Below, piece by piece: positions 1-49,850 of a DNA stretch of 49,850 nt. A program made the position numbers and the translations under genes. Source of the stretch: an uncultured Desulfobacteraceae bacterium (GTDB lineage Bacteria > Desulfobacterota > Desulfobacteria > Desulfobacterales > UBA11574). The stretch is from contig CAZDAB010000001.1 in NCBI GenBank assembly GCA_964502855.1, positions 1 to 49,850 on the forward strand. The letters are read 5' to 3'. Numbering within the stretch: the stretch's first letter is position 1; the number at the start of each line of letters is the position of its first letter. The notes under the pieces were generated by a model, which saw only the letters and a program-made list of their open reading frames with translations, did not search any database and was not told where the DNA came from.

Positions 1-236
1 GCGATGAACCCAAAGCAAGTTGCGTCAAAATTGTCGGAACCTTCAACAATTGGAACACATCCGAAGAATCTCTCATGGAACGTAAAAAAGATGGTACATG
101 GTCAAAGAGTATCTATCTTGAACCGGGGACATACCAATACCGGTTTCTTATAGATGATGTATGGGTTGAAGATCAAAACAATTCCAACCAGGTCGATAAT
201 TCATTTGGAGGAAAAAACTCCATAATCCGGATTTAA
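1..236 (+). CDS. 3' end of a gene encoding a CBM48 / AMPK-beta-like glycogen-binding (E-set) domain; the 5' end lies outside the window
   Basis: Frame 3 reads ...CVKIVGTFNNWNTSEESLMERKKDGTWSKSIYLEPGTYQYRFLIDDVWVEDQNNSNQVDNSFGGKNSIIRI*, with stop TAA at 234-236. The pattern G-x-FN-x-W ... DG-x-W ... L-x-x-G-x-Y-x-Y-[RK]-F-x-[IV]-D is the classic CBM48 signature. Confidence 0.6.
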   Translation, partial: DEPKASCVKIVGTFNNWNTSEESLMERKKDGTWSKSIYLEPGTYQYRFLIDDVWVEDQNNSNQVDNSFGGKNSIIRI

Positions 237-405
237 GGGCTCACTCAAAAATAACTTCACATTTTGGATGCCGATGCATCCCGACTGGCTGCGTTACGAA
301 AACTCGAAATATGCTTGATATTCCTTAAGTTTTCGTGCCTTGCCAGCCGGGCGCCTCAACCCCCAAAATTGTAAATTTATTTTTTCGTGAACCCTAAGGG
401 GAAAA

Positions 406-774
406 ATGGAAAAAAAGAGCCTGGGCCGGGGACTGGATGACATTTCGGATATATTTTTATCACCCCGGAAGGATAAAAAGATTCTTCAAGGAAACGCAGA
501 CCACGGATTTGTGATGAACAAAACCTCCTCGGACAACATCGAACCCCAGTGTGAAATTGAAGAAAATGTGATTGTCCGGAGAAATATCGCATATCCAAAT
601 ACGTCAAATTCTCAACAGGATATTTTAAAATCCTTTTCCAAGCATCTTGAAGAAAACTACAGCATAAAGAGCATCGAACTGAGAAAAACGGATCGGATGT
701 CCCGGCCAGGAATGAAAAAATGCATAGAAGAGAAAATAACCATTTTTATTTATGGAGGAGTCAAGCGCCCATGA
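406..774 (+). CDS. hypothetical protein (122 aa)
   Basis: ATG-initiated ORF with an upstream AAGGGGAAAAATG context. The N-terminal KSLGRGLDDISDIFLS motif is not one I can assign to a family. Coding status rests on ORF length only. Confidence 0.35.
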   Translation: MEKKSLGRGLDDISDIFLSPRKDKKILQGNADHGFVMNKTSSDNIEPQCEIEENVIVRRNIAYPNTSNSQQDILKSFSKHLEENYSIKSIELRKTDRMSRPGMKKCIEEKITIFIYGGVKRP

Positions 775-822
775 ATTCCGTAAAAGGAATTTTTAAAAAC
801 AGAGTTTTTCAACGTTATACCT

Positions 823-1560
823 ATGAACCACCCAATATGTATAACAAAAACAATTAAAATGGAGGAGCAGATAATGGGAACCATAATTGAAATTGATAAA
901 GAATACCTTGAGAAAATGCCTCTGGAAAAAAAGACTGAATTCTTATTTGAGTATAAAAGTAAATTATATGACAATACCTTGGATGACAACTACCACACAC
1001 TAAAACGAAATCTAGGGTTCGCATGGTTTGATAGGATGTTGAGAGATTGTCAGCAAGGAAACTGCCCAAGATATTTTTCTAATGATATTTTTTATGCGTT
1101 AACTGATATATCGCTCGAAGGGTACGCTCTGCAAAAGGCGTATCATCTTTTAGGTGCCGAGGTTGGAATTAATGATAAAGAAAGATATTTTAAAGCACTT
1201 GGAAAAATTAATAATGTTTTGGACTGCAAAAAGGAAACTAAAATTAACATTAATTTGTTCAACCAAGATTCGAGGCAAGTTTACTATAAGACAGAAAAAA
1301 AATCACCATTTTATCAGGCTGCCAGACTTCGAAAAGCCTATTGGAATTTTTTAAAGGAATATCCAAACAATGATGAAATAGAAGACTATTTTTTTACATG
1401 TGAATTTATAGACAAGGTCCATCGAATTTATAACAAAAAAAGATGTTCATCAGAAGACTTTGAAAAGTATAAAGAAATATTGTCTGAAAGTCTTCATATT
1501 GCAAACCCGTTAGACTTATACCGGCTTTGTATTATTAGAAAAAAGGCACGTATCAATTGA
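823..1560 (+). CDS. hypothetical protein (245 aa) in an AT-rich stretch
   Basis: Longest ORF in a visibly AT-rich region. No recognisable motif. An alternative internal start (MEEQIMG...) is possible. Confidence 0.45.
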   Translation: MNHPICITKTIKMEEQIMGTIIEIDKEYLEKMPLEKKTEFLFEYKSKLYDNTLDDNYHTLKRNLGFAWFDRMLRDCQQGNCPRYFSNDIFYALTDISLEGYALQKAYHLLGAEVGINDKERYFKALGKINNVLDCKKETKININLFNQDSRQVYYKTEKKSPFYQAARLRKAYWNFLKEYPNNDEIEDYFFTCEFIDKVHRIYNKKRCSSEDFEKYKEILSESLHIANPLDLYRLCIIRKKARIN

Positions 1561-1955
1561 TAATCATTGCACTACGGTAGGTTGTTGAAAGCATTTTTAG
1601 AAAGGAACGCAAATGGACCACGAATGCGTGCCATGCGCCTTTCATCGAGATGGGTTTCGGCTTCCGGTTCGTATTATGAAATGGATATCTCTTAATTGAT
1701 TTTCACAGTAAAATTTCTAAATTATATCTACGAATCATAATATATAGCAAAAGTTTATTGCGTTGATTTTTTATTTATTACGCTGATCGATTGCCTCCTT
1801 TGATCCAGACCCTCTCACTGGTGTTTGAGATTTCGCACGAAATCCGAAATCGCCAATAACATGCATCTTAACATCACGAAATTATAAGAAACCGACAAAC
1901 CACCATGAGATCCAAAGGAAACACCAGATAGAGAAACACGGTCTTTAGAAAGCCC

Positions 1956-2816
1956 ATGCCAATTAAACAGCCAAAGGAAAAAGAGGCAGCGTCATTTGAT
2001 TTTCGCGAAACCTTACAGTTCTATTTAATTGACTGCAAGACGCCATTAGGCAAAATAATTGATGTTTTCATCATTGTCCTGAATCTTGCTATCTGCTCCA
2101 TTTTCGTGATCGAGACCTATCCCGTGTCTGAAGCTACCAGACGCCTGCTATGGAATACAGAGGTAATAATCGTCCTGTTTTTCATCGTCGAGTATGTTGC
2201 ACGACTTTACGGTGCAAAAAGCAGACTCAAACAGTTGATTGATCTTTACAGCATCGTTGATTTTATAGCCATTGTGCCGACGCTCTCTCTGCTTGTGCTC
2301 CCCGTGTTCGGTTTAACGCCCAACTTCGGATTCATAAAAGTGATCCGGGTGATCCGGGTGTTCAGGATATTCAGGTTCCTGCGATTTACCGCAGACCCTC
2401 AATTTTTCTTCGGTAGCATTACCGTCCGGTTATTGAATTTGATTAGACTCTTTTTAACCATACTCATGATTTTTTTCATTTCTTCAGGCCTTTTTTTTTA
2501 TGTTGAAAGCATATCAAACCCAAGTGTGCGGACTTTCGGGGATGCATTCTATTTCACCGTGGTTACGCTTACAACAGTGGGGTTCGGAGACATTACTCCC
2601 CTGTCCGAGGCAGGGAAATGGGTTACCGTGCTTATGATACTTTCAGGTATTATCCTCATACCCTGGCAAGTGAGCCGTATCGCCAAGGAATGGATACACA
2701 TTGCCACAAAAAAAAAGGTCGTTTGCCCGGGGTGTGGCCTTCGCTACCATGACGAGGATGCCTCACATTGCAAGTCCTGCGGACATATTATTTACCAGGA
2801 ATATGACGGGGATTAG
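1956..2816 (+). CDS. voltage-gated (6TM, Kv-like) potassium channel with a C-terminal CxxC...CxxC zinc-ribbon tail
   Basis: S4-like arginine ladder KVIRVIRVFRIFRFLRF. Pore helix plus selectivity filter FYFTVVTLTTVGFGDITP. Multiple hydrophobic helices. C-terminal CPGCGLRYHDEDASHCKSCG. Confidence 0.85.
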   Translation: MPIKQPKEKEAASFDFRETLQFYLIDCKTPLGKIIDVFIIVLNLAICSIFVIETYPVSEATRRLLWNTEVIIVLFFIVEYVARLYGAKSRLKQLIDLYSIVDFIAIVPTLSLLVLPVFGLTPNFGFIKVIRVIRVFRIFRFLRFTADPQFFFGSITVRLLNLIRLFLTILMIFFISSGLFFYVESISNPSVRTFGDAFYFTVVTLTTVGFGDITPLSEAGKWVTVLMILSGIILIPWQVSRIAKEWIHIATKKKVVCPGCGLRYHDEDASHCKSCGHIIYQEYDGD

Positions 2817-3080
2817 GACCGGTCCACTAGTAGAAATCCAAACAATAGTGTTCAATCTCCAATTTTTATATATTCAGCATTCAAAAAAACATGGTAGAAT
2901 GAAAACTTGATTTTTATGATATATTCTTGTATGTTAGTAGGCAATGGTAAATATTAGTAATAATCTCAGGCACATTAATATGGTAGAAGTCGCGGGGTCA
3001 AGACCGATCGTGCCTACCGGAGAAGTCAAGGGGTTGCGGTTACCGCCGTGACCTTTATTATTATTTGGGCCGCATTTATT

Positions 3081-3280
3081 CGCCTTCGCCTGAATACCCT
3101 ACAGCTTGTTGGTGTGAAACGGAAATCCCGCCCAGAGGGGCTGCAGGGATGAACGGCAAGGTGAACCGCGCTGAAGCTCATCAGAGCGAAGGCGGGCTAA
3201 ATCCACTATATCATTTCAACGTTGGAATGGCTACGGCGCAATTCCGCTTTGATACCCTGCAGCTTGCTGCGGGGAGCTTC
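3081..3280. repeat. cluster of short direct and inverted repeats and hairpins in an intergenic region
   Basis: Direct repeat ATACCCT(A/G)CAGCTTG(T/C)TG at 3094-3114 and 3252-3274. The second copy folds as an 8-bp hairpin, ccctgcag-CTTG-ctgcgggg. An inverted copy gctgcaggg lies at 3141-3149. Long-range complementarity exists between cgccttcgc (3081-3089) and gcgaaggcg (3186-3194). Confidence 0.4.
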
Positions 3281-3297
3281 ATCTTTCATTGCTAAAC

Positions 3298-4278
3298 ATG
3301 TTATTTTTTCATCCTGGAAGAATGATTTGTAAACAGATAAAAATTGCGCTGGTATTTCTTGTGACATGCCTGTGGTTTCATTTTCCTGTTTTTGCCGCCG
3401 GTCAGGGGGAAAGCAGGCTGTATGACCTGCCGATAATTGAACTTAAAGATGTTGTGGAAGACTGGTTTCGGCAAAGCGGCTTTCAGGTCCGCATAGAGCC
3501 GATTGAAAGAGGAGAACTTGAGATATACGCCGAAAAAGAATATGAAGAATGGCGAATCGTCTTATGGCACCACTCTTCACTGGCAACCTGGATAAATGCC
3601 GGATGCACCGTCAACGGACAGTCTTACAACGGTCGAGCCGAGCACCTGTGGAAACATATTTCAAGCTACATCAAGGAACCTTCCGGTGATACAAAATTTA
3701 AATCTTCCCATCAGACCTTACCGGACGCCGTTTTACAGCAAATTGATACTGTGGTATGTATTTATGCGAATACCGACGGCAGGGATATTCAGTTATCAGG
3801 TTTTATTATTGATGACAGCGGCCTGATTATCTGTACCGCCCATGATTTAAAACTGCTCCAGACCACTACCGTTGTTCTGTATGATCGTAAAGAGTTGCCG
3901 GGGCGTGTGGTCAAAATTGATCACCATATGGACCTCACCTTAATTGATGTGGGGGTTAAACTGGAAAATGCTGTACCGCTGACAAAAGGTAGAAATATAT
4001 TGCAAATGGAGGAAAGGCTTTATGCCGCGGTATGCCCCTCGCTCTTGTCAAAAACGTTTTATCCCGGAATTATTAACGGTCCACCCAGACGAGTGGGGGA
4101 TCAGGTATTGTGGCAGGTAAATATGCCGGTTTATCACGGAAGCAGCGGGAGCCCTGTTTTTGATAACAACGGGCGTCTGGTCGGCATTGTAAAGGGGAAG
4201 TATCGCCACACCGAGAACATTGGGTTTGTCATACCTTTTGAAACGTTAATGACATTCATTAAAGATGGACAGCACTGA
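3298..4278 (+). CDS. secreted trypsin-like (S1/S1C-type) serine protease
   Basis: Catalytic triad contexts LIICTAHDL (His), MDLTLIDV (Asp) and YHGSSGSPVFDNNGRLVGIV (Ser). N-terminal hydrophobic signal-like segment IALVFLVTCLWFHFPVFAAG. The start is ambiguous: TTG 3289, ATG 3298 or ATG 3322. Confidence 0.8.
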   Translation: MLFFHPGRMICKQIKIALVFLVTCLWFHFPVFAAGQGESRLYDLPIIELKDVVEDWFRQSGFQVRIEPIERGELEIYAEKEYEEWRIVLWHHSSLATWINAGCTVNGQSYNGRAEHLWKHISSYIKEPSGDTKFKSSHQTLPDAVLQQIDTVVCIYANTDGRDIQLSGFIIDDSGLIICTAHDLKLLQTTTVVLYDRKELPGRVVKIDHHMDLTLIDVGVKLENAVPLTKGRNILQMEERLYAAVCPSLLSKTFYPGIINGPPRRVGDQVLWQVNMPVYHGSSGSPVFDNNGRLVGIVKGKYRHTENIGFVIPFETLMTFIKDGQH

Positions 4279-4384
4279 CAATCTGTATTAATTCAGCCCG
4301 GTCACCGACTGAATGAATGGCAAAGCTTCAAATCCCAACGACGTTTTTGTTGCCCTTTCCGGGAAAGGTTAGGTGCTGTTTTTT

Positions 4385-5812
4385 ATGGTATTTTCAAGCA
4401 ATTTTTTTCTTTTCGCTTTTCTTCCTGCGGCAATCATTTGCTATTATGCACAGCGTCTGTTGTTCAACAACAGGCTGCGCAACGCCGTCCTTCTTGTATT
4501 CAGCTACCTGTTTTACCTTTATGGTGCGGCCGGTTTTCTCCTGATCCTCGTGCTTTCGACCCTTGCAGACTATTTGTTCGGTCTTCTCATTGACCGCGAC
4601 CGTTGCCGCAAGCGGTTATGGTTGAGTTTCTCGGTTCTTCTTAACATAGGGCTTTTGGCCTATTTTAAGTACGCAAATTTTTTTATCCTGGAACTGGGCG
4701 GAGCGTTACAATACTTGGGGTTTTCTCCGGCAGGATGGGAAAACGTCATCCTTCCCATTGGAATCTCATTTTTTACGTTTCAGAAGCTGAGTTACGTCAT
4801 TGATGTCTTTCGAGGAAAAAGCCGGGCACTTGTCAATGTCGTCGACTTTGCACTTTACGTGGCAATGTTTTCTCAGTTAATCGCAGGCCCGATCATCCGG
4901 TTTAAAGATATCAGAAGTCAGCTCAAAGATCGCAAAGAGTCTTGGGATCTATTCTATATGGGTACGATACGCTTCTGCTGGGGACTGTCAAAGAAAGTGA
5001 TTATCGCGGATTCCTGCGGCCGGATTGCCGACGTGGTCTTTGGCCTCGGCATGCCGTCACTTGACACAAAGACCGCCTGGCTCGGCTGCTTTGCCTACGG
5101 CCTCCAGATTTATGTCGATTTCTCCGCATATTCCGATATGGCTTTGGGACTGGGAATGTTGTTCGGATTTAAATTCCTGGAAAATTTCAACCTCCCCTAT
5201 TCGGCAATTAGCATCTCGGATTTCTGGCGGCGCTGGCATATATCCTTGAGCCAATGGTTTAAAGACTATCTATATGTCCCCCTGGGAGGCAATCGACAGG
5301 GAACTGTTAGAACCTATCTTAACCTGATGGCTGTTTTTATCTTATGCGGGATATGGCATGGTGCGAACTGGACGTTTCTCCTCTGGGGCCTTTACCACGG
5401 AGTGTTCTTGATGATCGAACGAGCCACCCGTCTGCGTGACATCTCTCCCCAAAGATATACATTTGTACGAAGAGCCGTCACCCTGTTCATTGTGATGGTG
5501 GGGTGGGTGTTGTTTCGTTCGGAGGATATTTTTCAGGCAAAAGATTTCCTGGAAGTGATGTTTACGCCAATCAACCTGCCGCTCTCATATGAACTCAGTC
5601 TGGCCTTGAACTATCGAAACGTTATTTTCATGCTGACAGCCGCAATTTCTTTCTTGCTGCCGGTCAGATTTTCAGGAACAGAGTTCTTAATGAGCCACAA
5701 GAGACCCATGTGGGTGATTGCGGGTCTAATTGCAATCCTGGTGCTGCTTCCATATAGCGCCGCTCTGATTGCCGGCGGTTCGAACACCCCCTTTATTTAC
5801 TACCGGTTCTGA
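4385..5812 (+). CDS. MBOAT-family membrane O-acyltransferase (AlgI/PatA/DltB-like)
   Basis: N-terminus MVFSSNFFLFAFLP is typical of AlgI-like MBOATs. Also present: FWRRWHISLSQWFKDYLYVPLGGNR and the catalytic-His region CGIWHGANW, with many TM helices. I prefer ATG 4385 over the tracked GTG 4373. Confidence 0.9.
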   Translation: MVFSSNFFLFAFLPAAIICYYAQRLLFNNRLRNAVLLVFSYLFYLYGAAGFLLILVLSTLADYLFGLLIDRDRCRKRLWLSFSVLLNIGLLAYFKYANFFILELGGALQYLGFSPAGWENVILPIGISFFTFQKLSYVIDVFRGKSRALVNVVDFALYVAMFSQLIAGPIIRFKDIRSQLKDRKESWDLFYMGTIRFCWGLSKKVIIADSCGRIADVVFGLGMPSLDTKTAWLGCFAYGLQIYVDFSAYSDMALGLGMLFGFKFLENFNLPYSAISISDFWRRWHISLSQWFKDYLYVPLGGNRQGTVRTYLNLMAVFILCGIWHGANWTFLLWGLYHGVFLMIERATRLRDISPQRYTFVRRAVTLFIVMVGWVLFRSEDIFQAKDFLEVMFTPINLPLSYELSLALNYRNVIFMLTAAISFLLPVRFSGTEFLMSHKRPMWVIAGLIAILVLLPYSAALIAGGSNTPFIYYRF

Positions 5813-5819
5813 GAAAAAC

Positions 5820-8753
5820 ATGAGAAAACTGCTTTCATTGATATTTGTCTTTCTTTTGCTTGCTCCGTTCGGGCTGCAGGTAACCGGACTAAATTTTTCC
5901 ACCCATGTGGATAAGCTGGGGATAAAACCGCCCCGGATTTGCAGGCAGGCTTTTTTAGACAATGACTACTACCGCTCTTTCGACGAGTATTTCAATGACA
6001 GCTTCTTACTTCGCGGGCCACTGATCCTTGCAAAAAACTGGCTCGACTACCATTTGTTCAGAACCACAGACTCCCGCGAGGTCCACATAGGAACTGATGG
6101 TTGGCTTTACGACGTTAAATCCATAAAAGACTATCGGAAAGAAGCATGCAATACCCAAGCATATGCCAAACAACTTGTCCTGGAGCTTCATGCTCTTGAA
6201 AAGATTATCCAAGCTTCGGGTCGCCGGTTCTTCTTCTCCATCGCCCCGAACAAGTCCACTATTTATCCGGAATTTGTGGGTTTTGTGTCCAAGGACAACC
6301 CGTGCGACAGCAGCCTGTATGACCTGTTTTTGGAAAACCTCACGTTACACCCGTTGAAAAGTTTTATGAGGCTTGACGCAACCCTAAAGGATGAAAAAAA
6401 GAAAGGTGCGCTGCTGTATGACAAGACAAGCACCCGGTGGAACAGCCTGGGCGCGATGGTTGCCGCAAAAATTATCTTCAAGGAAGTTCTTGACGGCCTG
6501 GGTGAGGCGCCCGCTATAGATTTCGCCTCCCCCGAACCTCTGGTCTACGGAGACCTGACCGGCAAACTCATGGGGCTTTCGGTTGTTGGTGAGGAGAACC
6601 TTATCAGACACTTCAGGAGGTTCGACCGGGCCGGTTTGCCTTCGGCGGTTGTTTATGGTGACTCCTTCATGTCGAATCTAATCCATTGCTTGGCGGATAA
6701 ATTTCAAAAGCTTGACATGATTTCGACGGACTGCATCCCGTCAAGAAAGCATGGGGAGAATTTGAAGTCGTACGACGTTATTCTGTTTGAGAGAGCCGAA
6801 TCCGAAATGGAAACCATACAGATTGAAATCGACAGAATTTTCTCCGCACTGGAGACCGAAGTACTATCCTTGGACCGGCGCCGTCTCGATCTTAAGGATG
6901 TATTACCGGTTTCTCAAATTTCTCTAAAAGCCCGAGTGGACGGTATGGCAATAAAGTCCGTGGGCACCGATTCCATTTTCAAATTTATCTCCGTTCCCGG
7001 TTCGAACCACGAGATCTTCAGAGTGCTAAAGCTCTCCATTGAATCCCCACACCCGGACATCATGACCATCAAGTACATGGCCGATCAGCCCCACGTGACG
7101 CAAAAACCTCTCAAAACCGGGGCCACGGAAGTCTATTTACCGCTACCCTTTTGGGACTCTATATGTCTGCGCATCAACCCGGGGAAAAAGGTAGGCTTCT
7201 TCATGCTGCGATCGGCAGAAATACTCGAATTTTTAAACACCCCTGATAGGATGTGCCCGGTCGGAGAAACGCCCGTCATGACCCTGGCCGAGCCGGAGGA
7301 GGGGGATACCTGCCCGCACAGCGGAGCAAATACGGACCGGGTGATCCCGGACACGGATACCGTCCCGCCGGTTGCTGTAAAAATTAGGCTGCATACAGAC
7401 GAGACCTCCGGGGAGATAATGCCGCGGGACGTGAAAGAATTTGCCGGAGAAAAATCTTCCATCGCCGTGACCGACTATGAAGACGGACGAATTTTTCAGC
7501 GCAACGGTAATAGCGGAGACATCGTTGTCTCGGGCACTTACACCGGCATGCCTGTGGCTGTAGAGGCCCGGGTGGTAAGGTCTGGCACCTCCGAGGAGAT
7601 CGTACCCTGGTCTGAGGTCGATGCATGCCCGAAAAACGGTATTTTTTTAGGGAAGCTTGCCGGTGTACCCCAGGGCGGTTGGTATAACATACAAGCCCGA
7701 AATAGTAAAAACCATGCTATCTCCAGTCGCGGATCGAACAGATGGGCCGTAGGGATACTTGTGGGGTGCATTGGTCAGTCCAACATGAAGGAATGGTTCC
7801 ATACGGGTACAAACGTCACGTCACATTCGCTAATCCGGAAACATACCGATAAGGGATGGTCCGAGCTGGGTATGAAAGGCAATGCGGCAATTGCTTTTGG
7901 AAACAGACTGATAGAGCGACTCAGCATACCTATCGGTCTTCTTGATTATTCCGTAAACGGATCCGGGTTGAGGAAAGAGGCGGACTGGGGCATGGACTAC
8001 TGGGAAAATACCCGGCCAGGCTCAATTTACAACCGCTTTCTGTCCGGCGTTTCAGCGGTAGGCGGCGACCTGGAGTATGTCATATGGATGCAGGGGGAAG
8101 CGGACGCCGCGCGCGGTACGGTCACCGAAGCCGAGTACACAGCTTCCCTCGAAAGTTTTATCACCCACCAGGTAAGGGCTGACATCGGCAACGGTTCAAA
8201 TCAGGCAAACCTGCCATTCCTCATCGTAATGATGATTAAACGGCCCGGGGGTAAAGACGCGCCGCACCAGGCAATACGCAACGCCCAGAAGCACGTTGCA
8301 GAGAATGTGCCCGATTGCTACCCGGCGGCTACGACCTTGGATCTCAAGAACCATGGCAGACAGCACTTGGCCCCGGATGCATATACCACCCTTGGACTCA
8401 GGGTCGCCCAAACGGTCTTATACATTTTGGGAAAGGAAAAGTATTACCGGGGTCCGCGGGTGGCTGCCGTAAATTCGGTAGACAGCCGCACTCTGGACGT
8501 GACCATACAGCACCGTGGCGGGACTGATTTTACACCGGTCCATGGGATTGCCGGATGGGAAGTCCTGGCAGGCGAAACTCTTTTACCTGTTTCGAAAGTG
8601 TACCGGCGTGATGCGGAAACCATCAGAATCATCCTTAAGAACACGGTTGCCCACAACACAAAAATCCGCTACCTGTATGGTGCAATGCCGGATACGAGTC
8701 GCCCAGTACTGGACAACTCCAAGATGTTGCTACCCCTGGAAGAATATCATTAG
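5820..8753 (+). CDS. large exported fusion protein: N-terminal AlgJ/AlgX-like SGNH domain, central unknown region, C-terminal SASA (sialate O-acetylesterase-like, GQSNM) domain
   Basis: Start at MRKLLSLIFVFLLLAPFG (signal-like), 8 nt after the MBOAT stop. AlgJ-like motifs HIGTDGWLYD, APNKSTIYPEF and TRWNSLGA. SASA motifs GCIGQSNMKEW and VIWMQGEADA. Confidence 0.75.
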   Translation: MRKLLSLIFVFLLLAPFGLQVTGLNFSTHVDKLGIKPPRICRQAFLDNDYYRSFDEYFNDSFLLRGPLILAKNWLDYHLFRTTDSREVHIGTDGWLYDVKSIKDYRKEACNTQAYAKQLVLELHALEKIIQASGRRFFFSIAPNKSTIYPEFVGFVSKDNPCDSSLYDLFLENLTLHPLKSFMRLDATLKDEKKKGALLYDKTSTRWNSLGAMVAAKIIFKEVLDGLGEAPAIDFASPEPLVYGDLTGKLMGLSVVGEENLIRHFRRFDRAGLPSAVVYGDSFMSNLIHCLADKFQKLDMISTDCIPSRKHGENLKSYDVILFERAESEMETIQIEIDRIFSALETEVLSLDRRRLDLKDVLPVSQISLKARVDGMAIKSVGTDSIFKFISVPGSNHEIFRVLKLSIESPHPDIMTIKYMADQPHVTQKPLKTGATEVYLPLPFWDSICLRINPGKKVGFFMLRSAEILEFLNTPDRMCPVGETPVMTLAEPEEGDTCPHSGANTDRVIPDTDTVPPVAVKIRLHTDETSGEIMPRDVKEFAGEKSSIAVTDYEDGRIFQRNGNSGDIVVSGTYTGMPVAVEARVVRSGTSEEIVPWSEVDACPKNGIFLGKLAGVPQGGWYNIQARNSKNHAISSRGSNRWAVGILVGCIGQSNMKEWFHTGTNVTSHSLIRKHTDKGWSELGMKGNAAIAFGNRLIERLSIPIGLLDYSVNGSGLRKEADWGMDYWENTRPGSIYNRFLSGVSAVGGDLEYVIWMQGEADAARGTVTEAEYTASLESFITHQVRADIGNGSNQANLPFLIVMMIKRPGGKDAPHQAIRNAQKHVAENVPDCYPAATTLDLKNHGRQHLAPDAYTTLGLRVAQTVLYILGKEKYYRGPRVAAVNSVDSRTLDVTIQHRGGTDFTPVHGIAGWEVLAGETLLPVSKVYRRDAETIRIILKNTVAHNTKIRYLYGAMPDTSRPVLDNSKMLLPLEEYH

Positions 8754-8760
8754 CCTTTGA

Positions 8761-10110
8761 TTACTTCATGCCCTTTTTTATACTTTCCAGTCTTTCCAAA
8801 AGCGTTTTGGCCTTTTCGATCTCTTTTTCTACATCTTTGTATTTAGGATCAATTGCACAAACGAGTTCCCATTCCCTGACGGCTTCAGCCAATTGCTGGT
8901 TTCCATAGTACGAGAGACCTCTGTTGTAATGGGTTTCCATGTAGATTTCGCCACTTTTCTTGATATAGTCCTGGCACTTCTCACAGTCCTTATTGTAACT
9001 CAAAGATGTTTCAAAGTTCTTTTTAGCTGCCAGATAATCTTCCTTTTCAAACAGGGATATCCCATACTGAAAGTGCGTGCTGTAAAGGTATTCACGGGCG
9101 GATTCGTCATCAGGATTCGCATTTAATACTTTATTGAATTCGACAATAGCGGACGGGTATTCTTTATTATTAAAGTATTCAATACCCAGAGCTCGATAGT
9201 CTGCCGCTTCATCAATGCGCTCTTCCTCTTCCACGCCTTCATCCTTTTTTTCTTCCTCCTCCAAAAGGACGGATTCCGGCGCCTTAACCTCTTCGGTCTT
9301 GATCTCATGTTTTGATGCTAAAAATGGCATTCCCTCTATTTCAGGAACTTTTATTTTTTGCCCCACCTCTATCTGGGTTACATCGGACATGTTATTAAAT
9401 TCAGCTATGATCGGAAACTTTTTATAGTCCCCGTAATATGTCTTAGCTACCATTGAAAGGCTTTCGCCCGGTTTGATTGTGTGAATAATATACTTTTTAC
9501 CCGTCTCAATTTCCTGTTTTTTCGTTAATAAGGGCATTCCCTCTATTTCAGGAACTTTTATTTTTTGCCCCACCTCTATCCGGGTTGCATCGGACATGTT
9601 ATTAAATTTAGCTATAATCGGAAACTTTTTATAATCCCCGTAATATATCTTAGCTACCATTGAAAGGCTTTCGCCCGGTTTTATTGTGTGAATAATATAT
9701 TTCTCTGCGGGGATCTCTGCCCTGGGCTTGATCGCTCTCAAAGCTTCTAAATGATCCGGCTGAAGTTCCAATGTTGTTAAGAACTCTTTACGAGCCAATT
9801 GATATTTCCCCTTTTTGCGTAAATTTAACCCTTCCTGATAGTGTTTTTCCGCCAATATTCGCATATTTTTTTCAAGCAGGTCTTTTTTCTCTATCGCCTC
9901 CTTGTTCTTGGGGTCAACAGTAAGCGCCAGTTTATACTGCTTCAAGGCGGGCACCAGATCGCCTTTGTTTTCATAATCCTGCCCGGTTCGAATATAAGTC
10001 TGAACCAGTTCTTGCTTTTGAGATCCAGTGAGTTTTTCTTTAATCCCGGCACATCCCCCTATCATTACCCCTATCAACACCCCTAAGATAAATATTCTGA
10101 TTTTTTTCAT
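8761..10110 (-). CDS. lipoprotein with TPR repeats flanking two tandem LysM domains
   Basis: Lipobox MIGGCAG. Two near-identical LysM modules (YIIHTIKPGESLSMVAK.YYGDYKKFPIIA.FNNMSD...IEVGQKIKVPEIEGMP). TPR-like repeats at both ends. Confidence 0.8.
   Translation of the reverse strand: MKKIRIFILGVLIGVMIGGCAGIKEKLTGSQKQELVQTYIRTGQDYENKGDLVPALKQYKLALTVDPKNKEAIEKKDLLEKNMRILAEKHYQEGLNLRKKGKYQLARKEFLTTLELQPDHLEALRAIKPRAEIPAEKYIIHTIKPGESLSMVAKIYYGDYKKFPIIAKFNNMSDATRIEVGQKIKVPEIEGMPLLTKKQEIETGKKYIIHTIKPGESLSMVAKTYYGDYKKFPIIAEFNNMSDVTQIEVGQKIKVPEIEGMPFLASKHEIKTEEVKAPESVLLEEEEKKDEGVEEEERIDEAADYRALGIEYFNNKEYPSAIVEFNKVLNANPDDESAREYLYSTHFQYGISLFEKEDYLAAKKNFETSLSYNKDCEKCQDYIKKSGEIYMETHYNRGLSYYGNQQLAEAVREWELVCAIDPKYKDVEKEIEKAKTLLERLESIKKGMK
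9326..9701. repeat. near-identical tandem duplication (207-bp period, ~169 bp conserved per copy) inside the LysM lipoprotein gene
   Basis: ggcattccctctatttcaggaacttttattttttgccccacctctatc... occurs at 9326 and again at 9533. Only a handful of mismatches are seen across each copy. Confidence 0.9.
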
Positions 10111-10117
10111 AATGATC

Positions 10118-11134
10118 TCACTTTAATGAAATTTTATGGAAACTTTTCAAAACGGAAACAAAAGTCTTCATATCCCTTTTCAATATCTGGGTCCTCCTCA
10201 AGGTAAGCGGATCGGCAAAAAATGGGTTGCTCCCCTTTTTTACCGTCACCGCAACCCGATAACCTAAGCGTCTGGTTATTTCTAACACATTTTGATTGTG
10301 TCGTCCATAAGGAAAAGCCAGAAAAATGGTATTTTGTTTCAGCTTCTTATCGATGATCTGTTTGGATACACGGAGTTCCTTTTCAATCCTATCCATAAAC
10401 GCCGAGGTATCTTCGCCTTCCTTCTGCCGGGTGAGGTCGCTGTGAAATACCGTATGTCCACCAATCTCAAAACCGTCTGCTTTCATTATACCGAGTTGCT
10501 TCCAGGTCAGGGAGTTTTTGCATGCATTTATGAAGTCGGTATAAATAAACAATGTGGCATGAAAACCATATTTTTTCAGAATAGGGTAACAAACATCATA
10601 GACGGATCTATAACCATCATCAATGGATATAATCACCGCCTTTTTGGGAATGGCATGACGATATTCAAGAAAATCAATAAGTTGTCTAAAGCTTATGACT
10701 CTGTAGCCATTTTCATAGAGGTATTTCATCTGTTGTTCAAAAATATGGGCAGGCATGCAAAGCGGAGATCTACAATCGTTTGCAAAACGGTGGTAACAAA
10801 GAATAGGAACAACCTGAAATCCATTCGCCGTTAGTCCCCCTATATTTGTCTCTTTGAGGGGAATAATAATCATCTTATTTTTTTCAAAAGAAACATCCTC
10901 ATTGGCGTCCTCTATTACCCAGAATTTTTTTCTATCCCCGAGATATTTTTCAGCCAGTGTTTCCGGCGTTTCTTTATCTTGGAGTTGACAAATAATATAG
11001 TCATTAGATTGAAAAATACCGGCAGTTTTAGCAGTTTTAAAAGTGGCACAGGAGATAAAGAAAAACCATCCAACTGTGCATATAAACAAGGTAATTACTG
11101 AACGTTTAAGTCTGTTAGCCCTCAAACCTTTCAA
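10118..11134 (-). CDS. polysaccharide deacetylase (CE4/NodB-type, PgaB-like) lipoprotein with an N-terminal LysM-like segment
   Basis: CE4 motifs ISIDDGYRSVYD, ATLFIYTDF, IGGHTVFHSDL and AFPYGRHN. TTG start preceded by GGAGGA. Lipobox-like FFISCAT. Confidence 0.85.
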   Translation of the reverse strand: MKGLRANRLKRSVITLFICTVGWFFFISCATFKTAKTAGIFQSNDYIICQLQDKETPETLAEKYLGDRKKFWVIEDANEDVSFEKNKMIIIPLKETNIGGLTANGFQVVPILCYHRFANDCRSPLCMPAHIFEQQMKYLYENGYRVISFRQLIDFLEYRHAIPKKAVIISIDDGYRSVYDVCYPILKKYGFHATLFIYTDFINACKNSLTWKQLGIMKADGFEIGGHTVFHSDLTRQKEGEDTSAFMDRIEKELRVSKQIIDKKLKQNTIFLAFPYGRHNQNVLEITRRLGYRVAVTVKKGSNPFFADPLTLRRTQILKRDMKTFVSVLKSFHKISLK

Positions 11135-11201
11135 AAGATATCCTCCGGTAAAAACATCCGTGTAAATGAATTAAAAAAATAGCAGTCGTTCACGGGGCAA
11201 T

Positions 11202-13175
11202 CTACCAAATATGAATTTTATCCCCTATTTTTGATAGGTTGTCAATGTTTTCTCTTAATTTATCGTCCGGCTTTATCGGCCGTCTCTGGTTTTTAATATG
11301 TCCGTAACTGAATTCAGGCTCTATCTTTACCACATGAACCTGAGCAATAACCGAGGGATCAGGCTGAAAACTTTTCCCCTTATATACAACCGGAGCACTT
11401 TCCTCGATAACATTAAATATCGTACCGGTAACCACCCCTTCACGAGCGCCGAGATTAACAAGAACCTGGTGACCGGAAACCTCGACCACATAAGCCTGCA
11501 TGGGATAATGCAAAATAATGTTGGTAAGAATCTCACGATTTAGCCAGTGCATATCTTTTTTTACCGTTATCTCGGAAGAAAATTGCCGGGTAATTACGTT
11601 GGATTTCTCTGACCTATCCGTATCCATCATGTTTATTTTTAAAAGCGGTCCACCGGGAAGATAATAAACAGACCCTTTGACAAGAAGTGTTGCACCCAGT
11701 GCTCTGGCCAGTCTTAACGTGGTTTCTTTGTCCGCCAGATCCTTTTGATCAAGTCCCAGCGCTTTAACTAAGCGCTCAACCAGGATTCTGCCAACGACTT
11801 GTACCCTCCCGGATGCCTCAAGCTGACGGGTAAGCTGTGCAGAGATTACCGCAACAAATCCGTCTCTTTCAGCCAAGCCGCCCGTTTCCATAAAATCAAA
11901 AAATGACAGTATAACGGCCCGGGATGTCCACGAGTCTTCACCGGAAACATCCTCTTTGATCCCACCGTTATATCTGGCAACCAGTTCTTTGACTTTATCA
12001 TCCAGCATTCTCTTTTTTTCAAGATCCTTTTCGATAAGAAGTCTTTTCTGGGCATTGTCGGCAAGAACCGTTGCGAAAGGATCATTGGGGTCAACGGCCT
12101 GAGCTTTGCGATAGGCTTCAAGTGCCTTTTCCCAATTTCCCTCCCTTTCATAGGTCAATCCCTTGTTTGAGGTGGCCTCAATATAATACGGGTCGATGGC
12201 AACAGCCTGATCATACAACTCCCGAGATTTTTTGTAGTTTCCGCGACCGGCATGGATCCGCCCCAGCTGATTGTATGCCACCGCACTCTGGTAGGGTTCC
12301 GATCCCTTTTTCCGAACAGCTTTTTTATATTCATCCTCAGCTTCCTTGACCTTATTCTGGCGGTATAAAAGATTTCCTTTAACCACATGGACCTGTGCTC
12401 TGTCAGCGGCCTTTTCCTCGACCTCCCTTGCCACCTTAAGCGCTTTTTCAGTTTGTCCTTTTTTAGCATAAACCGTGGATAGCCCTTCTTTTCCCAGAAC
12501 CTCCGCCTCTCCCTTTTTTCTGGAAAGATTGTAAAACGTTTTTTCTGCCTCATCCAACTTTCCCTCTTTCAGTTCCGCATACCCCTGTACGGTTTTAGCC
12601 CTTACGTTTTTCGGATTCTTTTTCACCACTTTTTCGCTGATTGCCAGGGCTATTTTCGTCTGCTTTCGCTGCAGTTTGCGTTCGGCCAGCTTTACCAGCA
12701 TAACCTCAGTGGTTCTGCCGCCGCCTTGAAAATAATCGAGCAGTTTTAAATCGGGCCCTAAAATGCAAATCGTCGGAAGAATCAGCCGGGCATGATAAAG
12801 ATCACTCACTCCTGACGAGTCGATCAGAACCGGAAAAGACGGCTGAAGGGTTGCTATAAATTTATTGACCTTATTTGTTGAAGACCGTGTCACTCCCCAT
12901 ACCATCAAGTCGGCATCTTTGTATTGTTTTGACAGTTGATCGATATTCAACAGGCCTTCCTGGCTGGGCCTTGAGTCAACATCAAAAAAATAAATGATGA
13001 CCATGGGCTGATTTTTCATACTTGACAAATCATAATTTTTTCCCTTTACATCTTTCAGCGAAAACAAGGGAACATGCTGACCCCCCGGAAGCTGGCTGTA
13101 ACAAATACCGGCTGTTGCGACCAGAAAAATCGCTGAAATGAAAAAACAACAAAATATTCTTAATACCGGTTTCAT
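11202..13175 (-). CDS. exported multi-domain protein: thioredoxin/TlpA-like fold lacking the CxxC, then TPR repeats, then a C-terminal region of unassigned fold
   Basis: Signal-like N-terminus. TlpA/redoxin-like layout (PLFSLKDVKGKNYDLSS...PMVIIYFFDVDSRPSQEG...FPVLIDSSG) with SRPS where WCxxC is expected. Multiple TPR-like repeats. Strong RBS GAGGAGGAAG. Confidence 0.7.
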   Translation of the reverse strand: MKPVLRIFCCFFISAIFLVATAGICYSQLPGGQHVPLFSLKDVKGKNYDLSSMKNQPMVIIYFFDVDSRPSQEGLLNIDQLSKQYKDADLMVWGVTRSSTNKVNKFIATLQPSFPVLIDSSGVSDLYHARLILPTICILGPDLKLLDYFQGGGRTTEVMLVKLAERKLQRKQTKIALAISEKVVKKNPKNVRAKTVQGYAELKEGKLDEAEKTFYNLSRKKGEAEVLGKEGLSTVYAKKGQTEKALKVAREVEEKAADRAQVHVVKGNLLYRQNKVKEAEDEYKKAVRKKGSEPYQSAVAYNQLGRIHAGRGNYKKSRELYDQAVAIDPYYIEATSNKGLTYEREGNWEKALEAYRKAQAVDPNDPFATVLADNAQKRLLIEKDLEKKRMLDDKVKELVARYNGGIKEDVSGEDSWTSRAVILSFFDFMETGGLAERDGFVAVISAQLTRQLEASGRVQVVGRILVERLVKALGLDQKDLADKETTLRLARALGATLLVKGSVYYLPGGPLLKINMMDTDRSEKSNVITRQFSSEITVKKDMHWLNREILTNIILHYPMQAYVVEVSGHQVLVNLGAREGVVTGTIFNVIEESAPVVYKGKSFQPDPSVIAQVHVVKIEPEFSYGHIKNQRRPIKPDDKLRENIDNLSKIGDKIHIW

Positions 13176-13204
13176 GACACTTCCTCCTCAATCTTCACAC
13201 GATG

Positions 13205-14485
13205 TTATTCAATAGGTATTAAACGCACATTCAGGGGAGTTTCGCCGGGGTTGCTAATCTGCAGCTGTGCCTCCCACTCAAGATAATCCGGAAGGCTGAC
13301 CCGAACTTCGTATTTCCCAATTGGAATTTCAAGGTTTATGGGGGTATTGCCTTTAAGTGAATCATTTAAAAAAACTTGAGCCCCGGAAGGTGAACTGGTC
13401 ACCATTAGAATTGCATCTACAGGCTTGTTCGCCTCGACACGGGTCGATAAGGAAGATTCAGATTTACCTGTAGTATCCTGCAATTTGGCAGGTTGAAACG
13501 ATTCCGTTACAGCAGATTTTTCGCCATTCGACAGTAATGACGCCTGCTTTTTATGTGCTCCAAAAAAATAGATTGCCCCTCCAAGAACAACTGCCGCCAT
13601 TAGACCCATAATTAAAACAGATGCCACAGGTTTTTTTTTGGGGCTTACCGGTTTTTCGGAGAATAAAAGAAATTCTTTTACCTGAAGACAGGTTTTAAGG
13701 GCATCGCCCATTTCCTTACCGGTTTGAAAGCGTTCATCGGGATTTTTAGATAGGGCTTTCATGATTAGATCAGAGAGCGACTGGGGGATTGACGTGTCAA
13801 TTTTTAAAGGTGCCACGGGAATGTCATCTGTAATGGCCCTGAAGATGGCAGTAAAATGATCTCCCTCAAACGGCTTACGACCCACAATCAATTCATAAAG
13901 GACAACTCCAAGGGAAAACAGATCAGATCGCCCGTCAATCCTTTTCCCCATAACCTGCTCCGGTGACATATAGAAAGGGGTCCCTAAAATCACTCCTGTC
14001 TGGGTTTGTTGAGCCGCATTTGAATCTTCTGCACGGGCAATCCCGAAATCGGTTAGTTTTACCCCCCCCTCATCAGTCAATATAATATTGGAGGGTTTAA
14101 TATCCCTGTGGACAATCCCTTTATTATGAGCATAGCCAAGAGCATGTGCGACCTGTAAAGCAATATCGATTATTTCCTCGACATTCAATCTTCCACTACG
14201 AATCACTTCATTAAAGGCTTGCCCCTGAAGATATTCCATAGCAATGTAAATGGTTCCATGGTCTCGCCCGACATCATATACCGTAACGATATTGGGATGA
14301 GAAAGTCGACCGATGAATTTTGCCTCTTTAAAAAACCGCGACACAAACTCTTCGTTGACCACGCGGTCCACCCGTAACACCTTTAACGCAACCGGTCGGT
14401 CAATCTGAGGATCGTGGGCTTGATAAACCACGCCCATCCCGCCTTTGCCCAATTCTTTTATAATTTCATATCGTCCGTATTTCAT
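13205..14485 (-). CDS. Hanks-type Ser/Thr protein kinase with one TM helix and a C-terminal extracytoplasmic PEGA domain
   Basis: Kinase motifs GKGGMGVVY, VALK, HRDIKPSNIIL, DFGIA and SPEQ. TM helix VLIMGLMAAVVLGGAIYFF. PEGA-like SSPSGAQVFLNDSLKGNTPINLEIPIGKYEVRVSLPDY. Confidence 0.9.
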   Translation of the reverse strand: MKYGRYEIIKELGKGGMGVVYQAHDPQIDRPVALKVLRVDRVVNEEFVSRFFKEAKFIGRLSHPNIVTVYDVGRDHGTIYIAMEYLQGQAFNEVIRSGRLNVEEIIDIALQVAHALGYAHNKGIVHRDIKPSNIILTDEGGVKLTDFGIARAEDSNAAQQTQTGVILGTPFYMSPEQVMGKRIDGRSDLFSLGVVLYELIVGRKPFEGDHFTAIFRAITDDIPVAPLKIDTSIPQSLSDLIMKALSKNPDERFQTGKEMGDALKTCLQVKEFLLFSEKPVSPKKKPVASVLIMGLMAAVVLGGAIYFFGAHKKQASLLSNGEKSAVTESFQPAKLQDTTGKSESSLSTRVEANKPVDAILMVTSSPSGAQVFLNDSLKGNTPINLEIPIGKYEVRVSLPDYLEWEAQLQISNPGETPLNVRLIPIE

Positions 14486-14643
14486 TAATAATTGTGCTAA
14501 AATTATCCGTCTGAAACAATATCCTTAATTTTTGCATCGGCAGTGAATATGGTTTCGGAAATCCATATGAACCCGATAAAAAATATTGAACATCGGCGAG
14601 TTTAAAAGGAAAAAAACAATTATTTTGGAATTCGTTTTTTTAT

Positions 14644-15372
14644 TCATAGTATTTCAGCGAGAACCACTGTGATATTATCCTTTCCTCCGGCGGATATGGC
14701 CATTTCAATAAGTTTTTCAGTCTGTTGGGGCAAGGCAATGTCTGAATAAAGGACCTGGCCGATGAGATGGTCATCGATCATATCGGTCAGGCCGTCTGAG
14801 CAGAGAAGAAACAGATCGCCGGAATACGTTTTCCCTTTTAAAATATCGAGAGCTAAATTTTCATTGATGCCCACGGCTCGCAGGATGACGTTGCGAAGGG
14901 AATGGCTTTTAGCTTCTTCAGGTGTAATCAACCCCTGATCTATCTGGTCCTGCACAAGAGAATGATCCTTGGTAAGCTGCTTAAGTTGACCATTCCGGAT
15001 ACGGTAGATTCGGCTGTCTCCAATATGGCCGATTAAAAAGCCGTGCTCGTGAAAAGCCACGAGTTCAGCGGTGCAGCCCATTCCCTGGTGATGGGGATTC
15101 TCCCTTACATACTCTAAAATCCTTTCATGGGCGGAACGGAACGTCTTTTTAACCTTCTCAAGCATGTTATCTTCAGATTGATCATTATCGGCTGAAAAAA
15201 CTTCAAGTGCTGTTTCAGTAAACATTCGACTGGCCAATTCACCGGCGGCAGCACCGCCCATTCCATCCGACACAAGGCAAAATCCAATATCAGGTTTGAT
15301 GAGAAACGTATCTTCGTTATTCGGGCGAATAAGCCCAACATCTGTTTTTCCAAAATAATTTATTTTTGACAT
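14644..15372 (-). CDS. PP2C-family Ser/Thr protein phosphatase (Stp/PppA-like)
   Basis: PP2C motifs RPNNEDTF, VSDGMGG, GCTAEL, IGDSRIY, LLCSDGLTD and GGKDNITVV. Confidence 0.9.
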   Translation of the reverse strand: MSKINYFGKTDVGLIRPNNEDTFLIKPDIGFCLVSDGMGGAAAGELASRMFTETALEVFSADNDQSEDNMLEKVKKTFRSAHERILEYVRENPHHQGMGCTAELVAFHEHGFLIGHIGDSRIYRIRNGQLKQLTKDHSLVQDQIDQGLITPEEAKSHSLRNVILRAVGINENLALDILKGKTYSGDLFLLCSDGLTDMIDDHLIGQVLYSDIALPQQTEKLIEMAISAGGKDNITVVLAEIL

Positions 15373-15419
15373 AACTTTAAAAAACCAAGAAACAACATAA
15401 AAAACGCGTACACAGCTTT

Positions 15420-17054
15420 TTAGGTCGTTTCTTCGGTTGCTCCGAAGTTCTTCCTCATGAATTCTGAAAGATCGGAGGCATCGTAAGATTTATTCAATTT
15501 ATTTCTCAGGATTATCAGATCATTATGGATTTCCTGCGTGGTTTGATACCTTAATTTTTTATCTTTTTCCAAACATTTCATCACAATTCTGTTTAGCGCT
15601 TCCGGGATATCCGGCCTTAGGCTGATCAGAGGGGGAATCTCTATTTTAGGAATGGAGCGAATGGCCTCTATATGATTATCAAATCGATACACCTTATTAT
15701 AGGAAAGTATTTCATAAAAGACGAGCCCCAGTGCATAGATATCAGCCTGATGGTCTACCTCCTGCCCCAGTACCTGTTCAGGAGCCAAATAAGATAGTTT
15801 TCCTTTAATTACACCGGCCTGGGTCATACTGGGCTCAGAACGTGCTTTGGAAATTCCAAAATCGGCTATTTTCACTTCTCCTAGAAATGAAATCAGCATG
15901 TTTTGGGGGCTTATATCCCGATGTACAATATGTAACGGTTCGCCACTTCTATCATCCTTTCTTGTATGGGAGTACGTCAGTCCCATACATATTTTCATTA
16001 TAATAAAAATGGAAAGATCAACAGGAAGCCCTTGTTTTAAGTGCGCCATGATTTCACCCAGGTTTTTTCCCGGAATATAGTCCATTGCAATTAAATAAGC
16101 GTTCTGTATCTTACCGAAATCAATAATCTGGACGATGTTTGGGTGTTGTAGCAACGCGGCGAGCCTGGCTTCACGAATAAACATTTTTATAAAATCTTGG
16201 TTTTCGGATAGGTGGGGAAGTATTTTTTTAATGGCAACCGTTCTCCGAAAACCATCTTCACGAATGTAGTCCGCGATAAACAGCTCGGCCATTCCGCCCT
16301 TTGCGATCTGCTTTATTAACACATAAGGACCGATTTTTACCATTCCTTCGACTTCTTTCCGAATTTTTCTTGCTTTTGCCCGGAAGATACGATCAACAAA
16401 AAATAAAATCACCGCCGCCAGAATGGTGCTAAGGAACAGCATTGACAAAAATATCATCCGGAATCTGCTTAACGCATGGTTAAGTTCCGTGGAAGACATC
16501 ACGTAATATACCTTGCCGATTTTTACCCCGGAATAGGAGATATCTTGGGAAAAGCGGAAAAGCGGTTTATTGTCATCTCCTCCTTTTCCGGTCTCAATAT
16601 ATACACCATCAACGATTTTTACCTCTCTTAAATCCTTAAAAGACATCAATGGACGGTTGGTCATCTCAGGGTCGGAGTGCGCCAGGACCTTATTTTTGTG
16701 GTCAAGGATCGCCGCAAAAACCAGATTTTTGTTTTTTGCAAATTCCCCGATAGCAACATTCAAAGTAAGTACATCTTTTGCCAGCAACGAGGAACTGGTT
16801 TTTGCAGACAGGCTCTGGGTCGCAGATATCCCTTTTTGATAAAAATCATTTTTCAGGCCCGTTACAGCATTGTGGTATATTAAAAAGCCGCATACATTAA
16901 TGATTAGCCAGGAGGTAAGACATATAACAATGCTTTTTTTGTTCCGTTTAACAAACTCAATACTAAATAGTTTTTTGGAAATAGCAGAAAAGGTTTTTGT
17001 TGAAAATTGTTTTACCCATAACATAGTCGTTGAAACTTTTTCACTAACACTCAT
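15420..17054 (-). CDS. Hanks-type Ser/Thr protein kinase with an N-terminal TM-flanked extracytoplasmic sensor-like domain
   Basis: Kinase motifs AKGGMAELF, VAIKK, HRDISPQNMLI, DFGISK and APEQ. An N-terminal ~200 aa is bounded by two TM helices. I prefer ATG 17054 (RBS GGGGAG) over the tracked TTG 17090. Confidence 0.85.
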   Translation of the reverse strand: MSVSEKVSTTMLWVKQFSTKTFSAISKKLFSIEFVKRNKKSIVICLTSWLIINVCGFLIYHNAVTGLKNDFYQKGISATQSLSAKTSSSLLAKDVLTLNVAIGEFAKNKNLVFAAILDHKNKVLAHSDPEMTNRPLMSFKDLREVKIVDGVYIETGKGGDDNKPLFRFSQDISYSGVKIGKVYYVMSSTELNHALSRFRMIFLSMLFLSTILAAVILFFVDRIFRAKARKIRKEVEGMVKIGPYVLIKQIAKGGMAELFIADYIREDGFRRTVAIKKILPHLSENQDFIKMFIREARLAALLQHPNIVQIIDFGKIQNAYLIAMDYIPGKNLGEIMAHLKQGLPVDLSIFIIMKICMGLTYSHTRKDDRSGEPLHIVHRDISPQNMLISFLGEVKIADFGISKARSEPSMTQAGVIKGKLSYLAPEQVLGQEVDHQADIYALGLVFYEILSYNKVYRFDNHIEAIRSIPKIEIPPLISLRPDIPEALNRIVMKCLEKDKKLRYQTTQEIHNDLIILRNKLNKSYDASDLSEFMRKNFGATEETT

Positions 17055-17099
17055 AATTTTCTCCCCGCCATTGCAGACAATCGTGGCCAATAATACCGG

Positions 17100-17981
17100 T
17101 TATCCAACAGCAAGTTTTTTTATGATTTCAGTGCATCGAAAAATCACCTGACGCTTCAGCCACCCCAAGTCTTCTCTATTTGAAACTTCTGACAGACGAA
17201 TCCCTTTCAAAGGTCGAAATCCGACCGGATTAAATCCATCCTGCACTGATTTGACAATTAGAAATTTGTCCAGATTAATATGGGAAAAACGTTCCCGAGA
17301 GAATGGTTGTTCTGCCCCGCATAAGGGACAGGACATATTTGAATTTTCAATAAATGCACGGGTAAAAGAGACTTTTGGACCATATCGGGCTTTCAATGCA
17401 TCCGTGATCGGCCTGAAGCCTTTAAAATAAAGGCCGGTCAGTACAAACACCAGTATGATAAAGCTAGAAATAGAAATGAGAATAAATCCATACCTAATTC
17501 TATTTATCCAGTCTGCAGAATAACTCAGATAAAATTTGCCGATTCGGGTTGCGGCATAAATTATATCAGTAGAAAAATTGATGGTCCGACGATGACGGTT
17601 GGAAGAGCCTTCCCAAACGGATACATGATCCGAGCTGGACACACCTTCACTTTTAAGCGGTACGAGCTGGTTAGGATCGGTATAGGCAATAATTTTATTT
17701 TTATGATCCATAATGGAAGCATACGACACACCCGGTCTTTTTTCCACATCCTGTAGTATCTTTCTTAAGGACGTTACATCACGCTCAAGAAGCGGCAAGC
17801 TTGTTTTACCGGTAACTTCATGCAGCAATGCCACCCCGGATTGAGTAATATGGTTTTTGAACTTTTCTATCTTAAAGGAAATAATTACATACCCAATGAC
17901 GATAACCAACCACCATATTGCCACACACAGAAAAAGACGACTCTTTTTTATACTGCCCGTATCTTTCTTTTTAAAGTTCAT
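17100..17981 (-). CDS. membrane protein carrying a paralogue of the kinase sensor domain, plus a cytoplasmic tail with a CPLC motif
   Basis: Aligns by eye to the N-terminal domain of the downstream kinase: LLERDVTSLR/LLAKDVLTLN, ASIMDHKNKIIAYTDPN/AAILDHKNKVLAHSDPE, FSTDIIYAATRIGKFYLSYS/FSQDISYSGVKIGKVYYVMS. Two TM helices. Confidence 0.65.
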   Translation of the reverse strand: MNFKKKDTGSIKKSRLFLCVAIWWLVIVIGYVIISFKIEKFKNHITQSGVALLHEVTGKTSLPLLERDVTSLRKILQDVEKRPGVSYASIMDHKNKIIAYTDPNQLVPLKSEGVSSSDHVSVWEGSSNRHRRTINFSTDIIYAATRIGKFYLSYSADWINRIRYGFILISISSFIILVFVLTGLYFKGFRPITDALKARYGPKVSFTRAFIENSNMSCPLCGAEQPFSRERFSHINLDKFLIVKSVQDGFNPVGFRPLKGIRLSEVSNREDLGWLKRQVIFRCTEIIKKLAVG

Positions 17982-18324
17982 TAATAAGTTGCCTCATTGA
18001 TTACAAATTGCAATGACAGAAATAAAATCAAGGCATTTGATTATGCCGCATTTTAGATTTTTATGCATATACAATAGGTTAGAAGTTAAACATGTAACTT
18101 TTTAATAAGCTCTGGTGTATGAAATAATCATATTGACCCGGCCCCGTAATTCATTGAGATGTTACTTAAAAACCTAATGAAAATTATTATAATACCAGAA
18201 TATTGTCAAGAAACTTATCGGGTGGTTTATCCCGAACCTAAACGAAACAACCCTTTATCCGTTCACCAAGGGTTCTAAAAAGCATTATTCTTGAATTCGT
18301 GATTATGCTATGCTATAAATGTTT

Positions 18325-18354
18325 TTGACAAGCAAACGGTTAATAAAGATTAAT
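18325..18354 (+). promoter_or_regulatory. candidate sigma70-type promoter for the dual-FHA gene, within a 440-bp AT-rich divergent intergenic region (17982-18421)
   Basis: TTGACA (18325-18330), an 18-nt spacer, then ATTAAT (18349-18354), about 65 nt upstream of ATG 18422. This is a consensus match only. Confidence 0.25.
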
Positions 18355-18421
18355 TCCAGCCGGCCTTGCATCTGTTATGGTTACGGTGAATTTAAATTTC
18401 AAAAGAAAATAAGGCGTTATT

Positions 18422-19330
18422 ATGATGAATAGACCGGTTATTGTTATGCAGCTTATTCATATTGAGGGGCCTTTGAAAGGCGAAATCCAGGAATTTTCTA
18501 ATCCTGAAATCTCCATTGGAAGGCATCCGTCCTGTCACATTCAGTTTCCCAAAGACGTAAAAATTGTTTCCCGAAAACATGCCCAGATTATCCGGGAGGG
18601 GAATCGGTTTAAACTGATTAATCATAGCCAAAACGGAACATTTTTAAACGGAAAAAGAATCCCGGAAGCGTATTTAAAAGACGGGGACGTGCTGATTTTT
18701 GCCCAAGGCGGGCCAAAGGTTAGTTTTTTAACAAAAATTGAAGCGGGTCAGACGGATATCGATATCGTAACACCCGTTACACCGGTGCCACCTCAGATGC
18801 CTCCGGAAATGCCTCCGGCAGTCCCCTCTGCTGAACCGCCCCCGGTGCCGCCGATCCAACCAAAACCACAGCCTGCTCCTGAAATTTCCATTCAAAAAAT
18901 ACAGGTTCCGCTCATTATACAATACGGCCCTACGCTCCGGTCCTTTAATGAACTGCCCGTTACCATCGGAAAAGGCCCGGGCTGCGATTTTATTCTGGAT
19001 CACCCTTCAGTTTTCGATCAACATGCCCAGCTATTTTTCAGCCAGAATCGATACTGGGTAAAAGACCTTACCGGCCGTCAGTCTGTGTCCATTAACGACC
19101 AGCCAATCAATATTAAATCACCCCTCAATCCCAACAACCAGTTGGCATTGAGTCCACAGGGACCCAGGTTTCGGTTTTTGGAAGGGGGCCGGTTGGCTGA
19201 GATTGAAGAAACTGTCTCCGAATCTCCGGTGGATGAGGCGCCTGTGGAAAAGAAATCCTCACTCCAGACAAAACCCAAAATGGATGGGGCTAAAAAGCCG
19301 GGGTCAATTTTTAAAAAATTATTCTCTTGA
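18422..19330 (+). CDS. cytoplasmic protein with two FHA domains separated by a proline-rich linker
   Basis: FHA1: ISIGRHPSCHIQFPKDVKIVSRKHAQIIREGNRFKLINHSQNGTFLNGKRI. FHA2: VTIGKGPGCDFILDHPSVFDQHAQLFFSQNRYWVKDLTGRQSVSINDQPI. Linker: PVTPVPPQMPPEMPPAVPSAEPPPVPPIQPKPQPAP. Confidence 0.85.
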   Translation: MMNRPVIVMQLIHIEGPLKGEIQEFSNPEISIGRHPSCHIQFPKDVKIVSRKHAQIIREGNRFKLINHSQNGTFLNGKRIPEAYLKDGDVLIFAQGGPKVSFLTKIEAGQTDIDIVTPVTPVPPQMPPEMPPAVPSAEPPPVPPIQPKPQPAPEISIQKIQVPLIIQYGPTLRSFNELPVTIGKGPGCDFILDHPSVFDQHAQLFFSQNRYWVKDLTGRQSVSINDQPINIKSPLNPNNQLALSPQGPRFRFLEGGRLAEIEETVSESPVDEAPVEKKSSLQTKPKMDGAKKPGSIFKKLFS

Positions 19331-19335
19331 CAGTT

Positions 19336-20853
19336 TCAGCCTTGTAATCTCGCTTTTTCCGAAGCCAGTGGATTATCAAAATTATATCCGAACAGACGGG
19401 GATTTTCACCGATGACTGCGGCAGAGAAAATCGAAAAAACGTAATCATACGTTTGGGCGGGGATCTTATCGCGGTATTGGGAAATCAATTGCCAGAAATT
19501 TCTTTCACGCGGATTTTCGGGCATGGACTCAATCAGTTTAATCACCCGATCTTCGCCCCAATTGTAGGATGCCATTACAAGCAGCCCGGAAGCCTGGGCG
19601 TCCGTGGTATAAATATCCTTCAAGTACCTCGCGGCGGCCAGGGTTGATTTTCTAAAATCGTGGCGGTCATCATCAGGGTCGGGAATGGGTTTGTCGACCA
19701 GGGAGCCCGTATTCAAGTCATATGCCTCGGCGGTTGAAGGGATAAACTGCCACATCCCCTTGGCGATGCCGAACCGAGTTTCCGGGCCGCAGGCATTGGG
19801 GTTTAAATTGCTTTCTTGAAGGGCCAGATAAAAAAATTGCGGCGGCAGGTTATACATAGAAAGGGTCTGAACGATTGTAGGAATGTAACCTCTTGACCTT
19901 GCCCGTTTGATCGCTTGTTCCAGACGGTGGTTTGATTTCCATTTCTCGACATATTTCATGACTTCTTTGACAAATCCTTCGGGCATATTGACTTCACACT
20001 CCCCAAACCGGCGCGACACGTGCAAAATGATCCGCTCCTCCTCACTCAACCCTTTGCGGTACACGTTAAGCGTATCCACAAACCGGTCATAATTTCGTTC
20101 CAATTGCTGTTGTTTGGCCCTGAATTCTTTAATTTGCTTTTTAGACTCGGCGGTCCGGCGCTTTTTGACATCTTTTATCACCTTTCCTACCTCAATTTCC
20201 AGAGTCTTCATGTTGTAGAAAATATCAGCAGCCAGCTCGCGCTGCTGGCGCACTTGTCTATGTTTGTAAACGGCATAACCGCCGGTCAGGATGCACAAAA
20301 CCGCAATAACCGAAATAATTGAGACATACATCCACCGCTGTTTTTTTTTGACCTCGGCATAGGCTCGGCGCACCATCAGAGTATGTTCGCCAGCAGTATC
20401 ATCTGCTGTCTGGCCGAAGTAATGCTCTTTGTAGTCGCTGATCGTTCGGGAATCGGAAACAGGGGATTCGGGAACAGAGGGTTCGAGAACAGGAGGTTCG
20501 GAAACAGGAGGTTCGGAAACAGGGGGTTCTTGCAGCACGGCTTTTTCAAGTTCAAATATAAGGCCAGGCCCGGAAATACCCAAGCGGACGCGGATAGTAC
20601 CGGATAGCGGAAACCGGTCAATTTTGCGGTCTTCGATAAACACCCCGTTACCACTTTCCAGATCTTGAATCCACCAGCGGCCGTCTTCTTTAAACACATC
20701 CGCATGATACCGGCTGACCCCTTTGTTTTTGATCTGCAACTGACAGCTTGAATGCCTTCCGATGCGAAACCGATCTGTAAAAACAAATTCAGTGACAGCA
20801 GCCAATCCGCTTTCAATTCTAACCTTCAGTGTCGGGGCGTCGGAAGATCCCAT
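19336..20853 (-). CDS. FHA domain - single TM helix - SLT-type lytic transglycosylase fusion protein
   Basis: N-terminal FHA (FRIGRHSSCQLQIKNKGVSRYHADVFKEDGRWWIQDLESGNGVFIEDRKI). TM helix WMYVSIISVIAVLCILTGGYAVY. C-terminal SLT motifs LALQESNLNPNA, GIAKGMWQFIPSTA and MASYNWGEDRV. Confidence 0.85.
   Translation of the reverse strand: MGSSDAPTLKVRIESGLAAVTEFVFTDRFRIGRHSSCQLQIKNKGVSRYHADVFKEDGRWWIQDLESGNGVFIEDRKIDRFPLSGTIRVRLGISGPGLIFELEKAVLQEPPVSEPPVSEPPVLEPSVPESPVSDSRTISDYKEHYFGQTADDTAGEHTLMVRRAYAEVKKKQRWMYVSIISVIAVLCILTGGYAVYKHRQVRQQRELAADIFYNMKTLEIEVGKVIKDVKKRRTAESKKQIKEFRAKQQQLERNYDRFVDTLNVYRKGLSEEERIILHVSRRFGECEVNMPEGFVKEVMKYVEKWKSNHRLEQAIKRARSRGYIPTIVQTLSMYNLPPQFFYLALQESNLNPNACGPETRFGIAKGMWQFIPSTAEAYDLNTGSLVDKPIPDPDDDRHDFRKSTLAAARYLKDIYTTDAQASGLLVMASYNWGEDRVIKLIESMPENPRERNFWQLISQYRDKIPAQTYDYVFSIFSAAVIGENPRLFGYNFDNPLASEKARLQG
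20451..20529. repeat. in-frame 15-bp tandem repeat (~5.3 copies) encoding (E)PPVS repeats in the FHA-SLT linker
   Basis: Units aatcggaaacagggg / attcgggaacagagg / gttcgagaacaggag / gttcggaaacaggag / gttcggaaacagggg. Protein: EPPVSEPPVSEPPVLEPSVPESPVSD. Confidence 0.85.
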
Positions 20854-21043
20854 TTTATTTATGCCTGTAACCGGATCGAGTGTTTATTTGGGGAAACCGG
20901 CTTTAAGAAAGCCTTTGGGTGAACCTTCACCGTGAAAAGGATCAGATAGCAGAAAACTTTAAAAAAGAGACCCCATAAAATCCAAACCCGGTTATTTTTG
21001 TTTAAAATGAGGATCTTTTTCCTTTGTTTTTCTATGGCCATTC

Positions 21044-21415
21044 TCAGGGGATATCGGTGGTCATCTGCCCCGGAAAAGTGATGGAGATTACGCCACCCCA
21101 TGTGCACATGCACTTGCTCGTGTCATTCAGGGCCGGCGTGTTGCCAATGAGTACGGTCGGTGAACCGGCCGCCCAGGGCGTGGCGGTCACCGGCATGCAT
21201 GGCACCGGCACCCCCAGCGCCGCTATCACGGCCGGGTTCGTGGGGGCGGAGCACATTCCGAATGGCAGAATGTTGACCACAGGGATGTAATCCATTATGT
21301 TTGCCGCAGGCTGGTTATTCACCATCACCCGGTTGACCGGCAGAACAATTAGGGACGCCGGGGCCACACCAAAGCTACACTGCATCATGGCCCCATTAAC
21401 TACCTGTTTTGGCAT
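21044..21415 (-). CDS. DUF4280 (PAAR-like) spike-tip domain protein
   Basis: MPKQVVNGAMMQCSFGVAPASLIVLP... and a C-terminal SKCMCTWGGVISI are typical of DUF4280. RBS GGAAGGAG. Located in the vgrG-adaptor neighbourhood. Confidence 0.85.
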   Translation of the reverse strand: MPKQVVNGAMMQCSFGVAPASLIVLPVNRVMVNNQPAANIMDYIPVVNILPFGMCSAPTNPAVIAALGVPVPCMPVTATPWAAGSPTVLIGNTPALNDTSKCMCTWGGVISITFPGQMTTDIP

Positions 21416-21436
21416 TGTAAAAGACTCCTTCCTATT

Positions 21437-21631
21437 TTACCGGGAATGAAAATTTATCCCGTTAAACGCAAAGCATGGCCCCCATCCTGGCCAGGCCTCG
21501 GTTCCGGCTATAAAACTACTGCCGGGTTTTAGCACAACAAGACCCGCCGGTGACCCGCCCTGTACCCTAACCAGAGGAACACGAGTCCACTCCAAGGAAG
21601 TAGAAGTAACACCCGCTATCTTCTGTCTCAC
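21437..21631 (-). CDS. possible small ORF (64 aa, GTG start) filling the gap between the DUF4123 and DUF4280 genes
   Basis: Its GTG start overlaps the DUF4123 stop as GTGA, a geometry compatible with translational coupling. It ends 21 nt before the DUF4280 start. There is no recognisable motif, so coding status is unproven. Confidence 0.25.
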   Translation of the reverse strand: MRQKIAGVTSTSLEWTRVPLVRVQGGSPAGLVVLKPGSSFIAGTEAWPGWGPCFAFNGINFHSR

Positions 21632-22173
21632 AAATTAACCGCATTCTCAATCAGTTTAGATTGCTCCGTACAAACAAATTCAATCAACTGCTTTTCATTT
21701 TTTCCTTCGGCATAGTAACGCGACACCGCACCAAACATGGTCTCGAGCTGTTCCCGATCGCATGTGGGCAAAAATACGCGCAGTACCCTCGGATCATAAT
21801 ACCTGAAAAAAAGGGTTTTTGCGTCTTCATCGGTGACCCTCAAAAAACTCCGAAAATGATTCCGCAATTTTACAAATGTTGCTGTTGATTCGGCAAATAT
21901 CCCCCAGCTCTTTCCCCACCCCTGATCCAAAAGCCATTGGGTGAACGGATCATCTTCATCAAGCTCAATCAGATATGGTGCAACAGTGGCGAGTTCGCGG
22001 GCCTGTTTCCCGATAAGAAGGCAGTCCTTTTTGTTGTCGGATTCCGCCAGCTTTGGATAGATAACGTTGTCTCTCGCAGCATCCAGTATGGCATATATCT
22101 TACCCTGATCCTGTCTGTCCCTCGACCATAACATCCGCTTTACGGCATTCAAAAAATCATTCGAATCTGACAT
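21628..22173 (-). CDS. DUF4123-family T6SS effector adaptor/chaperone
   Basis: IYAILDAARD, VAPYLIELD, GKSWGIFAES and FFRYYDPRVLRVFLPTC match the DUF4123 pattern. The gene lies immediately downstream of vgrG. Confidence 0.8.
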   Translation of the reverse strand: MSDSNDFLNAVKRMLWSRDRQDQGKIYAILDAARDNVIYPKLAESDNKKDCLLIGKQARELATVAPYLIELDEDDPFTQWLLDQGWGKSWGIFAESTATFVKLRNHFRSFLRVTDEDAKTLFFRYYDPRVLRVFLPTCDREQLETMFGAVSRYYAEGKNEKQLIEFVCTEQSKLIENAVNL

Positions 22174-22227
22174 TTTTAATCCTGTTTTTTCTTTTGAGCC
22201 GGCACGGGCTCATTCGGGTTACGTCGG

Positions 22228-24306
22228 TCATGTTTCACAGAACGGCGTTCCGGATTGTGCCGCCTGATTGAAGGTTAGCGCCTGCGGGGTAAGCTCTGTT
22301 GCCTCAACCTCCGCCGGGGTTAAGCTCGGCAGTTCCGATGTTCTACCGGGTTCGGTCGTATCCGCCTCTTCCGGTTCATCGGGTGAGGCAGGGGAACACC
22401 CGGAACCGGAACCCGCAGACCCGCCGCTGTTGATCATGACCATAGCTCCCGATATGCTGACGCCGGAAGGACCAATATCTATAAAACTGCCGGAGGCTTT
22501 CAATGACACCTGCATGCCGGCTTCTATAACCACCTTAGAACCGCCTTTAATGTGGACATCCCCGTACGCATCAAGCGCATAATTCCCTCCCGCCTTTTCC
22601 AGTATGTCACCGGATTCACTCTGAATAGAAATCGTACCTGATACTTTTTCCTTATGATCCCCACTCACCGTCAGGTTCTTATCTCCATCCACCTTTTCAA
22701 GCTGGTTTTCCGTTATGATCAGGTGGCGGCTTTCGCCCACAAATTCACGGCATTTATCTTTTGCCCGGGTATCCAGCGTTTTTTCCGCTTGAATGAAAAG
22801 CTGTTCCTCGCCGGCTTTATCCTCGAACCGAATTTCATTGACTCCGCCGGTGTCCGGGACAGACATGCTTTTTATGGTTGATCGGGTCTTTTGGTCAGGC
22901 AAAGAATAAGGCGGCGTGTTGCTGCTGTTATAAACACAGCCTGTGATAATGGGCCTGTCAGGATCACTTTCAAGAAAACCCACGATCACTTCATGGCCGA
23001 TGCGGGGAAGAAATAGGGTCCCCCATCCTGCTCCGGCCCAGCTCTGGCTTACGCGAACCCAGCAGGAACTTTTCTCATTGTACTGCCTTGCCCGGTCCCA
23101 GTGGAACTGGACCTTGACCCTCCCATATCCCTCATCATCCGTATGGATTTGTTCTCCTTCGGGGCCCACGACAATAGCCGTCTGAACGCCGGCGATCATG
23201 GGTTTGGGTGTAATTAAGGACGGCCGGTATGGGACATCATGAGGGACACATGTAAAACTGTTGCCATACGTATAAGATGATTGCCCCTCCTGCCCGGAAC
23301 TTCCCGCAGTCTCAGAGGCCCTATGATTTACGCCAGTAATCACATAGGTATGGTCATTTAGTTCATCCCGAAAATGACCGGCAAGATCATACTTGTACCC
23401 GCCTGAGAAGCCTGTGCAGGTACTTGCCCCCGCAAAGGATGTCGTTCGCACCTCCTCTGCCTGCATGCGTATATTGGCCAGTCTTTCCCCCTCGGCTCGT
23501 GTCTTGTATTCTGCCGGGAAATCATATACTTCGCGCTCCCCCGGACCCAGGGGAGTTTGGCAGTTAACCCCAACCATCAAATCCGTATTCGGCGTATCCG
23601 GATTAAAGTCATTTACGGTGTATTTCCCGATTCTGATCTCCTGCCTCTTATCAAGATCGGTTATGACATCGTCCGGGGGTGTTCCTCCCACGCTTAGGGG
23701 ATGAAGCCGAACCGGCTCCGCATAAGGACAATCCGGGTGTTTATCCGGGGCATCCCCTAAAACCATGGTATGCTTCGCGTTTTCGTGTTGGAAAAAATAG
23801 AATATTCCCTCCTGCTCCAGGAGCCTGGAGACAAAATTAAAATCCGTTTCAGCGTACTGAACGCAGTATTCCTTTGGCTCGTAGCTGCCCAGATCCATCC
23901 TGAAGTCGGTAAATCCCTTTTCAGTAAAGACCTGTTCCACGATTTCAGGAACGGTTTTTTCCTGAAATACTCTCGAATTGGTCGTCTTGGTAAGCAGCCA
24001 GAACCACGGAACCAGTGTTGCCGAATAACGCGCCAGGCCAGAGTCCCCGGCGCCGCTATCTTGAGAAAAACGCGATATTAAACCGTTAAAAAATCGCGCA
24101 GTGCCCTCTTCTGTTCCAATGGCAACCGTAACATTTCCTCCGATAATCTGGTCAAATGCAATGCGACTGTTTTCTGACACAAGGCTCATTTCAAAGGAAA
24201 AAGGAACACAAAGTCCTTCGTTTCCCGAAAACCTCGTGAGCAACACAACATCATCACCCAGCGGTGTAGCAATGCGCAGCATTCGATTTTCTTGTGTAAG
24301 CGTCAT
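22228..24306 (-). CDS. vgrG: T6SS spike protein VgrG (TssI)
   Basis: gp27-like N-terminus (LRIATPLGDDVVLLTRFSGNEGLCVPFSFEMSL). gp5 OB region (WVRVSQSWAGAGWGTLFLPRIGHEVIVGFLESDPDRPIITGCVYN). Beta-helix repeats. C-terminal acidic/Pro tail ending AAQSGTPFCET. Confidence 0.95.
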   Translation of the reverse strand: MTLTQENRMLRIATPLGDDVVLLTRFSGNEGLCVPFSFEMSLVSENSRIAFDQIIGGNVTVAIGTEEGTARFFNGLISRFSQDSGAGDSGLARYSATLVPWFWLLTKTTNSRVFQEKTVPEIVEQVFTEKGFTDFRMDLGSYEPKEYCVQYAETDFNFVSRLLEQEGIFYFFQHENAKHTMVLGDAPDKHPDCPYAEPVRLHPLSVGGTPPDDVITDLDKRQEIRIGKYTVNDFNPDTPNTDLMVGVNCQTPLGPGEREVYDFPAEYKTRAEGERLANIRMQAEEVRTTSFAGASTCTGFSGGYKYDLAGHFRDELNDHTYVITGVNHRASETAGSSGQEGQSSYTYGNSFTCVPHDVPYRPSLITPKPMIAGVQTAIVVGPEGEQIHTDDEGYGRVKVQFHWDRARQYNEKSSCWVRVSQSWAGAGWGTLFLPRIGHEVIVGFLESDPDRPIITGCVYNSSNTPPYSLPDQKTRSTIKSMSVPDTGGVNEIRFEDKAGEEQLFIQAEKTLDTRAKDKCREFVGESRHLIITENQLEKVDGDKNLTVSGDHKEKVSGTISIQSESGDILEKAGGNYALDAYGDVHIKGGSKVVIEAGMQVSLKASGSFIDIGPSGVSISGAMVMINSGGSAGSGSGCSPASPDEPEEADTTEPGRTSELPSLTPAEVEATELTPQALTFNQAAQSGTPFCET

Positions 24307-24476
24307 AACATCCCACCTTTTCTTGCCAGATTAGTATTTTTCCGGCTCCGTGAAATAAGTGCCAAGACAAGGCGTGCAAATAATTACATAAATACCAATG
24401 AAACCCGTCATTGTCAATAGTATTGAAATGTTAGGGACAAATCAAATTATAGGGTGTTGAAGACAAAAAATGAGTT

Positions 24477-26045
24477 TTACACCCATGGTCCTGAGAGCTG
24501 CGTCAAAGGATCAGCCACAGATTGAAAACGCGCCAGACGGACAGTGTCCCGGTTTTTATATGAAAGAAGGGGCATTATCCCCAGGTCCAGAATCCTTTGC
24601 ATGGCCTTTTCCGTAAATACCACTTCTGCGCAGGGCTTGATCACGGATTCACCCTGTTCTTTATAGACGTGCAGGGGCAACCCTCCGATATCCTGAATCA
24701 CTCCGGGCCGAAGGTTCCAGCCGTAACGGCTGAATGCCTGTGCCAAAAGCAGAGCGCACGCAAAAGACGGATTCCCCCACAGGTAATTTTCGTGGGCCGA
24801 ACCTTCCGGCATCTCTTCAAAATCAAAATAATTCACGGGATCAGAAGCCTCTCCATAGGGGAGACGCAAAAGGAATCGCGGCAGAACAAGCCCCAGATAC
24901 GTAACATCGGGAAACCCCCTAAGCGCTTCCCATGCCTGACGGTCTTTTGCATCAACAGATCTCTTCCAGTCGTCAGAATCAGGGGTGTGAGCCAGGGAGT
25001 CACAGCCCAGGAAATGATCGTGGGCCGCGGTAATAAACGGGGCACCAGCAAGTCGCGCAATAATGGCCATGCGGCCCAGGATTTCTGCATCCTCGCGGGT
25101 TTTATCAAAGCTATAGTTACCCGCCAGCATGGCCCACGGCTCACCGCCCGGAATTCCGGTTGCCTGCTCCACAAAGAGTCTGTATGTCCCGGTTGTCTCA
25201 AGGTCATCCGACGCCCTCAGGTCGGCGGCTAGTTCGTCCTTGGATATGTCCATCAGATATACGTTGAGCAGAGCATCCGTCTCCACCCTGTTTACGAGAA
25301 AACGGAGGGCCCGCCATGCCGACTCAATGGCCTGAAAATCGGGATGATGCAAAATGGTTTGCATAAGTCCGGAGATAGAGGCATCAACCGCCGCCACCAG
25401 CTCCTCTTGCTCAGGGTCATCGCCCGGGACCAGGTGAGGGCCCACGATCTTCTGCAGGAATGCATCCCATTCCGAGGGTTGGGATACGGTTCTTGTGTCC
25501 GGCCGACGGCCTTCTGCTTCACCGACGATCTGATCGAGGAGGCTGCCCGAAACTTGACCGGACGACGCGGGTTTGGGAGGGGGCTGTTTTAAGGCGGGCC
25601 CCGGAGGTTCCGAAGTCTCGTCCGCTCCCATCCAGCTTTGAATCTCTTTTTTGGCAGACGCGTATGTGCGAAGATCATTGAGTCTTTTTCGAGTTTCCCT
25701 CAGTGTCTGGAACACGTCAAGACGCGCATATAACTGTTCGGGATGAAAATCATCCAGTTCTTGGAACCGGATGACCACGGGAGGTCCGGACTCATCCGCA
25801 AGGGATAACTGTACGTTAACACCAAGCTTTTTCATCACATCCTCGATGTTATCCCGGTCTATTTTTATGGGACGTGGCTTCTCAAATGCGGAGCCCGGAT
25901 CCACAATGCCTCGGTTGGAACGACCGCTGAAATCTCCCAGGACACAGATCCGAAACGGCGTCTCAGGTTCCGGCCGGCTTCGGGTTTCATCCATGGATGA
26001 GACCACCTTGAAATCAAGCGCTTCAAATGAAATGGGCTTTGACAT
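24477..26045 (-). CDS. single-chain TssB-like / TssC-like fused sheath paralogue that lacks the TssC C-terminal region
   Basis: The N-terminal third aligns to the canonical TssB of this locus: PFRICVLGDFSG/PFVVGVLGDLSG, IKIDRDNIEDV/VEIDRDNFDNV, IRFQELDDFHPEQ/LRFKSIDDFHPER, RKRLNDL/RKRLSDL. A Pro-rich linker follows. The remainder aligns to the canonical TssC: SLLDQIV/SLLDQIL, HHPDFQAIESAWRALRFLV/HHPDFQKLEGSWRGLKYLV, LPRFLLRLPYG/LPHILMRLPYG, NYLWGNPSFA/KYLWGNAAYA. I prefer start ATG 26045 (RBS GAGAGGTG) over the tracked 26144. Confidence 0.8.
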   Translation of the reverse strand: MSKPISFEALDFKVVSSMDETRSRPEPETPFRICVLGDFSGRSNRGIVDPGSAFEKPRPIKIDRDNIEDVMKKLGVNVQLSLADESGPPVVIRFQELDDFHPEQLYARLDVFQTLRETRKRLNDLRTYASAKKEIQSWMGADETSEPPGPALKQPPPKPASSGQVSGSLLDQIVGEAEGRRPDTRTVSQPSEWDAFLQKIVGPHLVPGDDPEQEELVAAVDASISGLMQTILHHPDFQAIESAWRALRFLVNRVETDALLNVYLMDISKDELAADLRASDDLETTGTYRLFVEQATGIPGGEPWAMLAGNYSFDKTREDAEILGRMAIIARLAGAPFITAAHDHFLGCDSLAHTPDSDDWKRSVDAKDRQAWEALRGFPDVTYLGLVLPRFLLRLPYGEASDPVNYFDFEEMPEGSAHENYLWGNPSFACALLLAQAFSRYGWNLRPGVIQDIGGLPLHVYKEQGESVIKPCAEVVFTEKAMQRILDLGIMPLLSYKNRDTVRLARFQSVADPLTQLSGPWV

Positions 26046-26189
26046 GGCAACACCTCTCAATGCGAAGAGAATATGCATTAATCCCCACATTAAATTTAAT
26101 CTTTTCATTGAATATATGGCCGTAAGCCCTATAATATCTTGCAAAACCCGGCCACTTATTATGTCCCATCCGAGTCGCCCCCTTCGTAG

Positions 26190-35932: not shown

Positions 35933-36457
35933 TTATTCGCTTTCTTCCCCTTCCGATTTTTTAACACCCACCTCGGACCCGAGTTTTTCCAGTGAATCAG
36001 TGCTTGAGATAACATCCTGAAGCAATTCATCCAGTTTGTCGTTCCCGTCGAGTTTATTGAGCAAATCGGAAAGCCGTTTTCTGGCATCTACCAGTTTGCG
36101 CACCGGTGTGATTTGTTCCGCAACACGCTCAGGGTGAAAATCATCTATGGATTTAAACCGAAGTTCTACAGCCATTTTCGTGTCATCATCCGTTAGCTTG
36201 TTGTCAGCCCTGAAGGCCAGTCTGGGTTTCATACCGGCAAGCACATTGTCAAAATTGTCCCTGTCAATCTCAACGAATTTTCTGTCCTTGAGTTTGGGTA
36301 AGGGTTCATCGGGTTTGCCGGACAGGTCACCCAGGACACCAACGACAAAAGGAATTTCCTTCATTTCAATGGCGTCACCCACCTCCACGTCATAGGTTAT
36401 CTGAACCCTGGGGGCCCTTACCCGGTCGAGGGTATGTTGTAAACTCTCCTTAGCCAT
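35933..36457 (-). CDS. tssB: T6SS contractile sheath small subunit TssB (VipA)
   Basis: RVQITYDVEVGDAIEMKEIPFVVGVLGDLSG and FKSIDDFHPERV are TssB hallmarks. RBS AAGGAG. Confidence 0.95.
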   Translation of the reverse strand: MAKESLQHTLDRVRAPRVQITYDVEVGDAIEMKEIPFVVGVLGDLSGKPDEPLPKLKDRKFVEIDRDNFDNVLAGMKPRLAFRADNKLTDDDTKMAVELRFKSIDDFHPERVAEQITPVRKLVDARKRLSDLLNKLDGNDKLDELLQDVISSTDSLEKLGSEVGVKKSEGEESE

Positions 36458-36488
36458 GGTTCATTCTCCTTTCTGCTTGTAAGCATTA

Positions 36489-37877
36489 TTATTCATATTT
36501 TATCGCTTTGGTTATATCCTTTGTACACAGTTTTTGGAAAAGTTCAGAGTTGGCCTTGTACCGGTCATCATCAGAAGCCCCTTCCGATGTCAGGCACTGA
36601 TAATAGGCATCAAGCACTTCGGCAATCCACAGGGGAGATTCCCACTGTTCAAGGCCCAACTGTTCTATCAATGCATGCAGTTCTTCTATCACGGGTCTTG
36701 CGATATCCGGCCTTCCTGCTTTAAGACAAAGCCTGGCGATGAGAAGCCGGTACCTGTTTTTATGTCTTACGGAAGTCGCACTGCAAGAGGCATTGAGGAG
36801 TTTTGTCAGAGCTTCTTTTACGCCGGATGCCTGCAAGGTATTCAGTGCGTCTTTCCAAAGTTCCTGCTCCATCGAATCGGAATCGCTGGTAATTCCCGAA
36901 GGAAACGGCACAGAAGGAGCAGAAAAAGCGCCGATCTCCGGCTGGGGTGCGGATGGAGGCACCGGTTCGGTGGTTTCCATTTCATATTCATCTTGAACAG
37001 CCTCTGAAACGCCTTCTGTCCGAGCTTCGGATTCAGCTTCGGATTCAGCTTCGGATTCCGGTTCTGGATCGGGTTCGATTTCCCTCTTCTTTTTTAATAT
37101 CCGTGAAATAAGAAGGTCGCAGTCTTGGATGGACTGTTTCAGTTCAGACAATCTGGGCGCTTGGTTTCCGAATTTTTCATCCACTGTTTGATCAAAGATT
37201 TTGAATTCTTCCACACATGAGGCAAGAACGCTCTCCAACCCCACATAAAACGCCTTTGACGACACGGCGACAGAATTATCAAAATCTTCGGCAGGTAGCT
37301 TGCCCTCGGCTATCTTTTCATCACGTGCGGCCTTTTTGCTGTCGTCCACATCACCGTTTTGATTAAGGGTATCTTTTTCATAGCCCACCTGACGGGACTC
37401 CTGCCATTGTAACCACGAATAGCCCGATGTTACACTGCGGTCGGTAACCGTAACCTCTTTAATGGGAAACCAGAGATTATTGTTCAAAAACTCAAGAGGC
37501 CCTATTCTGTAATCAAGATCGTCTTCATCTATTTCGGGATAGACCGTGTCCCAGAAATTACTCAAAAAACCGGTAAGAATTTTCAGGCCGGCAATCAGTC
37601 CTTCAAAACCTTCGGTCCTTGTTAATGCCTCTGTAAGCCAGGCGGCTATTTGAAGATCTTTGGTGTTCTCAGTAAGTGCCTCCACAGAAAGAACAATGAC
37701 CTTGTCCCAGTCAGATGTTTTGATCTCACGGTCCCAGTCCCCGCGATCCAGAGGATCATCCGCCCGTCTTGCCTCCTTTATCTCATCATAGACCGGAGCA
37801 TATCGGAGGTTTTCTCCTGCAGGATTGTCCCCTGGGAGCGGGACCAGGATGGCATCGATGTCGATGGTACGCTTCAT
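36489..37877 (-). CDS. tssA: T6SS protein TssA (ImpA N-terminal domain family)
   Basis: ILVPLPGDNPAGENLRYAPVYDEIKEARR is the ImpA_N signature. I prefer ATG 37877 (RBS GGAG, 4 nt after the tagJ stop) over the tracked 37961, which would overlap tagJ. Confidence 0.85.
   Translation of the reverse strand: MKRTIDIDAILVPLPGDNPAGENLRYAPVYDEIKEARRADDPLDRGDWDREIKTSDWDKVIVLSVEALTENTKDLQIAAWLTEALTRTEGFEGLIAGLKILTGFLSNFWDTVYPEIDEDDLDYRIGPLEFLNNNLWFPIKEVTVTDRSVTSGYSWLQWQESRQVGYEKDTLNQNGDVDDSKKAARDEKIAEGKLPAEDFDNSVAVSSKAFYVGLESVLASCVEEFKIFDQTVDEKFGNQAPRLSELKQSIQDCDLLISRILKKKREIEPDPEPESEAESEAESEARTEGVSEAVQDEYEMETTEPVPPSAPQPEIGAFSAPSVPFPSGITSDSDSMEQELWKDALNTLQASGVKEALTKLLNASCSATSVRHKNRYRLLIARLCLKAGRPDIARPVIEELHALIEQLGLEQWESPLWIAEVLDAYYQCLTSEGASDDDRYKANSELFQKLCTKDITKAIKYE
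37024..37059. repeat. in-frame 12-bp tandem repeat (3 copies) encoding the SEAE repeats of the TssA acidic linker
   Basis: gcttcggattca x2, then gcttcggattcc. Protein: EPDPEPESEAESEAESEA. Confidence 0.7.
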
Positions 37878-37881
37878 GTTT

Positions 37882-38691
37882 TTACTCCGATTGATTTGGC
37901 TTAAAAACGGCTTCTTCGATTTCCAGAATTCCGATTTCTTTCTCACCGACCTGGAAAACATGCTGTCCCACGCCTTGGTAAAAACCTTGGCCCAGATCCA
38001 TCCAATCCGTCATGCGCCCCCGCTTCAGCCGATCATCTTCATGGCGAAACGACTCCGGGTAAAGCACCGGCAGAAAGCAGTTTAAGGTCAGCCCATCCCG
38101 GGTGGTAATTTGTGCCGAGGTCCACAAAAGATCCAAAAACGTTTTGGGCCTGGGAACACACAGCTCCCGGAGGAATTCAAAGGGCAACCAGACATATCGT
38201 TCATGAACAAACACCTCCAGAAAACAGGATAGTCGGGTGTCCGTATCCCGAAACCCATTAAAATCTTTGCCGTTCAGCGTTCCCGAGACGGGCGGGCGTT
38301 GGGTGTGGATCTCCTGGAATATGGTTTGGGCGGCCTGGAACTGCTGGTTATCCAGTTTTTGACAGGCGGTTTTATACTGCTCTATATAGGCTGGAGATTT
38401 CGGCAAAAAATCGGGTTGTCCTTGGTTTTGCGTAACTTGGATCCGTTCGATTTCGGCCTGAATCAGGTTCAGATAAACCTGGACCCCGGCCTGCCGGGTC
38501 GCGTCCTGGGCAGCGATAATCTCAAGATGGCGTCGGGCTTTGTCCCATTCGCCCAGATAAGCCAGAACCTGAAACAAAAGCGTGCGACTGCTCTGGTCGC
38601 CGGGTGAAGATTTAACCGCCTCGACCAATTGACTGCGGGCGTCTGAAAGCTTACCGTCCTGAATAAGGTCCTTGATATTCATTTTAATCAA
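37882..38691 (-). CDS. tagJ: T6SS accessory protein TagJ (ImpE/SciE family)
   Basis: N-terminus LIQDGKLSDARSQLVEAVKSSPGDQSSRTLLFQVLAYLGEWDKARRHLEIIA matches the ImpE TPR-like pattern; ~270 aa. Confidence 0.8.
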   Translation of the reverse strand: MIKMNIKDLIQDGKLSDARSQLVEAVKSSPGDQSSRTLLFQVLAYLGEWDKARRHLEIIAAQDATRQAGVQVYLNLIQAEIERIQVTQNQGQPDFLPKSPAYIEQYKTACQKLDNQQFQAAQTIFQEIHTQRPPVSGTLNGKDFNGFRDTDTRLSCFLEVFVHERYVWLPFEFLRELCVPRPKTFLDLLWTSAQITTRDGLTLNCFLPVLYPESFRHEDDRLKRGRMTDWMDLGQGFYQGVGQHVFQVGEKEIGILEIEEAVFKPNQSE

Positions 38692-38730
38692 TAATCCTTA
38701 TTGGTTACAGGGTTACGTTGGTCATCTCAA

Positions 38731-39510
38731 CTACCGAGCATCCGTGTGGGCTGACCAGAGTCCGACAAAATCGCTGGCATTTAAAGACCGGTTAAAAACA
38801 GCCAGAAAACGTTTTTCAGGGACTCCACCCAAAAATACCGCATTGGGAACATCTGAACTGTTTACTTTTAACAAAAAGTTCCAACGGCTCGCAATATCAA
38901 GGGGATCTTCGTCGATCTGGATGTCAAGGGGTACCAGACATTCCATTTTTTTAGCCAGGCAATCCGCTTTTTCCTTTATTTGATCATTGTCCTTTGAGAT
39001 TGTCAAGGCGTTAGTCAAAGATTGAAGTTTTCCCTGGTTTCTGCTTTGAGATTTCCATTCCAGCCAGTCAGGCTTAGGGTTCTTAATGGCACAGACCTCA
39101 TATTCCAGCCCCTTTAAATTTTCAAACCGCCTTGAGGATATGTATTCAATCTGATCCCAGGTTGTTTCAAAAGCATGGGGGAGAAGATCCCAATGGTCTT
39201 CCCATCCGTCAAGCATACCATCTCCCATAATAATAAGCGGATAGGGCCGTCCGATACTGTCGCTGCTGTCTTTTGCGACACCGCAAATCAGGTTTCCCTT
39301 TTTTATACCTTTGGCCCAAAAGCGCCAGGAATACATACACTGGGTAGAGAGTTGCTTGCTGCTTAAAACCTGATACCCCTTTTCAACCCATCTTTCAAAT
39401 GCAGCTAACAGGGAGGTGTTCAGGCTTAAACGAAAATAATCCCTTGCCACCGGGTGTTTGCCGCAGGCCGCCCAATTCCATCTGTTTTTGGGTTTTCCTA
39501 TTCCCAGCAT
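38731..39510 (-). CDS. tagF: T6SS-associated protein TagF (DUF2094 family)
   Basis: The N-terminal motif WAACGKHPVARDYF resembles the TagF G-K-x-P-x-x-x-D-[FY] signature. The gene lies immediately downstream of tssM and overlaps it by 13 nt, as in H1-type clusters. Confidence 0.75.
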   Translation of the reverse strand: MLGIGKPKNRWNWAACGKHPVARDYFRLSLNTSLLAAFERWVEKGYQVLSSKQLSTQCMYSWRFWAKGIKKGNLICGVAKDSSDSIGRPYPLIIMGDGMLDGWEDHWDLLPHAFETTWDQIEYISSRRFENLKGLEYEVCAIKNPKPDWLEWKSQSRNQGKLQSLTNALTISKDNDQIKEKADCLAKKMECLVPLDIQIDEDPLDIASRWNFLLKVNSSDVPNAVFLGGVPEKRFLAVFNRSLNASDFVGLWSAHTDAR

Positions 39511-42500
39511 TTTGCAATACTCCGGGGGATTCTTCCAGGCGCCGACAGGAGGAGTTTTAAAACCGGCCGGTGTCCTTTGAATTGATATTTCACGGTTATG
39601 AATCTAATTCCTATCCTTTTAAGCGCCGATTCTTCAGCGGGAAACTCACTGCGGTAAAATGTATGCTGGCCGCTTTCAAAATCTTTGATAAACTTCGGAA
39701 ATGCTTGATATCCTGTATATATTTTTGTAAGAACGATGTCCTCCACTTTTATCGTAAAGATAACATCCCCACAGGTTTGGGGTGACCAGTTGAACGTTTT
39801 TTTTACCGGGTAATTTAGATTGACCAATCTTGGCGTTTCTGATGCACATTGAAGTTCCAGGATGGTTTCCTGAGGTCTTATAAAGGCGCCGCTATTGGCT
39901 CCCGTGGGAAAGGCTTTTATGGTCACACTATATGTCCCTTTTACCGGTTTTGCCGCTTTTGTGCCTTTGGTTAAGTAGGAGAGAAAGTATTCATTAAAGT
40001 CAATATTTTTACCCATCACCTTTTTAGCATAGTACCCTTTTTTCAACGTTCGACTAAGAAAAGGTTCTGCAGGTCCTTTAATGAATTTTATTGCAAAACC
40101 GTCCTCCCCCATAAGGAGCTGATTCGTGTCCTTCTGATCCGATACGTCCTGCATTTCCATCAGAACTTCTTTTTCCCATCGGCTTTGGAGGTAACAGGAG
40201 GATTCCCTTAAAACGAATTCATGGAAAAAATCTACTGGCCCGGTTACCAGTTCCCAGATTATTTCTGGGTTTGTTTTTGGTTTTATCAAAACGGTTTTTA
40301 ATTTTCTTAACGCATTTTGAGCCGTATAAAAGGGTGATTGGCTGGTAGCCGGATCTTCACTGTATATTTCAACCGCTATTTTGTAAGCAACAAGACTGGA
40401 TGCGGATACCGGTGTGATTTCATTCAGGGCGCTTTGATAATCATAAAAGGCTTTGCCGGCAAGCAAGCGAGATTCCATATTCAAAGCACCTTCTGCGGCT
40501 GTGCCAATCGCTTGTTTAGTCGGTGTTAATCTTGATTTTACTTTTCTCAAGAGGCCCAGCTTTTCGATGTTATTTTTCTTTATTGCTTCGGCTTGAAGTT
40601 TCACAGATTTAAAATCGTAAACAAAATTTACCCATCCGGGGCACTTTTCCCCTTTGGAAAAGGGGTTCAGTTCTTTGGCCATCATTGCGAATAAGGCAAA
40701 ATAGGGATTCTGATCCGAACCCATTCCGGCAGCAACCTCTTCCCATTTCTCCTTGCCTTTAAGACGATCGGGTCCTTTGGGAAAAACCGTTGCAAAATCA
40801 TACCAGGCTTGCAAATATTCTTGAGAATACCATTTTTCAAATTTGAGTTTCTGCTCGGCAATGATCAAGGGATCAAAAAGAGCGGACTCAATCTCTTTTA
40901 GAAAAAGGTCGATCTGGTCTTTTCCATGGATGGTAAAGGAGGGAAGTACGCTTACATCATTAGGATTTTTCAAACCTTCCCCCCAGAAATCGGCCAAAGT
41001 CACCGGCAAAAAAGCCGGATCTGAATTGACCCAACTGATCAGCCAGTTCAAGGTTGCACCTTCAAATGTCAAAATGTGTTTCAGCCAGGTTTGCAGATTG
41101 TTCATTTCTTGATTCAAGCTTGCCTTATCCTGCCGCCAGATTAAAAAATAAAGATACAATTGGGTTAGCTTTTTGCTGACTTCTGGGATCAGGTTTTGAT
41201 CTGCTCCCGATACAAAGGTGTCAAAGGGGGGTTGAGACCGGGATTGAAGTCCTTCAAGGCCTTCACCTAAAATCCGACCATTAATGAGATTGATACGTCT
41301 CACCAGATGTGCTGCATATTTTCCGAGGGTTTCCCGGGTAGTAGCGGCAGAAAACAGTGTCATGGTATCCGCCATCTGCTTGTCAAAAGAAACTAAAAAA
41401 CGATTGCGAAACTGTTTACAAAACTTTTCTTTTAATTTTTTTTCAACATTTCTGCTTTCATTTAATCCAAGCCGCGGAACCCACCAGCTATTATTTTGCC
41501 TTTCCGCTTTAGAAACCGCTTTACGAAATTGATCCATGGTAATCGTATCCGATAGGATTTCGCCCTGTAATACCGGCGGCTTGGAAAATTCGTGCGAAAC
41601 ATCCCTGAGCGTTTTTAAGTTTTTCACAAAGGAAAAGCTTAACAGTCCACAGACAGCAACACAAATGGCAACCCAGGAAGTCAGTCCCATATTTCTGGTC
41701 AGTCGGCTCCATTCAAGGGTTCGCTGGGTAGGAGAAAACAGTCCCCTGTCGATGGGTAGTATTTTTGAGAAAAAATCATGCAGAAACAATCCTTTATCGG
41801 TTCCGGGCAGAACTTCTTTTTCTTCGATAAGACCCAGTTCCTTTAAAAAGTGGGAATACGGACTCCCCTCCTGCTTGCCGCTGCTAAAGAAAAAACCTCG
41901 TAAAATCGGCGTTTCCTGATATGGATTTTCCTGAAAAGCACTTCGAATAAAAGCATCCAGACCCGCTTTTAGTTTCTCAAATTCTTCGGGAAACAACACA
42001 AGACTCGGATCAGCACCTTTGGACTCAGGCTTGTGAAAAAGGAGGAGCCTTAAATCTTTCAGCCGTTCTCCAAGGGTATGCATTGTGCGGCGGCTAAATT
42101 CAGCAGCGTCTTTTGAAAGTTCATGGTTCAAAACGCCCATGGCCTGATCATGGCCTTTTTCAGAAATCCGATCACAAAATTGGGTCATTCCTTGAATTAA
42201 ATCACACTTTGTCACCAGCACATAAACCGGAAATTTTGCACCCAATACCCGCATCAGTTCATCGATACGTCGGCGAATACTTTTGCCCGACGCCTCAATT
42301 AATTCCGGGCCGGTATCGAGTAATTTATCAGCGGCAATGGTCACCACAAGACCATTTAACGGCTCTTTTTTCCTGAATTTGATTAAAAGAGACAAAAACT
42401 TTTGCCATTCATCTTTATCGCGGCCCTCATCTACGGGAATGGCATACCGACCGGCGGTGTCGATAAGTATGGCCTGTTCAAAAAACCACCAATCACAATT

Positions 42501-42977
42501 CTTTGTACCGGAAATCCCGGATGTGCGACTCACTTCAGCAAAAGGCGATGAAAGACGAGCGCTTTTAATGGCGGTAGTTTTGCCGGACCCGCTCTCTCCG
42601 ATCACCATATACCATGGCAGTACGTAAAGCGGATTACCGTATTTTTTCAGGTGGGATTTCCGCAACGTCTCCATGGCTTCTTTCCAGCGATCCTGAAGTT
42701 CCTGTGAGTTTTTCCTCTCTTTATCCCCAAGTGATTTCAGATAGTGTTGATCCTGCTCTATTACCTGATTGACAAAGCGCTCTTCGCGGCGCCGGCCCAG
42801 AACTTTTTTAAGGAAAACAAGACCCAAGCCGATACCCACAAGACCCGTAAGGATAAAAAAGCCCACCCACCACGGCCAGCCAATACCCAATACAAGACCG
42901 AAAACCAGTAGAACGGCAAAGAGAATCAACGTGACAATAAGAAAGATCTTTATTATCTTTATAATAAGCTGTTTCAT
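39498..42977 (-). CDS. tssM: T6SS membrane complex subunit TssM (IcmF)
   Basis: Three N-terminal TM helices. Walker A GESGSGKTTAI. ~1160 aa. Adjacent to tssL. Confidence 0.95.
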   Translation of the reverse strand: MKQLIIKIIKIFLIVTLILFAVLLVFGLVLGIGWPWWVGFFILTGLVGIGLGLVFLKKVLGRRREERFVNQVIEQDQHYLKSLGDKERKNSQELQDRWKEAMETLRKSHLKKYGNPLYVLPWYMVIGESGSGKTTAIKSARLSSPFAEVSRTSGISGTKNCDWWFFEQAILIDTAGRYAIPVDEGRDKDEWQKFLSLLIKFRKKEPLNGLVVTIAADKLLDTGPELIEASGKSIRRRIDELMRVLGAKFPVYVLVTKCDLIQGMTQFCDRISEKGHDQAMGVLNHELSKDAAEFSRRTMHTLGERLKDLRLLLFHKPESKGADPSLVLFPEEFEKLKAGLDAFIRSAFQENPYQETPILRGFFFSSGKQEGSPYSHFLKELGLIEEKEVLPGTDKGLFLHDFFSKILPIDRGLFSPTQRTLEWSRLTRNMGLTSWVAICVAVCGLLSFSFVKNLKTLRDVSHEFSKPPVLQGEILSDTITMDQFRKAVSKAERQNNSWWVPRLGLNESRNVEKKLKEKFCKQFRNRFLVSFDKQMADTMTLFSAATTRETLGKYAAHLVRRINLINGRILGEGLEGLQSRSQPPFDTFVSGADQNLIPEVSKKLTQLYLYFLIWRQDKASLNQEMNNLQTWLKHILTFEGATLNWLISWVNSDPAFLPVTLADFWGEGLKNPNDVSVLPSFTIHGKDQIDLFLKEIESALFDPLIIAEQKLKFEKWYSQEYLQAWYDFATVFPKGPDRLKGKEKWEEVAAGMGSDQNPYFALFAMMAKELNPFSKGEKCPGWVNFVYDFKSVKLQAEAIKKNNIEKLGLLRKVKSRLTPTKQAIGTAAEGALNMESRLLAGKAFYDYQSALNEITPVSASSLVAYKIAVEIYSEDPATSQSPFYTAQNALRKLKTVLIKPKTNPEIIWELVTGPVDFFHEFVLRESSCYLQSRWEKEVLMEMQDVSDQKDTNQLLMGEDGFAIKFIKGPAEPFLSRTLKKGYYAKKVMGKNIDFNEYFLSYLTKGTKAAKPVKGTYSVTIKAFPTGANSGAFIRPQETILELQCASETPRLVNLNYPVKKTFNWSPQTCGDVIFTIKVEDIVLTKIYTGYQAFPKFIKDFESGQHTFYRSEFPAEESALKRIGIRFITVKYQFKGHRPVLKLLLSAPGRIPRSIAKCWE

Positions 42978-43655
42978 TTACGGCACCGTGCTGATAAAAG
43001 TTTGTCCGATATTGTTTAAAACAAAACGGTAAATCAAAAACAAAATCCAGTAAAAAACCACTGGAGAGCAAAGGCATATTAAGGTAAACGATGAAAAACG
43101 CCTTCTTGTCTTTAAGGGCGCGGCCTCGACAGACTCAGCCGGGTATGACTCCGGAAAAAGTTCCCGTTTGTCAAGGGAGGGTATTCCCAGAGAACTCCCG
43201 GTAAGGAGCTTTAGATTCGATGTTTTTAGCTGCTCCAACAGGTATTCATCCCCTTGATGACAGTATTGTCCGGTAAAATTCATAGCCAGGCAGAGATAAT
43301 AGACCTCTCTCACATCTCGCTGGTGAGGACCTATGGTGTTAAGCCGCTCGAAAAAAATCTCTCCGGCATCCGCGGTATGGTAATACAGGCGCTGAAGCTG
43401 TTCCCGCTGCCACTGTGCTCTTCCCTTCCATGAGGAATTCATAATAATTTCATCAACCCATGCAAAAACCGCAAAACGAGCCAAATCATAATCCTCCCTG
43501 GGAACCGTTCCATCGTCAAGATATTTTTCGCTTTGTGTGATAAGACGCTGGATGTCGGTTCTAACCTGATCGTAGGAGGGTTGTTTTTCAGCTCCCGATT
43601 TTACCAAGTAGGCGATATAAGCGATGATGTTAATAAAGCAGTCGATCAGACGCAT
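42978..43655 (-). CDS. tssL: T6SS membrane complex subunit TssL (DotU family), short form without a peptidoglycan-binding extension
   Basis: DotU-like FAVFAWVDEIIMNSSW and REVYYLCLAMNFTGQY. Single C-terminal TM helix. The protein ends shortly after the TM helix. Confidence 0.85.
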   Translation of the reverse strand: MRLIDCFINIIAYIAYLVKSGAEKQPSYDQVRTDIQRLITQSEKYLDDGTVPREDYDLARFAVFAWVDEIIMNSSWKGRAQWQREQLQRLYYHTADAGEIFFERLNTIGPHQRDVREVYYLCLAMNFTGQYCHQGDEYLLEQLKTSNLKLLTGSSLGIPSLDKRELFPESYPAESVEAAPLKTRRRFSSFTLICLCSPVVFYWILFLIYRFVLNNIGQTFISTVP

Positions 43656-43657
43656 AT

Positions 43658-45043
43658 CTAGGTCCTCCTCACAACCATAAGTTCCGCCTTCAAATCCTGT
43701 GGCGCTGCATCCCAGTAAAGTGCGAGATTATTCCCCTTTTGTACCTGATCCCACTGATCGCTATGGTGGTCGATCTGAAAATATATTGAATGTGCCCGCC
43801 GCGGCAGTTCCTGCGGAGGGATTGCAAGGTGATCGAGTTTTATCCCGGAAAGGGACCGGGCTATCAGAATGGGCAGCGTCTGCCTGGAGCTCAGCTTGGC
43901 GATCTTTCCCATGGTTTGAAGTACATTTTTAGGATCGGTCTCTGTTTCAAAAACCAGGAAAAATTGGTTTCGCCCTTCAAAGATTGTGGGCGGTAATTCT
44001 GCGGAAAAATAGGTCCCGTCGTACAGTAACTGAATAATATATTCCGGACCGGCGGTGATTTCGTCCAATAGCCGGGTAATCAGTAGTTTTGCGCCCGAAA
44101 AGCATTCCCATAAATTTTGATGGTCGTAACCCAATAAAAGCGAAGTTCCATGCTCTTGTTCTCCATTTACGGAAATATTTCCGGAAAATGAAGATAATTC
44201 CCCAATCACTTGTCTTAAAACAGAATACATTGACCATGGGTGGATTCTTTTGGTTTCGGTCAAATGCGTTAGAAGTGGTATATAACGGTTCAACGATCTT
44301 AATGCCAAAAGATAGACCATGTCTTTTGTCCCGAATTCCGCGCTGTGGATTCCCCTTTCCCGTTTGTAAGTTTCAAGCTGTCGTCCACGGGAGGAGATCT
44401 GGTCCCTGATTTCCGGAACAAGTTTGTTTAAAGTTTCAGACCCGGAAATGCATAGACAGGGGGGGATAAACTGTTTTGAAAGAACTATTTCGTCGCCATC
44501 TTTTTCCAAACAGGCAAGCGGGATAAGTTCATAATCTCCCAGAAGATCCATTTCCGTTTCCCAAAATATTTTCAACACATAGTAAAGCCTTTTTACCTCA
44601 GCCGATGGACCATTCTGATGTAAATCCTGTATCTCTTCAGGTTGGGTAGTAGTGACAAATCGGGTAGTAACATCAAAAAGATTATTGAGGCTGGACAAGA
44701 CCGTTACATTTTCTCCGGCATCATTCCATTTTTTAAGGCCCACATACACCGTAAAGGTTTTACCCCCTTCTTCCCATGCCGATTCAAAGGATCGGGCCTC
44801 TATCACGGCATTATCCGGGAAACCCGTATAGGTCATATCCGGGAATAAAAAATTTCCACTTAAAAGATCAAAGGAACGATTTCCAAGAGCTGCTTGCTGA
44901 ATCTCAATATCACCGATTCCCCAAAAATGAGGATTGATAAATCTGTGGAAAGGGATCAGCAATGATTGATCATAAAGATCTTTAAGCTGAAAATGCTGGG
45001 GCTGTAAAAAAAGGCCTTGATGCCAGAAAATCGGTCTTCTCAT
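43658..45043 (-). CDS. tssK: T6SS baseplate subunit TssK
   Basis: N-terminus RRPIFWHQGLFLQPQHFQ is the TssK hallmark; ~460 aa. Confidence 0.9.
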   Translation of the reverse strand: MRRPIFWHQGLFLQPQHFQLKDLYDQSLLIPFHRFINPHFWGIGDIEIQQAALGNRSFDLLSGNFLFPDMTYTGFPDNAVIEARSFESAWEEGGKTFTVYVGLKKWNDAGENVTVLSSLNNLFDVTTRFVTTTQPEEIQDLHQNGPSAEVKRLYYVLKIFWETEMDLLGDYELIPLACLEKDGDEIVLSKQFIPPCLCISGSETLNKLVPEIRDQISSRGRQLETYKRERGIHSAEFGTKDMVYLLALRSLNRYIPLLTHLTETKRIHPWSMYSVLRQVIGELSSFSGNISVNGEQEHGTSLLLGYDHQNLWECFSGAKLLITRLLDEITAGPEYIIQLLYDGTYFSAELPPTIFEGRNQFFLVFETETDPKNVLQTMGKIAKLSSRQTLPILIARSLSGIKLDHLAIPPQELPRRAHSIYFQIDHHSDQWDQVQKGNNLALYWDAAPQDLKAELMVVRRT

Positions 45044-45047
45044 ATTT

Positions 45048-45584
45048 CTATTTTCCTCCCACGGTTTCTATCTGCTGCGGCCCTAAAATCAGTTCAATAT
45101 TCAAGGGGCCGGGTTTTTGAATCCTTTTGCGTTTAAAAAACCCCTTTTCCTCCACCACAACCGGAATATCGAACAGCCGTATCATACGATCTTTCCGAAG
45201 CGTAAAATATCCTGCAACAATAGATAGATATTTGGCCCCCTCGGCTCGATCCAAAACAAAATTCATATCCTGTCCCGGGCGAGCAATCAATTTTTTTGAT
45301 GTGGCCACCGCAGAATCAAAAAGCCCGCATTCCAATAGGTTATAAATTCCGTCATTATCCCCGGCAAGCTGGTTAAATGCATTTGGATCTTTTAACTGAT
45401 ATACACAGACATAAAGTGTATGCGGTGTTCCTTCCTCCAAATTTAATTTTGGATCAGCCTTAATGTGCAGCTTGATCGCCTCTTTTTCATATTGCCACTG
45501 AGGAGGTAGAAGCGGCTGGGATGCACATGCATATATCATTGAACTAACCATCACCAAAAACAGGGCATTAAGATAATGTTTCAA
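45048..45584 (-). CDS. tssJ: T6SS outer-membrane lipoprotein TssJ (SciN family)
   Basis: Lipobox MIYAC. KLHIKADPKLN...LYVCVYQLKDPNAFNQL matches the SciN pattern. Located upstream of tssK. Confidence 0.8.
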   Translation of the reverse strand: MKHYLNALFLVMVSSMIYACASQPLLPPQWQYEKEAIKLHIKADPKLNLEEGTPHTLYVCVYQLKDPNAFNQLAGDNDGIYNLLECGLFDSAVATSKKLIARPGQDMNFVLDRAEGAKYLSIVAGYFTLRKDRMIRLFDIPVVVEEKGFFKRKRIQKPGPLNIELILGPQQIETVGGK

Positions 45585-45594
45585 TTTTACCTCC

Positions 45595-46311
45595 TTATTT
45601 TTCCATTAAATTTTGGCAGTTTTTTTCAAATTCTCGTAAAAATTCCTCCATGAATCGACCGGATTCAAACCACTTTTTTATCCTACGAAATTTTTCTTCG
45701 TATATTTCATAATATTCTGCTTTTCGGAGGGGACCGATCTTCAGCCCCCCGCCTCCTTGGGCAGAGATTCGGTCCGGATCAATTTCTTCAAGTATTTGGC
45801 CCACTTTAATCTGAGCAGTTTTTTTAAAGGAATGCTGGACCGTTAAAAAAGCTTCGTTTATTTGTCCGAGGTAGCTTTCCAGTGATTTTGTCTGTTCGTC
45901 TCCTTCAAGGTGAAAACCGATGACCTGACGGATGGTTTGGTCTCCGAAAGTCTCTCCGGTTAGCGTCATATTAATAACGCCAATTAACTGATTCAACGAA
46001 TCAAAAATAGTCTTCAACGATTCCGCCAACCGTTCTATGAGTTCTGTTGAAGAAAGATCGGTCCCGGAAACATCTCTTCCCAGCAAAAATGAAAATGTCC
46101 GGGGTATTATACTATTATCTATCCTGATTGGGTGCCTGCTGTCAAATTCATCAATCAATTTATTTAGCACATCTAAACTCTCGGGTCCGGATAGTTCTTT
46201 GAACCTGTTAGTTAAGAATTTTTCAATCTGCTTTTCCGACTGATTCTTATCTGAAATATAAATGTTTCTGATTTCATTTGCCAACCGGTCTATGGGTATG
46301 GGATCGCTCAT
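45595..46311 (-). CDS. TagH (Fha1) C-terminal-domain-like protein with no FHA domain
   Basis: Occupies the position immediately upstream of tssJ-tssK-tssL-tssM-tagF, where fha1/tagH sits in H1-type clusters. The C-terminus (RKAEYYEIYEEKFRRIKKWFESGRFMEEFLREFEKNCQ) recalls the TagH C-terminal region. No FHA motif is present, even in the 37-codon upstream extension (tracked start 46422). I prefer ATG 46311, 4 nt after the upstream stop. Confidence 0.55.
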   Translation of the reverse strand: MSDPIPIDRLANEIRNIYISDKNQSEKQIEKFLTNRFKELSGPESLDVLNKLIDEFDSRHPIRIDNSIIPRTFSFLLGRDVSGTDLSSTELIERLAESLKTIFDSLNQLIGVINMTLTGETFGDQTIRQVIGFHLEGDEQTKSLESYLGQINEAFLTVQHSFKKTAQIKVGQILEEIDPDRISAQGGGGLKIGPLRKAEYYEIYEEKFRRIKKWFESGRFMEEFLREFEKNCQNLMEK

Positions 46312-46315
46312 GGCA

Positions 46316-48610
46316 TTACTTATTATTCTCTTTTTCGCCGGTAACGCTTTTTCCCGGAAGGATAAGAAGGGTCTCTTCCAGGAATTCGTCTGGTTCTGAC
46401 GGTTCAGCTTTTTTATGTTCACGGGTCGTCATTTCATCCGGCACACTGCCGCCTTTTATGGTGTCTTCAGGTCCTGAATTTTGCCGGGAAGGACTCGGGG
46501 GGACCTCAGAACATCCTAATGAGCCCTGCTCGGGGGAGATAATGACGGTTTCCGGAAGATCGTCTTCCTCAGGCGGAGATGATGGCGGCACATTTTGTCC
46601 CAAGCCATCCGGTGAAAAAATAACCGTATCTTCCATATCTTCATCATAGTGATCAAGTTTGTCAGCTGTTCCCGGTGGTTCCAGCCCTTCAGGCGTTAAT
46701 ATTAGAGTTTCATCCAAATCGTTTTCCGGAACCGGAGGCGCCTCGCCCGGTTCTTCTTTTTGTTCAATGCCGGTTAATTTTTCTGCCAATTTATCATCTG
46801 AAGAAATGATGACGGTTTGAAACACATCGGAATCTTCTTCAAAATCAGGCGCTGTTTTATCGTCTGTAGTGTCGTCTATTTCCGGCAAAACACGGCTTAT
46901 TTCCAAATCATCCGATGACGTTTCCTCCTCTTCTTGCCGGGTATTCATAATTTTCTTCAGTATATTATAAATGATTTTATCGTTGGCTTCAGATTCTTCA
47001 GCGGGGACAGAGGGTTCTGTTGAAAACAGGCGGTCCTTTATTTCTTGTCTGAGTTGCTCCAGCTCATGTCCGAATTCCTCTATCGACCTATCTCTTGAGC
47101 CAAGCATGCTGACCTCAAAAAAATGGAACCCCAAGCCCAGCGACGCTTTCCAGAATTTATGCCAATCCTGTTTAACAGATAATATATCGGGATTGAAAAA
47201 AATATTTTCAGGAGATAACACCTCAAGAAACCCGGATTCCAGATAATTTTCAAAGTTTGCATCATCCTGGGTTTTAATCTTCTCCATAACCTCTCCCAGA
47301 ACAGGATATACCTGGGAGACATCCTGTTTTCTGTTGACAAGCAGCGTATAAAACCAGATGAACCCCAAAAGATGAAAACCGTATGATCGGGGCAATTGCG
47401 GAATTGATGTAGACGGCAGGTCGGAGCCGATTACGTCGAATAACTCCACCTTGAAATTCCAGAAACACGGAAGCAGACTGTTTTGATCGGACAGGTTGAC
47501 CCAGATTCTATCCATGGATAATCCAAACTCGGGATACTGGAAACTATCGAGTCCTGAAAAAATAGCCTTTATAAGTTCACCAAGGAAAGAGAGTTTTAAA
47601 TACAATACTTCCAGGAAATATCGATCTTCATTTTGAAAGAAAAAGGGCGTGTGAATAGATCGTTTCTGTTTTAAACCTTTCAGACAGTTTAATCTGCCCG
47701 ACTGTTGTTTTTCTTTGAGACGGTCTTCTGTCTCTTTAAATGAGGCACCTGAAATTAAAGATAAAAAATCGAGCCCATTGACCAAACCGGCTTTAAAAAT
47801 CAGCATATAAAAAGGATAAAAAGACAAGGGAACGATTCTCGAAACCGCGAGACCGTCGGGACCGTAGCACTCTTGATGCCTGATGCAATTTACACATGGC
47901 AATTGACCGGCAAAATTTTTATTTCCGTTTAATTGATGAAATTTTTTTATTAATTCGTATCGATCTTTTAAAAATGCCGGATCGTTGTCATCCAATGAGG
48001 ATACATAAAAATCGGGTTTTTCCTTTGAACCGGTGCATGACGGACAAAACAGATAGCGTTTGAGAGACTCGGAATAAGGCCGGAGTCCATATCCCTGAAG
48101 CATGCTGTCATTATAACATTGTTGTAAAACCATACCACAATTTGGGCACAAAGGGTGAAAATAGGCCTGCTTAAATTTACAATAAAGTAACGGCTGAAAC
48201 GGAAGCAGTGCTCCGTTTTTATCGATCTGATCTTTTAATATCAAGGGAGCAGAGCCGGATTTTTCACGGGAATAAAAGGTAAATGCGTTCTGCCAGTACC
48301 GGTCAATCGCCCGGTTGTCAAGAGGCCAAAGTTCATCTCTCGACAGAGAATGTTCATCTTTCTGAATCAATAAAAATACCGGTTCAATATTCGTTCCGGC
48401 ATCCGTTTTAATCCTTGCTTCAATGATACGTGCAAAGGGTCCTGATTCGGATACAACCCAAAAAGGCAAGGAGGATTTTTGATGGATAGAATCATCCGGA
48501 TCGCCAACCGATACTTTTATATGAAATTTAGTTCCATCAGTCTTTAGATAGGGAATCAGAGAGGGTGTCTTTATTATATCAATTATATCATTCACTCTGA
48601 AATTCCTCAT
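46316..48610 (-). CDS. operon-leading 764-aa protein of unknown family: N-terminal ~540 aa with Cys-pair zinc-ribbon motifs, then a C-terminal acidic/Pro-rich tail with five T-x-x-(I/L/F) motifs
   Basis: Long uninterrupted ORF. It is the first gene of the co-directional T6SS gene train. CPNCG...CPSCTG and CVNC...EC cysteine pairs. The tail motifs are listed in the findings. Confidence 0.7.
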   Translation of the reverse strand: MRNFRVNDIIDIIKTPSLIPYLKTDGTKFHIKVSVGDPDDSIHQKSSLPFWVVSESGPFARIIEARIKTDAGTNIEPVFLLIQKDEHSLSRDELWPLDNRAIDRYWQNAFTFYSREKSGSAPLILKDQIDKNGALLPFQPLLYCKFKQAYFHPLCPNCGMVLQQCYNDSMLQGYGLRPYSESLKRYLFCPSCTGSKEKPDFYVSSLDDNDPAFLKDRYELIKKFHQLNGNKNFAGQLPCVNCIRHQECYGPDGLAVSRIVPLSFYPFYMLIFKAGLVNGLDFLSLISGASFKETEDRLKEKQQSGRLNCLKGLKQKRSIHTPFFFQNEDRYFLEVLYLKLSFLGELIKAIFSGLDSFQYPEFGLSMDRIWVNLSDQNSLLPCFWNFKVELFDVIGSDLPSTSIPQLPRSYGFHLLGFIWFYTLLVNRKQDVSQVYPVLGEVMEKIKTQDDANFENYLESGFLEVLSPENIFFNPDILSVKQDWHKFWKASLGLGFHFFEVSMLGSRDRSIEEFGHELEQLRQEIKDRLFSTEPSVPAEESEANDKIIYNILKKIMNTRQEEEETSSDDLEISRVLPEIDDTTDDKTAPDFEEDSDVFQTVIISSDDKLAEKLTGIEQKEEPGEAPPVPENDLDETLILTPEGLEPPGTADKLDHYDEDMEDTVIFSPDGLGQNVPPSSPPEEDDLPETVIISPEQGSLGCSEVPPSPSRQNSGPEDTIKGGSVPDEMTTREHKKAEPSEPDEFLEETLLILPGKSVTGEKENNK

Positions 48611-48708
48611 TCGTTAGAAAAAGATCCGGTGTGGAAACGATTTGTTAAACTTTTTTATTGATGTTTTTGTTGCTGATTTTATTTAAAAAAACATCTTTCA
48701 TATAGTTA

Positions 48709-48737
48709 AATTTATTATAATTATATATATTTGTCAA
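48709..48737 (-). promoter_or_regulatory. candidate sigma70-type promoter for the T6SS gene train
   Basis: On the minus strand: TTGACA (48737-48732), a 17-nt AT-rich spacer, then TAAATT, about 100 nt upstream of ATG 48610. This is a consensus match only. Confidence 0.25.
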
Positions 48738-48840
48738 GAATCTTATTAAAAGATGCAGATGAGCCTATCTTTTGGATCTTCTTGTTTGCACACACATAGG
48801 TTGTATGATATTTTTAATACCAAAGATTGGAGGATCTCTG

Positions 48841-48885
48841 ATGAGACGTACGAATATCGTACTCGATGATAAACTAGGGTTTTAA
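48841..48885 (+). pseudogene. remnant of a VapB-like antitoxin N-terminus (14 codons, then a stop)
   Basis: MRRTNIVLDDKLGF* resembles the MRTNIxLDDxL N-terminus common in VapB-type antitoxins. It is truncated and has no partner toxin ORF. Confidence 0.3.
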
Positions 48886-49046
48886 AATTTAACAATATTT
48901 CACCCATACCCGTTACTGATTTTTCATTGGATCTAACCTATACCCTTACCGGAGCGCCGACGGGTATTTATAAGTTCCAAACAACGGTCAATGATAAAAA
49001 TTCAGCCAAGAGCACCCAATTTGATACTAAAATAGAAATAAGATAA
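48885..49046 (+). pseudogene. start-less C-terminal fragment of a beta-sandwich (Ig-like?) protein
   Basis: An open frame reads ...[41 protein letters not shown] with no ATG. The G-x-Y-x-F...V-x-D pattern is typical of Ig-like domain ends. Confidence 0.25.
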
Positions 49047-49062
49047 TCCCAATTCAGATAGA

Positions 49063-49263
49063 ATGAGTATCCATCATATTCATCAGCCCAAAGAATCAAA
49101 CAATCAGACATATTCGTCGAATCAGCGCAACTTGTTGATTGCCTTATTAATCACGGCCATTGTCATGATCGCTGAAATAATCGGTGGCCTTCTGGCCAAC
49201 AGCCTCGCCTTGCTCAGCGATGCCGGGCATATGTTAACCGACATAAACTTTAGCTCACTTTAA
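49063..49263 (+). pseudogene. truncated cation diffusion facilitator (CzcD/ZitB-like) gene; only TM1-TM2 are retained
   Basis: [38 protein letters not shown] is the conserved CDF N-terminus. Similarity stops at ~49242, exactly where a 17-bp tandem repeat begins, and a stop codon follows at 49261. Confidence 0.6.
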
Positions 49264-49277
49264 ACTTTAGTTCACTT
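49244..49277. repeat. 17-bp tandem direct repeat at the CDF truncation point
   Basis: taaactttagctcactt / taaactttagttcactt (one mismatch), followed by a partial third copy, caaact. Confidence 0.7.
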
Positions 49278-49432
49278 CAAACTCTTGCAGCGATTCTTCA
49301 GGCAGAGCCATAGAACTCTGACCCCCGCAATGCGGGACAGGCATGGCCCAGAGGAACAGGTTTTTCAAAGCAAAATAAAAAGGTCTCTCGAAAATTTTCA
49401 TGAAATATTCGGGTTAATGGGATGGGAAAACA

Positions 49433-49850
49433 ATGGTCATTAAATTTAACGTTCTCTTTTATAGCTCTATTGCCGGGTTATCAACCATTTTGGGAATTAT
49501 ACTCGTACTCCTTAATGAGAGGCTGGTTCTTAAATACTCCCATTATGTGAATTCCTTTGCTGCAGGGTTAATTTTGGGGGTTGCTTTTTTTCATCTCTTT
49601 CCCGAATCACTGGAACTTTCTAAAAACGCGTTACTCTTTATATTAATAGGTTTTCTTGTCTTTTACTTGCTGGAAAATGTGATGGTACTCCATTCGGGCT
49701 CTGAAATCCATTTTAAGGGAAAAAAGAGTTCTCGCCATGCTAAAGGCAAAGTCATGTTCTCCGGCCTTTTTTTTCACTCTTTAATTGATGGGATCATTAT
49801 CGGGAGAGGTTTTGAAATAGATTTTAAGTTGGGGTTGCTAACTTCCTTGG
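49433..49850 (+). CDS. ZIP-family (ZupT/GufA-like) metal cation transporter; the 3' end lies outside the window
   Basis: My own translation from ATG 49433: MVIKFNVLFYSSIAGLSTILGIILVLL...AAGLILGVAFFHLFPES...FFHSLIDGIIIG. Contains the ZIP HSxxDG motif and is open to the window end. Confidence 0.8.
   Translation, partial: MVIKFNVLFYSSIAGLSTILGIILVLLNERLVLKYSHYVNSFAAGLILGVAFFHLFPESLELSKNALLFILIGFLVFYLLENVMVLHSGSEIHFKGKKSSRHAKGKVMFSGLFFHSLIDGIIIGRGFEIDFKLGLLTSL

Follow-up and report, generated by a model that had tools for sequence, protein, structure and literature searches.

Locus and question

A block of kinase and FHA genes adjoining a T6SS cluster raises the question of whether it controls that system by threonine phosphorylation or has a separate task. 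In the window (the whole 49,850-nt stretch of DNA analysed), which comes from an uncultured sulfate reducer, a complete T6SS gene set occupies 21044-48610, and a block of six genes at 13205-20853 adjoins it. We consider it probable, judging from sequence, that the locus is a lineage-specific Thr-phosphorylation control of the adjacent T6SS, built from two modules with separate histories.

The initial annotation described the block as two receptor kinases, a kinase-less copy of one sensor, a PP2C phosphatase, a dual-FHA protein and an FHA-lytic transglycosylase. Pfam searches, translations, hydropathy and motif positions confirmed all of these (Table 1), and Pfam also confirmed tagF and tagJ in the T6SS.

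Table 1. Features of the locus and their coordinates in the window
Feature	Coordinates	Strand	Assignment
Trypsin-like protease	3289-4278	+	Pfam
MBOAT	4373-5812	+	Pfam
AlgX/SGNH-SASA protein	5769-8753	+	Pfam
LysM-TPR lipoprotein	8761-10110	-	Pfam; lipobox-like N-terminus
Polysaccharide-deacetylase lipoprotein	10118-11134	-	Pfam; lipobox-like N-terminus
AhpC_TPR, exported	11202-13175	-	Pfam AhpC-TSA 1.4e-12, TPR, LpoB 9e-4
STK_PEGA, bitopic Hanks Ser/Thr kinase	13205-14485	-	Pfam Pkinase 6e-59, PEGA 4.5e-13
PP2C Ser/Thr phosphatase	14644-15372	-	Pfam PP2C_2 1.9e-16
sCache_STK (Cache kinase)	15420-17090	-	TM, ~140 aa periplasmic sensor, TM, Hanks kinase (Pkinase E 1.3e-37)
Kinase-less Cache-sensor paralogue (sCache_only)	17100-17981	-	TM-sensor-TM; no kinase domain
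FHA2x, tandem-FHA protein	18422-19330	+	Two FHA domains, Pfam FHA 4e-31 in two stretches
FHA_SLT, FHA-lytic transglycosylase	19336-20853	-	Pfam FHA 1.2e-14, SLT 3.2e-15
Fused VipA-VipB sheath paralogue	24477-26144	-	Pfam VipB 1.6e-73, VipA 2.4e-17
tagJ (ImpE)	37882-38691	-	Pfam ImpE 1e-34
tagF	38731-39510	-	Pfam TagF_N 6e-11
TagH-position gene	45595-46311	-	No FHA domain; distant T6SS_FHA_C-like C-terminus
unk764, first gene of the T6SS cluster	46316-48610	-	No Pfam or NCBIfam family

Pfam and NCBIfam searches found no TagH-type Fha, VWA-type PpkA or TagQRST in the locus, and its TssL has no N-terminal extension; the wiring is thus unlike that of described systems, as had been proposed. By its gene content the locus is an undescribed variant of the known T6SS Thr-phosphorylation pathway, with STK_PEGA as an analogue of PpkA/TagE and PP2C as an analogue of PppA/TagG. 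The gene in the TagH position lacks an FHA domain, again in agreement with the initial annotation. Its product scores 20.7 bits against Pfam T6SS_FHA_C, under the cut-off of 23.7, a sub-threshold match recurs in 8 of 9 orthologues (best E 2e-5), and NCBIfam and PDB searches gave no match; the name TagH-like is based on these sub-threshold matches.

Module A follows one T6SS subtype

Module A consists of the PEGA kinase, PP2C, the tandem-FHA protein, the trypsin-like protease and the Trx-fold/TPR protein, often together with FHA_SLT. STK_PEGA, PP2C, FHA_SLT and the first FHA domain (FHA1) of FHA2x all retain their catalytic or binding residues. STK_PEGA has canonical GKGGMGVV, VALK, HRDIKPSN, DFG and SPE motifs, a single TM helix (287-305) and an extracytoplasmic C-terminal PEGA domain. 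PP2C has the full set of metal-binding motifs and scores 238 bits against NCBIfam Stp1/IreP (cut-off 230). The exported AhpC_TPR has a thioredoxin fold with no visible active-site Cys pair, an array of TPRs and a C-terminal domain that weakly resembles LpoB.

In a 38-sequence alignment of FHA2x, FHA1 is canonical (GR33, SRKH50, NGT71) and FHA2 is degenerate, its pThr-binding Arg and Ser being missing. The degenerate FHA2 is a detail in which the locus departs from the initial annotation. FHA2x also has a Pro-rich linker and a basic amphipathic C-terminal tail (KKPGSIFKKLFS). The tail is conserved in the same alignment or, in two orthologues, swapped for a true TM helix, which implies action at the membrane.

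Co-occurrence was assessed in an order-level set of 300 Desulfobacterales genomes. TssC was found in 39 of 45 genomes with FHA2x vs 53 of 255 others. Orthologues of STK_PEGA (E<=1e-100) occur in 36 genomes, with TssC in 32, unk764 in 31 and FHA2x in 33 of them, and FHA_SLT occurs in 16 genomes, 15 of which carry both TssC and unk764. The odds ratios for co-occurrence of the three proteins with TssC and unk764 are 25-270, from Fisher tests that ignore phylogenetic relatedness and with orthologue cut-offs picked by eye. FHA2x and unk764 occur together in 38 genomes (FHA2x only in 7, unk764 only in 5), and FHA2x or STK_PEGA is present in 39 of 43 genomes with unk764 vs 3 of 51 genomes that have TssC without unk764.

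Parts of module A are found within T6SS loci or next to them, and the gene order takes several forms. At loci L066-L084, FHA2x is divergent from a PP2C-Tryp-STK_PEGA-AhpC_TPR string and adjoins TssA, TssC, VgrG or the fused sheath paralogue, the last being its immediate co-directional neighbour in many relatives (at least 14 genomes). PP2C adjoins FHA2x/STK_PEGA in 16 of 20 loci, the usual site of the trypsin-like protease is between PP2C and STK_PEGA (14 loci), and AhpC_TPR is found downstream of STK_PEGA at 13 loci. Module A shares inheritance and location with a single T6SS subtype, the one that begins with unk764. The functional unit is wider than the six-gene block: it covers about 3289-20853, plus 24477-26144 and 45595-48610.

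Module B and its own history

Module B comprises the Cache kinase, the sensor-only paralogue, PP2C, the LysM-TPR and deacetylase lipoproteins and MBOAT/AlgX-SASA. A second departure from the initial annotation is the catalytic loop of the Cache kinase clade, which is atypical and reads HRD[IV]SPQN (HRDISPQN in the window copy); kinase activity is uncertain because the catalytic-loop Lys is missing and the glycine-rich loop is degenerate. The sensor matches Pfam sCache_3_2 below the cut-off only, and the AF2 model of the kinase-less paralogue matches the single-Cache/PDC domains of WalK, CitA and KinD (Foldseek E 3e-7 to 1e-4). This paralogue has 30% identity to the sCache_STK sensor and a conserved cytoplasmic tail (CPLC...WLKRQxIxRCxEIIKKLA), and its gene is almost always directly upstream of sCache_STK. 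There are 33 full-length sCache_STK orthologues in Desulfobacterales, and 28 of the 300 genomes carry one.

The co-conservation with the T6SS that was expected of the whole block holds for FHA2x, the PEGA kinase and FHA_SLT, but not for the Cache kinase with its paralogue: TssC is missing from 15 of the 28 genomes carrying them, and the association is weak (13/28 vs 79/272, p=0.08, Fisher test). The ancestral role of the cassette is clearly independent of the T6SS. In T6SS-less genomes the cassette forms a conserved 8-gene envelope-acetylation module with an FHA-adenylate/guanylate cyclase as reader, in the order sCache_only-sCache_STK-PP2C-FHA-cyclase-MBOAT-AlgX_SASA. At module B loci PP2C comes after the Cache kinase, the distal genes MBOAT-AlgX_SASA come after PP2C and the FHA-cyclase at 11 loci, and the LysM-TPR and deacetylase genes adjoin sCache_only/sCache_STK in ~22 of 33 loci and at every T6SS-less locus examined.

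It is therefore conceivable, though we give it clearly less credence than control by both modules, that module A alone controls the T6SS and that module B is separate envelope-glycan signalling (O-acetylation/deacetylation of peptidoglycan or exopolysaccharide) merely sharing an operon and a phosphatase. The intact 8-gene module with its own reader and the many carriers without TssC point this way, as do two genomes in which the cassette lies on another contig than the T6SS and module A, and the retention in the window of all lipoprotein and acetylation genes of the cassette. However, an orthologue search for the FHA-cyclase found none in the source genome or its two nearest relatives (Eth-SRB2 and G103), so that the FHA proteins of the locus are the T6SS-linked ones only. 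Both kinases flank one PP2C in a co-directional string, and an operon with both kinases, sCache_STK-PP2C-(Tryp)-STK_PEGA, is seen again in distant genera (eight cases). Where a genome has the unk764-type T6SS, the cassette is usually within the T6SS/FHA locus, and the Cache kinase gene is directly upstream of unk764-TagH-like-TssJKLM in at least 10 genomes.

In the source lineage, module B is spliced into the module A operon around a single PP2C, which is the block's only phosphatase and is common to both kinases, and the FHA-cyclase is lost. The multi-input switch of the initial annotation is partly supported overall: the PEGA kinase is co-inherited with the T6SS, but the Cache kinase and its paralogue are not T6SS-specific. 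Because their cassette also occurs without TssC and with an FHA-cyclase reader, we infer, rather than observe, that two inputs into the T6SS arose by a lineage-specific fusion.

A candidate phospho-acceptor

The unk764 family (650-800 aa) is unannotated: Pfam and NCBIfam gave no family, and all of at least 324 homologues are annotated "hypothetical". Residues 1-560 form a globular part containing a Zn-ribbon, and residues 561-764 (about 46319-46930) an acidic disordered tail (AF2 pLDDT<35). In the window the tail has five copies of the motif [DE]-Φ-x-E-T-V-I-L-S-P, with an invariant Thr and a hydrophobic residue at +3; homologues have 2-6 copies. The motif is kept in 25 of 26 orthologues, at identities as low as 31%, across 30 homologues T688 and T747 vary hardly or not at all, and the tail contains TVIL and ETVI 230-450 times as often as composition predicts. 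The motif position holds Thr in 38 instances and Ser in 1, despite Ser being commoner in the tail. FHA domains recognise pThr only, and this bias fits that specificity. The tail is thus a candidate phospho-acceptor and FHA docking site. Three genomes without FHA2x keep the motif in a variant form, and all three carry FHA_SLT, so the assignment of a reader is not unique. Alternatively, the motif could dock as a β-strand, with no phosphorylation involved.

The FHA-lytic transglycosylase

FHA_SLT has a cytoplasmic FHA domain, a TM helix (177-195) and a periplasmic family-1 lytic transglycosylase domain with the catalytic QES motif. GR, SR.H, S.NG, QES, GMWQF and YNWGE are invariant across 119 homologues. 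Its gene is the end of the vgrG-DUF4123-PAAR arm, and one known class of effectors is peptidoglycan glycosidases. FHA_SLT could be antibacterial cargo of this arm, a peptidoglycan-cleaving effector and no assembly factor; we regard this as unlikely. Effector genes normally come after vgrG, the adaptor gene (DUF4123) and the PAAR-like gene (DUF4280), which is where FHA_SLT sits, the adaptor is followed by no other effector, and Eth-SRB2 keeps the DUF4123-PAAR-FHA_SLT order. However, the topology matches a bitopic protein resident in the inner membrane, and it is not obvious what the FHA domain, whose pThr-binding residues are intact, would do in a secreted toxin. Furthermore, no immunity gene follows, the next gene being the convergent FHA2x, and in five cases from other genomes FHA_SLT is found apart from vgrG, next to FHA2x or the kinases.

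Integrity of the junction

A chance neighbourhood, in which the block is a general Ser/Thr signalling island brought to the T6SS by rearrangement or assembly artefact, is strongly disfavoured and very improbable. In its favour, the source MAG is 59% complete, G+C steps from 0.40-0.45 across the block to 0.49-0.52 across the adjoining T6SS arm, and in Eth-SRB2 (the closest relative, about 92% nt identity) one contig carries the block and another the T6SS, the break falling exactly between FHA2x and FHA_SLT (19330-19335). Against it, an independent, more divergent MAG (L002) has the arrangement of the window, with one 3075-nt alignment crossing the junction, FHA_SLT stays at the PAAR end of the T6SS even in Eth-SRB2, and the odds ratios and varied gene orders given above link FHA2x, STK_PEGA and FHA_SLT with T6SS genes.

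Proposed mechanism

What the sequences show is the architecture and predicted topology of the proteins, how the genes are inherited and placed, and how well the motif is conserved; the kinase-substrate pairs, the binding of FHA domains to the motif, the role of the SLT domain and the effect on T6SS firing are what we infer for control of the T6SS by both modules. The PEGA kinase, aided by the periplasmic trypsin-like protease and the Trx-fold/TPR protein, would phosphorylate threonines, most likely in the disordered tail of unk764. The pThr would be read by FHA1 of the membrane-tethered tandem-FHA adaptor, and PP2C would reverse the mark. Multivalent pThr-FHA binding may bring unk764, the TagH-like protein without an FHA domain and TssJKLM together at a single site on the membrane and so start assembly. 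There is a precedent in A. citrulli, where PpkA-phosphorylated Fha forms membrane condensates recruiting T6SS parts (PMC12607579). FHA_SLT would be a second reader docking at the same phosphorylated site and could cut peptidoglycan locally for insertion of the membrane complex; local peptidoglycan remodelling by MltE and TagX is needed by T6SS (PMC13584744).

Module B would be a portable envelope sensor cassette, which in T6SS-less genomes may signal via the FHA-cyclase. With that cyclase gone and module B fused to module A at one shared PP2C, the same FHA readers could also receive a second periplasmic signal, which is probably the condition of the cell wall or of an envelope glycan.

Several conserved partners lie outside the block as initially delimited, namely the trypsin-like protease, the Trx-fold/TPR protein, the LysM-TPR and deacetylase lipoproteins, the fused sheath paralogue and unk764, the likely substrate.

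Results

Composition of the locus

The window comprises the whole of contig C1 of a MAG that is 59% complete (975 contigs). The nearest public relative is Desulfobacteraceae bacterium Eth-SRB2, with 90% amino acid identity in the Cache kinase and ~92% nucleotide identity over the kinase/FHA block. A complete T6SS-i cluster occupies the minus strand from 48610 to 21044. It starts with unk764 (a gene for a 764-aa protein), the TagH-position gene, tssJ, K, L, M, tagF and tagJ, continues with tssA, B, C, hcp, tssE, F, G and clpV, and ends with genes for a DUF4157 protein, a fused VipA-VipB sheath paralogue, VgrG, a DUF4123 protein and a PAAR-like DUF4280 protein. The DUF4123 adaptor gene is followed only by the PAAR-like gene, with no obvious effector/immunity pair. 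The G+C content is 0.40-0.45 in the kinase/FHA block (12000-20000) versus 0.49-0.52 in the vgrG-clpV arm (20000-32000), which is consistent with different histories of the block and the T6SS arm. A promoter and terminator scan of 8500-21700 gave no operon boundaries, since the counts were not above those in shuffled sequences (36 vs 26±5 and 16 vs 15±5).

Coordinates and main properties of the features discussed
Feature	Positions	Strand	Properties
AhpC_TPR (Trx-fold/TPR protein)	11202-13175	-	
STK_PEGA (PEGA kinase)	13205-14485	-	canonical Hanks kinase (Pkinase E 6e-59); one TM helix; external PEGA domain
PP2C (phosphatase)	14644-15372	-	PP2C_2 E 1.9e-16; all metal-binding motifs present
sCache_STK (Cache kinase)	15420-17090	-	140-aa periplasmic domain between two TM helices, and kinase domain
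Kinase-less sensor paralogue	17100-17981	-	30% identity to sCache_STK sensor; conserved cytoplasmic CPLC...RC tail
FHA2x	18422-19330	+	two FHA domains
FHA_SLT	19336-20853	-	FHA domain, TM helix, then SLT domain (E 3.2e-15)
DUF4123 adaptor and PAAR-like DUF4280 gene	21044-22173	-	
Fused VipA-VipB sheath paralogue	24477-26144	-	
DUF4157 (eCIS_core) protein	26190-27482	-	between clpV and sheath paralogue
TagH-position gene (TagH-like)	45595-46311	-	no FHA domain; sub-threshold T6SS_FHA_C-like C-terminus
unk764, tail	46319-46930	-	residues 561-764, acidic; AF2 pLDDT<35, predicted disordered
unk764, globular part	46931-48610	-	AF2, residues about 10-560; three conserved CxxC pairs

Kinases, phosphatase and sensors

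The initial annotation had listed two receptor kinases with different external domains, a kinase-less copy of one sensor, a PP2C phosphatase, a dual-FHA protein and an FHA-lytic transglycosylase. Every one of these elements was confirmed at its stated coordinates, and so was the absence of an FHA domain from the TagH-position gene: Pfam finds none, and a weak T6SS_FHA_C-like C-terminus is present in eight of nine orthologues. PP2C is the only block protein that passes an NCBIfam family cut-off (Stp1/IreP, 238 bits vs 230). The NCBIfam search returned no T6SS-specific family for either kinase, FHA2x, the TagH-like gene or unk764.

STK_PEGA has the motifs GKGGMGVV, VALK, HRDIKPSN, DFG and SPE. 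A VWA domain is absent from both kinases; Pfam assigns a PEGA domain to one and an sCache-like domain to the other. In the Cache-kinase clade the catalytic loop reads HRD[IV]SPQN, with Lys replaced by Ser in 37 of 40 orthologues, and the degenerate glycine-rich loop retains only IAxGGMA; apart from this, the residues K, E, D, N and DFG are intact. By these motifs the clade is an atypical subfamily of Hanks kinases, and the Cache kinase may be catalytically weak.

The Pfam match of the sensor (sCache_3_2) is sub-threshold, 23-24 bits vs 28.4. It is supported by the AF2 model of the kinase-less paralogue (pLDDT 74-92 over residues 60-156), which matches the single-Cache/PDC sensors of WalK, CitA and KinD (E 3e-7 to 1e-4, TMt 0.5-0.6) and places a predicted PDC/Cache fold between two TM helices. 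For the kinase's own sensor we infer the Cache fold from its 30% identity to the modelled paralogue.

AhpC_TPR, a partner of the PEGA kinase, has weak matches to LpoB, a PBP activator, at residues 444-503 (Pfam 9e-4, NCBIfam 1.4e-3), which raises a possible link to peptidoglycan synthesis.

FHA proteins and the TagH-position gene

The first FHA domain of FHA2x keeps the GR...SR.H...NG signature; the second lacks the Arg and Ser (38-sequence alignment) and is probably not a pThr binder. The protein scores 65.8 bits against the TagH family cut-off of 120.25 (TIGR03354), over the FHA domain only, and lacks FHA_C. Its last 12 codons encode a conserved basic amphipathic motif, KKxGS[IL]FKK[LF]F. 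Because two orthologues (L075 and L083) carry a true TM helix in its place, the motif suggests a membrane-targeting sequence. A self-inhibitory Thr in the FHA2x tail (EETVSESP) was considered and rejected, as orthologues do not conserve it.

The SLT domain of FHA_SLT lies C-terminal to the single TM helix and is predicted to be periplasmic; across 119 homologues the catalytic QES346, GMWQF366 and YNWG430 do not vary. The TagH-like protein is a putative assignment based on sub-threshold matches, and its profile gave no match among PDB sequences. The function of a TagH-type reader may be divided between FHA2x and this protein.

unk764 as a candidate substrate

The first gene of the T6SS cluster belongs to no Pfam or NCBIfam family, and its homologues, at least 324, are all “hypothetical”. 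In the window its tail contains five copies of the motif [DE]-Φ-x-E-T-V-I-L-S-P. Of 26 orthologues, as distant as 31% identity, 25 carry two to six copies of it, and the remaining tail is not conserved. In a non-redundant set of tails, composition alone would give 230-450 fold fewer occurrences of TVIL and ETVI. The key position is Thr in 38 cases and Ser in one, although Ser is the commoner residue in these tails. The window encodes 14.7k residues, and outside the unk764 tail the motif is found only twice among them.

One class of FHA ligands is pT-x-x-I/L, and FHA domains select strictly for pThr over pSer. In the motif, the invariant Thr is preceded by an acidic residue and has a hydrophobic one at +3, features that Hanks kinases and FHA domains prefer; its sequence is also similar to the activation loops of the kinases themselves (TQTGVILGTP in STK_PEGA). 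Three genomes that have unk764 and lack FHA2x (G085, G273 and G275) keep variant Thr motifs, and FHA_SLT is present in all of them.

A Foldseek search of the PDB with the AF2 model of unk764, which is of moderate quality, returned no significant match (best E 0.34). The top 50 matches of the globular part are nearly all protein-kinase domains (TMt <=0.41), and the putative catalytic-loop Asn is not conserved. Given these values, the model offers only a weak hint of a degenerate kinase-like fold.

Co-inheritance with the T6SS

The same 300 order-level Desulfobacterales genomes were searched with six queries, the orthologue thresholds being set by inspection; 92 of the genomes have TssC. FHA2x was found in 45 genomes, 39 with TssC and 38 with unk764; the six FHA2x genomes without TssC are all less than 90% complete. 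Orthologues of STK_PEGA (E<=1e-100) stand well clear of a housekeeping kinase of 860 aa, which matches at ~1e-81; they occur in 36 genomes, with TssC in 32 and with FHA2x in 33. FHA_SLT is rarer (16 genomes), and accompanies TssC in 15 and unk764 in 15. As for unk764 itself, 41 of its 43 genomes have TssC. FHA2x or STK_PEGA is present in 39 of these 43 genomes, and FHA2x in only three of the 51 TssC-positive genomes without unk764. By these counts the triad of kinase, phosphatase and FHA protein belongs to a single subtype of T6SS, whose markers are unk764 and the TagH-like gene without an FHA domain.

The Cache kinase behaves differently: it occurs in 28 genomes, 13 with TssC (p=0.08; the association statistics ignore shared ancestry) and 15 without, many of the latter at least 94% complete. 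The initial annotation had set conservation next to the T6SS in relatives as a test of its reading, and the outcome is positive for FHA2x, STK_PEGA and FHA_SLT (39/45, 32/36 and 15/16 with TssC). Its reading of two kinases as inputs to the T6SS fits the PEGA kinase; the Cache kinase is not T6SS-specific, and its input would be particular to this lineage.

Gene order in relatives

Across 20 genomes (L065-L084) the recurrent layout around FHA2x has the fused sheath paralogue and FHA2x divergent from PP2C, a trypsin-like protease (Tryp), STK_PEGA and AhpC_TPR. These genes, often with FHA_SLT, are designated module A. PP2C adjoins FHA2x and the kinase in 16 of the 20 loci, FHA_SLT lies near the FHA2x locus in L065, L075 and L083, and in L078-L082 the layout directly adjoins TssA, TssC, VgrG or ClpV. 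The near-complete genome G216 has on contig 2 FHA2x, then PP2C-Tryp-STK_PEGA-AhpC_TPR, then unk764 and further on TssC; its Cache kinase is on contig 1, apart from module A and the T6SS.

Around the Cache kinase (33 loci), genes for a LysM-TPR and a deacetylase lipoprotein are recurrently divergent from the sensor-only paralogue, sCache_STK and PP2C. Together with MBOAT and AlgX/SASA genes they are designated module B. In six T6SS-less genomes this string is followed by an FHA-adenylate/guanylate cyclase, MBOAT and AlgX/SASA. In at least ten genomes (L003, L004, L005, L007, L025, L030, L031, G017, G227 and G258) the Cache kinase is immediately upstream of unk764-TagH-like-TssJKLM, and in L011, L021, L026 and L019 it adjoins FHA2x and the sheath paralogue. 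A fused operon, sCache_STK-PP2C-(Tryp)-STK_PEGA-(AhpC_TPR), is present in the Eth-SRB2 group and in Desulfatitalea-like genomes (L001, L015, L020, L022, L023, L050, G029 and G155). The window has this fused form, with all module B genes (3289-11134 and 15420-17981) but the FHA-cyclase. No orthologue of the cyclase was found in the MAG of the window, in Eth-SRB2 or in G103, a congener whose genome is 100% complete.

In Desulfatitalea (L022) the fused module and a sheath paralogue (4238-5809) lie among housekeeping genes, ~80 kb from the nearest TssC. The fused VipA-VipB paralogue is the immediate co-directional neighbour of FHA2x in many genomes (at least 14).

The junction of FHA2x and FHA_SLT

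In Eth-SRB2 the kinase block is on contig RPGQ01000021, and the T6SS, ending DUF4123-PAAR-FHA_SLT, is on RPGQ01000047. The two contigs align at the DNA level to 6109-19329 of the window and from 19335 onward, so the breakpoint falls exactly in the 5 nt that separate the convergent FHA2x and FHA_SLT stop codons (19330-19335). Because of this break a chimeric contig was considered. That explanation was rejected, because one alignment of 3075 nt carries L002, an independent and more divergent MAG, across the junction; the two genes are thus truly adjacent in the window, and it is Eth-SRB2 that is rearranged or mis-joined. The T6SS carries FHA_SLT along, and the kinases carry FHA2x along.

Discussion

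A proposed phospho-switch

We read the locus as a new variant of the T6SS threonine-phosphorylation pathway, in which an envelope-sensor cassette appears to have been recruited to a T6SS-dedicated module. STK_PEGA would phosphorylate the unk764 repeats as well as its own activation loop, and so, in this lineage, probably would the Cache kinase. The first FHA domain of FHA2x would bind the phosphorylated unk764 sites, with the conserved basic amphipathic C-terminus tethering FHA2x at the membrane; FHA_SLT would dock likewise and open peptidoglycan locally. PP2C would reset the switch, and TagF may act against it, as known from other systems. The T6SS input of the Cache kinase is the least secure step of this proposal.

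In its full form the scheme is tentative, and we consider it rather doubtful that all of it holds. Here unk764 would be a new core-like part of the T6SS subtype, Zn-ribbon-containing and possibly pseudokinase-like, with its tail as a pThr docking array. Two differently sensing receptor kinases and one PP2C would write and erase the marks. There would be two readers: an FHA-gated lytic transglycosylase, and a membrane-tethered tandem-FHA adaptor that acts together with the fused sheath paralogue and with the TagH remnant, which lacks an FHA domain. Such a multivalent phospho-scaffold would set the sites of nucleation and cell-wall opening.

Comparison with known systems

The kinase PpkA of P. 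aeruginosa bears a periplasmic von Willebrand A domain, whereas the kinase ectodomain here is PEGA (or Cache). In the H1-T6SS of this organism TagE/PpkA, TagG/PppA, TagH/Fha1, TagQRST and TagF convert a periplasmic signal through cytoplasmic Thr phosphorylation into FHA-dependent assembly (PMC13584744). The locus likewise encodes a membrane Hanks kinase, a PP2C and an FHA reader with a T6SS, and TagF is present. Unlike the H1-T6SS, it has no TagQRST: no window ORF of 100 aa or more is an ABC-type gene or a recognisable TagQ or TagR family member, and the kinase instead has a trypsin-like protease and a Trx-fold/TPR protein beside it. The reader is a separate, putatively membrane-tethered tandem-FHA protein that fails the TagH cut-off, and the TagH-position gene is FHA-less. 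The locus further differs in having two kinases, the multi-Thr tail protein unk764 and, besides FHA2x, another FHA reader that is fused to a lytic transglycosylase.

In Agrobacterium tumefaciens the pathway runs from PpkA through pThr-TssL to Fha (PMC3953482; PMC13584744). Our proposal is similar in that the acceptor would be a T6SS-locus protein other than Fha and the FHA protein purely a pThr reader. The pThr-TssL model itself was rejected for the locus, as TssL (225 aa, with the DotU domain spanning residues 3-211) has no N-terminal extension. The proposed acceptor is instead the repeated motif of the unk764 tail, and binding would therefore be multivalent, not single-site.

In Acidovorax citrulli, TssW-PpkA-Fha signalling places phosphorylated Fha and the kinase at the inner membrane, where they serve to scaffold and position assembly through condensates that recruit T6SS parts (PMC12607579). 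The pThr-repeat tail and the tandem-FHA adaptor could act alike, with condensates here pure conjecture; no TssW-like gene was recognised in the locus, and the components are not orthologous beyond domains.

Peptidoglycan-remodelling enzymes, MltE in EAEC and TagX in Acinetobacter, are needed for insertion of the T6SS membrane complex (PMC13584744). Like them, FHA_SLT is a predicted periplasmic peptidoglycan-cleaving enzyme associated with a T6SS: it has Slt/MltE-type family-1 catalytic motifs, sits at the end of the T6SS cluster and is co-inherited with TssC and unk764 in 15 of 16 genomes. MltE is a housekeeping lipoprotein recruited via TssM and TagX is an L,D-endopeptidase, whereas FHA_SLT is bitopic. 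Its cytoplasmic FHA domain would make recruitment phosphorylation-dependent, a coupling not described in PMC13584744.

The block also resembles the cell-wall signalling systems PknB/Stk1 - Stp1/PstP - FhaA/FhaB(FipA). The best NCBIfam matches are to PknB/Stk1-type kinases, Stp1/IreP and FhaB/FipA, a likeness at the domain level that is below family cut-offs except for PP2C. As in Gram-positive and mycobacterial systems, the genes are linked to peptidoglycan-modifying genes. The closest structural match of the Cache sensor is the extracellular domain of WalK, a sensor that has auxiliary membrane proteins, and the kinase-less paralogue beside the kinase recalls auxiliary sensor subunits. Unlike those systems, the locus has no PASTA domains and belongs to a Gram-negative envelope, and the readers are T6SS-linked tandem-FHA, FHA-SLT or (elsewhere) FHA-cyclase proteins.

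The claim of the initial annotation that the wiring is unlike described systems was thus borne out: there is no VWA kinase, TagH-type reader, TagQRST or TssL extension. Its observation holds in all parts, and its interpretation as a multi-input T6SS switch in part. A 2026 review of T6SS accessory genes (PMC13584744) contains nothing like these parts, and a literature search for a dual-kinase, PEGA-kinase or FHA-SLT T6SS switch, or for T6SS phospho-control in Desulfobacterales, found no description.

Implications

To our knowledge, the few Proteobacteria in which post-translational control of T6SS firing is understood each combine a TagH-type Fha with a single kinase and a single phosphatase. 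The locus and its roughly 40 relatives among the 300 sampled Desulfobacterales point to another large T6SS group with a differently built switch, in which the FHA reader is apart from the TagH remnant. The target on which FHA signalling acts downstream has long been sought; the conserved Thr-motif repeat is a concrete candidate for it that can be tested, and an FHA-gated lytic transglycosylase could tie phosphorylation directly to cell-wall opening for membrane-complex insertion.

For syntrophic partner bacteria of alkane-oxidising archaea, a T6SS has been proposed to mediate partner interactions (PMC10553843), and such bacteria are among the carriers of the locus. The predictions are testable, since cultured carriers (Desulfosarcina and Desulfospira) exist.

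The locus also appears to be a clean case of modular evolution: the sensor-kinase cassette would be read via the FHA-cyclase in some genomes and seems rewired to a secretion system elsewhere. Module B with the FHA-cyclase is a conserved 8-gene unit in T6SS-less Desulfobacterales (L114-L122, L012, L013 and L027). Its gene content suggests a Ser/Thr-to-cNMP signalling unit, so far uncharacterised, with a tie to glycan O-acetylation/deacetylation. In L027 the eight genes are followed by a gene for a cNMP-binding SulP transporter.

What the first reader, a model, noticed from the sequence alone, without database searches (positions are those of the whole stretch)
19336..20853. FHA domain fused through a TM helix to an SLT lytic transglycosylase
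The topology inferred from the sequence is a cytoplasmic FHA, a (E)PPVS repeat linker, one TM helix, and a periplasmic SLT domain with the catalytic ES motif and the GMWQF and YNWG motifs. T6SS membrane complexes need local peptidoglycan remodelling; known solutions are MltE recruited by the membrane complex in enteroaggregative E. coli, and TagX in Acinetobacter. The TssL here lacks a peptidoglycan-binding extension. An FHA-anchored transglycosylase would allow pThr-dependent recruitment of a peptidoglycan-cutting enzyme to the nascent apparatus. I am not aware that this coupling has been described. The gene sits between the T6SS tip genes and the kinase block.
Basis: partly seen in the sequence, partly recalled or inferred. 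Interest (0 to 1): 0.7.

Follow-up and report, generated by a model that had tools for sequence, protein, structure and literature searches.

The report
Phospho-signal-coupled cell-wall cutter beside T6SS
This gene encodes a membrane protein with a phosphothreonine-reading domain inside the cell and a cell-wall-cutting enzyme outside it; the uncharacterised family occurs in many environmental bacteria, usually next to kinase/phosphatase genes and type VI secretion genes, so it may be how these bacteria open their own wall on command to build the secretion machine.

Summary
ORF 19336-20853(-) encodes a 505-aa protein with an FHA domain (9-102), a Pro-rich linker (15-nt x5 tandem repeat), one TM helix (174-196), a helical stalk and an MltD-like SLT lytic transglycosylase. 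The ES, GMWQF and YNWG motifs are present. Across 144 relatives the FHA pThr pocket is 137-144/144 conserved and the catalytic motifs 144/144. Topology is FHA-in/SLT-out: 80/81 have one TM and flank charge is +5.2 versus +1.0.

The family is large: 578 relatives in species-representative genomes, the 80 inspected near full-length, mainly Desulfobacterota, Acidobacteriota and Ignavibacteria. Among 41 loci with at least 8 kb on both flanks, 61% have T6SS genes within 10 kb, 68% an STK/PP2C, 49% both and 20% neither. The adjacent T6SS gene differs by lineage. All linked TssL are short.

A near-invariant juxtamembrane Thr (T158, V/I at +3) is a candidate phospho-site. Relatives replace FHA with 2xFHA or a kinase domain.

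Seven literature searches, including a 2026 T6SS accessory-gene review, found no description. The recruitment model is plausible but untested, and the family is not T6SS-exclusive.

Verdict: a new variant combining two known kinds.

The parts
19336..20853 (-). Whole FHA-TM-SLT gene (505 aa plus stop)
20548..20829 (-). Cytoplasmic FHA domain, residues 9-102. Pocket residues are G32, R33, S47, R48, H50, N69 and G70.
   Evidence: Pfam; AF2 plus Foldseek, TM 0.89 to 6ccd; residues conserved in 137-144 of 144 members
20443..20547 (-). Disordered Pro-rich linker, residues 103-137, containing (E)PPVS x5. The DNA tandem repeat is at 20453-20529. It is not conserved in the family.
20335..20442 (-). Conserved cytoplasmic juxtamembrane segment, residues 138-173 (Y145 F146 ... 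G155-E-H-T158-x-M-V161-R162). T158 (20380-20382) is a candidate phospho-acceptor or FHA ligand.
   Evidence: T158 is Thr in 141/144; position +3 is V/I/F in 129/144; G155 in 140/144. The motif is absent from kinase-headed variants.
20266..20334 (-). Single transmembrane helix, residues 174-196
20044..20265 (-). Periplasmic helical stalk or hairpin, residues 197-270, including the conserved F212-Y213
19339..20043 (-). Periplasmic lytic transglycosylase module, residues 271-505. It contains FGECE 283-287, catalytic E347-S348 (E347 at 19813-19815), GMWQF 366-370 and YNWGE 430-434. The Pfam SLT match covers 332-446.
18422..19330 (+). Soluble protein with two FHA domains, convergent with the gene. 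It is a conserved neighbour in Desulfobacterales relatives.
15420..17090 (-). Membrane Ser/Thr kinase with a periplasmic Cache-like domain (TM 53-71 and 213-231, kinase 260-523)
14644..15372 (-). PP2C phosphatase (soluble)
13205..14485 (-). Ser/Thr kinase, then TM (287-305), then periplasmic PEGA domain
17100..17981 (-). Cache-like two-TM membrane protein, the first gene of the kinase block
8761..13175 (-). Conserved periplasmic or lipoprotein partners of the kinase block: LysM-TPR (8761-10110), polysaccharide deacetylase (10118-11134) and AhpC/TPR with a weak LpoB match (11202-13175)
21044..24306 (-). T6SS tip genes immediately upstream on the same strand: VgrG, DUF4123 adaptor and DUF4280/PAAR-like
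38731..46422 (-). T6SS membrane-complex region: TagF, TssM, short TssL (42978-43655), TssK, TssJ, and an FHA-less ORF with a sub-threshold T6SS_FHA_C match (45595-46422)

Best explanation
The gene encodes a bitopic inner-membrane protein. A phosphothreonine-binding FHA domain faces the cytoplasm. An MltD-like family-1 (GH23) lytic transglycosylase, held on a helical stalk, faces the periplasm. It belongs to a large uncharacterised family that forms part of a Hanks-kinase/PP2C phospho-signalling module, and that module usually lies inside or beside T6SS-i clusters. The most likely mechanism is as follows. The membrane kinases encoded next door (Cache-STK and STK-PEGA) sense a periplasmic cue and create pThr marks at the inner face of the membrane. 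Candidate marked sites are the kinases themselves, the near-invariant T158 of neighbouring FHA-SLT molecules, or a T6SS membrane or baseplate subunit. The FHA domain reads these marks, so the enzyme is concentrated and positioned where a TssJLM complex is being built, and the SLT domain then cleaves glycan strands locally. PP2C resets the system. Shown in silico: architecture, topology, residue conservation and genomic linkage. Inferred: enzyme activity, pThr binding, identity of the phospho-partner and any requirement for T6SS assembly.
For: Domains and motifs are established. Topology is FHA-in/SLT-out: one TM in 80/81 members, net flank charge +5.2 (N-side) against +1.0 (C-side), and no signal peptide. 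AF2 places one long helix through the TM segment. The periplasmic model has pLDDT 85.5, and its top fold hits are lytic transglycosylases: Slt70, P. aeruginosa Slt, phiKZ gp144 and the T7 ejectosome, with probabilities 0.96-1.0. The pThr pocket and catalytic Glu-Ser are conserved in 137-144 of 144 members. Linkage in 41 loci with at least 8 kb on both flanks: T6SS 25, STK/PP2C 28, both 20. The nearest T6SS gene is a median 820 nt away. The adjacent T6SS gene differs by lineage: TssK at -9 to -80 nt, VgrG, TssB/C, TssM or DUF4280. PP2C lies directly downstream on the same strand in 17 loci, median gap 28 nt. T6SS-linked members occur in 18 of 40 informative 65%-identity subclusters. TssL is short here and in 8 of 8 linked loci. 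The window has no canonical TagH, and its only FHA domains are in this protein and the 2xFHA neighbour. Both kinases are membrane-anchored with cytoplasmic catalytic domains. Relatives with 2xFHA or a kinase in place of FHA keep an intact periplasmic enzyme, which ties the module to pThr signalling. The literature records a need for T6SS-dedicated peptidoglycan enzymes beyond TagX and MltE.
Against: 8 of 41 well-flanked loci have neither T6SS nor STK/PP2C genes within 10 kb, and some copies are orphans beside housekeeping genes (L084 near kdp, L168). D. ovata keeps the whole kinase block but has no Pfam-recognisable T6SS gene within 10 kb. The two kinase-headed relatives with usable flanks are not near T6SS genes. 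Linkage to STK/PP2C is as strong as linkage to T6SS, so the T6SS association could be indirect. No phospho-partner was identified. T158 lies at the start of a predicted helix. The context survey sees only +/-10 kb and relies on home-made HMMs. Nothing here is experimental.
Confidence: 0.5

Rival explanations
1. It is a general kinase-coupled cell-wall module that is not T6SS-specific. In this reading the SLT module is the periplasmic arm of a Ser/Thr-kinase cell-envelope circuit, comparable to PASTA kinases with FhaA/FipA in Actinobacteria. It would remodel or probe peptidoglycan, possibly releasing anhydro-muropeptides sensed by the Cache/PEGA kinases or anchoring the FHA scaffold at particular wall sites (outside-in signalling). 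T6SS would then be only one of several outputs or neighbours.
For: STK/PP2C linkage is 28/41, at least as strong as T6SS linkage at 25/41. Eight loci have STK/PP2C only. The conserved block also carries LysM-TPR, a polysaccharide deacetylase and TPR/LpoB- or CsgG-like lipoproteins, with or without T6SS genes nearby. Kinase-TM-SLT fusions have receptor-kinase topology and sit in non-T6SS contexts. Orphan copies exist.
Against: Five well-flanked loci have T6SS genes but no STK/PP2C within 10 kb. The gene is often wedged directly between T6SS core genes, for example TssK at -9 to -80 nt, or between VgrG and TssBC in L006. The catalytic Glu is invariant, which argues for an enzyme rather than a pure sensor. 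T6SS clusters occupy only a small part of a genome, so 61% linkage is far above chance (inference).
Confidence: 0.3
2. It is a T6SS effector: a peptidoglycan-degrading toxin delivered by the upstream VgrG/DUF4123/PAAR-like tip.
For: The gene is the last one after VgrG, a DUF4123 adaptor and a PAAR-like DUF4280. Peptidoglycan-targeting glycoside hydrolase effectors exist, and Tse3 appears among weak fold hits.
Against: It has a cytoplasmic pThr-reading FHA and a single internal TM, which is the topology of a resident inner-membrane protein. There is no downstream immunity-like gene; the next gene is the convergent 2xFHA. Identity between phyla is 45-55%, and the gene lies in the constant part of the locus, while the genes between VgrG and DUF4280 vary. 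Many copies sit next to TssK, TssM or PP2C, or have no VgrG nearby.
Confidence: 0.03
3. It is a housekeeping MltD-type lytic transglycosylase paralogue whose adjacency to T6SS and kinase genes is incidental.
For: Source databases annotate relatives as 'membrane-bound lytic murein transglycosylase D'. Orphan contexts exist.
Against: The NCBIfam MltD equivalog score is 52 against a cut-off of 508. There is no lipoprotein signal and no LysM repeat. The FHA fusion is conserved across phyla with an intact pThr pocket. Linkage to T6SS and STK/PP2C recurs with shuffled gene order.
Confidence: 0.05

Closest known systems
MltE recruited by TssM in enteroaggregative E. coli Sci-1 T6SS (Santin & Cascales 2017, as summarised in PMC13584744 and PMC9251886)
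   Same: A family-1 lytic transglycosylase proposed to open peptidoglycan locally for assembly of the T6SS membrane complex. The associated TssL lacks a PG-binding domain.
   Different: MltE is a housekeeping outer-membrane lipoprotein encoded outside the T6SS locus and recruited through the periplasmic domain of TssM. The protein here is locus-encoded, anchored in the inner membrane, and carries a cytoplasmic FHA domain, so any recruitment or control would come from the cytoplasmic side through pThr.
TagX (Acinetobacter, Burkholderia, Ralstonia; Weber et al. 2016, PMC5061870)
   Same: A T6SS-locus-encoded, inner-membrane-anchored peptidoglycan-cleaving enzyme with a periplasmic C-terminal catalytic domain.
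   Different: TagX is a LAS/VanY-type L,D-endopeptidase that cuts peptide stems and has no signalling domain. This protein is a glycan-strand-cleaving SLT with an FHA head.
TagH/Fha1 with PpkA and PppA (T6SS threonine phosphorylation pathway; PMC9251886, PMC13584744)
   Same: An FHA protein encoded with a Hanks kinase and a PP2C phosphatase in T6SS loci. TagF is also present in this window.
   Different: TagH is soluble and carries a T6SS_FHA_C domain. Here the TIGR03354 score is 29 against a cut-off of 120, that C-terminal domain is absent, and the FHA is fused through a TM helix to a periplasmic enzyme. The window has no canonical TagH.
MltD (family 1D lytic transglycosylase; closest solved sequence 8rhe)
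   Same: The catalytic-domain sequence is similar (PDB hit E 4e-13; NCBIfam PRK10783 E 3e-14), with the E-S, G-x-W-Q and Y-N-x-G motifs.
   Different: There is no lipoprotein signal and no C-terminal LysM repeat. The protein has an N-terminal FHA, a TM helix and a helical stalk, and scores far below the equivalog cut-off.
Specialised lytic transglycosylases of other envelope machines (VirB1, EtgA/IpgF/IagB, FlgJ/SltF; cited in PMC5061870)
   Same: The concept is the same: an LT encoded with, and acting for, a trans-envelope nanomachine.
   Different: Those enzymes are secreted or periplasmic and lack any cytoplasmic phospho-reader, and none is associated with T6SS.
Mycobacterial FhaA/FipA with PknB-PASTA, and the T3SS protein YscD/PrgH
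   Same: FipA and YscD share the layout of a cytoplasmic FHA(-like) domain, one TM and an extracytoplasmic part; the FHA here also hits Pfam Yop-YscD_cpl. PknB links pThr signalling to cell-wall state. The kinase-TM-SLT relatives mirror the kinase-TM-PASTA layout.
   Different: Those proteins carry no catalytic PG-cleaving domain. From my own knowledge, the YscD FHA-like domain lacks the pThr pocket.

Membership tests
SLT / GH23 family-1 lytic transglycosylases | SLT domain match above the curated threshold | tested here: met
   PF01464: 56.1 bits against a cut-off of 21.3
SLT / GH23 family-1 lytic transglycosylases | Catalytic Glu-Ser plus the G-x-x-Q and Y-N-x-G motifs | tested here: met
   E347-S348, G366-M-W-Q369 and Y430-N-W-G433 are conserved in 141-144 of 144 members
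SLT / GH23 family-1 lytic transglycosylases | Lysozyme-like helical fold | tested here: met
   The periplasmic model has pLDDT 85.5. Its top Foldseek hits are Slt70, P. aeruginosa Slt, phiKZ gp144 and the T7 ejectosome (probability 0.96-1.0), but E-values are only about 0.01-0.4 and TM-scores are low.
SLT / GH23 family-1 lytic transglycosylases | Formation of 1,6-anhydroMurNAc products on peptidoglycan | not testable with these tools
   Requires an enzyme assay
MltD (equivalog) | Full-length MltD model score, lipoprotein signal and C-terminal LysM repeats | tested here: not met
   NF008050 scores 52 bits against a cut-off of 508. No LysM domain was found by Pfam and there is no N-terminal hydrophobic segment.
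FHA domain (pThr reader) | FHA domain match and beta-sandwich fold | tested here: met
   PF00498: 54.9 bits against 20.7. Foldseek TM 0.89 to Rv1747 FHA-1.
FHA domain (pThr reader) | Conserved pThr-contact residues: the G-R, S-x-x-H and N-G motifs (from established FHA structural work, recalled) | tested here: met
   G32, R33 and S47 in 143/144; R48 in 137; H50 in 140; N69 in 141; G70 in 144
FHA domain (pThr reader) | Binding of phosphothreonine peptides | not testable with these tools
   Requires ITC or a pull-down
TagH/Fha (T6SS FHA protein, TIGR03354) | N-terminal FHA plus the T6SS_FHA_C domain, scoring above the model cut-off | tested here: not met
   TIGR03354 scores 29.4 bits against a cut-off of 120.25, over the FHA region only, and there is no T6SS_FHA_C match
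T6SS accessory gene (TAG, in the sense of PMC13584744) | Recurrently encoded within T6SS loci | tested here: met
   25 of 41 well-flanked loci; multiple phylum-level groups; varying adjacent T6SS genes
T6SS accessory gene (TAG, in the sense of PMC13584744) | Facilitates T6SS activity | not testable with these tools
   Requires genetics
TagX-type T6SS peptidoglycan hydrolase | LAS/VanY L,D-endopeptidase domain | tested here: not met
   Pfam shows only FHA, Yop-YscD_cpl and SLT
T6SS effector | Delivery-associated N-terminal domain or motif, an adjacent immunity gene, and variable cargo-like distribution | tested here: not met
   No such domain was found by Pfam. The downstream gene is the convergent 2xFHA. 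The gene sits in the constant part of the locus. Secretion itself was not testable.

The most novel reading that the evidence does not exclude
FHA-TM-SLT is both the missing T6SS-dedicated peptidoglycan-cutting enzyme of many environmental lineages (Desulfobacterota, Acidobacteriota, Ignavibacteria and others) and the functional equivalent of Fha/TagH in their threonine-phosphorylation pathway. In this reading one polypeptide converts a cytoplasmic phosphorylation event into spatially confined periplasmic wall cleavage, which is inside-out signalling. It may do so by phospho-dependent head-to-tail clustering, with the FHA domain of one molecule (or of the 2xFHA partner) binding pT158 of another.
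Probability: 0.3. Interest if true: 0.8.

Novelty: new variant of a known kind. Interest (0 to 1): 0.6.

Why it matters
Two open questions in T6SS biology are how most systems get their large membrane complex through the producer's own peptidoglycan, and what the kinase/phosphatase/FHA pathway physically controls. So far only TagX and the borrowed MltE are known for the first question. A locus-encoded enzyme whose wall-cutting domain is tethered to a phosphothreonine reader would link the two and offer one testable molecule. Clear point mutants are available: E347Q, R33A/S47A and T158A/E. More broadly, the family and its kinase-fused relatives would be an example of Ser/Thr phospho-signalling wired directly to a peptidoglycan hydrolase across the inner membrane of diderm bacteria, in phyla where almost nothing about T6SS regulation has been studied.

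Tried and rejected
- **Drifted HMMs.** Full-length iterated HMMs for context calling drifted through multidomain proteins: PP2C, LysM-TPR and deacetylase gave identical offsets, and DUF4123 hit every locus. I replaced them with domain-restricted, coverage-filtered profiles. The headline numbers changed little: 22/26/18/7 became 22/24/17/8 for the genome set.
- **Promoter and terminator scan** of 17800-22400 was uninformative, so I make no operon claim beyond gene order and strand.
- **Foldseek on the full-length model** returned only FHA hits. The periplasmic fragment gave lytic transglycosylase hits, but with weak E-values and low TM-scores, so there is no close structural twin.
- **Santin & Cascales 2017** could not be read. 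MltE facts are taken from papers that cite it.
- **PPVS repeat as a functional feature:** rejected. Its length is variable or zero even in homologues 84-92% identical to the window protein, and linker conservation is 0.15.
- **Effector reading:** rejected; see the rival explanations.
- **Kinase-headed relatives as an extra test of T6SS linkage:** the two loci with usable flanks showed no T6SS genes. That sample is too small to generalise.
- **TssL N-terminus:** I inspected it for an Agrobacterium-like phospho-Thr and found nothing convincing.
Full report
**1. The observation**

The ORF is real and sits at the stated coordinates: 19336-20853, minus strand, 505 aa. Pfam finds an FHA domain at residues 30-92 (E 1.2e-14) and an SLT domain at 332-446 (E 3.2e-15), both well above their curated cut-offs. 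NCBIfam shows only domain-level similarity to MltD, 52 bits against a cut-off of 508. A hydropathy scan gives one TM-like segment at 174-196 and no N-terminal signal-like segment. It also locates five (E)PPVS-type units at 109-133, ES at 347, GMWQF at 366 and YNWG at 430. The repeat is visible in the DNA as a 15-nt x 5.1 tandem array at 20453-20529.

AF2 models an FHA beta-sandwich (pLDDT about 90), a disordered 106-137 segment, one long helix (156-232) running through the TM segment, a helical hairpin and a helical C-terminal domain. Foldseek matches the FHA part to mycobacterial FHA domains, with TM 0.89 to Rv1747 FHA-1. The best sequence match among solved structures for the C-terminal half is an MltD-type enzyme, 8rhe, at E 4e-13. 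A separate model of residues 197-505 (pLDDT 85.5, pTM 0.86) has Slt70, P. aeruginosa Slt, phiKZ gp144 and the T7 ejectosome as its top fold hits. Probabilities are high but E-values and TM-scores are weak.

**2. The surroundings**

The window carries a complete T6SS-i cluster on the minus strand:
- a TagH_C-like ORF, TssJ, TssK, short TssL, TssM, TagF, TagJ and TssA;
- TssB, TssC, Hcp, TssE, TssF, TssG and ClpV;
- a DUF4157/eCIS_core protein and a fused VipA-VipB-like protein;
- VgrG, DUF4123 and DUF4280/PAAR-like, followed by the FHA-TM-SLT gene.

A soluble 2xFHA gene is convergent with it. Beyond that lies a minus-strand block: Cache, Cache-STK, PP2C, STK-PEGA, AhpC/TPR, polysaccharide deacetylase and LysM-TPR.

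TssL is 225 aa with its TM at 190-208, so it has no periplasmic PG-binding domain. Both kinases are membrane-anchored with periplasmic sensor domains. PP2C and the 2xFHA protein are soluble. The LysM-TPR, deacetylase and AhpC/TPR proteins have signal or lipoprotein-like N-termini.

The whole window contains only three FHA domains, one in this protein and two in the 2xFHA protein. There is no canonical TagH. An FHA-less ORF with a sub-threshold T6SS_FHA_C match sits directly upstream of tssJ.

**3. The family**

The architecture is not a one-off:
- Among 90%-identity protein clusters, 118 of the best 120 hits carry FHA+SLT at 51-92% identity. The closest named source is Desulfobacteraceae bacterium Eth-SRB2.
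- An exhaustive search of 50%-identity representatives gives 265 proteins at E<=1e-30.
The best 80 are nearly all close to full length, at 45-88% identity. By record title they come from Desulfobacterales, many Acidobacteriota (Bryobacteraceae, Acidobacteriaceae, Terriglobia), Ignavibacteria, Aminicenantes and Nitrospirae.

Conservation in a 144-member alignment:

| Feature | Conserved in |
|---|---|
| FHA pThr-contact residues (G32, R33, S47, R48, H50, N69, G70) | 137-144 of 144 |
| E347, S348, G366, W368, Q369, Y430, N431 | 144 of 144 |

Conservation rises from the linker (0.15) through the FHA domain (0.50) to the SLT domain and C-terminus (0.73-0.81). The Pro-rich linker, including the PPVS repeat, is lineage-specific.

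Topology is consistent across the family. 80 of 81 members have exactly one TM. Net charge in the 15 flanking residues is +5.2 on the N-side and +1.0 on the C-side, with N>C in 76 of 80. None has a signal-like N-terminus.

**4.

First, the cytoplasmic juxtamembrane segment is conserved (0.56). It contains a near-invariant threonine, T158, which is Thr in 141 of 144 members. G155 precedes it (140/144), R162 follows (135/144), and position +3 is V, I or F in 129 of 144. From general knowledge of bacterial FHA specificity, T-x-x-[I/V/L] is the preferred pThr ligand context. T158 is therefore a candidate phospho-acceptor and FHA ligand. This is inference only.

Second, relatives exist in which the same periplasmic module carries a different cytoplasmic head, either two FHA domains or a Ser/Thr kinase domain. 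The shared module comprises FYxMK, FGE[CT], catalytic E-S, GxWQ and YNxG. The kinase-headed forms lack the GEHT motif. These swaps tie the periplasmic enzyme to pThr signalling in general.

**5. Linkage**

I called ORFs in 160 loci fetched from genomes and metagenomes and scored them with domain-restricted, coverage-filtered profiles seeded from the window's proteins. For FHA-headed loci with at least 8 kb on both flanks (n=41):

| Feature within 10 kb | Loci | Share |
|---|---|---|
| Recognisable T6SS gene | 25 | 61% |
| STK or PP2C | 28 | 68% |
| Both | 20 | 49% |
| Neither | 8 | 20% |

The nearest T6SS gene is a median 820 nt away. The adjacent T6SS gene differs by lineage:
- TssK ends 9-80 nt upstream in several Acidobacteriaceae.
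- VgrG, TssB/C, TssM or DUF4280 are adjacent elsewhere.
- PP2C follows directly on the same strand in 17 loci, with a median gap of 28 nt.

T6SS-linked members occur in 18 of 40 informative 65%-identity subclusters. Retention of linkage despite rearrangement argues for functional coupling. A T6SS cluster covers only a small part of a genome, so this frequency is far above chance (inference).

Independent Pfam-annotated contexts agree with these calls:
- L166 repeats the window's arrangement almost gene for gene.
- L083 has VgrG, DUF2169, DUF3540 and a PAAR-like gene upstream, and the same kinase block downstream.
- D. ovata (L081) keeps the kinase block with no recognisable T6SS gene within 10 kb.
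- L084 and L168 are orphans beside housekeeping genes.

All eight TssL proteins seen in linked loci are the short form, 235-252 aa. In 24 of 36 T6SS-linked loci no other FHA protein lies within the flanks. The two kinase-headed loci with usable flanks show no T6SS genes.

**6. Interpretation**

Established in silico: this is a resident inner-membrane protein that places an intact pThr reader in the cytoplasm and an intact family-1 lytic transglycosylase in the periplasm. It belongs to a widespread family, and it is genomically coupled to Hanks kinases, PP2C and T6SS.

Best-supported mechanism (confidence about 0.5): kinase-dependent, FHA-mediated positioning or clustering of the enzyme so that peptidoglycan is opened where the T6SS membrane complex assembles, with PP2C reversing the signal.

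Main rival (about 0.3): the module is a general kinase-coupled wall-remodelling or wall-sensing device, and T6SS is only one frequent neighbour.

An effector role (about 0.03) is unlikely. The topology is wrong for it, there is no immunity gene, sequence conservation between phyla is high, and the gene lies in the constant rather than the variable part of the locus. A housekeeping MltD paralogue (about 0.05) is unlikely because of the conserved FHA fusion and the recurrent linkage.

**7. Comparison with what is known**

The nearest functional analogues are MltE, which is borrowed, encoded outside the locus and recruited by periplasmic TssM, and TagX, which is locus-encoded but an endopeptidase with no signalling domain. 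The nearest regulatory analogue is TagH/Fha with PpkA and PppA. This protein is not a member of the MltD equivalog, TagH or TagX (see the membership table).

A 2026 review of T6SS accessory genes lists no FHA-linked or locus-encoded lytic transglycosylase. Weber et al. explicitly predicted that further peptidoglycan enzymes remained to be found. Seven full-text searches found no paper describing an FHA+SLT protein. That library does not cover most subscription journals.

**8. Verdict**

This is a new variant that fuses two known kinds: a secretion-system-associated lytic transglycosylase and a T6SS phospho-signalling FHA protein. It is of solid interest and directly testable, but functionally unproven and not exclusive to T6SS.

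Noticed in passing
window 24477-26144 (-): A 555-aa ORF fuses a VipA/TssB-like region (58-170) to a VipB/TssC N-terminal domain (248-543) and lacks the VipB_2 C-terminal domain. It sits just upstream of VgrG, in addition to the normal TssB (35933-36457) and TssC (34423-35922). Similar fused genes recur near VgrG or FHA-SLT in L005, L006, L009, L027, L036, L077, L104, L105, L166 and L167.
   Followed up: partly
window 45595-46422 (-) and 46316-48610 (-): An FHA-less 275-aa ORF with a sub-threshold T6SS_FHA_C match (20.4 bits against 23.7) lies directly upstream of tssJ. From memory, that is where tagH sits in P. aeruginosa H1-T6SS. It overlaps a 764-aa ORF with no Pfam match. The cluster has no canonical TagH.
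   Followed up: partly
window 20380-20382 (T158) within 20335-20442: A near-invariant juxtamembrane threonine (141/144) sits in a G-E-H-T-x-M-[VI]-R motif. The motif is absent from the kinase-headed relatives. It is a candidate phospho-site or FHA ligand.
   Followed up: partly
P0226, P0241, P0252; loci L086, L087, L092-L094, L096: In some relatives the same TM-stalk-SLT module is fused to a Ser/Thr kinase domain instead of FHA. This gives a receptor-kinase-like architecture with a catalytically intact lytic transglycosylase as ectodomain. The two loci with usable flanks are not near T6SS genes; their neighbours include a PG_binding_1 protein, peptidases and a sigma-54 activator.
   Followed up: partly
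window 26190-27482 (-): A 430-aa protein with an eCIS_core/DUF4157 domain lies between ClpV and the VipAB-like gene. It is a candidate T6SS effector.
   Followed up: no
window 8761-13175 (-): The kinase block carries three envelope proteins: LysM-TPR, a polysaccharide deacetylase, and AhpC/TPR with a weak LpoB-like match. All have signal or lipoprotein-like N-termini. LysM-TPR and the deacetylase are conserved with FHA-SLT in Desulfobacterales relatives (L081, L083, L166); the AhpC/TPR protein recurs in L005, L011 and L014. Ignavibacteria loci instead carry TPR-CsgG/LpoB-like lipoproteins, DcrB, an OmpA-like protein and Trypsin_2 (L064).
   Followed up: partly
window 21415-22228 compared with L083 and L166: The genes between VgrG and the PAAR-like DUF4280 vary between relatives. 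Here it is DUF4123. In L083 it is DUF2169, DUF3540, pentapeptide repeats and Tox-PAAR-like. In L166 it is PG_binding_1 and Big_9. FHA-SLT and the kinase block stay constant, so this looks like a cargo-swapping hotspot.
   Followed up: partly
window 3289-8753 (+): A Trypsin_2 protease, an MBOAT and a 994-aa AlgX/SASA protein together resemble a polysaccharide O-acetylation set. Trypsin_2 homologues also recur near FHA-SLT in L011, L014 and L064.
   Followed up: no
whole window: The closest named relative of the FHA-SLT protein is from Desulfobacteraceae bacterium Eth-SRB2 (91% identity), so the window probably comes from a related sulfate-reducing Desulfobacterales genome.
   Followed up: no

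What the first reader, a model, noticed from the sequence alone, without database searches (positions are those of the whole stretch)
24477..26045. Single-chain TssB-linker-TssC sheath paralogue missing the TssC C-terminal ~115 aa, next to vgrG
In addition to canonical tssB and tssC (35933-36457 and 34423-35922), the locus encodes one polypeptide with three parts.
- The first ~135 residues align motif-for-motif with TssB.
- A Pro-rich linker follows (EPPGPALKQPPPKPASSG).
- The remainder aligns with TssC from its N-terminal helix (SLLDQIV versus SLLDQIL) through the LGIMPLL/LGFIPLC block, then terminates.

The missing part is the last ~115 aa of TssC, including the FLKPHFQLDEL region. In VipA/VipB-type sheaths the termini of both subunits supply the inter-protomer strands that mesh the sheath. 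The VipB N-terminal helix is the ClpV docking site. A covalently fused, C-terminally truncated protomer that keeps the putative ClpV-binding helix could add to a sheath end but might not propagate it. It is therefore a candidate sheath initiator, terminator/cap, length regulator or ClpV decoy. I do not recall such a fused paralogue being described.
Basis: partly seen in the sequence, partly recalled or inferred. Interest (0 to 1): 0.85.

Follow-up and report, generated by a model that had tools for sequence, protein, structure and literature searches.

The report
Fused, truncated T6SS sheath paralogue
Next to its normal two-part sheath genes, this type VI secretion locus encodes a widely conserved single-chain copy of the sheath building block that lacks the domain needed to build the tube, so it probably regulates or caps the sheath, and no paper found here describes it.

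Summary
ORF 24477-26045 (-), 522 aa, carries a TssB/VipA domain (aa 25-137), a variable Pro/Glu/Ser linker, a SLLDQIV helix and the TssC/VipB N-domain (aa 215-510). It has no gp25-like C-domain (PF18945), which the canonical TssC in the same locus keeps.

It is neither an assembly chimera nor a decayed duplicate. The same end-to-end architecture occurs in at least 525 species genomes, including Desulfobacterota, Planctomycetota, Nitrospirota, Acidobacteriota, Methylomirabilis and Roseobacter plasmids. Where the sheath genes are visible, canonical tssB and tssC are also present. It is only about 29% identical to the local TssC.

The family conserves four features:
- a TssB-type N-terminal arm;
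- the LLDEII-type ClpV-recognition helix;
- the domain-2 core;
- a fixed C-terminal tail (RFQS..P...L.G.W-end).

The missing domain holds the two acceptor strands and one donor strand of the sheath "handshake". The protein should therefore be unable to propagate a sheath.

Best reading (inferred, not shown): a ClpV-addressable protomer mimic that docks at an open handshake site, either the distal sheath end or TssE.

The vgrG adjacency is not general (24 of 61 loci). Eight literature searches found no description. Public annotation calls it "sheath large subunit" or "ImpC".

The parts
24477..26045 (-). Whole CDS of the fused sheath paralogue (522 aa plus stop)
   Evidence: ORF list. Pfam VipA plus VipB, without VipB_2. 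The start agrees with the family N-terminus MSKPISFG.
26051..26058 (-). Shine-Dalgarno-like GAGAGGTG, 5 nt upstream of the ATG
   Evidence: Read directly from the sequence.
25980..26045 (-). N-terminal arm, aa 1-22 (MSKPISFEALDFKVVSSMDETR). It has an alternating hydrophobic pattern and sits at a fixed distance from the PFRI..LGDFSGR core.
   Evidence: Conserved across 74 family members from several phyla. AF2 pLDDT is below 50, as expected for an arm that orders only on a partner. Its position is equivalent to the TssB beta1 donor strand (PMC5807055). That it acts as a donor arm is inferred.
25635..25973 (-). TssB/VipA-like module, aa 25-137
   Evidence: PF05591, 63.7 bits. 34% identity to the local TssB. 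PDB TssB/VipA chains are hit.
25551..25634 (-). Variable Pro/Glu/Ser-rich linker, aa 138-165
   Evidence: Length and sequence vary across the family, with column conservation of about 0.2. AF2 pLDDT is about 30.
25509..25550 (-). LLDEII-type helix (VSGSLLDQIVGEAE), aa 166-179. It is the equivalent of the ClpV-binding N-terminal helix of TssC/VipB.
   Evidence: Aligns with GSLLDEIMAQT of V. cholerae VipB. Conserved in nearly all family members. The motif and its link to the ClpV groove type are described in PMC4239648.
24516..25403 (-). TssC/VipB N-terminal (middle-layer) domain, aa 215-510
   Evidence: PF05943, 248 bits. Foldseek top hits are TssC chains 5n8n_B, 3j9g and 5urx.
24480..24539 (-). 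Family-specific C-terminal tail, aa 503-522 (RLARFQSVADPLTQLSGPWV), which ends the protein where canonical TssC enters the gp25-like domain
   Evidence: RFQS..P...L.G.W followed by 0-5 residues is conserved in nearly all of the 74 sequences. AF2 pLDDT is below 50.
35933..36457 (-). Canonical tssB
   Evidence: PF05591 201 bits; TIGR03358 199 bits.
34423..35922 (-). Canonical tssC, carrying both VipB and VipB_2 domains
   Evidence: TIGR03355, 736 bits.
27639..30272 (-). clpV (tssH). Its N-terminus MAVSNLKSLIGKL has Leu6/Ile10, as in V. cholerae.
   Evidence: Pfam AAA_2, AAA_lid_9 and ClpB_D2-small. N-termini compared across loci. Groove classes are from PMC4239648.
33319..33801 (-). tssE (gp25-like), a possible acceptor for the fusion's N-arm
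   Evidence: PF04965. TssE was proposed to accept sheath linkers (PMC5813253). Any interaction with the fusion is hypothesis only.
22228..24306 (-). vgrG, immediately downstream
   Evidence: Phage_GPD, Phage_base_V and Gp5_trimer_C.
26190..27482 (-). Variable-slot gene between clpV and the fusion (eCIS_core/DUF4157 protein)
   Evidence: PF13699. This slot holds unrelated genes in other loci.

Best explanation
The gene encodes a conserved accessory component of this type of T6SS. It is a single-chain pseudo-protomer made of the middle and outer sheath layers.

What it keeps:
- a TssB-like half and the TssC N-domain, tethered by a flexible linker so that the two halves pair with each other and not with the canonical subunits;
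- a TssB-type N-terminal arm;
- an LLDEII-type ClpV-recognition helix, likely exposed because it sits next to the predicted-disordered linker.

What it lacks: the inner gp25-like domain. That domain holds the two acceptor strands of the handshake sheet, the TssC C-terminal donor strand and (from general knowledge) the Hcp-facing layer.

Consequences: it should be unable to form or extend a sheath. It could still plug its N-arm into an unoccupied handshake site, which exists only at the ends of the polymer. These sites are the last distal ring, where it would act as a chain terminator or cap, and TssE in the baseplate. ClpV would then recognise and remove it.

Shown here: the architecture, its conservation, its co-occurrence with canonical tssB/tssC and other T6SS core genes (clpV in many loci), and the motifs.

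Inferred: docking at a handshake site, the capping effect and ClpV binding.
For: Architecture and its conservation:
- VipA plus VipB N-domain without VipB_2 in the window and in distant members from Brocadia, Desulfosarcina, Methylomirabilis, Pyrinomonadaceae and Leisingera.
- The 150 best 50%-identity clusters score at least 483 bits, and nearly all of them match end to end at 480-540 aa.
- At least 525 species genomes carry it.

Genomic context:
- 38 of 44 loci with long flanks hold other T6SS core genes.
- Canonical tssB and/or tssC are visible in 33 loci.

Divergence:
- An old paralogue, 28.5% identical to canonical TssC, with no rise within the same locus.
- It evolves far faster than TssC: 49-51% against 80% pairwise identity. 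This fits release from lattice constraints.

Conserved features across phyla:
- the N-arm, the LLDQ(I/V) helix and the C-terminal RFQS..P...L.G.W end;
- a variable linker, predicted disordered.

ClpV link: ClpV in these loci has Leu6/Ile10 and ...TPAL. This is the aliphatic groove class that goes with LLDEII-bearing TssC (PMC4239648).

Literature:
- The handshake consists of TssC beta11/beta12 plus donor TssC beta13 plus donor TssB beta1 (PMC5807055).
- Linkers run to the ring nearer the baseplate, and TssE was proposed to accept them (PMC5813253).
- HsiC1 without its C-terminal part still binds HsiB1 but forms no tubules (PMC3597794).
Against: - No interaction was tested or modelled.
- The N-arm sequence (ISFGxLDFxIV) is not similar to the canonical arm (RAPRVQITYDVE). 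It shares only position and strand-like pattern, so its target may not be the canonical slot.
- The AF2 model is only moderate (pLDDT 66), and the arm, helix and tail are low-confidence.
- VipB K223, which is needed for assembly in V. cholerae, corresponds to Ala in the fusion. P. aeruginosa TssC1 also lacks Lys at that position.
- Without the inner domain it is unclear whether one arm plus middle-layer contacts would hold it on a sheath end.
- Mirror-tree correlations are weak and unstable: with TssF 0.60, TssE 0.57, ClpV 0.51-0.71 and TssC 0.12-0.42.
Confidence: 0.45

Rival explanations
1. ClpV-directed regulator or adaptor. The protein stays soluble or sits at the baseplate and uses its exposed LLDEII-type helix to bind the ClpV N-domain. 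It would act as a decoy that buffers ClpV, as a tether that pre-positions ClpV near the machine, or as a constitutive ClpV substrate. It would not bind a handshake site.
For: - The helix is conserved across phyla and flanked by a disordered linker.
- ClpV in these loci has V. cholerae-like groove residues (PMC4239648).
- clpV lies within 5 kb upstream in 32 of 56 loci.
- One locus (L004) has clpV-X-fusion with no other T6SS core gene nearby apart from a vgrG about 10 kb downstream.
- The identity-matrix correlation with ClpV was 0.71 in one set of loci.
Against: - A decoy would need only the helix. The full domain-2 core, the N-arm and the C-tail are conserved as well.
- The canonical TssC already carries the same motif.
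- The correlation with ClpV dropped to 0.51 in a second set of loci.
- In Acidobacteriota the gene is not next to clpV.
Confidence: 0.22
2. Baseplate 'ring zero' partner of TssE. TssE is a lone gp25-like domain, and the fusion is a sheath protomer minus that domain. Together they would form a complete pseudo-protomer. The conserved C-terminal tail and/or the N-arm would dock on TssE. The complex would give the first true sheath ring native-like middle and outer contacts, acting as initiator or stabiliser, as has been proposed for TagB/TagJ acting from the baseplate.
For: - The domain content is exactly complementary.
- The chain stops, with a conserved Trp-ending tail, at the point where TssC enters the gp25-like domain.
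- Its evolutionary rate (49%) resembles TssE (51%) and TssG (55%) rather than TssC (80%). The correlations with TssE and TssF (0.57, 0.60) were the highest in one set.
- TssE was proposed to accept sheath linkers (PMC5813253).
- Baseplate-side sheath stabilisers exist (PMC10433429).
Against: - Its middle and outer domains would probably compete for space with the first-ring protomers that sit on TssE.
- Well-studied T6SSs initiate without such a protein.
- The correlations are weak (15 loci).
- There is no structural test.
Confidence: 0.15
3. Cytosolic holdase or quality-control factor. It would cap free TssB-TssC protomers or off-pathway tubules through the handshake slot, prevent premature or non-productive polymerisation, and hand the complexes to ClpV.
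For: - The donor-only architecture.
- The ClpV motif.
- From general knowledge, not checked here: VipA/VipB form tubules spontaneously, and ClpV prevents non-productive tubules.
Against: - Stoichiometric capping of an abundant subunit would be costly.
- Nothing distinguishes this reading from end-capping at the sequence level.
Confidence: 0.1
4. VgrG- or effector-linked adaptor or chaperone, as the adjacency to vgrG in this window suggests.
For: It lies immediately upstream of vgrG here and in 24 of 61 loci. Effector-like genes vary around it.
Against: - The adjacency is absent in most loci.
- The gene sits upstream of tssB, or alone, in Acidobacteriota and others.
- The family is conserved while neighbouring cargo genes change.
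- It has no similarity to known adaptor families; only VipA and VipB are found.
Confidence: 0.05
5. Artefact or decay: an assembly chimera, or a pseudogenised duplicate of tssB-tssC.
For: One relative (L040) has an in-frame stop and a scrambled C-terminus.
Against: - The same intact architecture occurs in at least 525 species genomes, including complete chromosomes and plasmids.
- The N- and C-terminal motifs are conserved.
- A good RBS and a clean stop are present.
Confidence: 0.01

Closest known systems
Canonical T6SS sheath heterodimer TssB/TssC (VipA/VipB, HsiB1/HsiC1)
   Same: - Both halves are homologous (PF05591, PF05943).
- The predicted fold matches TssC chains 5n8n_B, 3j9g and 5urx.
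- An LLDEII-type helix is present.
- A TssB-position N-terminal arm is present.
- The gene is encoded in a T6SS cluster.
   Different: - One polypeptide instead of two.
- No gp25-like C-domain (PF18945), so no acceptor strands and no TssC donor strand.
- Below the NCBIfam equivalog cut-offs.
- About 29% and 34% identity to the local TssC and TssB.
- Evolves much faster.
Agrobacterium/Rhizobium TssC40 (ImpD, Atu4340), a second TssC paralogue in the imp-type cluster
   Same: - An extra, non-redundant sheath paralogue encoded beside canonical tssB-tssC in a TagJ-containing cluster.
- Required for Hcp secretion in A. tumefaciens, with no mechanism known (PMC3702570).
   Different: - The Rhizobium homologue (L086:11115-12503, 462 aa) keeps VipB and VipB_2.
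- It lacks the N-terminal ~60 residues, including the ClpV helix.
- It is not fused to TssB.
- The truncation is therefore the opposite one.
TssE (gp25-like sheath initiator)
   Same: A partial mimic of a sheath protomer that takes part in the handshake without being able to polymerise (PMC5813253).
   Different: TssE is the inner domain alone, an acceptor. The fusion is everything except that domain and keeps at most a donor arm.
TagA, TagB and TagJ accessory proteins that stop, hold or stabilise the sheath
   Same: Accessory, lineage-restricted T6SS proteins acting on sheath assembly or stability and on ClpV recruitment (PMC10433429, PMC4239648). This is the functional niche proposed here.
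   Different: - There is no sequence relationship; Pfam finds only VipA and VipB in the fusion.
- TagJ is present in the same locus (37882-38691) but lacks the HsiB1-binding pocket residues.
Terminal-ring sheath paralogues and tail terminators of eCIS and phages (e.g. Afp4/Pvc4-type sheath paralogues, Afp16/gp15-type caps)
   Same: The concept of a specialised sheath-family or cap protein restricted to one end of a contractile tail. This rests on my own knowledge and was not checked here.
   Different: Those sheath paralogues keep the handshake domain, and the caps are unrelated folds. None is known in T6SS.

Membership tests
TssC / VipB, T6SS sheath large subunit (TIGR03355; PF05943 + PF18945) | N-terminal (middle-layer) VipB domain | tested here: met
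   PF05943 at aa 215-510, 248 bits. Foldseek hits to TssC chains with E down to 3e-18.
TssC / VipB, T6SS sheath large subunit (TIGR03355; PF05943 + PF18945) | C-terminal gp25-like domain with the handshake strands, needed for polymerisation | tested here: not met
   No PF18945 hit. The TIGR03355 match stops at model position 351 of 473. The ORF ends at TAA with no downstream remnant. The same holds in five distant members.
TssC / VipB, T6SS sheath large subunit (TIGR03355; PF05943 + PF18945) | Score above the NCBIfam equivalog cut-off | tested here: not met
   253.7 bits against a cut-off of 271.5.
TssC / VipB, T6SS sheath large subunit (TIGR03355; PF05943 + PF18945) | N-terminal ClpV-binding helix (LLDEII motif class) | tested here: met
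   SLLDQIV at aa 168-174 aligns with GSLLDEIM of VipB and is conserved in the family. Binding itself was not tested.
TssB / VipA, T6SS sheath small subunit (TIGR03358; PF05591) | VipA domain above threshold | tested here: inconclusive
   Pfam 63.7 bits exceeds the cut-off of 24, but covers profile positions 22-135 of 155 only. NCBIfam 57.9 bits is below the cut-off of 97.25.
TssB / VipA, T6SS sheath small subunit (TIGR03358; PF05591) | Free-standing protein of about 170 aa whose N-terminal strand donates to a neighbour's handshake sheet | tested here: not met
   It is covalently fused to the TssC-like part. An arm-like N-terminus is conserved, but its sequence differs from the canonical RAPRVQITYDVE. 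Donation cannot be tested with these tools.
TssC40 / ImpD-type second TssC paralogue (Rhizobiales) | TssC with VipB + VipB_2 but without the N-terminal ~60 residues; not fused to TssB | tested here: not met
   Pfam on the Rhizobium etli homologue and BLASTP against the fusion (32% identity over the VipB domain only).
Known sheath-acting accessory proteins (TagA, TagB, TagJ) | Their signature domains (ImpA_N for TagA, ImpE for TagJ) | tested here: not met
   Pfam finds only VipA and VipB in the fusion.
New family proposed here: TssB-TssC(N) fusion without gp25-like domain | End-to-end architecture of about 480-540 aa (longer where a C-terminal extension is present), with the N-arm, the LLDQ(I/V) helix and the RFQS..P...L.G.W C-terminus | tested here: met
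   The window protein has all these features. They are shared by 74 aligned members and by nearly all of the top 150 representative clusters.

The most novel reading that the evidence does not exclude
The family is a previously unrecognised class of T6SS accessory protein. It would be a built-in, ClpV-removable chain terminator or end-cap of the sheath, or alternatively the TssE-completing 'ring zero' protomer. It would set sheath length, initiation or dwell time in the T6SSs of Desulfobacterota, Acidobacteriota, Planctomycetota, Nitrospirota and Roseobacter plasmids. This is a mechanism of sheath control by subunit mimicry that is not known in model T6SSs.
Probability: 0.35. Interest if true: 0.8.

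Novelty: new variant of a known kind. Interest (0 to 1): 0.68.

Why it matters
How a T6SS sheath starts, stops and is held before firing is only partly understood. The known helpers (TssA, TagA, TagB, TagJ) are absent from many lineages.

This protein would offer a simple physical principle for controlling a contractile polymer: it copies the sheath subunit but omits the one domain needed for propagation, and it keeps the disassembly tag. It is present in hundreds of environmental species. These include cultivable hosts such as Leisingera and Phaeobacter (plasmid T6SS) and Desulfosarcina alkanivorans, which makes the question testable.

It also matters for annotation. Genome pipelines call it 'sheath large subunit' or 'ImpC', which inflates tssC counts and can mislead T6SS typing.

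Tried and rejected
1. Assembly chimera or pseudogene. Rejected on orthologue evidence.
2. A conserved partner gene between clpV and the fusion. All-against-all BLAST of upstream ORFs gave only small families; the largest is in 11 of 84 loci, and the window's DUF4157 protein clusters with none.
3. TagJ binding to the fusion's invariant Ser-Phe N-terminus, by analogy with HsiE1-HsiB1. The HsiE1 pocket residues F154, W171 and P181 correspond to H, G and C in the window's TagJ, so there is no support (PMC4239648).
4. Mapping of V. cholerae VipB K223 and D333 (PMC5797969). K223 corresponds to Ala371 and D333 to the nearly invariant Glu479. This is uninformative, because P. aeruginosa TssC1 also lacks the Lys.
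5. Mirror-tree co-evolution with T6SS parts. The ranking changed with the locus set, so it is treated as inconclusive.
6. An unfused natural version (L040). It is an in-frame stop plus a damaged C-end, not a true split.
7. Promoter and terminator scan of 21.5-30.5 kb. Counts were at the chance level.
8. Eight full-text literature searches found no description of the fusion, and neither did targeted reading of a 2023 T6SS review, the 2009 genomic survey and a 2026 plasmid-T6SS survey. The library lacks most subscription-journal papers, so absence is not proof.
9. The listing of cluster members returned no organism names.
Full report
**1. What is there**

On the minus strand, ORF 24477-26045 encodes 522 aa.
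- The list shows a longer TTG-initiated reading frame. The ATG at 26045 is the likely start: it is preceded by GAGAGGTG, and its product begins MSKPISF, as do the family members.
- The ORF ends at TAA. A 170-bp AT-rich spacer follows, then vgrG, and no remnant of further sheath coding sequence is present.

Domain content:
- Pfam places T6SS_VipA (PF05591) at aa 25-137 and the VipB N-terminal domain (PF05943) at aa 215-510, nearly full length. VipB_2, the gp25-like C-domain (PF18945), is absent.
- The canonical TssC of the same locus (34423-35922) has VipB_2 at aa 383-493.
- The NCBIfam equivalogs for TssC and TssB both match below their cut-offs. The TssC match stops at model position 351 of 473.
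- BLASTP gives 29% identity to the local TssC (aa 168-513 against 24-375) and 34% to the local TssB (aa 28-125 against 34-132).

The missing piece is about 124 residues.

**2. The locus**

The window holds a complete T6SS on the minus strand:
- a gene with a weak, sub-threshold match to the T6SS FHA protein C-terminal domain;
- tssJ, tssK, tssL, tssM, tagF, tagJ, tssA, tssB, tssC, hcp, tssE, tssF, tssG, clpV;
- a DUF4157/eCIS_core protein;
- the fusion;
- vgrG, DUF4123, a PAAR-like ORF and an FHA-SLT protein;
- downstream, Ser/Thr kinases and a PP2C phosphatase.

As far as I recall (not checked here), the order resembles the P. aeruginosa H1-type cluster, with the fusion and a variable gene inserted between clpV and vgrG.

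**3. A large, old family, not an artefact**

- A word-indexed search returned 120 listed relatives of 484-537 aa. All carry the same two Pfam domains, at 54-96% identity.
- An exhaustive profile search of 1.84 billion representatives listed 150 clusters at the 50% identity level. Nearly all match the profile end to end at 480-540 aa. The 150th still scores 483 bits, far above what the family profile gives canonical TssC chains in the PDB (at most 275 bits). The family is therefore larger than the list shows.
- A scan of one genome per species, using an alignment of the N-terminal 232 residues, confirmed at least 525 hits. The taxa are Desulfobacterota, Planctomycetota (Brocadia, Pirellulales, Phycisphaerae), Nitrospirota, Acidobacteriota, Methylomirabilis, Bacteriovoracaceae and Binatus. 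Complete genomes are included (Desulfosarcina alkanivorans PL12, Ca. Brocadia pituitae).
- It also sits on plasmids of Leisingera, Phaeobacter, Ruegeria and Parasedimentitalea, and on a plasmid of Eleftheria terrae. There it is annotated 'contractile sheath large subunit'.
- Five distant members all show VipA plus VipB without VipB_2. The Leisingera copy carries an extra C-terminal extension of about 115 aa with no Pfam match.

**4. Context across loci**

- In Desulfobacterota, Nitrospirota, Brocadia and Roseobacter plasmids the order is tssA-B-C-hcp-E-F-G-clpV-[variable genes]-fusion-vgrG.
- In many Acidobacteriota the fusion lies upstream of tssB-tssC-hcp-tagJ-tssA.
- In six long loci it stands among housekeeping genes.
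- Counts, which are lower bounds because detection used the window's proteins as queries:
  - another T6SS core gene within 10 kb in 38 of 44 loci;
  - clpV within 5 kb upstream in 32 of 56 loci;
  - vgrG within 2.5 kb downstream in 24 of 61 loci.
- Canonical tssB and/or tssC are seen in 33 loci, and no cluster was seen in which the fusion replaces them.
- The genes between clpV and the fusion fall into several unrelated small families, so there is no obligatory neighbour.

**5. Anatomy and conservation**

Across 74 members the following are conserved:
- (a) An N-terminal segment, MxKPISFGxLDFxIVxS. It has an alternating hydrophobic pattern and a fixed spacing to the PFRIxxLGDFSGR core.
- (b) The TssB-like strands and the DDFHP helix region.
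- (c) After a linker of varying length and composition (Pro/Glu/Ser rich, AF2 pLDDT about 30), a helix (G/S)SLLDQ(I/V)LEET.
- (d) IVxPHLVP.
- (e) The TssC middle-domain core (HHPDFQ, AWR, GAPF, PRFLLRLPYG, YLWGN).
- (f) A tail, RLxRFQSxAxPxxxLxGRW, after which nearly every protein ends within five residues.

The truncation point is thus a selected feature.

The AF2 model (pLDDT 66, pTM 0.68) is confident for the TssB-like and TssC-like cores. It is not confident for the arm, linker, helix and tail. Its best structural matches are TssC chains of the P. aeruginosa, V. cholerae and M. xanthus sheaths.

**6. What the missing and retained parts mean**

From the literature:
- In T6SS sheaths the inner domain holds the handshake sheet. 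It consists of two strands of the TssC C-terminal region, a donor strand from the C-terminus of a neighbouring TssC and a donor strand from the N-terminus of a neighbouring TssB (PMC5807055).
- Both linkers run to the ring nearer the baseplate, and TssE, a gp25-like domain, was proposed to accept those of the first ring (PMC5813253).
- Linker length controls contraction (PMC5797969).
- HsiC1 limited to its N-terminal part still binds HsiB1 but forms no tubules (PMC3597794).

Applied to the fusion:
- It lacks both acceptor strands and the TssC donor.
- It keeps the heterodimer core and a TssB-position arm.
- It should therefore be unable to extend a polymer, although it could still donate one strand to an empty slot.

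The helix matches the LLDEII motif by which VipB binds the ClpV N-domain. That motif accompanies ClpVs with aliphatic groove residues (PMC4239648). ClpV here and in the related loci begins MxxSNLKSLIGKL (Leu6, Ile10) and has ...TPAL at about position 87, as in the V. cholerae class.

**7. Evolutionary behaviour**

- In 15-16 loci with complete genes, pairwise identities are: fusion 49-51%, TssC 80%, ClpV 73-74%, TssF 63%, TssG 55%, TssE 51% and Hcp 44%.
- Fusion against canonical TssC gives 28.5%, with no increase within a locus.
- It is therefore an ancient paralogue, free of the constraints that hold the polymerising subunit. It is still under selection at its motifs.
- Correlations between identity matrices were weak and depended on the set of loci. 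I draw no conclusion from them.

**8. Mechanism**

My best reading is a ClpV-addressable protomer mimic that binds where a handshake slot is free.
- One candidate site is the distal ring of a growing sheath. There it would stop growth, because it offers no acceptor for the next ring.
- The other is TssE in the baseplate.
- Fusing the two halves would keep them from exchanging with the canonical partners.

Every step beyond the architecture is inference. Rivals, in order of weight:
- a soluble ClpV regulator or tether;
- a TssE-completing 'ring zero' protomer (the domain complementarity with TssE is exact);
- a holdase for unassembled subunits;
- a VgrG adaptor, which is weak because the adjacency is not conserved.

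**9. Comparison with what is known**

- The closest described case is TssC40/ImpD of Agrobacterium. It is a second TssC paralogue, essential for Hcp secretion and of unknown mechanism (PMC3702570).
- The Rhizobium homologue keeps VipB_2 but lacks the N-terminal ~60 residues and is not fused to TssB. It is a different kind of variant.
- TagA, TagB and TagJ occupy the functional niche proposed here but are unrelated in sequence (PMC10433429).
- The TagJ of this locus lacks the HsiB1-binding pocket residues.
- Eight full-text searches and three targeted readings found no description of the fusion. The library is incomplete, so this is not proof.
- Public names are generic: 'ImpC', 'sheath large subunit', 'TssC1 N-terminal domain-containing protein', 'hypothetical'.

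**10. Verdict**

- The finding is real and its description accurate.
- The capping or decoy idea is reasonable but untested. The link to vgrG is incidental.
- It is a new variant of a known kind: a widespread, unnamed T6SS accessory family derived from the sheath subunits.
- Interest is fairly high. The architecture suggests a simple, testable way to control a contractile polymer, and cultivable hosts exist.

Noticed in passing
window 26190-27482 (-): A 430-aa protein with an eCIS_core/DUF4157 domain (aa 66-142) and about 290 C-terminal residues without any Pfam match sits between clpV and the fusion. It may be a T6SS cargo carrying an eCIS-type N-terminal domain. The same slot holds unrelated genes in other loci.
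   Followed up: partly
window 19336-20853 (-): A single protein combines an FHA domain with an SLT lytic transglycosylase domain. Homologues lie near the fusion gene in L027, L029, L044, L053 and L056. This suggests peptidoglycan remodelling tied to the Thr-phosphorylation pathway of this T6SS type.
   Followed up: no
window 46316-48610 (-): A 764-aa ORF at the head of the T6SS operon has no Pfam match.
   Followed up: no
window 21044-21415 (-): A 123-aa Cys/Gly-rich ORF after DUF4123 looks like a DUF4280/PAAR-like spike tip protein. This was judged by eye and not scanned.
   Followed up: no
L086:11115-12503 (Rhizobium etli plasmid pRetIE4771d): ImpD/TssC40-type second TssC. It has VipB plus VipB_2 but lacks the N-terminal ~60 residues that include the ClpV helix, which is the opposite truncation to the fusion. 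It is essential in Agrobacterium, and its role is still unexplained.
   Followed up: partly
L085:13989-15770 (Leisingera caerulea plasmid): The Roseobacter copy of the fusion is 593 aa, with an extra C-terminal extension of about 115 aa and no Pfam match. It lies in a cultivable host, in the same clpV...fusion-vgrG arrangement.
   Followed up: partly
L040:9639-11240: This copy of the fusion has an in-frame stop right after DLLDQII and a scrambled C-terminus. It is either a damaged gene or a sequencing error in a MAG.
   Followed up: yes
L015 and L019: The gene appears in bins labelled Bacteroidales and Promethearchaeota, but only on contigs of 5.4 and 2.8 kb. These contigs are probably mis-binned.
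   Followed up: no
canonical tssC in L014, L018, L021, L023, L029, L031, L036 and others: Canonical TssC is about 80% identical across loci assigned to Desulfobacterota, Brocadia, Methylomirabilis and Nitrospirota. This is unusually high for cross-phylum comparisons and suggests horizontal spread of this T6SS type.
   Followed up: no
window 37882-38691 (-): The TagJ here is much closer to P. aeruginosa HsiE1 (E 5e-40) than to VPA1032. Even so, it lacks the HsiB1-binding pocket residues (F154, W171 and P181 correspond to H, G and C), and the local TssB lacks Lys9/Phe10. The partner of TagJ in this class is therefore unclear.
   Followed up: partly
window 1-13200: The flanking genes are unrelated to the T6SS: an ion channel, a trypsin-like protease, MBOAT plus an AlgX/SASA-type acetyl-esterase (polysaccharide O-acetylation), a LysM-TPR protein, a polysaccharide deacetylase and an AhpC-TPR protein.
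   Followed up: no

What the first reader, a model, noticed from the sequence alone, without database searches (positions are those of the whole stretch)
45595..46422. The gene at the fha1/tagH syntenic position encodes no FHA domain
The order X-tssJ-tssK-tssL-tssM-tagF reproduces the P. aeruginosa H1 arrangement fha1-tssJ1-tssK1-tssL1-tssM1-tagF1, so X is positionally equivalent to Fha1/TagH. X has a helical, charged C-terminus resembling the TagH C-terminal region. It has no FHA signature (no G-R...S-R-x-H...N-G-T/V pattern), even if the longest possible start is used. The pThr reader seems to have been uncoupled from the TagH scaffold and moved to other proteins in the locus.
Basis: partly seen in the sequence, partly recalled or inferred. 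Interest (0 to 1): 0.6.

Follow-up and report, generated by a model that had tools for sequence, protein, structure and literature searches.

The report
FHA-less TagH tail with partners
The gene in front of tssJKLM encodes only a distant copy of the tail domain of the type VI secretion regulator TagH; the threonine-rich linker and the phosphothreonine-reading FHA domain sit on separate, co-inherited proteins, an undescribed split form of this regulator that is conserved across sulfate-reducing bacteria.

Summary
X is a 238-aa protein (ATG at 46311; the GTG at 46422 lies inside the upstream gene). It sits directly before tssJ-tssK-tssL-tssM-tagF and has no FHA domain.

X belongs to a family of about 240-aa stand-alone proteins:
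- 58 of 64 members match Pfam T6SS_FHA_C (the TagH C-terminal domain).
- A family profile matches FHA-bearing TagH proteins from the same phylum at 92% probability (E 4e-7). Reversed and shuffled controls give nothing.
- Only the last 80-115 residues align with confidence. X itself scores below the Pfam cut-off.

X is not a lone remnant:
- In 66 of 71 species loci, the gene just upstream (or fused to X) carries a disordered tail with 2-7 copies of the motif DDLxETVILSP. The threonine is invariant.
- In most loci that tail hangs on a new 545-aa cysteine-rich domain (the window's 764-aa gene).
- Natural one-chain fusions exist.
- A tandem-FHA protein, in a kinase/PP2C module, has strong orthologues in 13-14 of 15 genomes with X and in 0 of 286 without.

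My reading is that TagH is dismantled into linker, tail domain and a trans-acting FHA reader. Phosphorylation of the motif is inferred, not shown. I rate it a new variant of a known kind.

The parts
45595..46311 (-). X: 238-aa FHA-less protein. It has an N-terminal helical module of about 46 aa, then about 190 aa colinear with the TagH C-terminal domain (PF20232).
46312..46422 (-). Open-frame extension up to the GTG. It is not part of X; it overlaps the 3' end of the upstream gene in another frame.
   Evidence: homologues are 238-254 aa and start at the equivalent Met
46976..48610 (-). Upstream partner gene ('BIG'), N-terminal domain of 545 aa. It has 8 invariant Cys, no Pfam family and no fold match in the PDB.
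46316..46975 (-). BIG tail, residues 546-764: a helix (IYNILKKIMNTRQ) followed by a disordered acidic region. It carries five [DE]xxx[EQD]-T-[VL]-[IL]-[IF] motifs, with Thr at residues 599, 635, 662, 688 and 747 (codons 46814-16, 46706-08, 46625-27, 46547-49, 46370-72).
45048..45584 (-). tssJ
43658..45043 (-). tssK
42978..43655 (-). tssL (DotU)
39498..42977 (-). tssM
38731..39510 (-). tagF. In other systems TagF is the repressor that binds TagH/Fha.
18422..19330 (+). Tandem-FHA protein. FHA1 has the canonical GR..SRxH..NGT residues; FHA2 is degenerate. It is strictly co-inherited with X.
19336..20853 (-). FHA-TM-SLT protein. It is specific to this lineage and was not found in the other X-type islands.
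13205..14485 (-). Hanks-type Ser/Thr kinase with a PEGA domain. It is part of the conserved kinase-PP2C-2xFHA module.
14644..15372 (-). PP2C phosphatase. It is the conserved divergent neighbour of the tandem-FHA gene in other genomes.
15420..17090 (-). Second Ser/Thr kinase, with a Cache-type sensor domain.

Best explanation
X is the effector (C-terminal) module of a dismantled TagH. Canonical TagH is one chain: FHA domain, disordered linker, C-terminal domain. In this T6SS lineage the three parts are separate.
1. X carries a diverged TagH C-terminal domain plus a small N-terminal helical module.
2. The gene immediately upstream supplies the disordered linker. It is usually translationally coupled to X (4-nt overlap or gap) and sometimes fused to it. 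The linker is built as an array of 2-7 DDLxETVILSP motifs and usually hangs on a new 545-aa Cys-rich domain.
3. The FHA reader is a separate tandem-FHA protein encoded in the island's kinase/PP2C module.

Shown: the homology, the synteny, the fusions, the motif array and the co-inheritance.

Inferred:
- The island's Hanks kinases phosphorylate the invariant Thr of the motifs.
- FHA1 of the tandem-FHA protein docks on them (pT+3 = Leu/Ile).
- This multivalent contact switches or clusters the BIG/X complex.
- Through the TagH-like domain, the complex acts on the TssJLM/TssK assembly and is opposed by TagF and the PP2C, as in the Fha1/PpkA/PppA/TagF pathway.
For: - Homology to the TagH C-terminal domain: PF20232 hits in 58 of 64 family members. 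hhalign gives 92-93% probability, E 4e-7, with clean reversed and shuffled controls. The alignment is colinear over X 47-238 against the whole domain when relaxed.
- Position: X sits directly before tssJ in 78 of 80 species loci and in 12 of 12 longer loci carrying tssJKLM-tagF-tssA. Canonical TagH holds the same position in other loci of the phylum.
- Linker partner: 66 of 71 loci with upstream sequence carry a motif-bearing protein upstream of X or fused to it. Three genomes have a tail-only 126-132-aa form. Full fusions are P0301 (1061 aa) and L077 (934 aa). Tail-plus-X fusions are P0157, P0170 and P0260.
- Motif: 223 copies in 63 tails against 5.8+-2.4 in shuffles. Thr occupies position 0 in 154 of 154 cases, never Ser. 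The tail is disordered in the AlphaFold2 model.
- Reader in trans: the tandem-FHA orthologue is present in 13-14 of 15 genomes with X and 0 of 286 without. It lies in a conserved STPK-PP2C-2xFHA module in 11 of 11 islands examined. FHA1 keeps the GR/SRxH/NGT residues in all orthologues.
- TagF is present in every sufficiently long X-type locus. TagF is known to bind Fha (PMC5995506; the bioRxiv preprint read).
Against: - X itself scores below the Pfam cut-off (20.7 against 23.7 bits), and NCBIfam TagH (TIGR03354) gives nothing.
- Only the distal 80-115 residues align with posterior support. The rest of the domain equivalence rests on colinearity alone.
- The canonical TagH profile used for hhalign had only four sequences.
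- No structure of a TagH C-terminal domain exists for comparison.
- No phosphorylation, FHA-motif binding or X-TagF / X-membrane-complex contact was tested. An invariant Thr inside a beta-branched hydrophobic run could be structural (a beta-strand addition motif) rather than a phospho-acceptor.
- One genome with X (G233, 710 contigs) lacks a detectable tandem-FHA orthologue.
Confidence: 0.6

Rival explanations
1. X is a separate accessory-protein family that shares only one short module with TagH: a C-terminal helical hairpin of about 80 aa, for instance a common docking element for TagF or TssL/TssM. The rest of X is unrelated to TagH. The BIG/X pair then has a role of its own, structural or assembly-related, that does not depend on threonine phosphorylation.
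For: - Confident alignment covers only X 161-238, or 114-236 at most.
- The Pfam match covers only profile positions ~100-176 in all members.
- X has an extra N-terminal module that can be tandemly repeated, as in P0188 and P0243.
- The BIG N-domain is new, with no invariant catalytic residues.
Against: - The relaxed alignment is colinear across the whole PF20232 domain with matching length.
- X holds the same gene position as canonical TagH.
- The partner linker mirrors the TagH linker.
- Strict co-inheritance with a kinase/PP2C/FHA module is hard to explain without phospho-signalling.
Confidence: 0.25
2. The two-ORF arrangement in this window is an artefact or a recent gene fission. On this view BIG and X are really one roughly 1000-aa gene, broken by a frameshift in this metagenome-assembled genome.
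For: - Single-chain fusions exist: P0301 and L077.
- The X frame stays open for 37 codons upstream of its ATG.
- The genome is an incomplete MAG, 59% complete in 975 contigs.
Against: - Two separate ORFs with a short gap or a 4-8-nt overlap are the rule: 61 or more of 71 species, including complete genomes of cultured Desulfosarcina strains.
- Near-identical 238-aa proteins are called on other contigs.
- Some genomes have a tail-only upstream protein.
Confidence: 0.04
3. The similarity to TagH is chance. On this view X is an unrelated helical protein that merely occupies the first slots of the operon.
For: - X alone is sub-threshold in Pfam.
- All-helical, charged proteins are prone to spurious matches.
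- Foldseek finds nothing.
Against: - 58 of 64 members independently hit the same Pfam family at the same profile positions, some above the cut-off.
- The profile-profile score is 49, against 23 or less in 21 composition-matched controls.
Confidence: 0.05

Closest known systems
TagH / Fha1 (PA0081; VasC VCA0112; ImpI), the T6SS-associated FHA protein of the threonine phosphorylation pathway
   Same: - Same gene position at the head of tssJ/K/L/M.
- A C-terminal domain related to PF20232.
- Associated with a disordered Thr-bearing linker, a Hanks kinase, a PP2C phosphatase and TagF.
   Different: - X has no FHA domain on the chain.
- Its C-domain is highly diverged (sub-threshold; only the distal half is confidently aligned) and is preceded by an extra 46-aa helical module.
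- The linker is on a separate or fused upstream protein and is a regular array of DDLxETVILSP motifs.
- The FHA reader is a separate tandem-FHA protein.
Agrobacterium tumefaciens PpkA/TssL/Fha pathway (PMC3953482)
   Same: The FHA protein reads a phosphothreonine on another T6SS protein in trans, rather than on its own chain.
   Different: In Agrobacterium the ligand is a single pThr on the core protein TssL, and Fha still carries its own C-terminal domain.
Mycobacterium tuberculosis Rv1747: two FHA domains plus a pThr-bearing disordered linker that drive multivalent clustering (recalled from memory, not checked here)
   Same: Tandem FHA modules combined with several Thr sites in a disordered segment. 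This is a format suited to multivalent, phosphorylation-dependent clustering.
   Different: Rv1747 is an ABC transporter with all elements on one chain and no relation to T6SS. Here the second FHA domain is degenerate.
TagF-only T6SS clusters without Fha/TPP (Acinetobacter 'TSA' type; bioRxiv 10.64898/2025.12.08.692957)
   Same: The clusters keep TagF, while an Fha protein is not recognisable by standard annotation.
   Different: Those clusters lack the kinase, phosphatase and any FHA protein, and their TagF acts on Hcp. The locus here keeps a full kinase/PP2C/FHA module and a cryptic TagH tail.

Membership tests
[quoted passage not shown] | N-terminal FHA domain (PF00498) | tested here: not met
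   No FHA hit for the 238-aa or 275-aa form or for any of 64 family members. NCBIfam finds no family at E<=1.
TagH (TIGR03354) | C-terminal T6SS_FHA_C domain (PF20232), full length and above the cut-off | tested here: inconclusive
   X scores 20.7 bits against a cut-off of 23.7, and only over profile positions 108-175. 58 of 64 relatives hit the family, a few above the cut-off. hhalign gives 92% probability and E 4e-7, solid for the last 80-115 aa only.
TagH (TIGR03354) | Encoded at the head of the tssJ/tssK/tssL/tssM block of a T6SS locus | tested here: met
   (78 of 80 loci have tssJ next). Canonical TagH loci of the phylum show the same position.
TagH (TIGR03354) | Disordered linker carrying the kinase-targeted threonine (Thr362 in Fha1) | tested here: inconclusive
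   A disordered Thr-motif linker exists, but on the upstream gene or fused to X. Phosphorylation was not tested.
TagH (TIGR03354) | Substrate or partner of PpkA/PppA; bound by TagF | not testable with these tools
   Kinases, PP2C and TagF are encoded in the island. No interaction data exist.
Pfam PF20232 T6SS_FHA_C (domain family) | Score at or above the gathering threshold of 23.7 bits | tested here: not met
   X scores 20.7 bits. Some relatives pass: L008 30.9, P0123 27.0, P0154 25.9 bits.

The most novel reading that the evidence does not exclude
The BIG tail and the tandem-FHA protein form a multivalent phosphothreonine/FHA switch: 2-7 pThr motifs against a dedicated reader. The switch nucleates T6SS assembly, and X is the free-standing TagH effector domain that couples it to the membrane complex. 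This natural dissection would show that the TagH C-terminal domain works on its own.
Probability: 0.3. Interest if true: 0.75.

Novelty: new variant of a known kind. Interest (0 to 1): 0.6.

Why it matters
The function of the TagH C-terminal domain is still unknown, and so is how phosphorylated TagH triggers T6SS assembly (2026 review PMC13584744). This lineage separates the three parts of TagH onto different polypeptides, and the separation is kept across dozens of species. Each part can therefore be deleted, tagged or purified alone, including in cultured strains with complete genomes (Desulfosarcina alkanivorans PL12, D. widdelii PP31).

The finding also has a practical side. T6SS loci scored as lacking Fha by standard annotation can still hold a cryptic TagH tail and a full phospho-signalling module. 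It also defines two unannotated families (X and BIG) and a strong short linear motif, DDLxETVILSP, as a candidate FHA ligand.

Tried and rejected
- NCBIfam scan of X found no family.
- Sequence search of the PDB with the X-family profile and with the TagH profile found only FHA-domain structures. No TagH C-domain has been solved.
- Foldseek of the X model against the PDB gave nothing at E<=0.001. The 14-3-3 and other helical hits have TM about 0.2 and are noise.
- Foldseek of the BIG model gave nothing significant and no FHA-like fold. A run of protein-kinase hits at E 0.16-3 is only a hint.
- I tried to build one alignment for a fold of the natural fusion P0301, with BIG and X homologues as rows (A3). 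MAFFT spread the X sequences across the whole length, so A3 was dropped and BIG was folded alone.
A 14-sequence alignment worked.
- Literature searches for an FHA-less TagH, for T6SS_FHA_C, and for Desulfobacter-type T6SS with FHA found no description.
- The paper on TagF-Fha binding does not map the contact to a region of Fha.
- A cryptic FHA domain in the 37-codon upstream extension is rejected: it is too short, Pfam is negative, and it overlaps the upstream gene.
Full report
**1. What is at the coordinates**

The minus-strand ORF 45595-46422 exists. Its first 37 codons overlap the end of the upstream 764-aa gene (46316-48610) in another frame. More than 700 homologues are 238-254 aa long and begin at the equivalent methionine. 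The gene therefore starts at the ATG at 46311, 4 nt after the upstream stop codon, and encodes 238 aa.

Downstream genes, by Pfam and NCBIfam:
- tssJ, tssK, tssL, tssM, tagF and tagJ
- tssA, tssB and tssC
- hcp, tssE, tssF, tssG and clpV

**2. No FHA domain**

Neither the 238-aa nor the 275-aa version gives any FHA hit (Pfam E<=1; E<=0.1). None of 64 diverse family members does either. NCBIfam finds nothing.

The incomplete genome (59% complete) has no other PF20232 match. Its FHA domains all lie in this window. Two are in a 302-aa tandem-FHA protein (18422-19330, +) and one is in an FHA-TM-SLT protein (19336-20853, -).

**3. Is X related to the TagH tail?**

- X alone hits PF20232 (T6SS_FHA_C) at E 3.8e-4 and 20.7 bits, below the 23.7-bit cut-off. 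The match covers only X 166-230 against profile positions 108-175.
- At family level the link is firm. 58 of 64 members hit PF20232, the best at 1.4e-7, always at the same profile positions.
- I took four bona fide TagH proteins from genomes of the same phylum. Each has FHA plus a full-length PF20232 match at E 1e-41 to 1e-46.
- Profile-profile comparison of these with the X family gives probability 92-93% and E 4e-7.
- With relaxed alignment settings the match is colinear over X 47-238 against the entire TagH C-domain.
- The reversed profile and 20 column-shuffled TagH profiles score 23 or less (E>=0.011), against 49 for the real one.

The distal 80-115 residues are therefore homologous with good confidence. 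The equivalence of the proximal part is plausible but rests on colinearity only.

The AlphaFold2 model of X is an all-helical protein (pLDDT 87). It has no counterpart in the PDB, and no TagH C-domain structure has been solved. The first ~46 residues form an extra helical module that is tandemly repeated in a few relatives (P0188, P0243).

**4. X is half of a conserved two-gene unit**

The upstream 764-aa protein ('BIG') has no Pfam family. It is conserved, with more than 400 homologues, all annotated as hypothetical.

Its structure, from alignment and model:
- The first ~545 aa fold (pLDDT about 80) and carry 8 invariant cysteines.
- After a helix, the last ~200 aa are disordered.
- The tail holds five copies of an acidic T-[VL]-[IL]-[IF] motif, with Thr at 599, 635, 662, 688 and 747.

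Across 63 homologues the motif has these properties:
- The consensus is [DE][DE]D[LI]xETVILSP[DE].
- There are 223 copies, against 5.8+-2.4 in shuffled tails.
- The central residue is Thr in 154 of 154 cases, never Ser.

In a survey of 80 species-level loci:
- tssJ follows X in 78 loci. The other two are cut by contig ends.
- Of the 71 loci with enough upstream sequence, 61 have BIG with at least 2 motifs directly upstream.
- 3 have BIG with fewer motifs.
- 3 have a short motif-bearing protein.
- 1 is a full BIG-X fusion (L077) and 1 a tail-X fusion.
- 2 are unclear.

Three genomes of one family have only a 126-132-aa tail protein (a helix plus ETVIL motifs) before X. Other single-chain forms are P0301 (1061 aa: N-domain, linker, X domain) and P0157, P0170 and P0260 (linker plus X).

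The invariant companion of the X domain is therefore the Thr-motif linker. The Cys-rich domain is a frequent but dispensable addition. The two-ORF state is the norm, often with a 4-nt overlap, and is not an assembly artefact of this window.

**5. Where the FHA reader went**

In 301 genomes sampled across the phylum:
- X occurs in 15.
- Canonical FHA-TagH occurs in 4 other genomes, never together with X. It belongs to a clearly different T6SS subtype: TssK similarity is E 1e-29, against about 1e-200 among X-type loci.
- Strong orthologues (E<1e-40) of the window's tandem-FHA protein occur in 13 of the 15 genomes with X. A 14th has a fragment at a contig end.
- No such orthologue occurs in the 286 genomes without X. 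The next best hit is 5e-14 to a single FHA domain.

In 11 of 11 islands examined, the tandem-FHA gene sits in a conserved module: TPR/AhpC protein, PEGA-type Hanks kinase, PP2C, then divergently the tandem-FHA gene and a VipA/VipB-like fusion. A second Cache-type kinase is often present. Where contigs are long, this module is the far end of the same ~45-kb T6SS island (L033 and L034).

FHA1 keeps the pThr-binding residues (GR, SRxH, NGT) in every orthologue, while FHA2 has lost them. The FHA-SLT protein of the window was not found in the other X-type islands, so it is a lineage-specific extra.

**6. Mechanism**

The shown parts are:
- a diverged TagH tail domain at the TagH position
- a Thr-motif disordered linker next to it or fused to it
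- a dedicated kinase/phosphatase/FHA module co-inherited with it
- TagF in every sufficiently long locus

The inferred parts draw on the Fha1/PpkA/PppA/TagF pathway (PMC13584744, PMC5995506, PMC3953482). They also draw on two general properties of FHA domains, both from textbook knowledge: strict specificity for pThr over pSer, and frequent pT+3 Ile/Leu selectivity.
- The kinases phosphorylate the motif threonines.
- FHA1 docks on them.
- This contact activates or clusters the BIG/X complex at the TssJLM/TssK assembly site.
- The PP2C and TagF act as brakes.

**7. What weakens this**

- X is sub-threshold on its own.
- The proximal half of the domain equivalence is unproven.
- The TagH comparison profile had only four sequences.
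- No interaction or phosphorylation was tested.
- An invariant Thr in a beta-branched hydrophobic run could equally mark a beta-strand docking motif that needs no phosphate.

**8. Novelty**

Members are annotated as hypothetical proteins; one JGI record says 'PAS domain', which looks spurious. The 2026 review of T6SS accessory factors treats TagH only as an FHA protein. Full-text searches found no FHA-less TagH and no description of this family.

I rate it a new variant of a known kind. It is worth attention because it offers a natural dissection of TagH, present in cultured Desulfosarcina and Desulfatitalea strains.

Noticed in passing
window 46976-48610 (-): The folded 545-aa N-domain of the upstream protein has no significant PDB match. 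Its best weak Foldseek hits are nearly all protein-kinase domains (MAPKAPK2, PI4K2A, CurKC, JAK, EGFR; E 0.16-3, target-normalised TM up to 0.46). There is no invariant Asp, Lys or His, so if it is kinase-like it is a pseudokinase. It has 8 invariant Cys, including the pairs C155/C158, C189/C192 and C239/C242.
   Followed up: partly
L026 10461-10847 (-), L027 9037-9417 (+), L028 244-642 (+): In one family of genomes the gene before X is only 126-132 aa. It consists of the helix 'ILxKILEKW' plus two ETVIL motifs, which is the tail of BIG without the Cys-rich domain.
   Followed up: partly
P0188, P0243 (relatives of X): The first ~60 aa of X (a helical module, consensus L..EIR.IY.sd...AE..IE.fL...L) are repeated two to three times in tandem in some relatives. 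It is therefore an independent module added in front of the TagH-like part.
   Followed up: no
window 18422-19330 (+) and L033-L044: In the tandem-FHA protein, the second FHA domain has lost the Arg/Ser/Asn pThr-binding residues in all orthologues. All orthologues end in a basic 'FKK(L/I)F' tail after a short acidic 'EIEE' stretch.
   Followed up: partly
L033, L035, L038-L042 (next to the tandem-FHA gene); window 24477-26144 (-): In most other X-type islands the truncated VipA-VipB fusion paralogue (~522 aa) lies directly downstream of the tandem-FHA gene. In the window it has moved next to vgrG. The pairing suggests the sheath paralogue belongs to the regulatory module.
   Followed up: no
L108, L119, L120, L122 (Bacteriovoracaceae MAGs); L077 (binned as Dehalococcoidales): The X/BIG T6SS type also occurs in MAGs assigned to Bdellovibrionota, and in one bin labelled Dehalococcoidales. 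This points to horizontal transfer of the island or to mis-binning.
   Followed up: no
L029-L032 (canonical TagH loci of the same phylum): Canonical FHA-TagH loci in this phylum have the order tagH-tssK-tssL-tssM-PP2C-STPK. No tssJ or tagF was detectable with the window's proteins as queries. These loci never co-occur with X in the 301 genomes sampled.
   Followed up: partly
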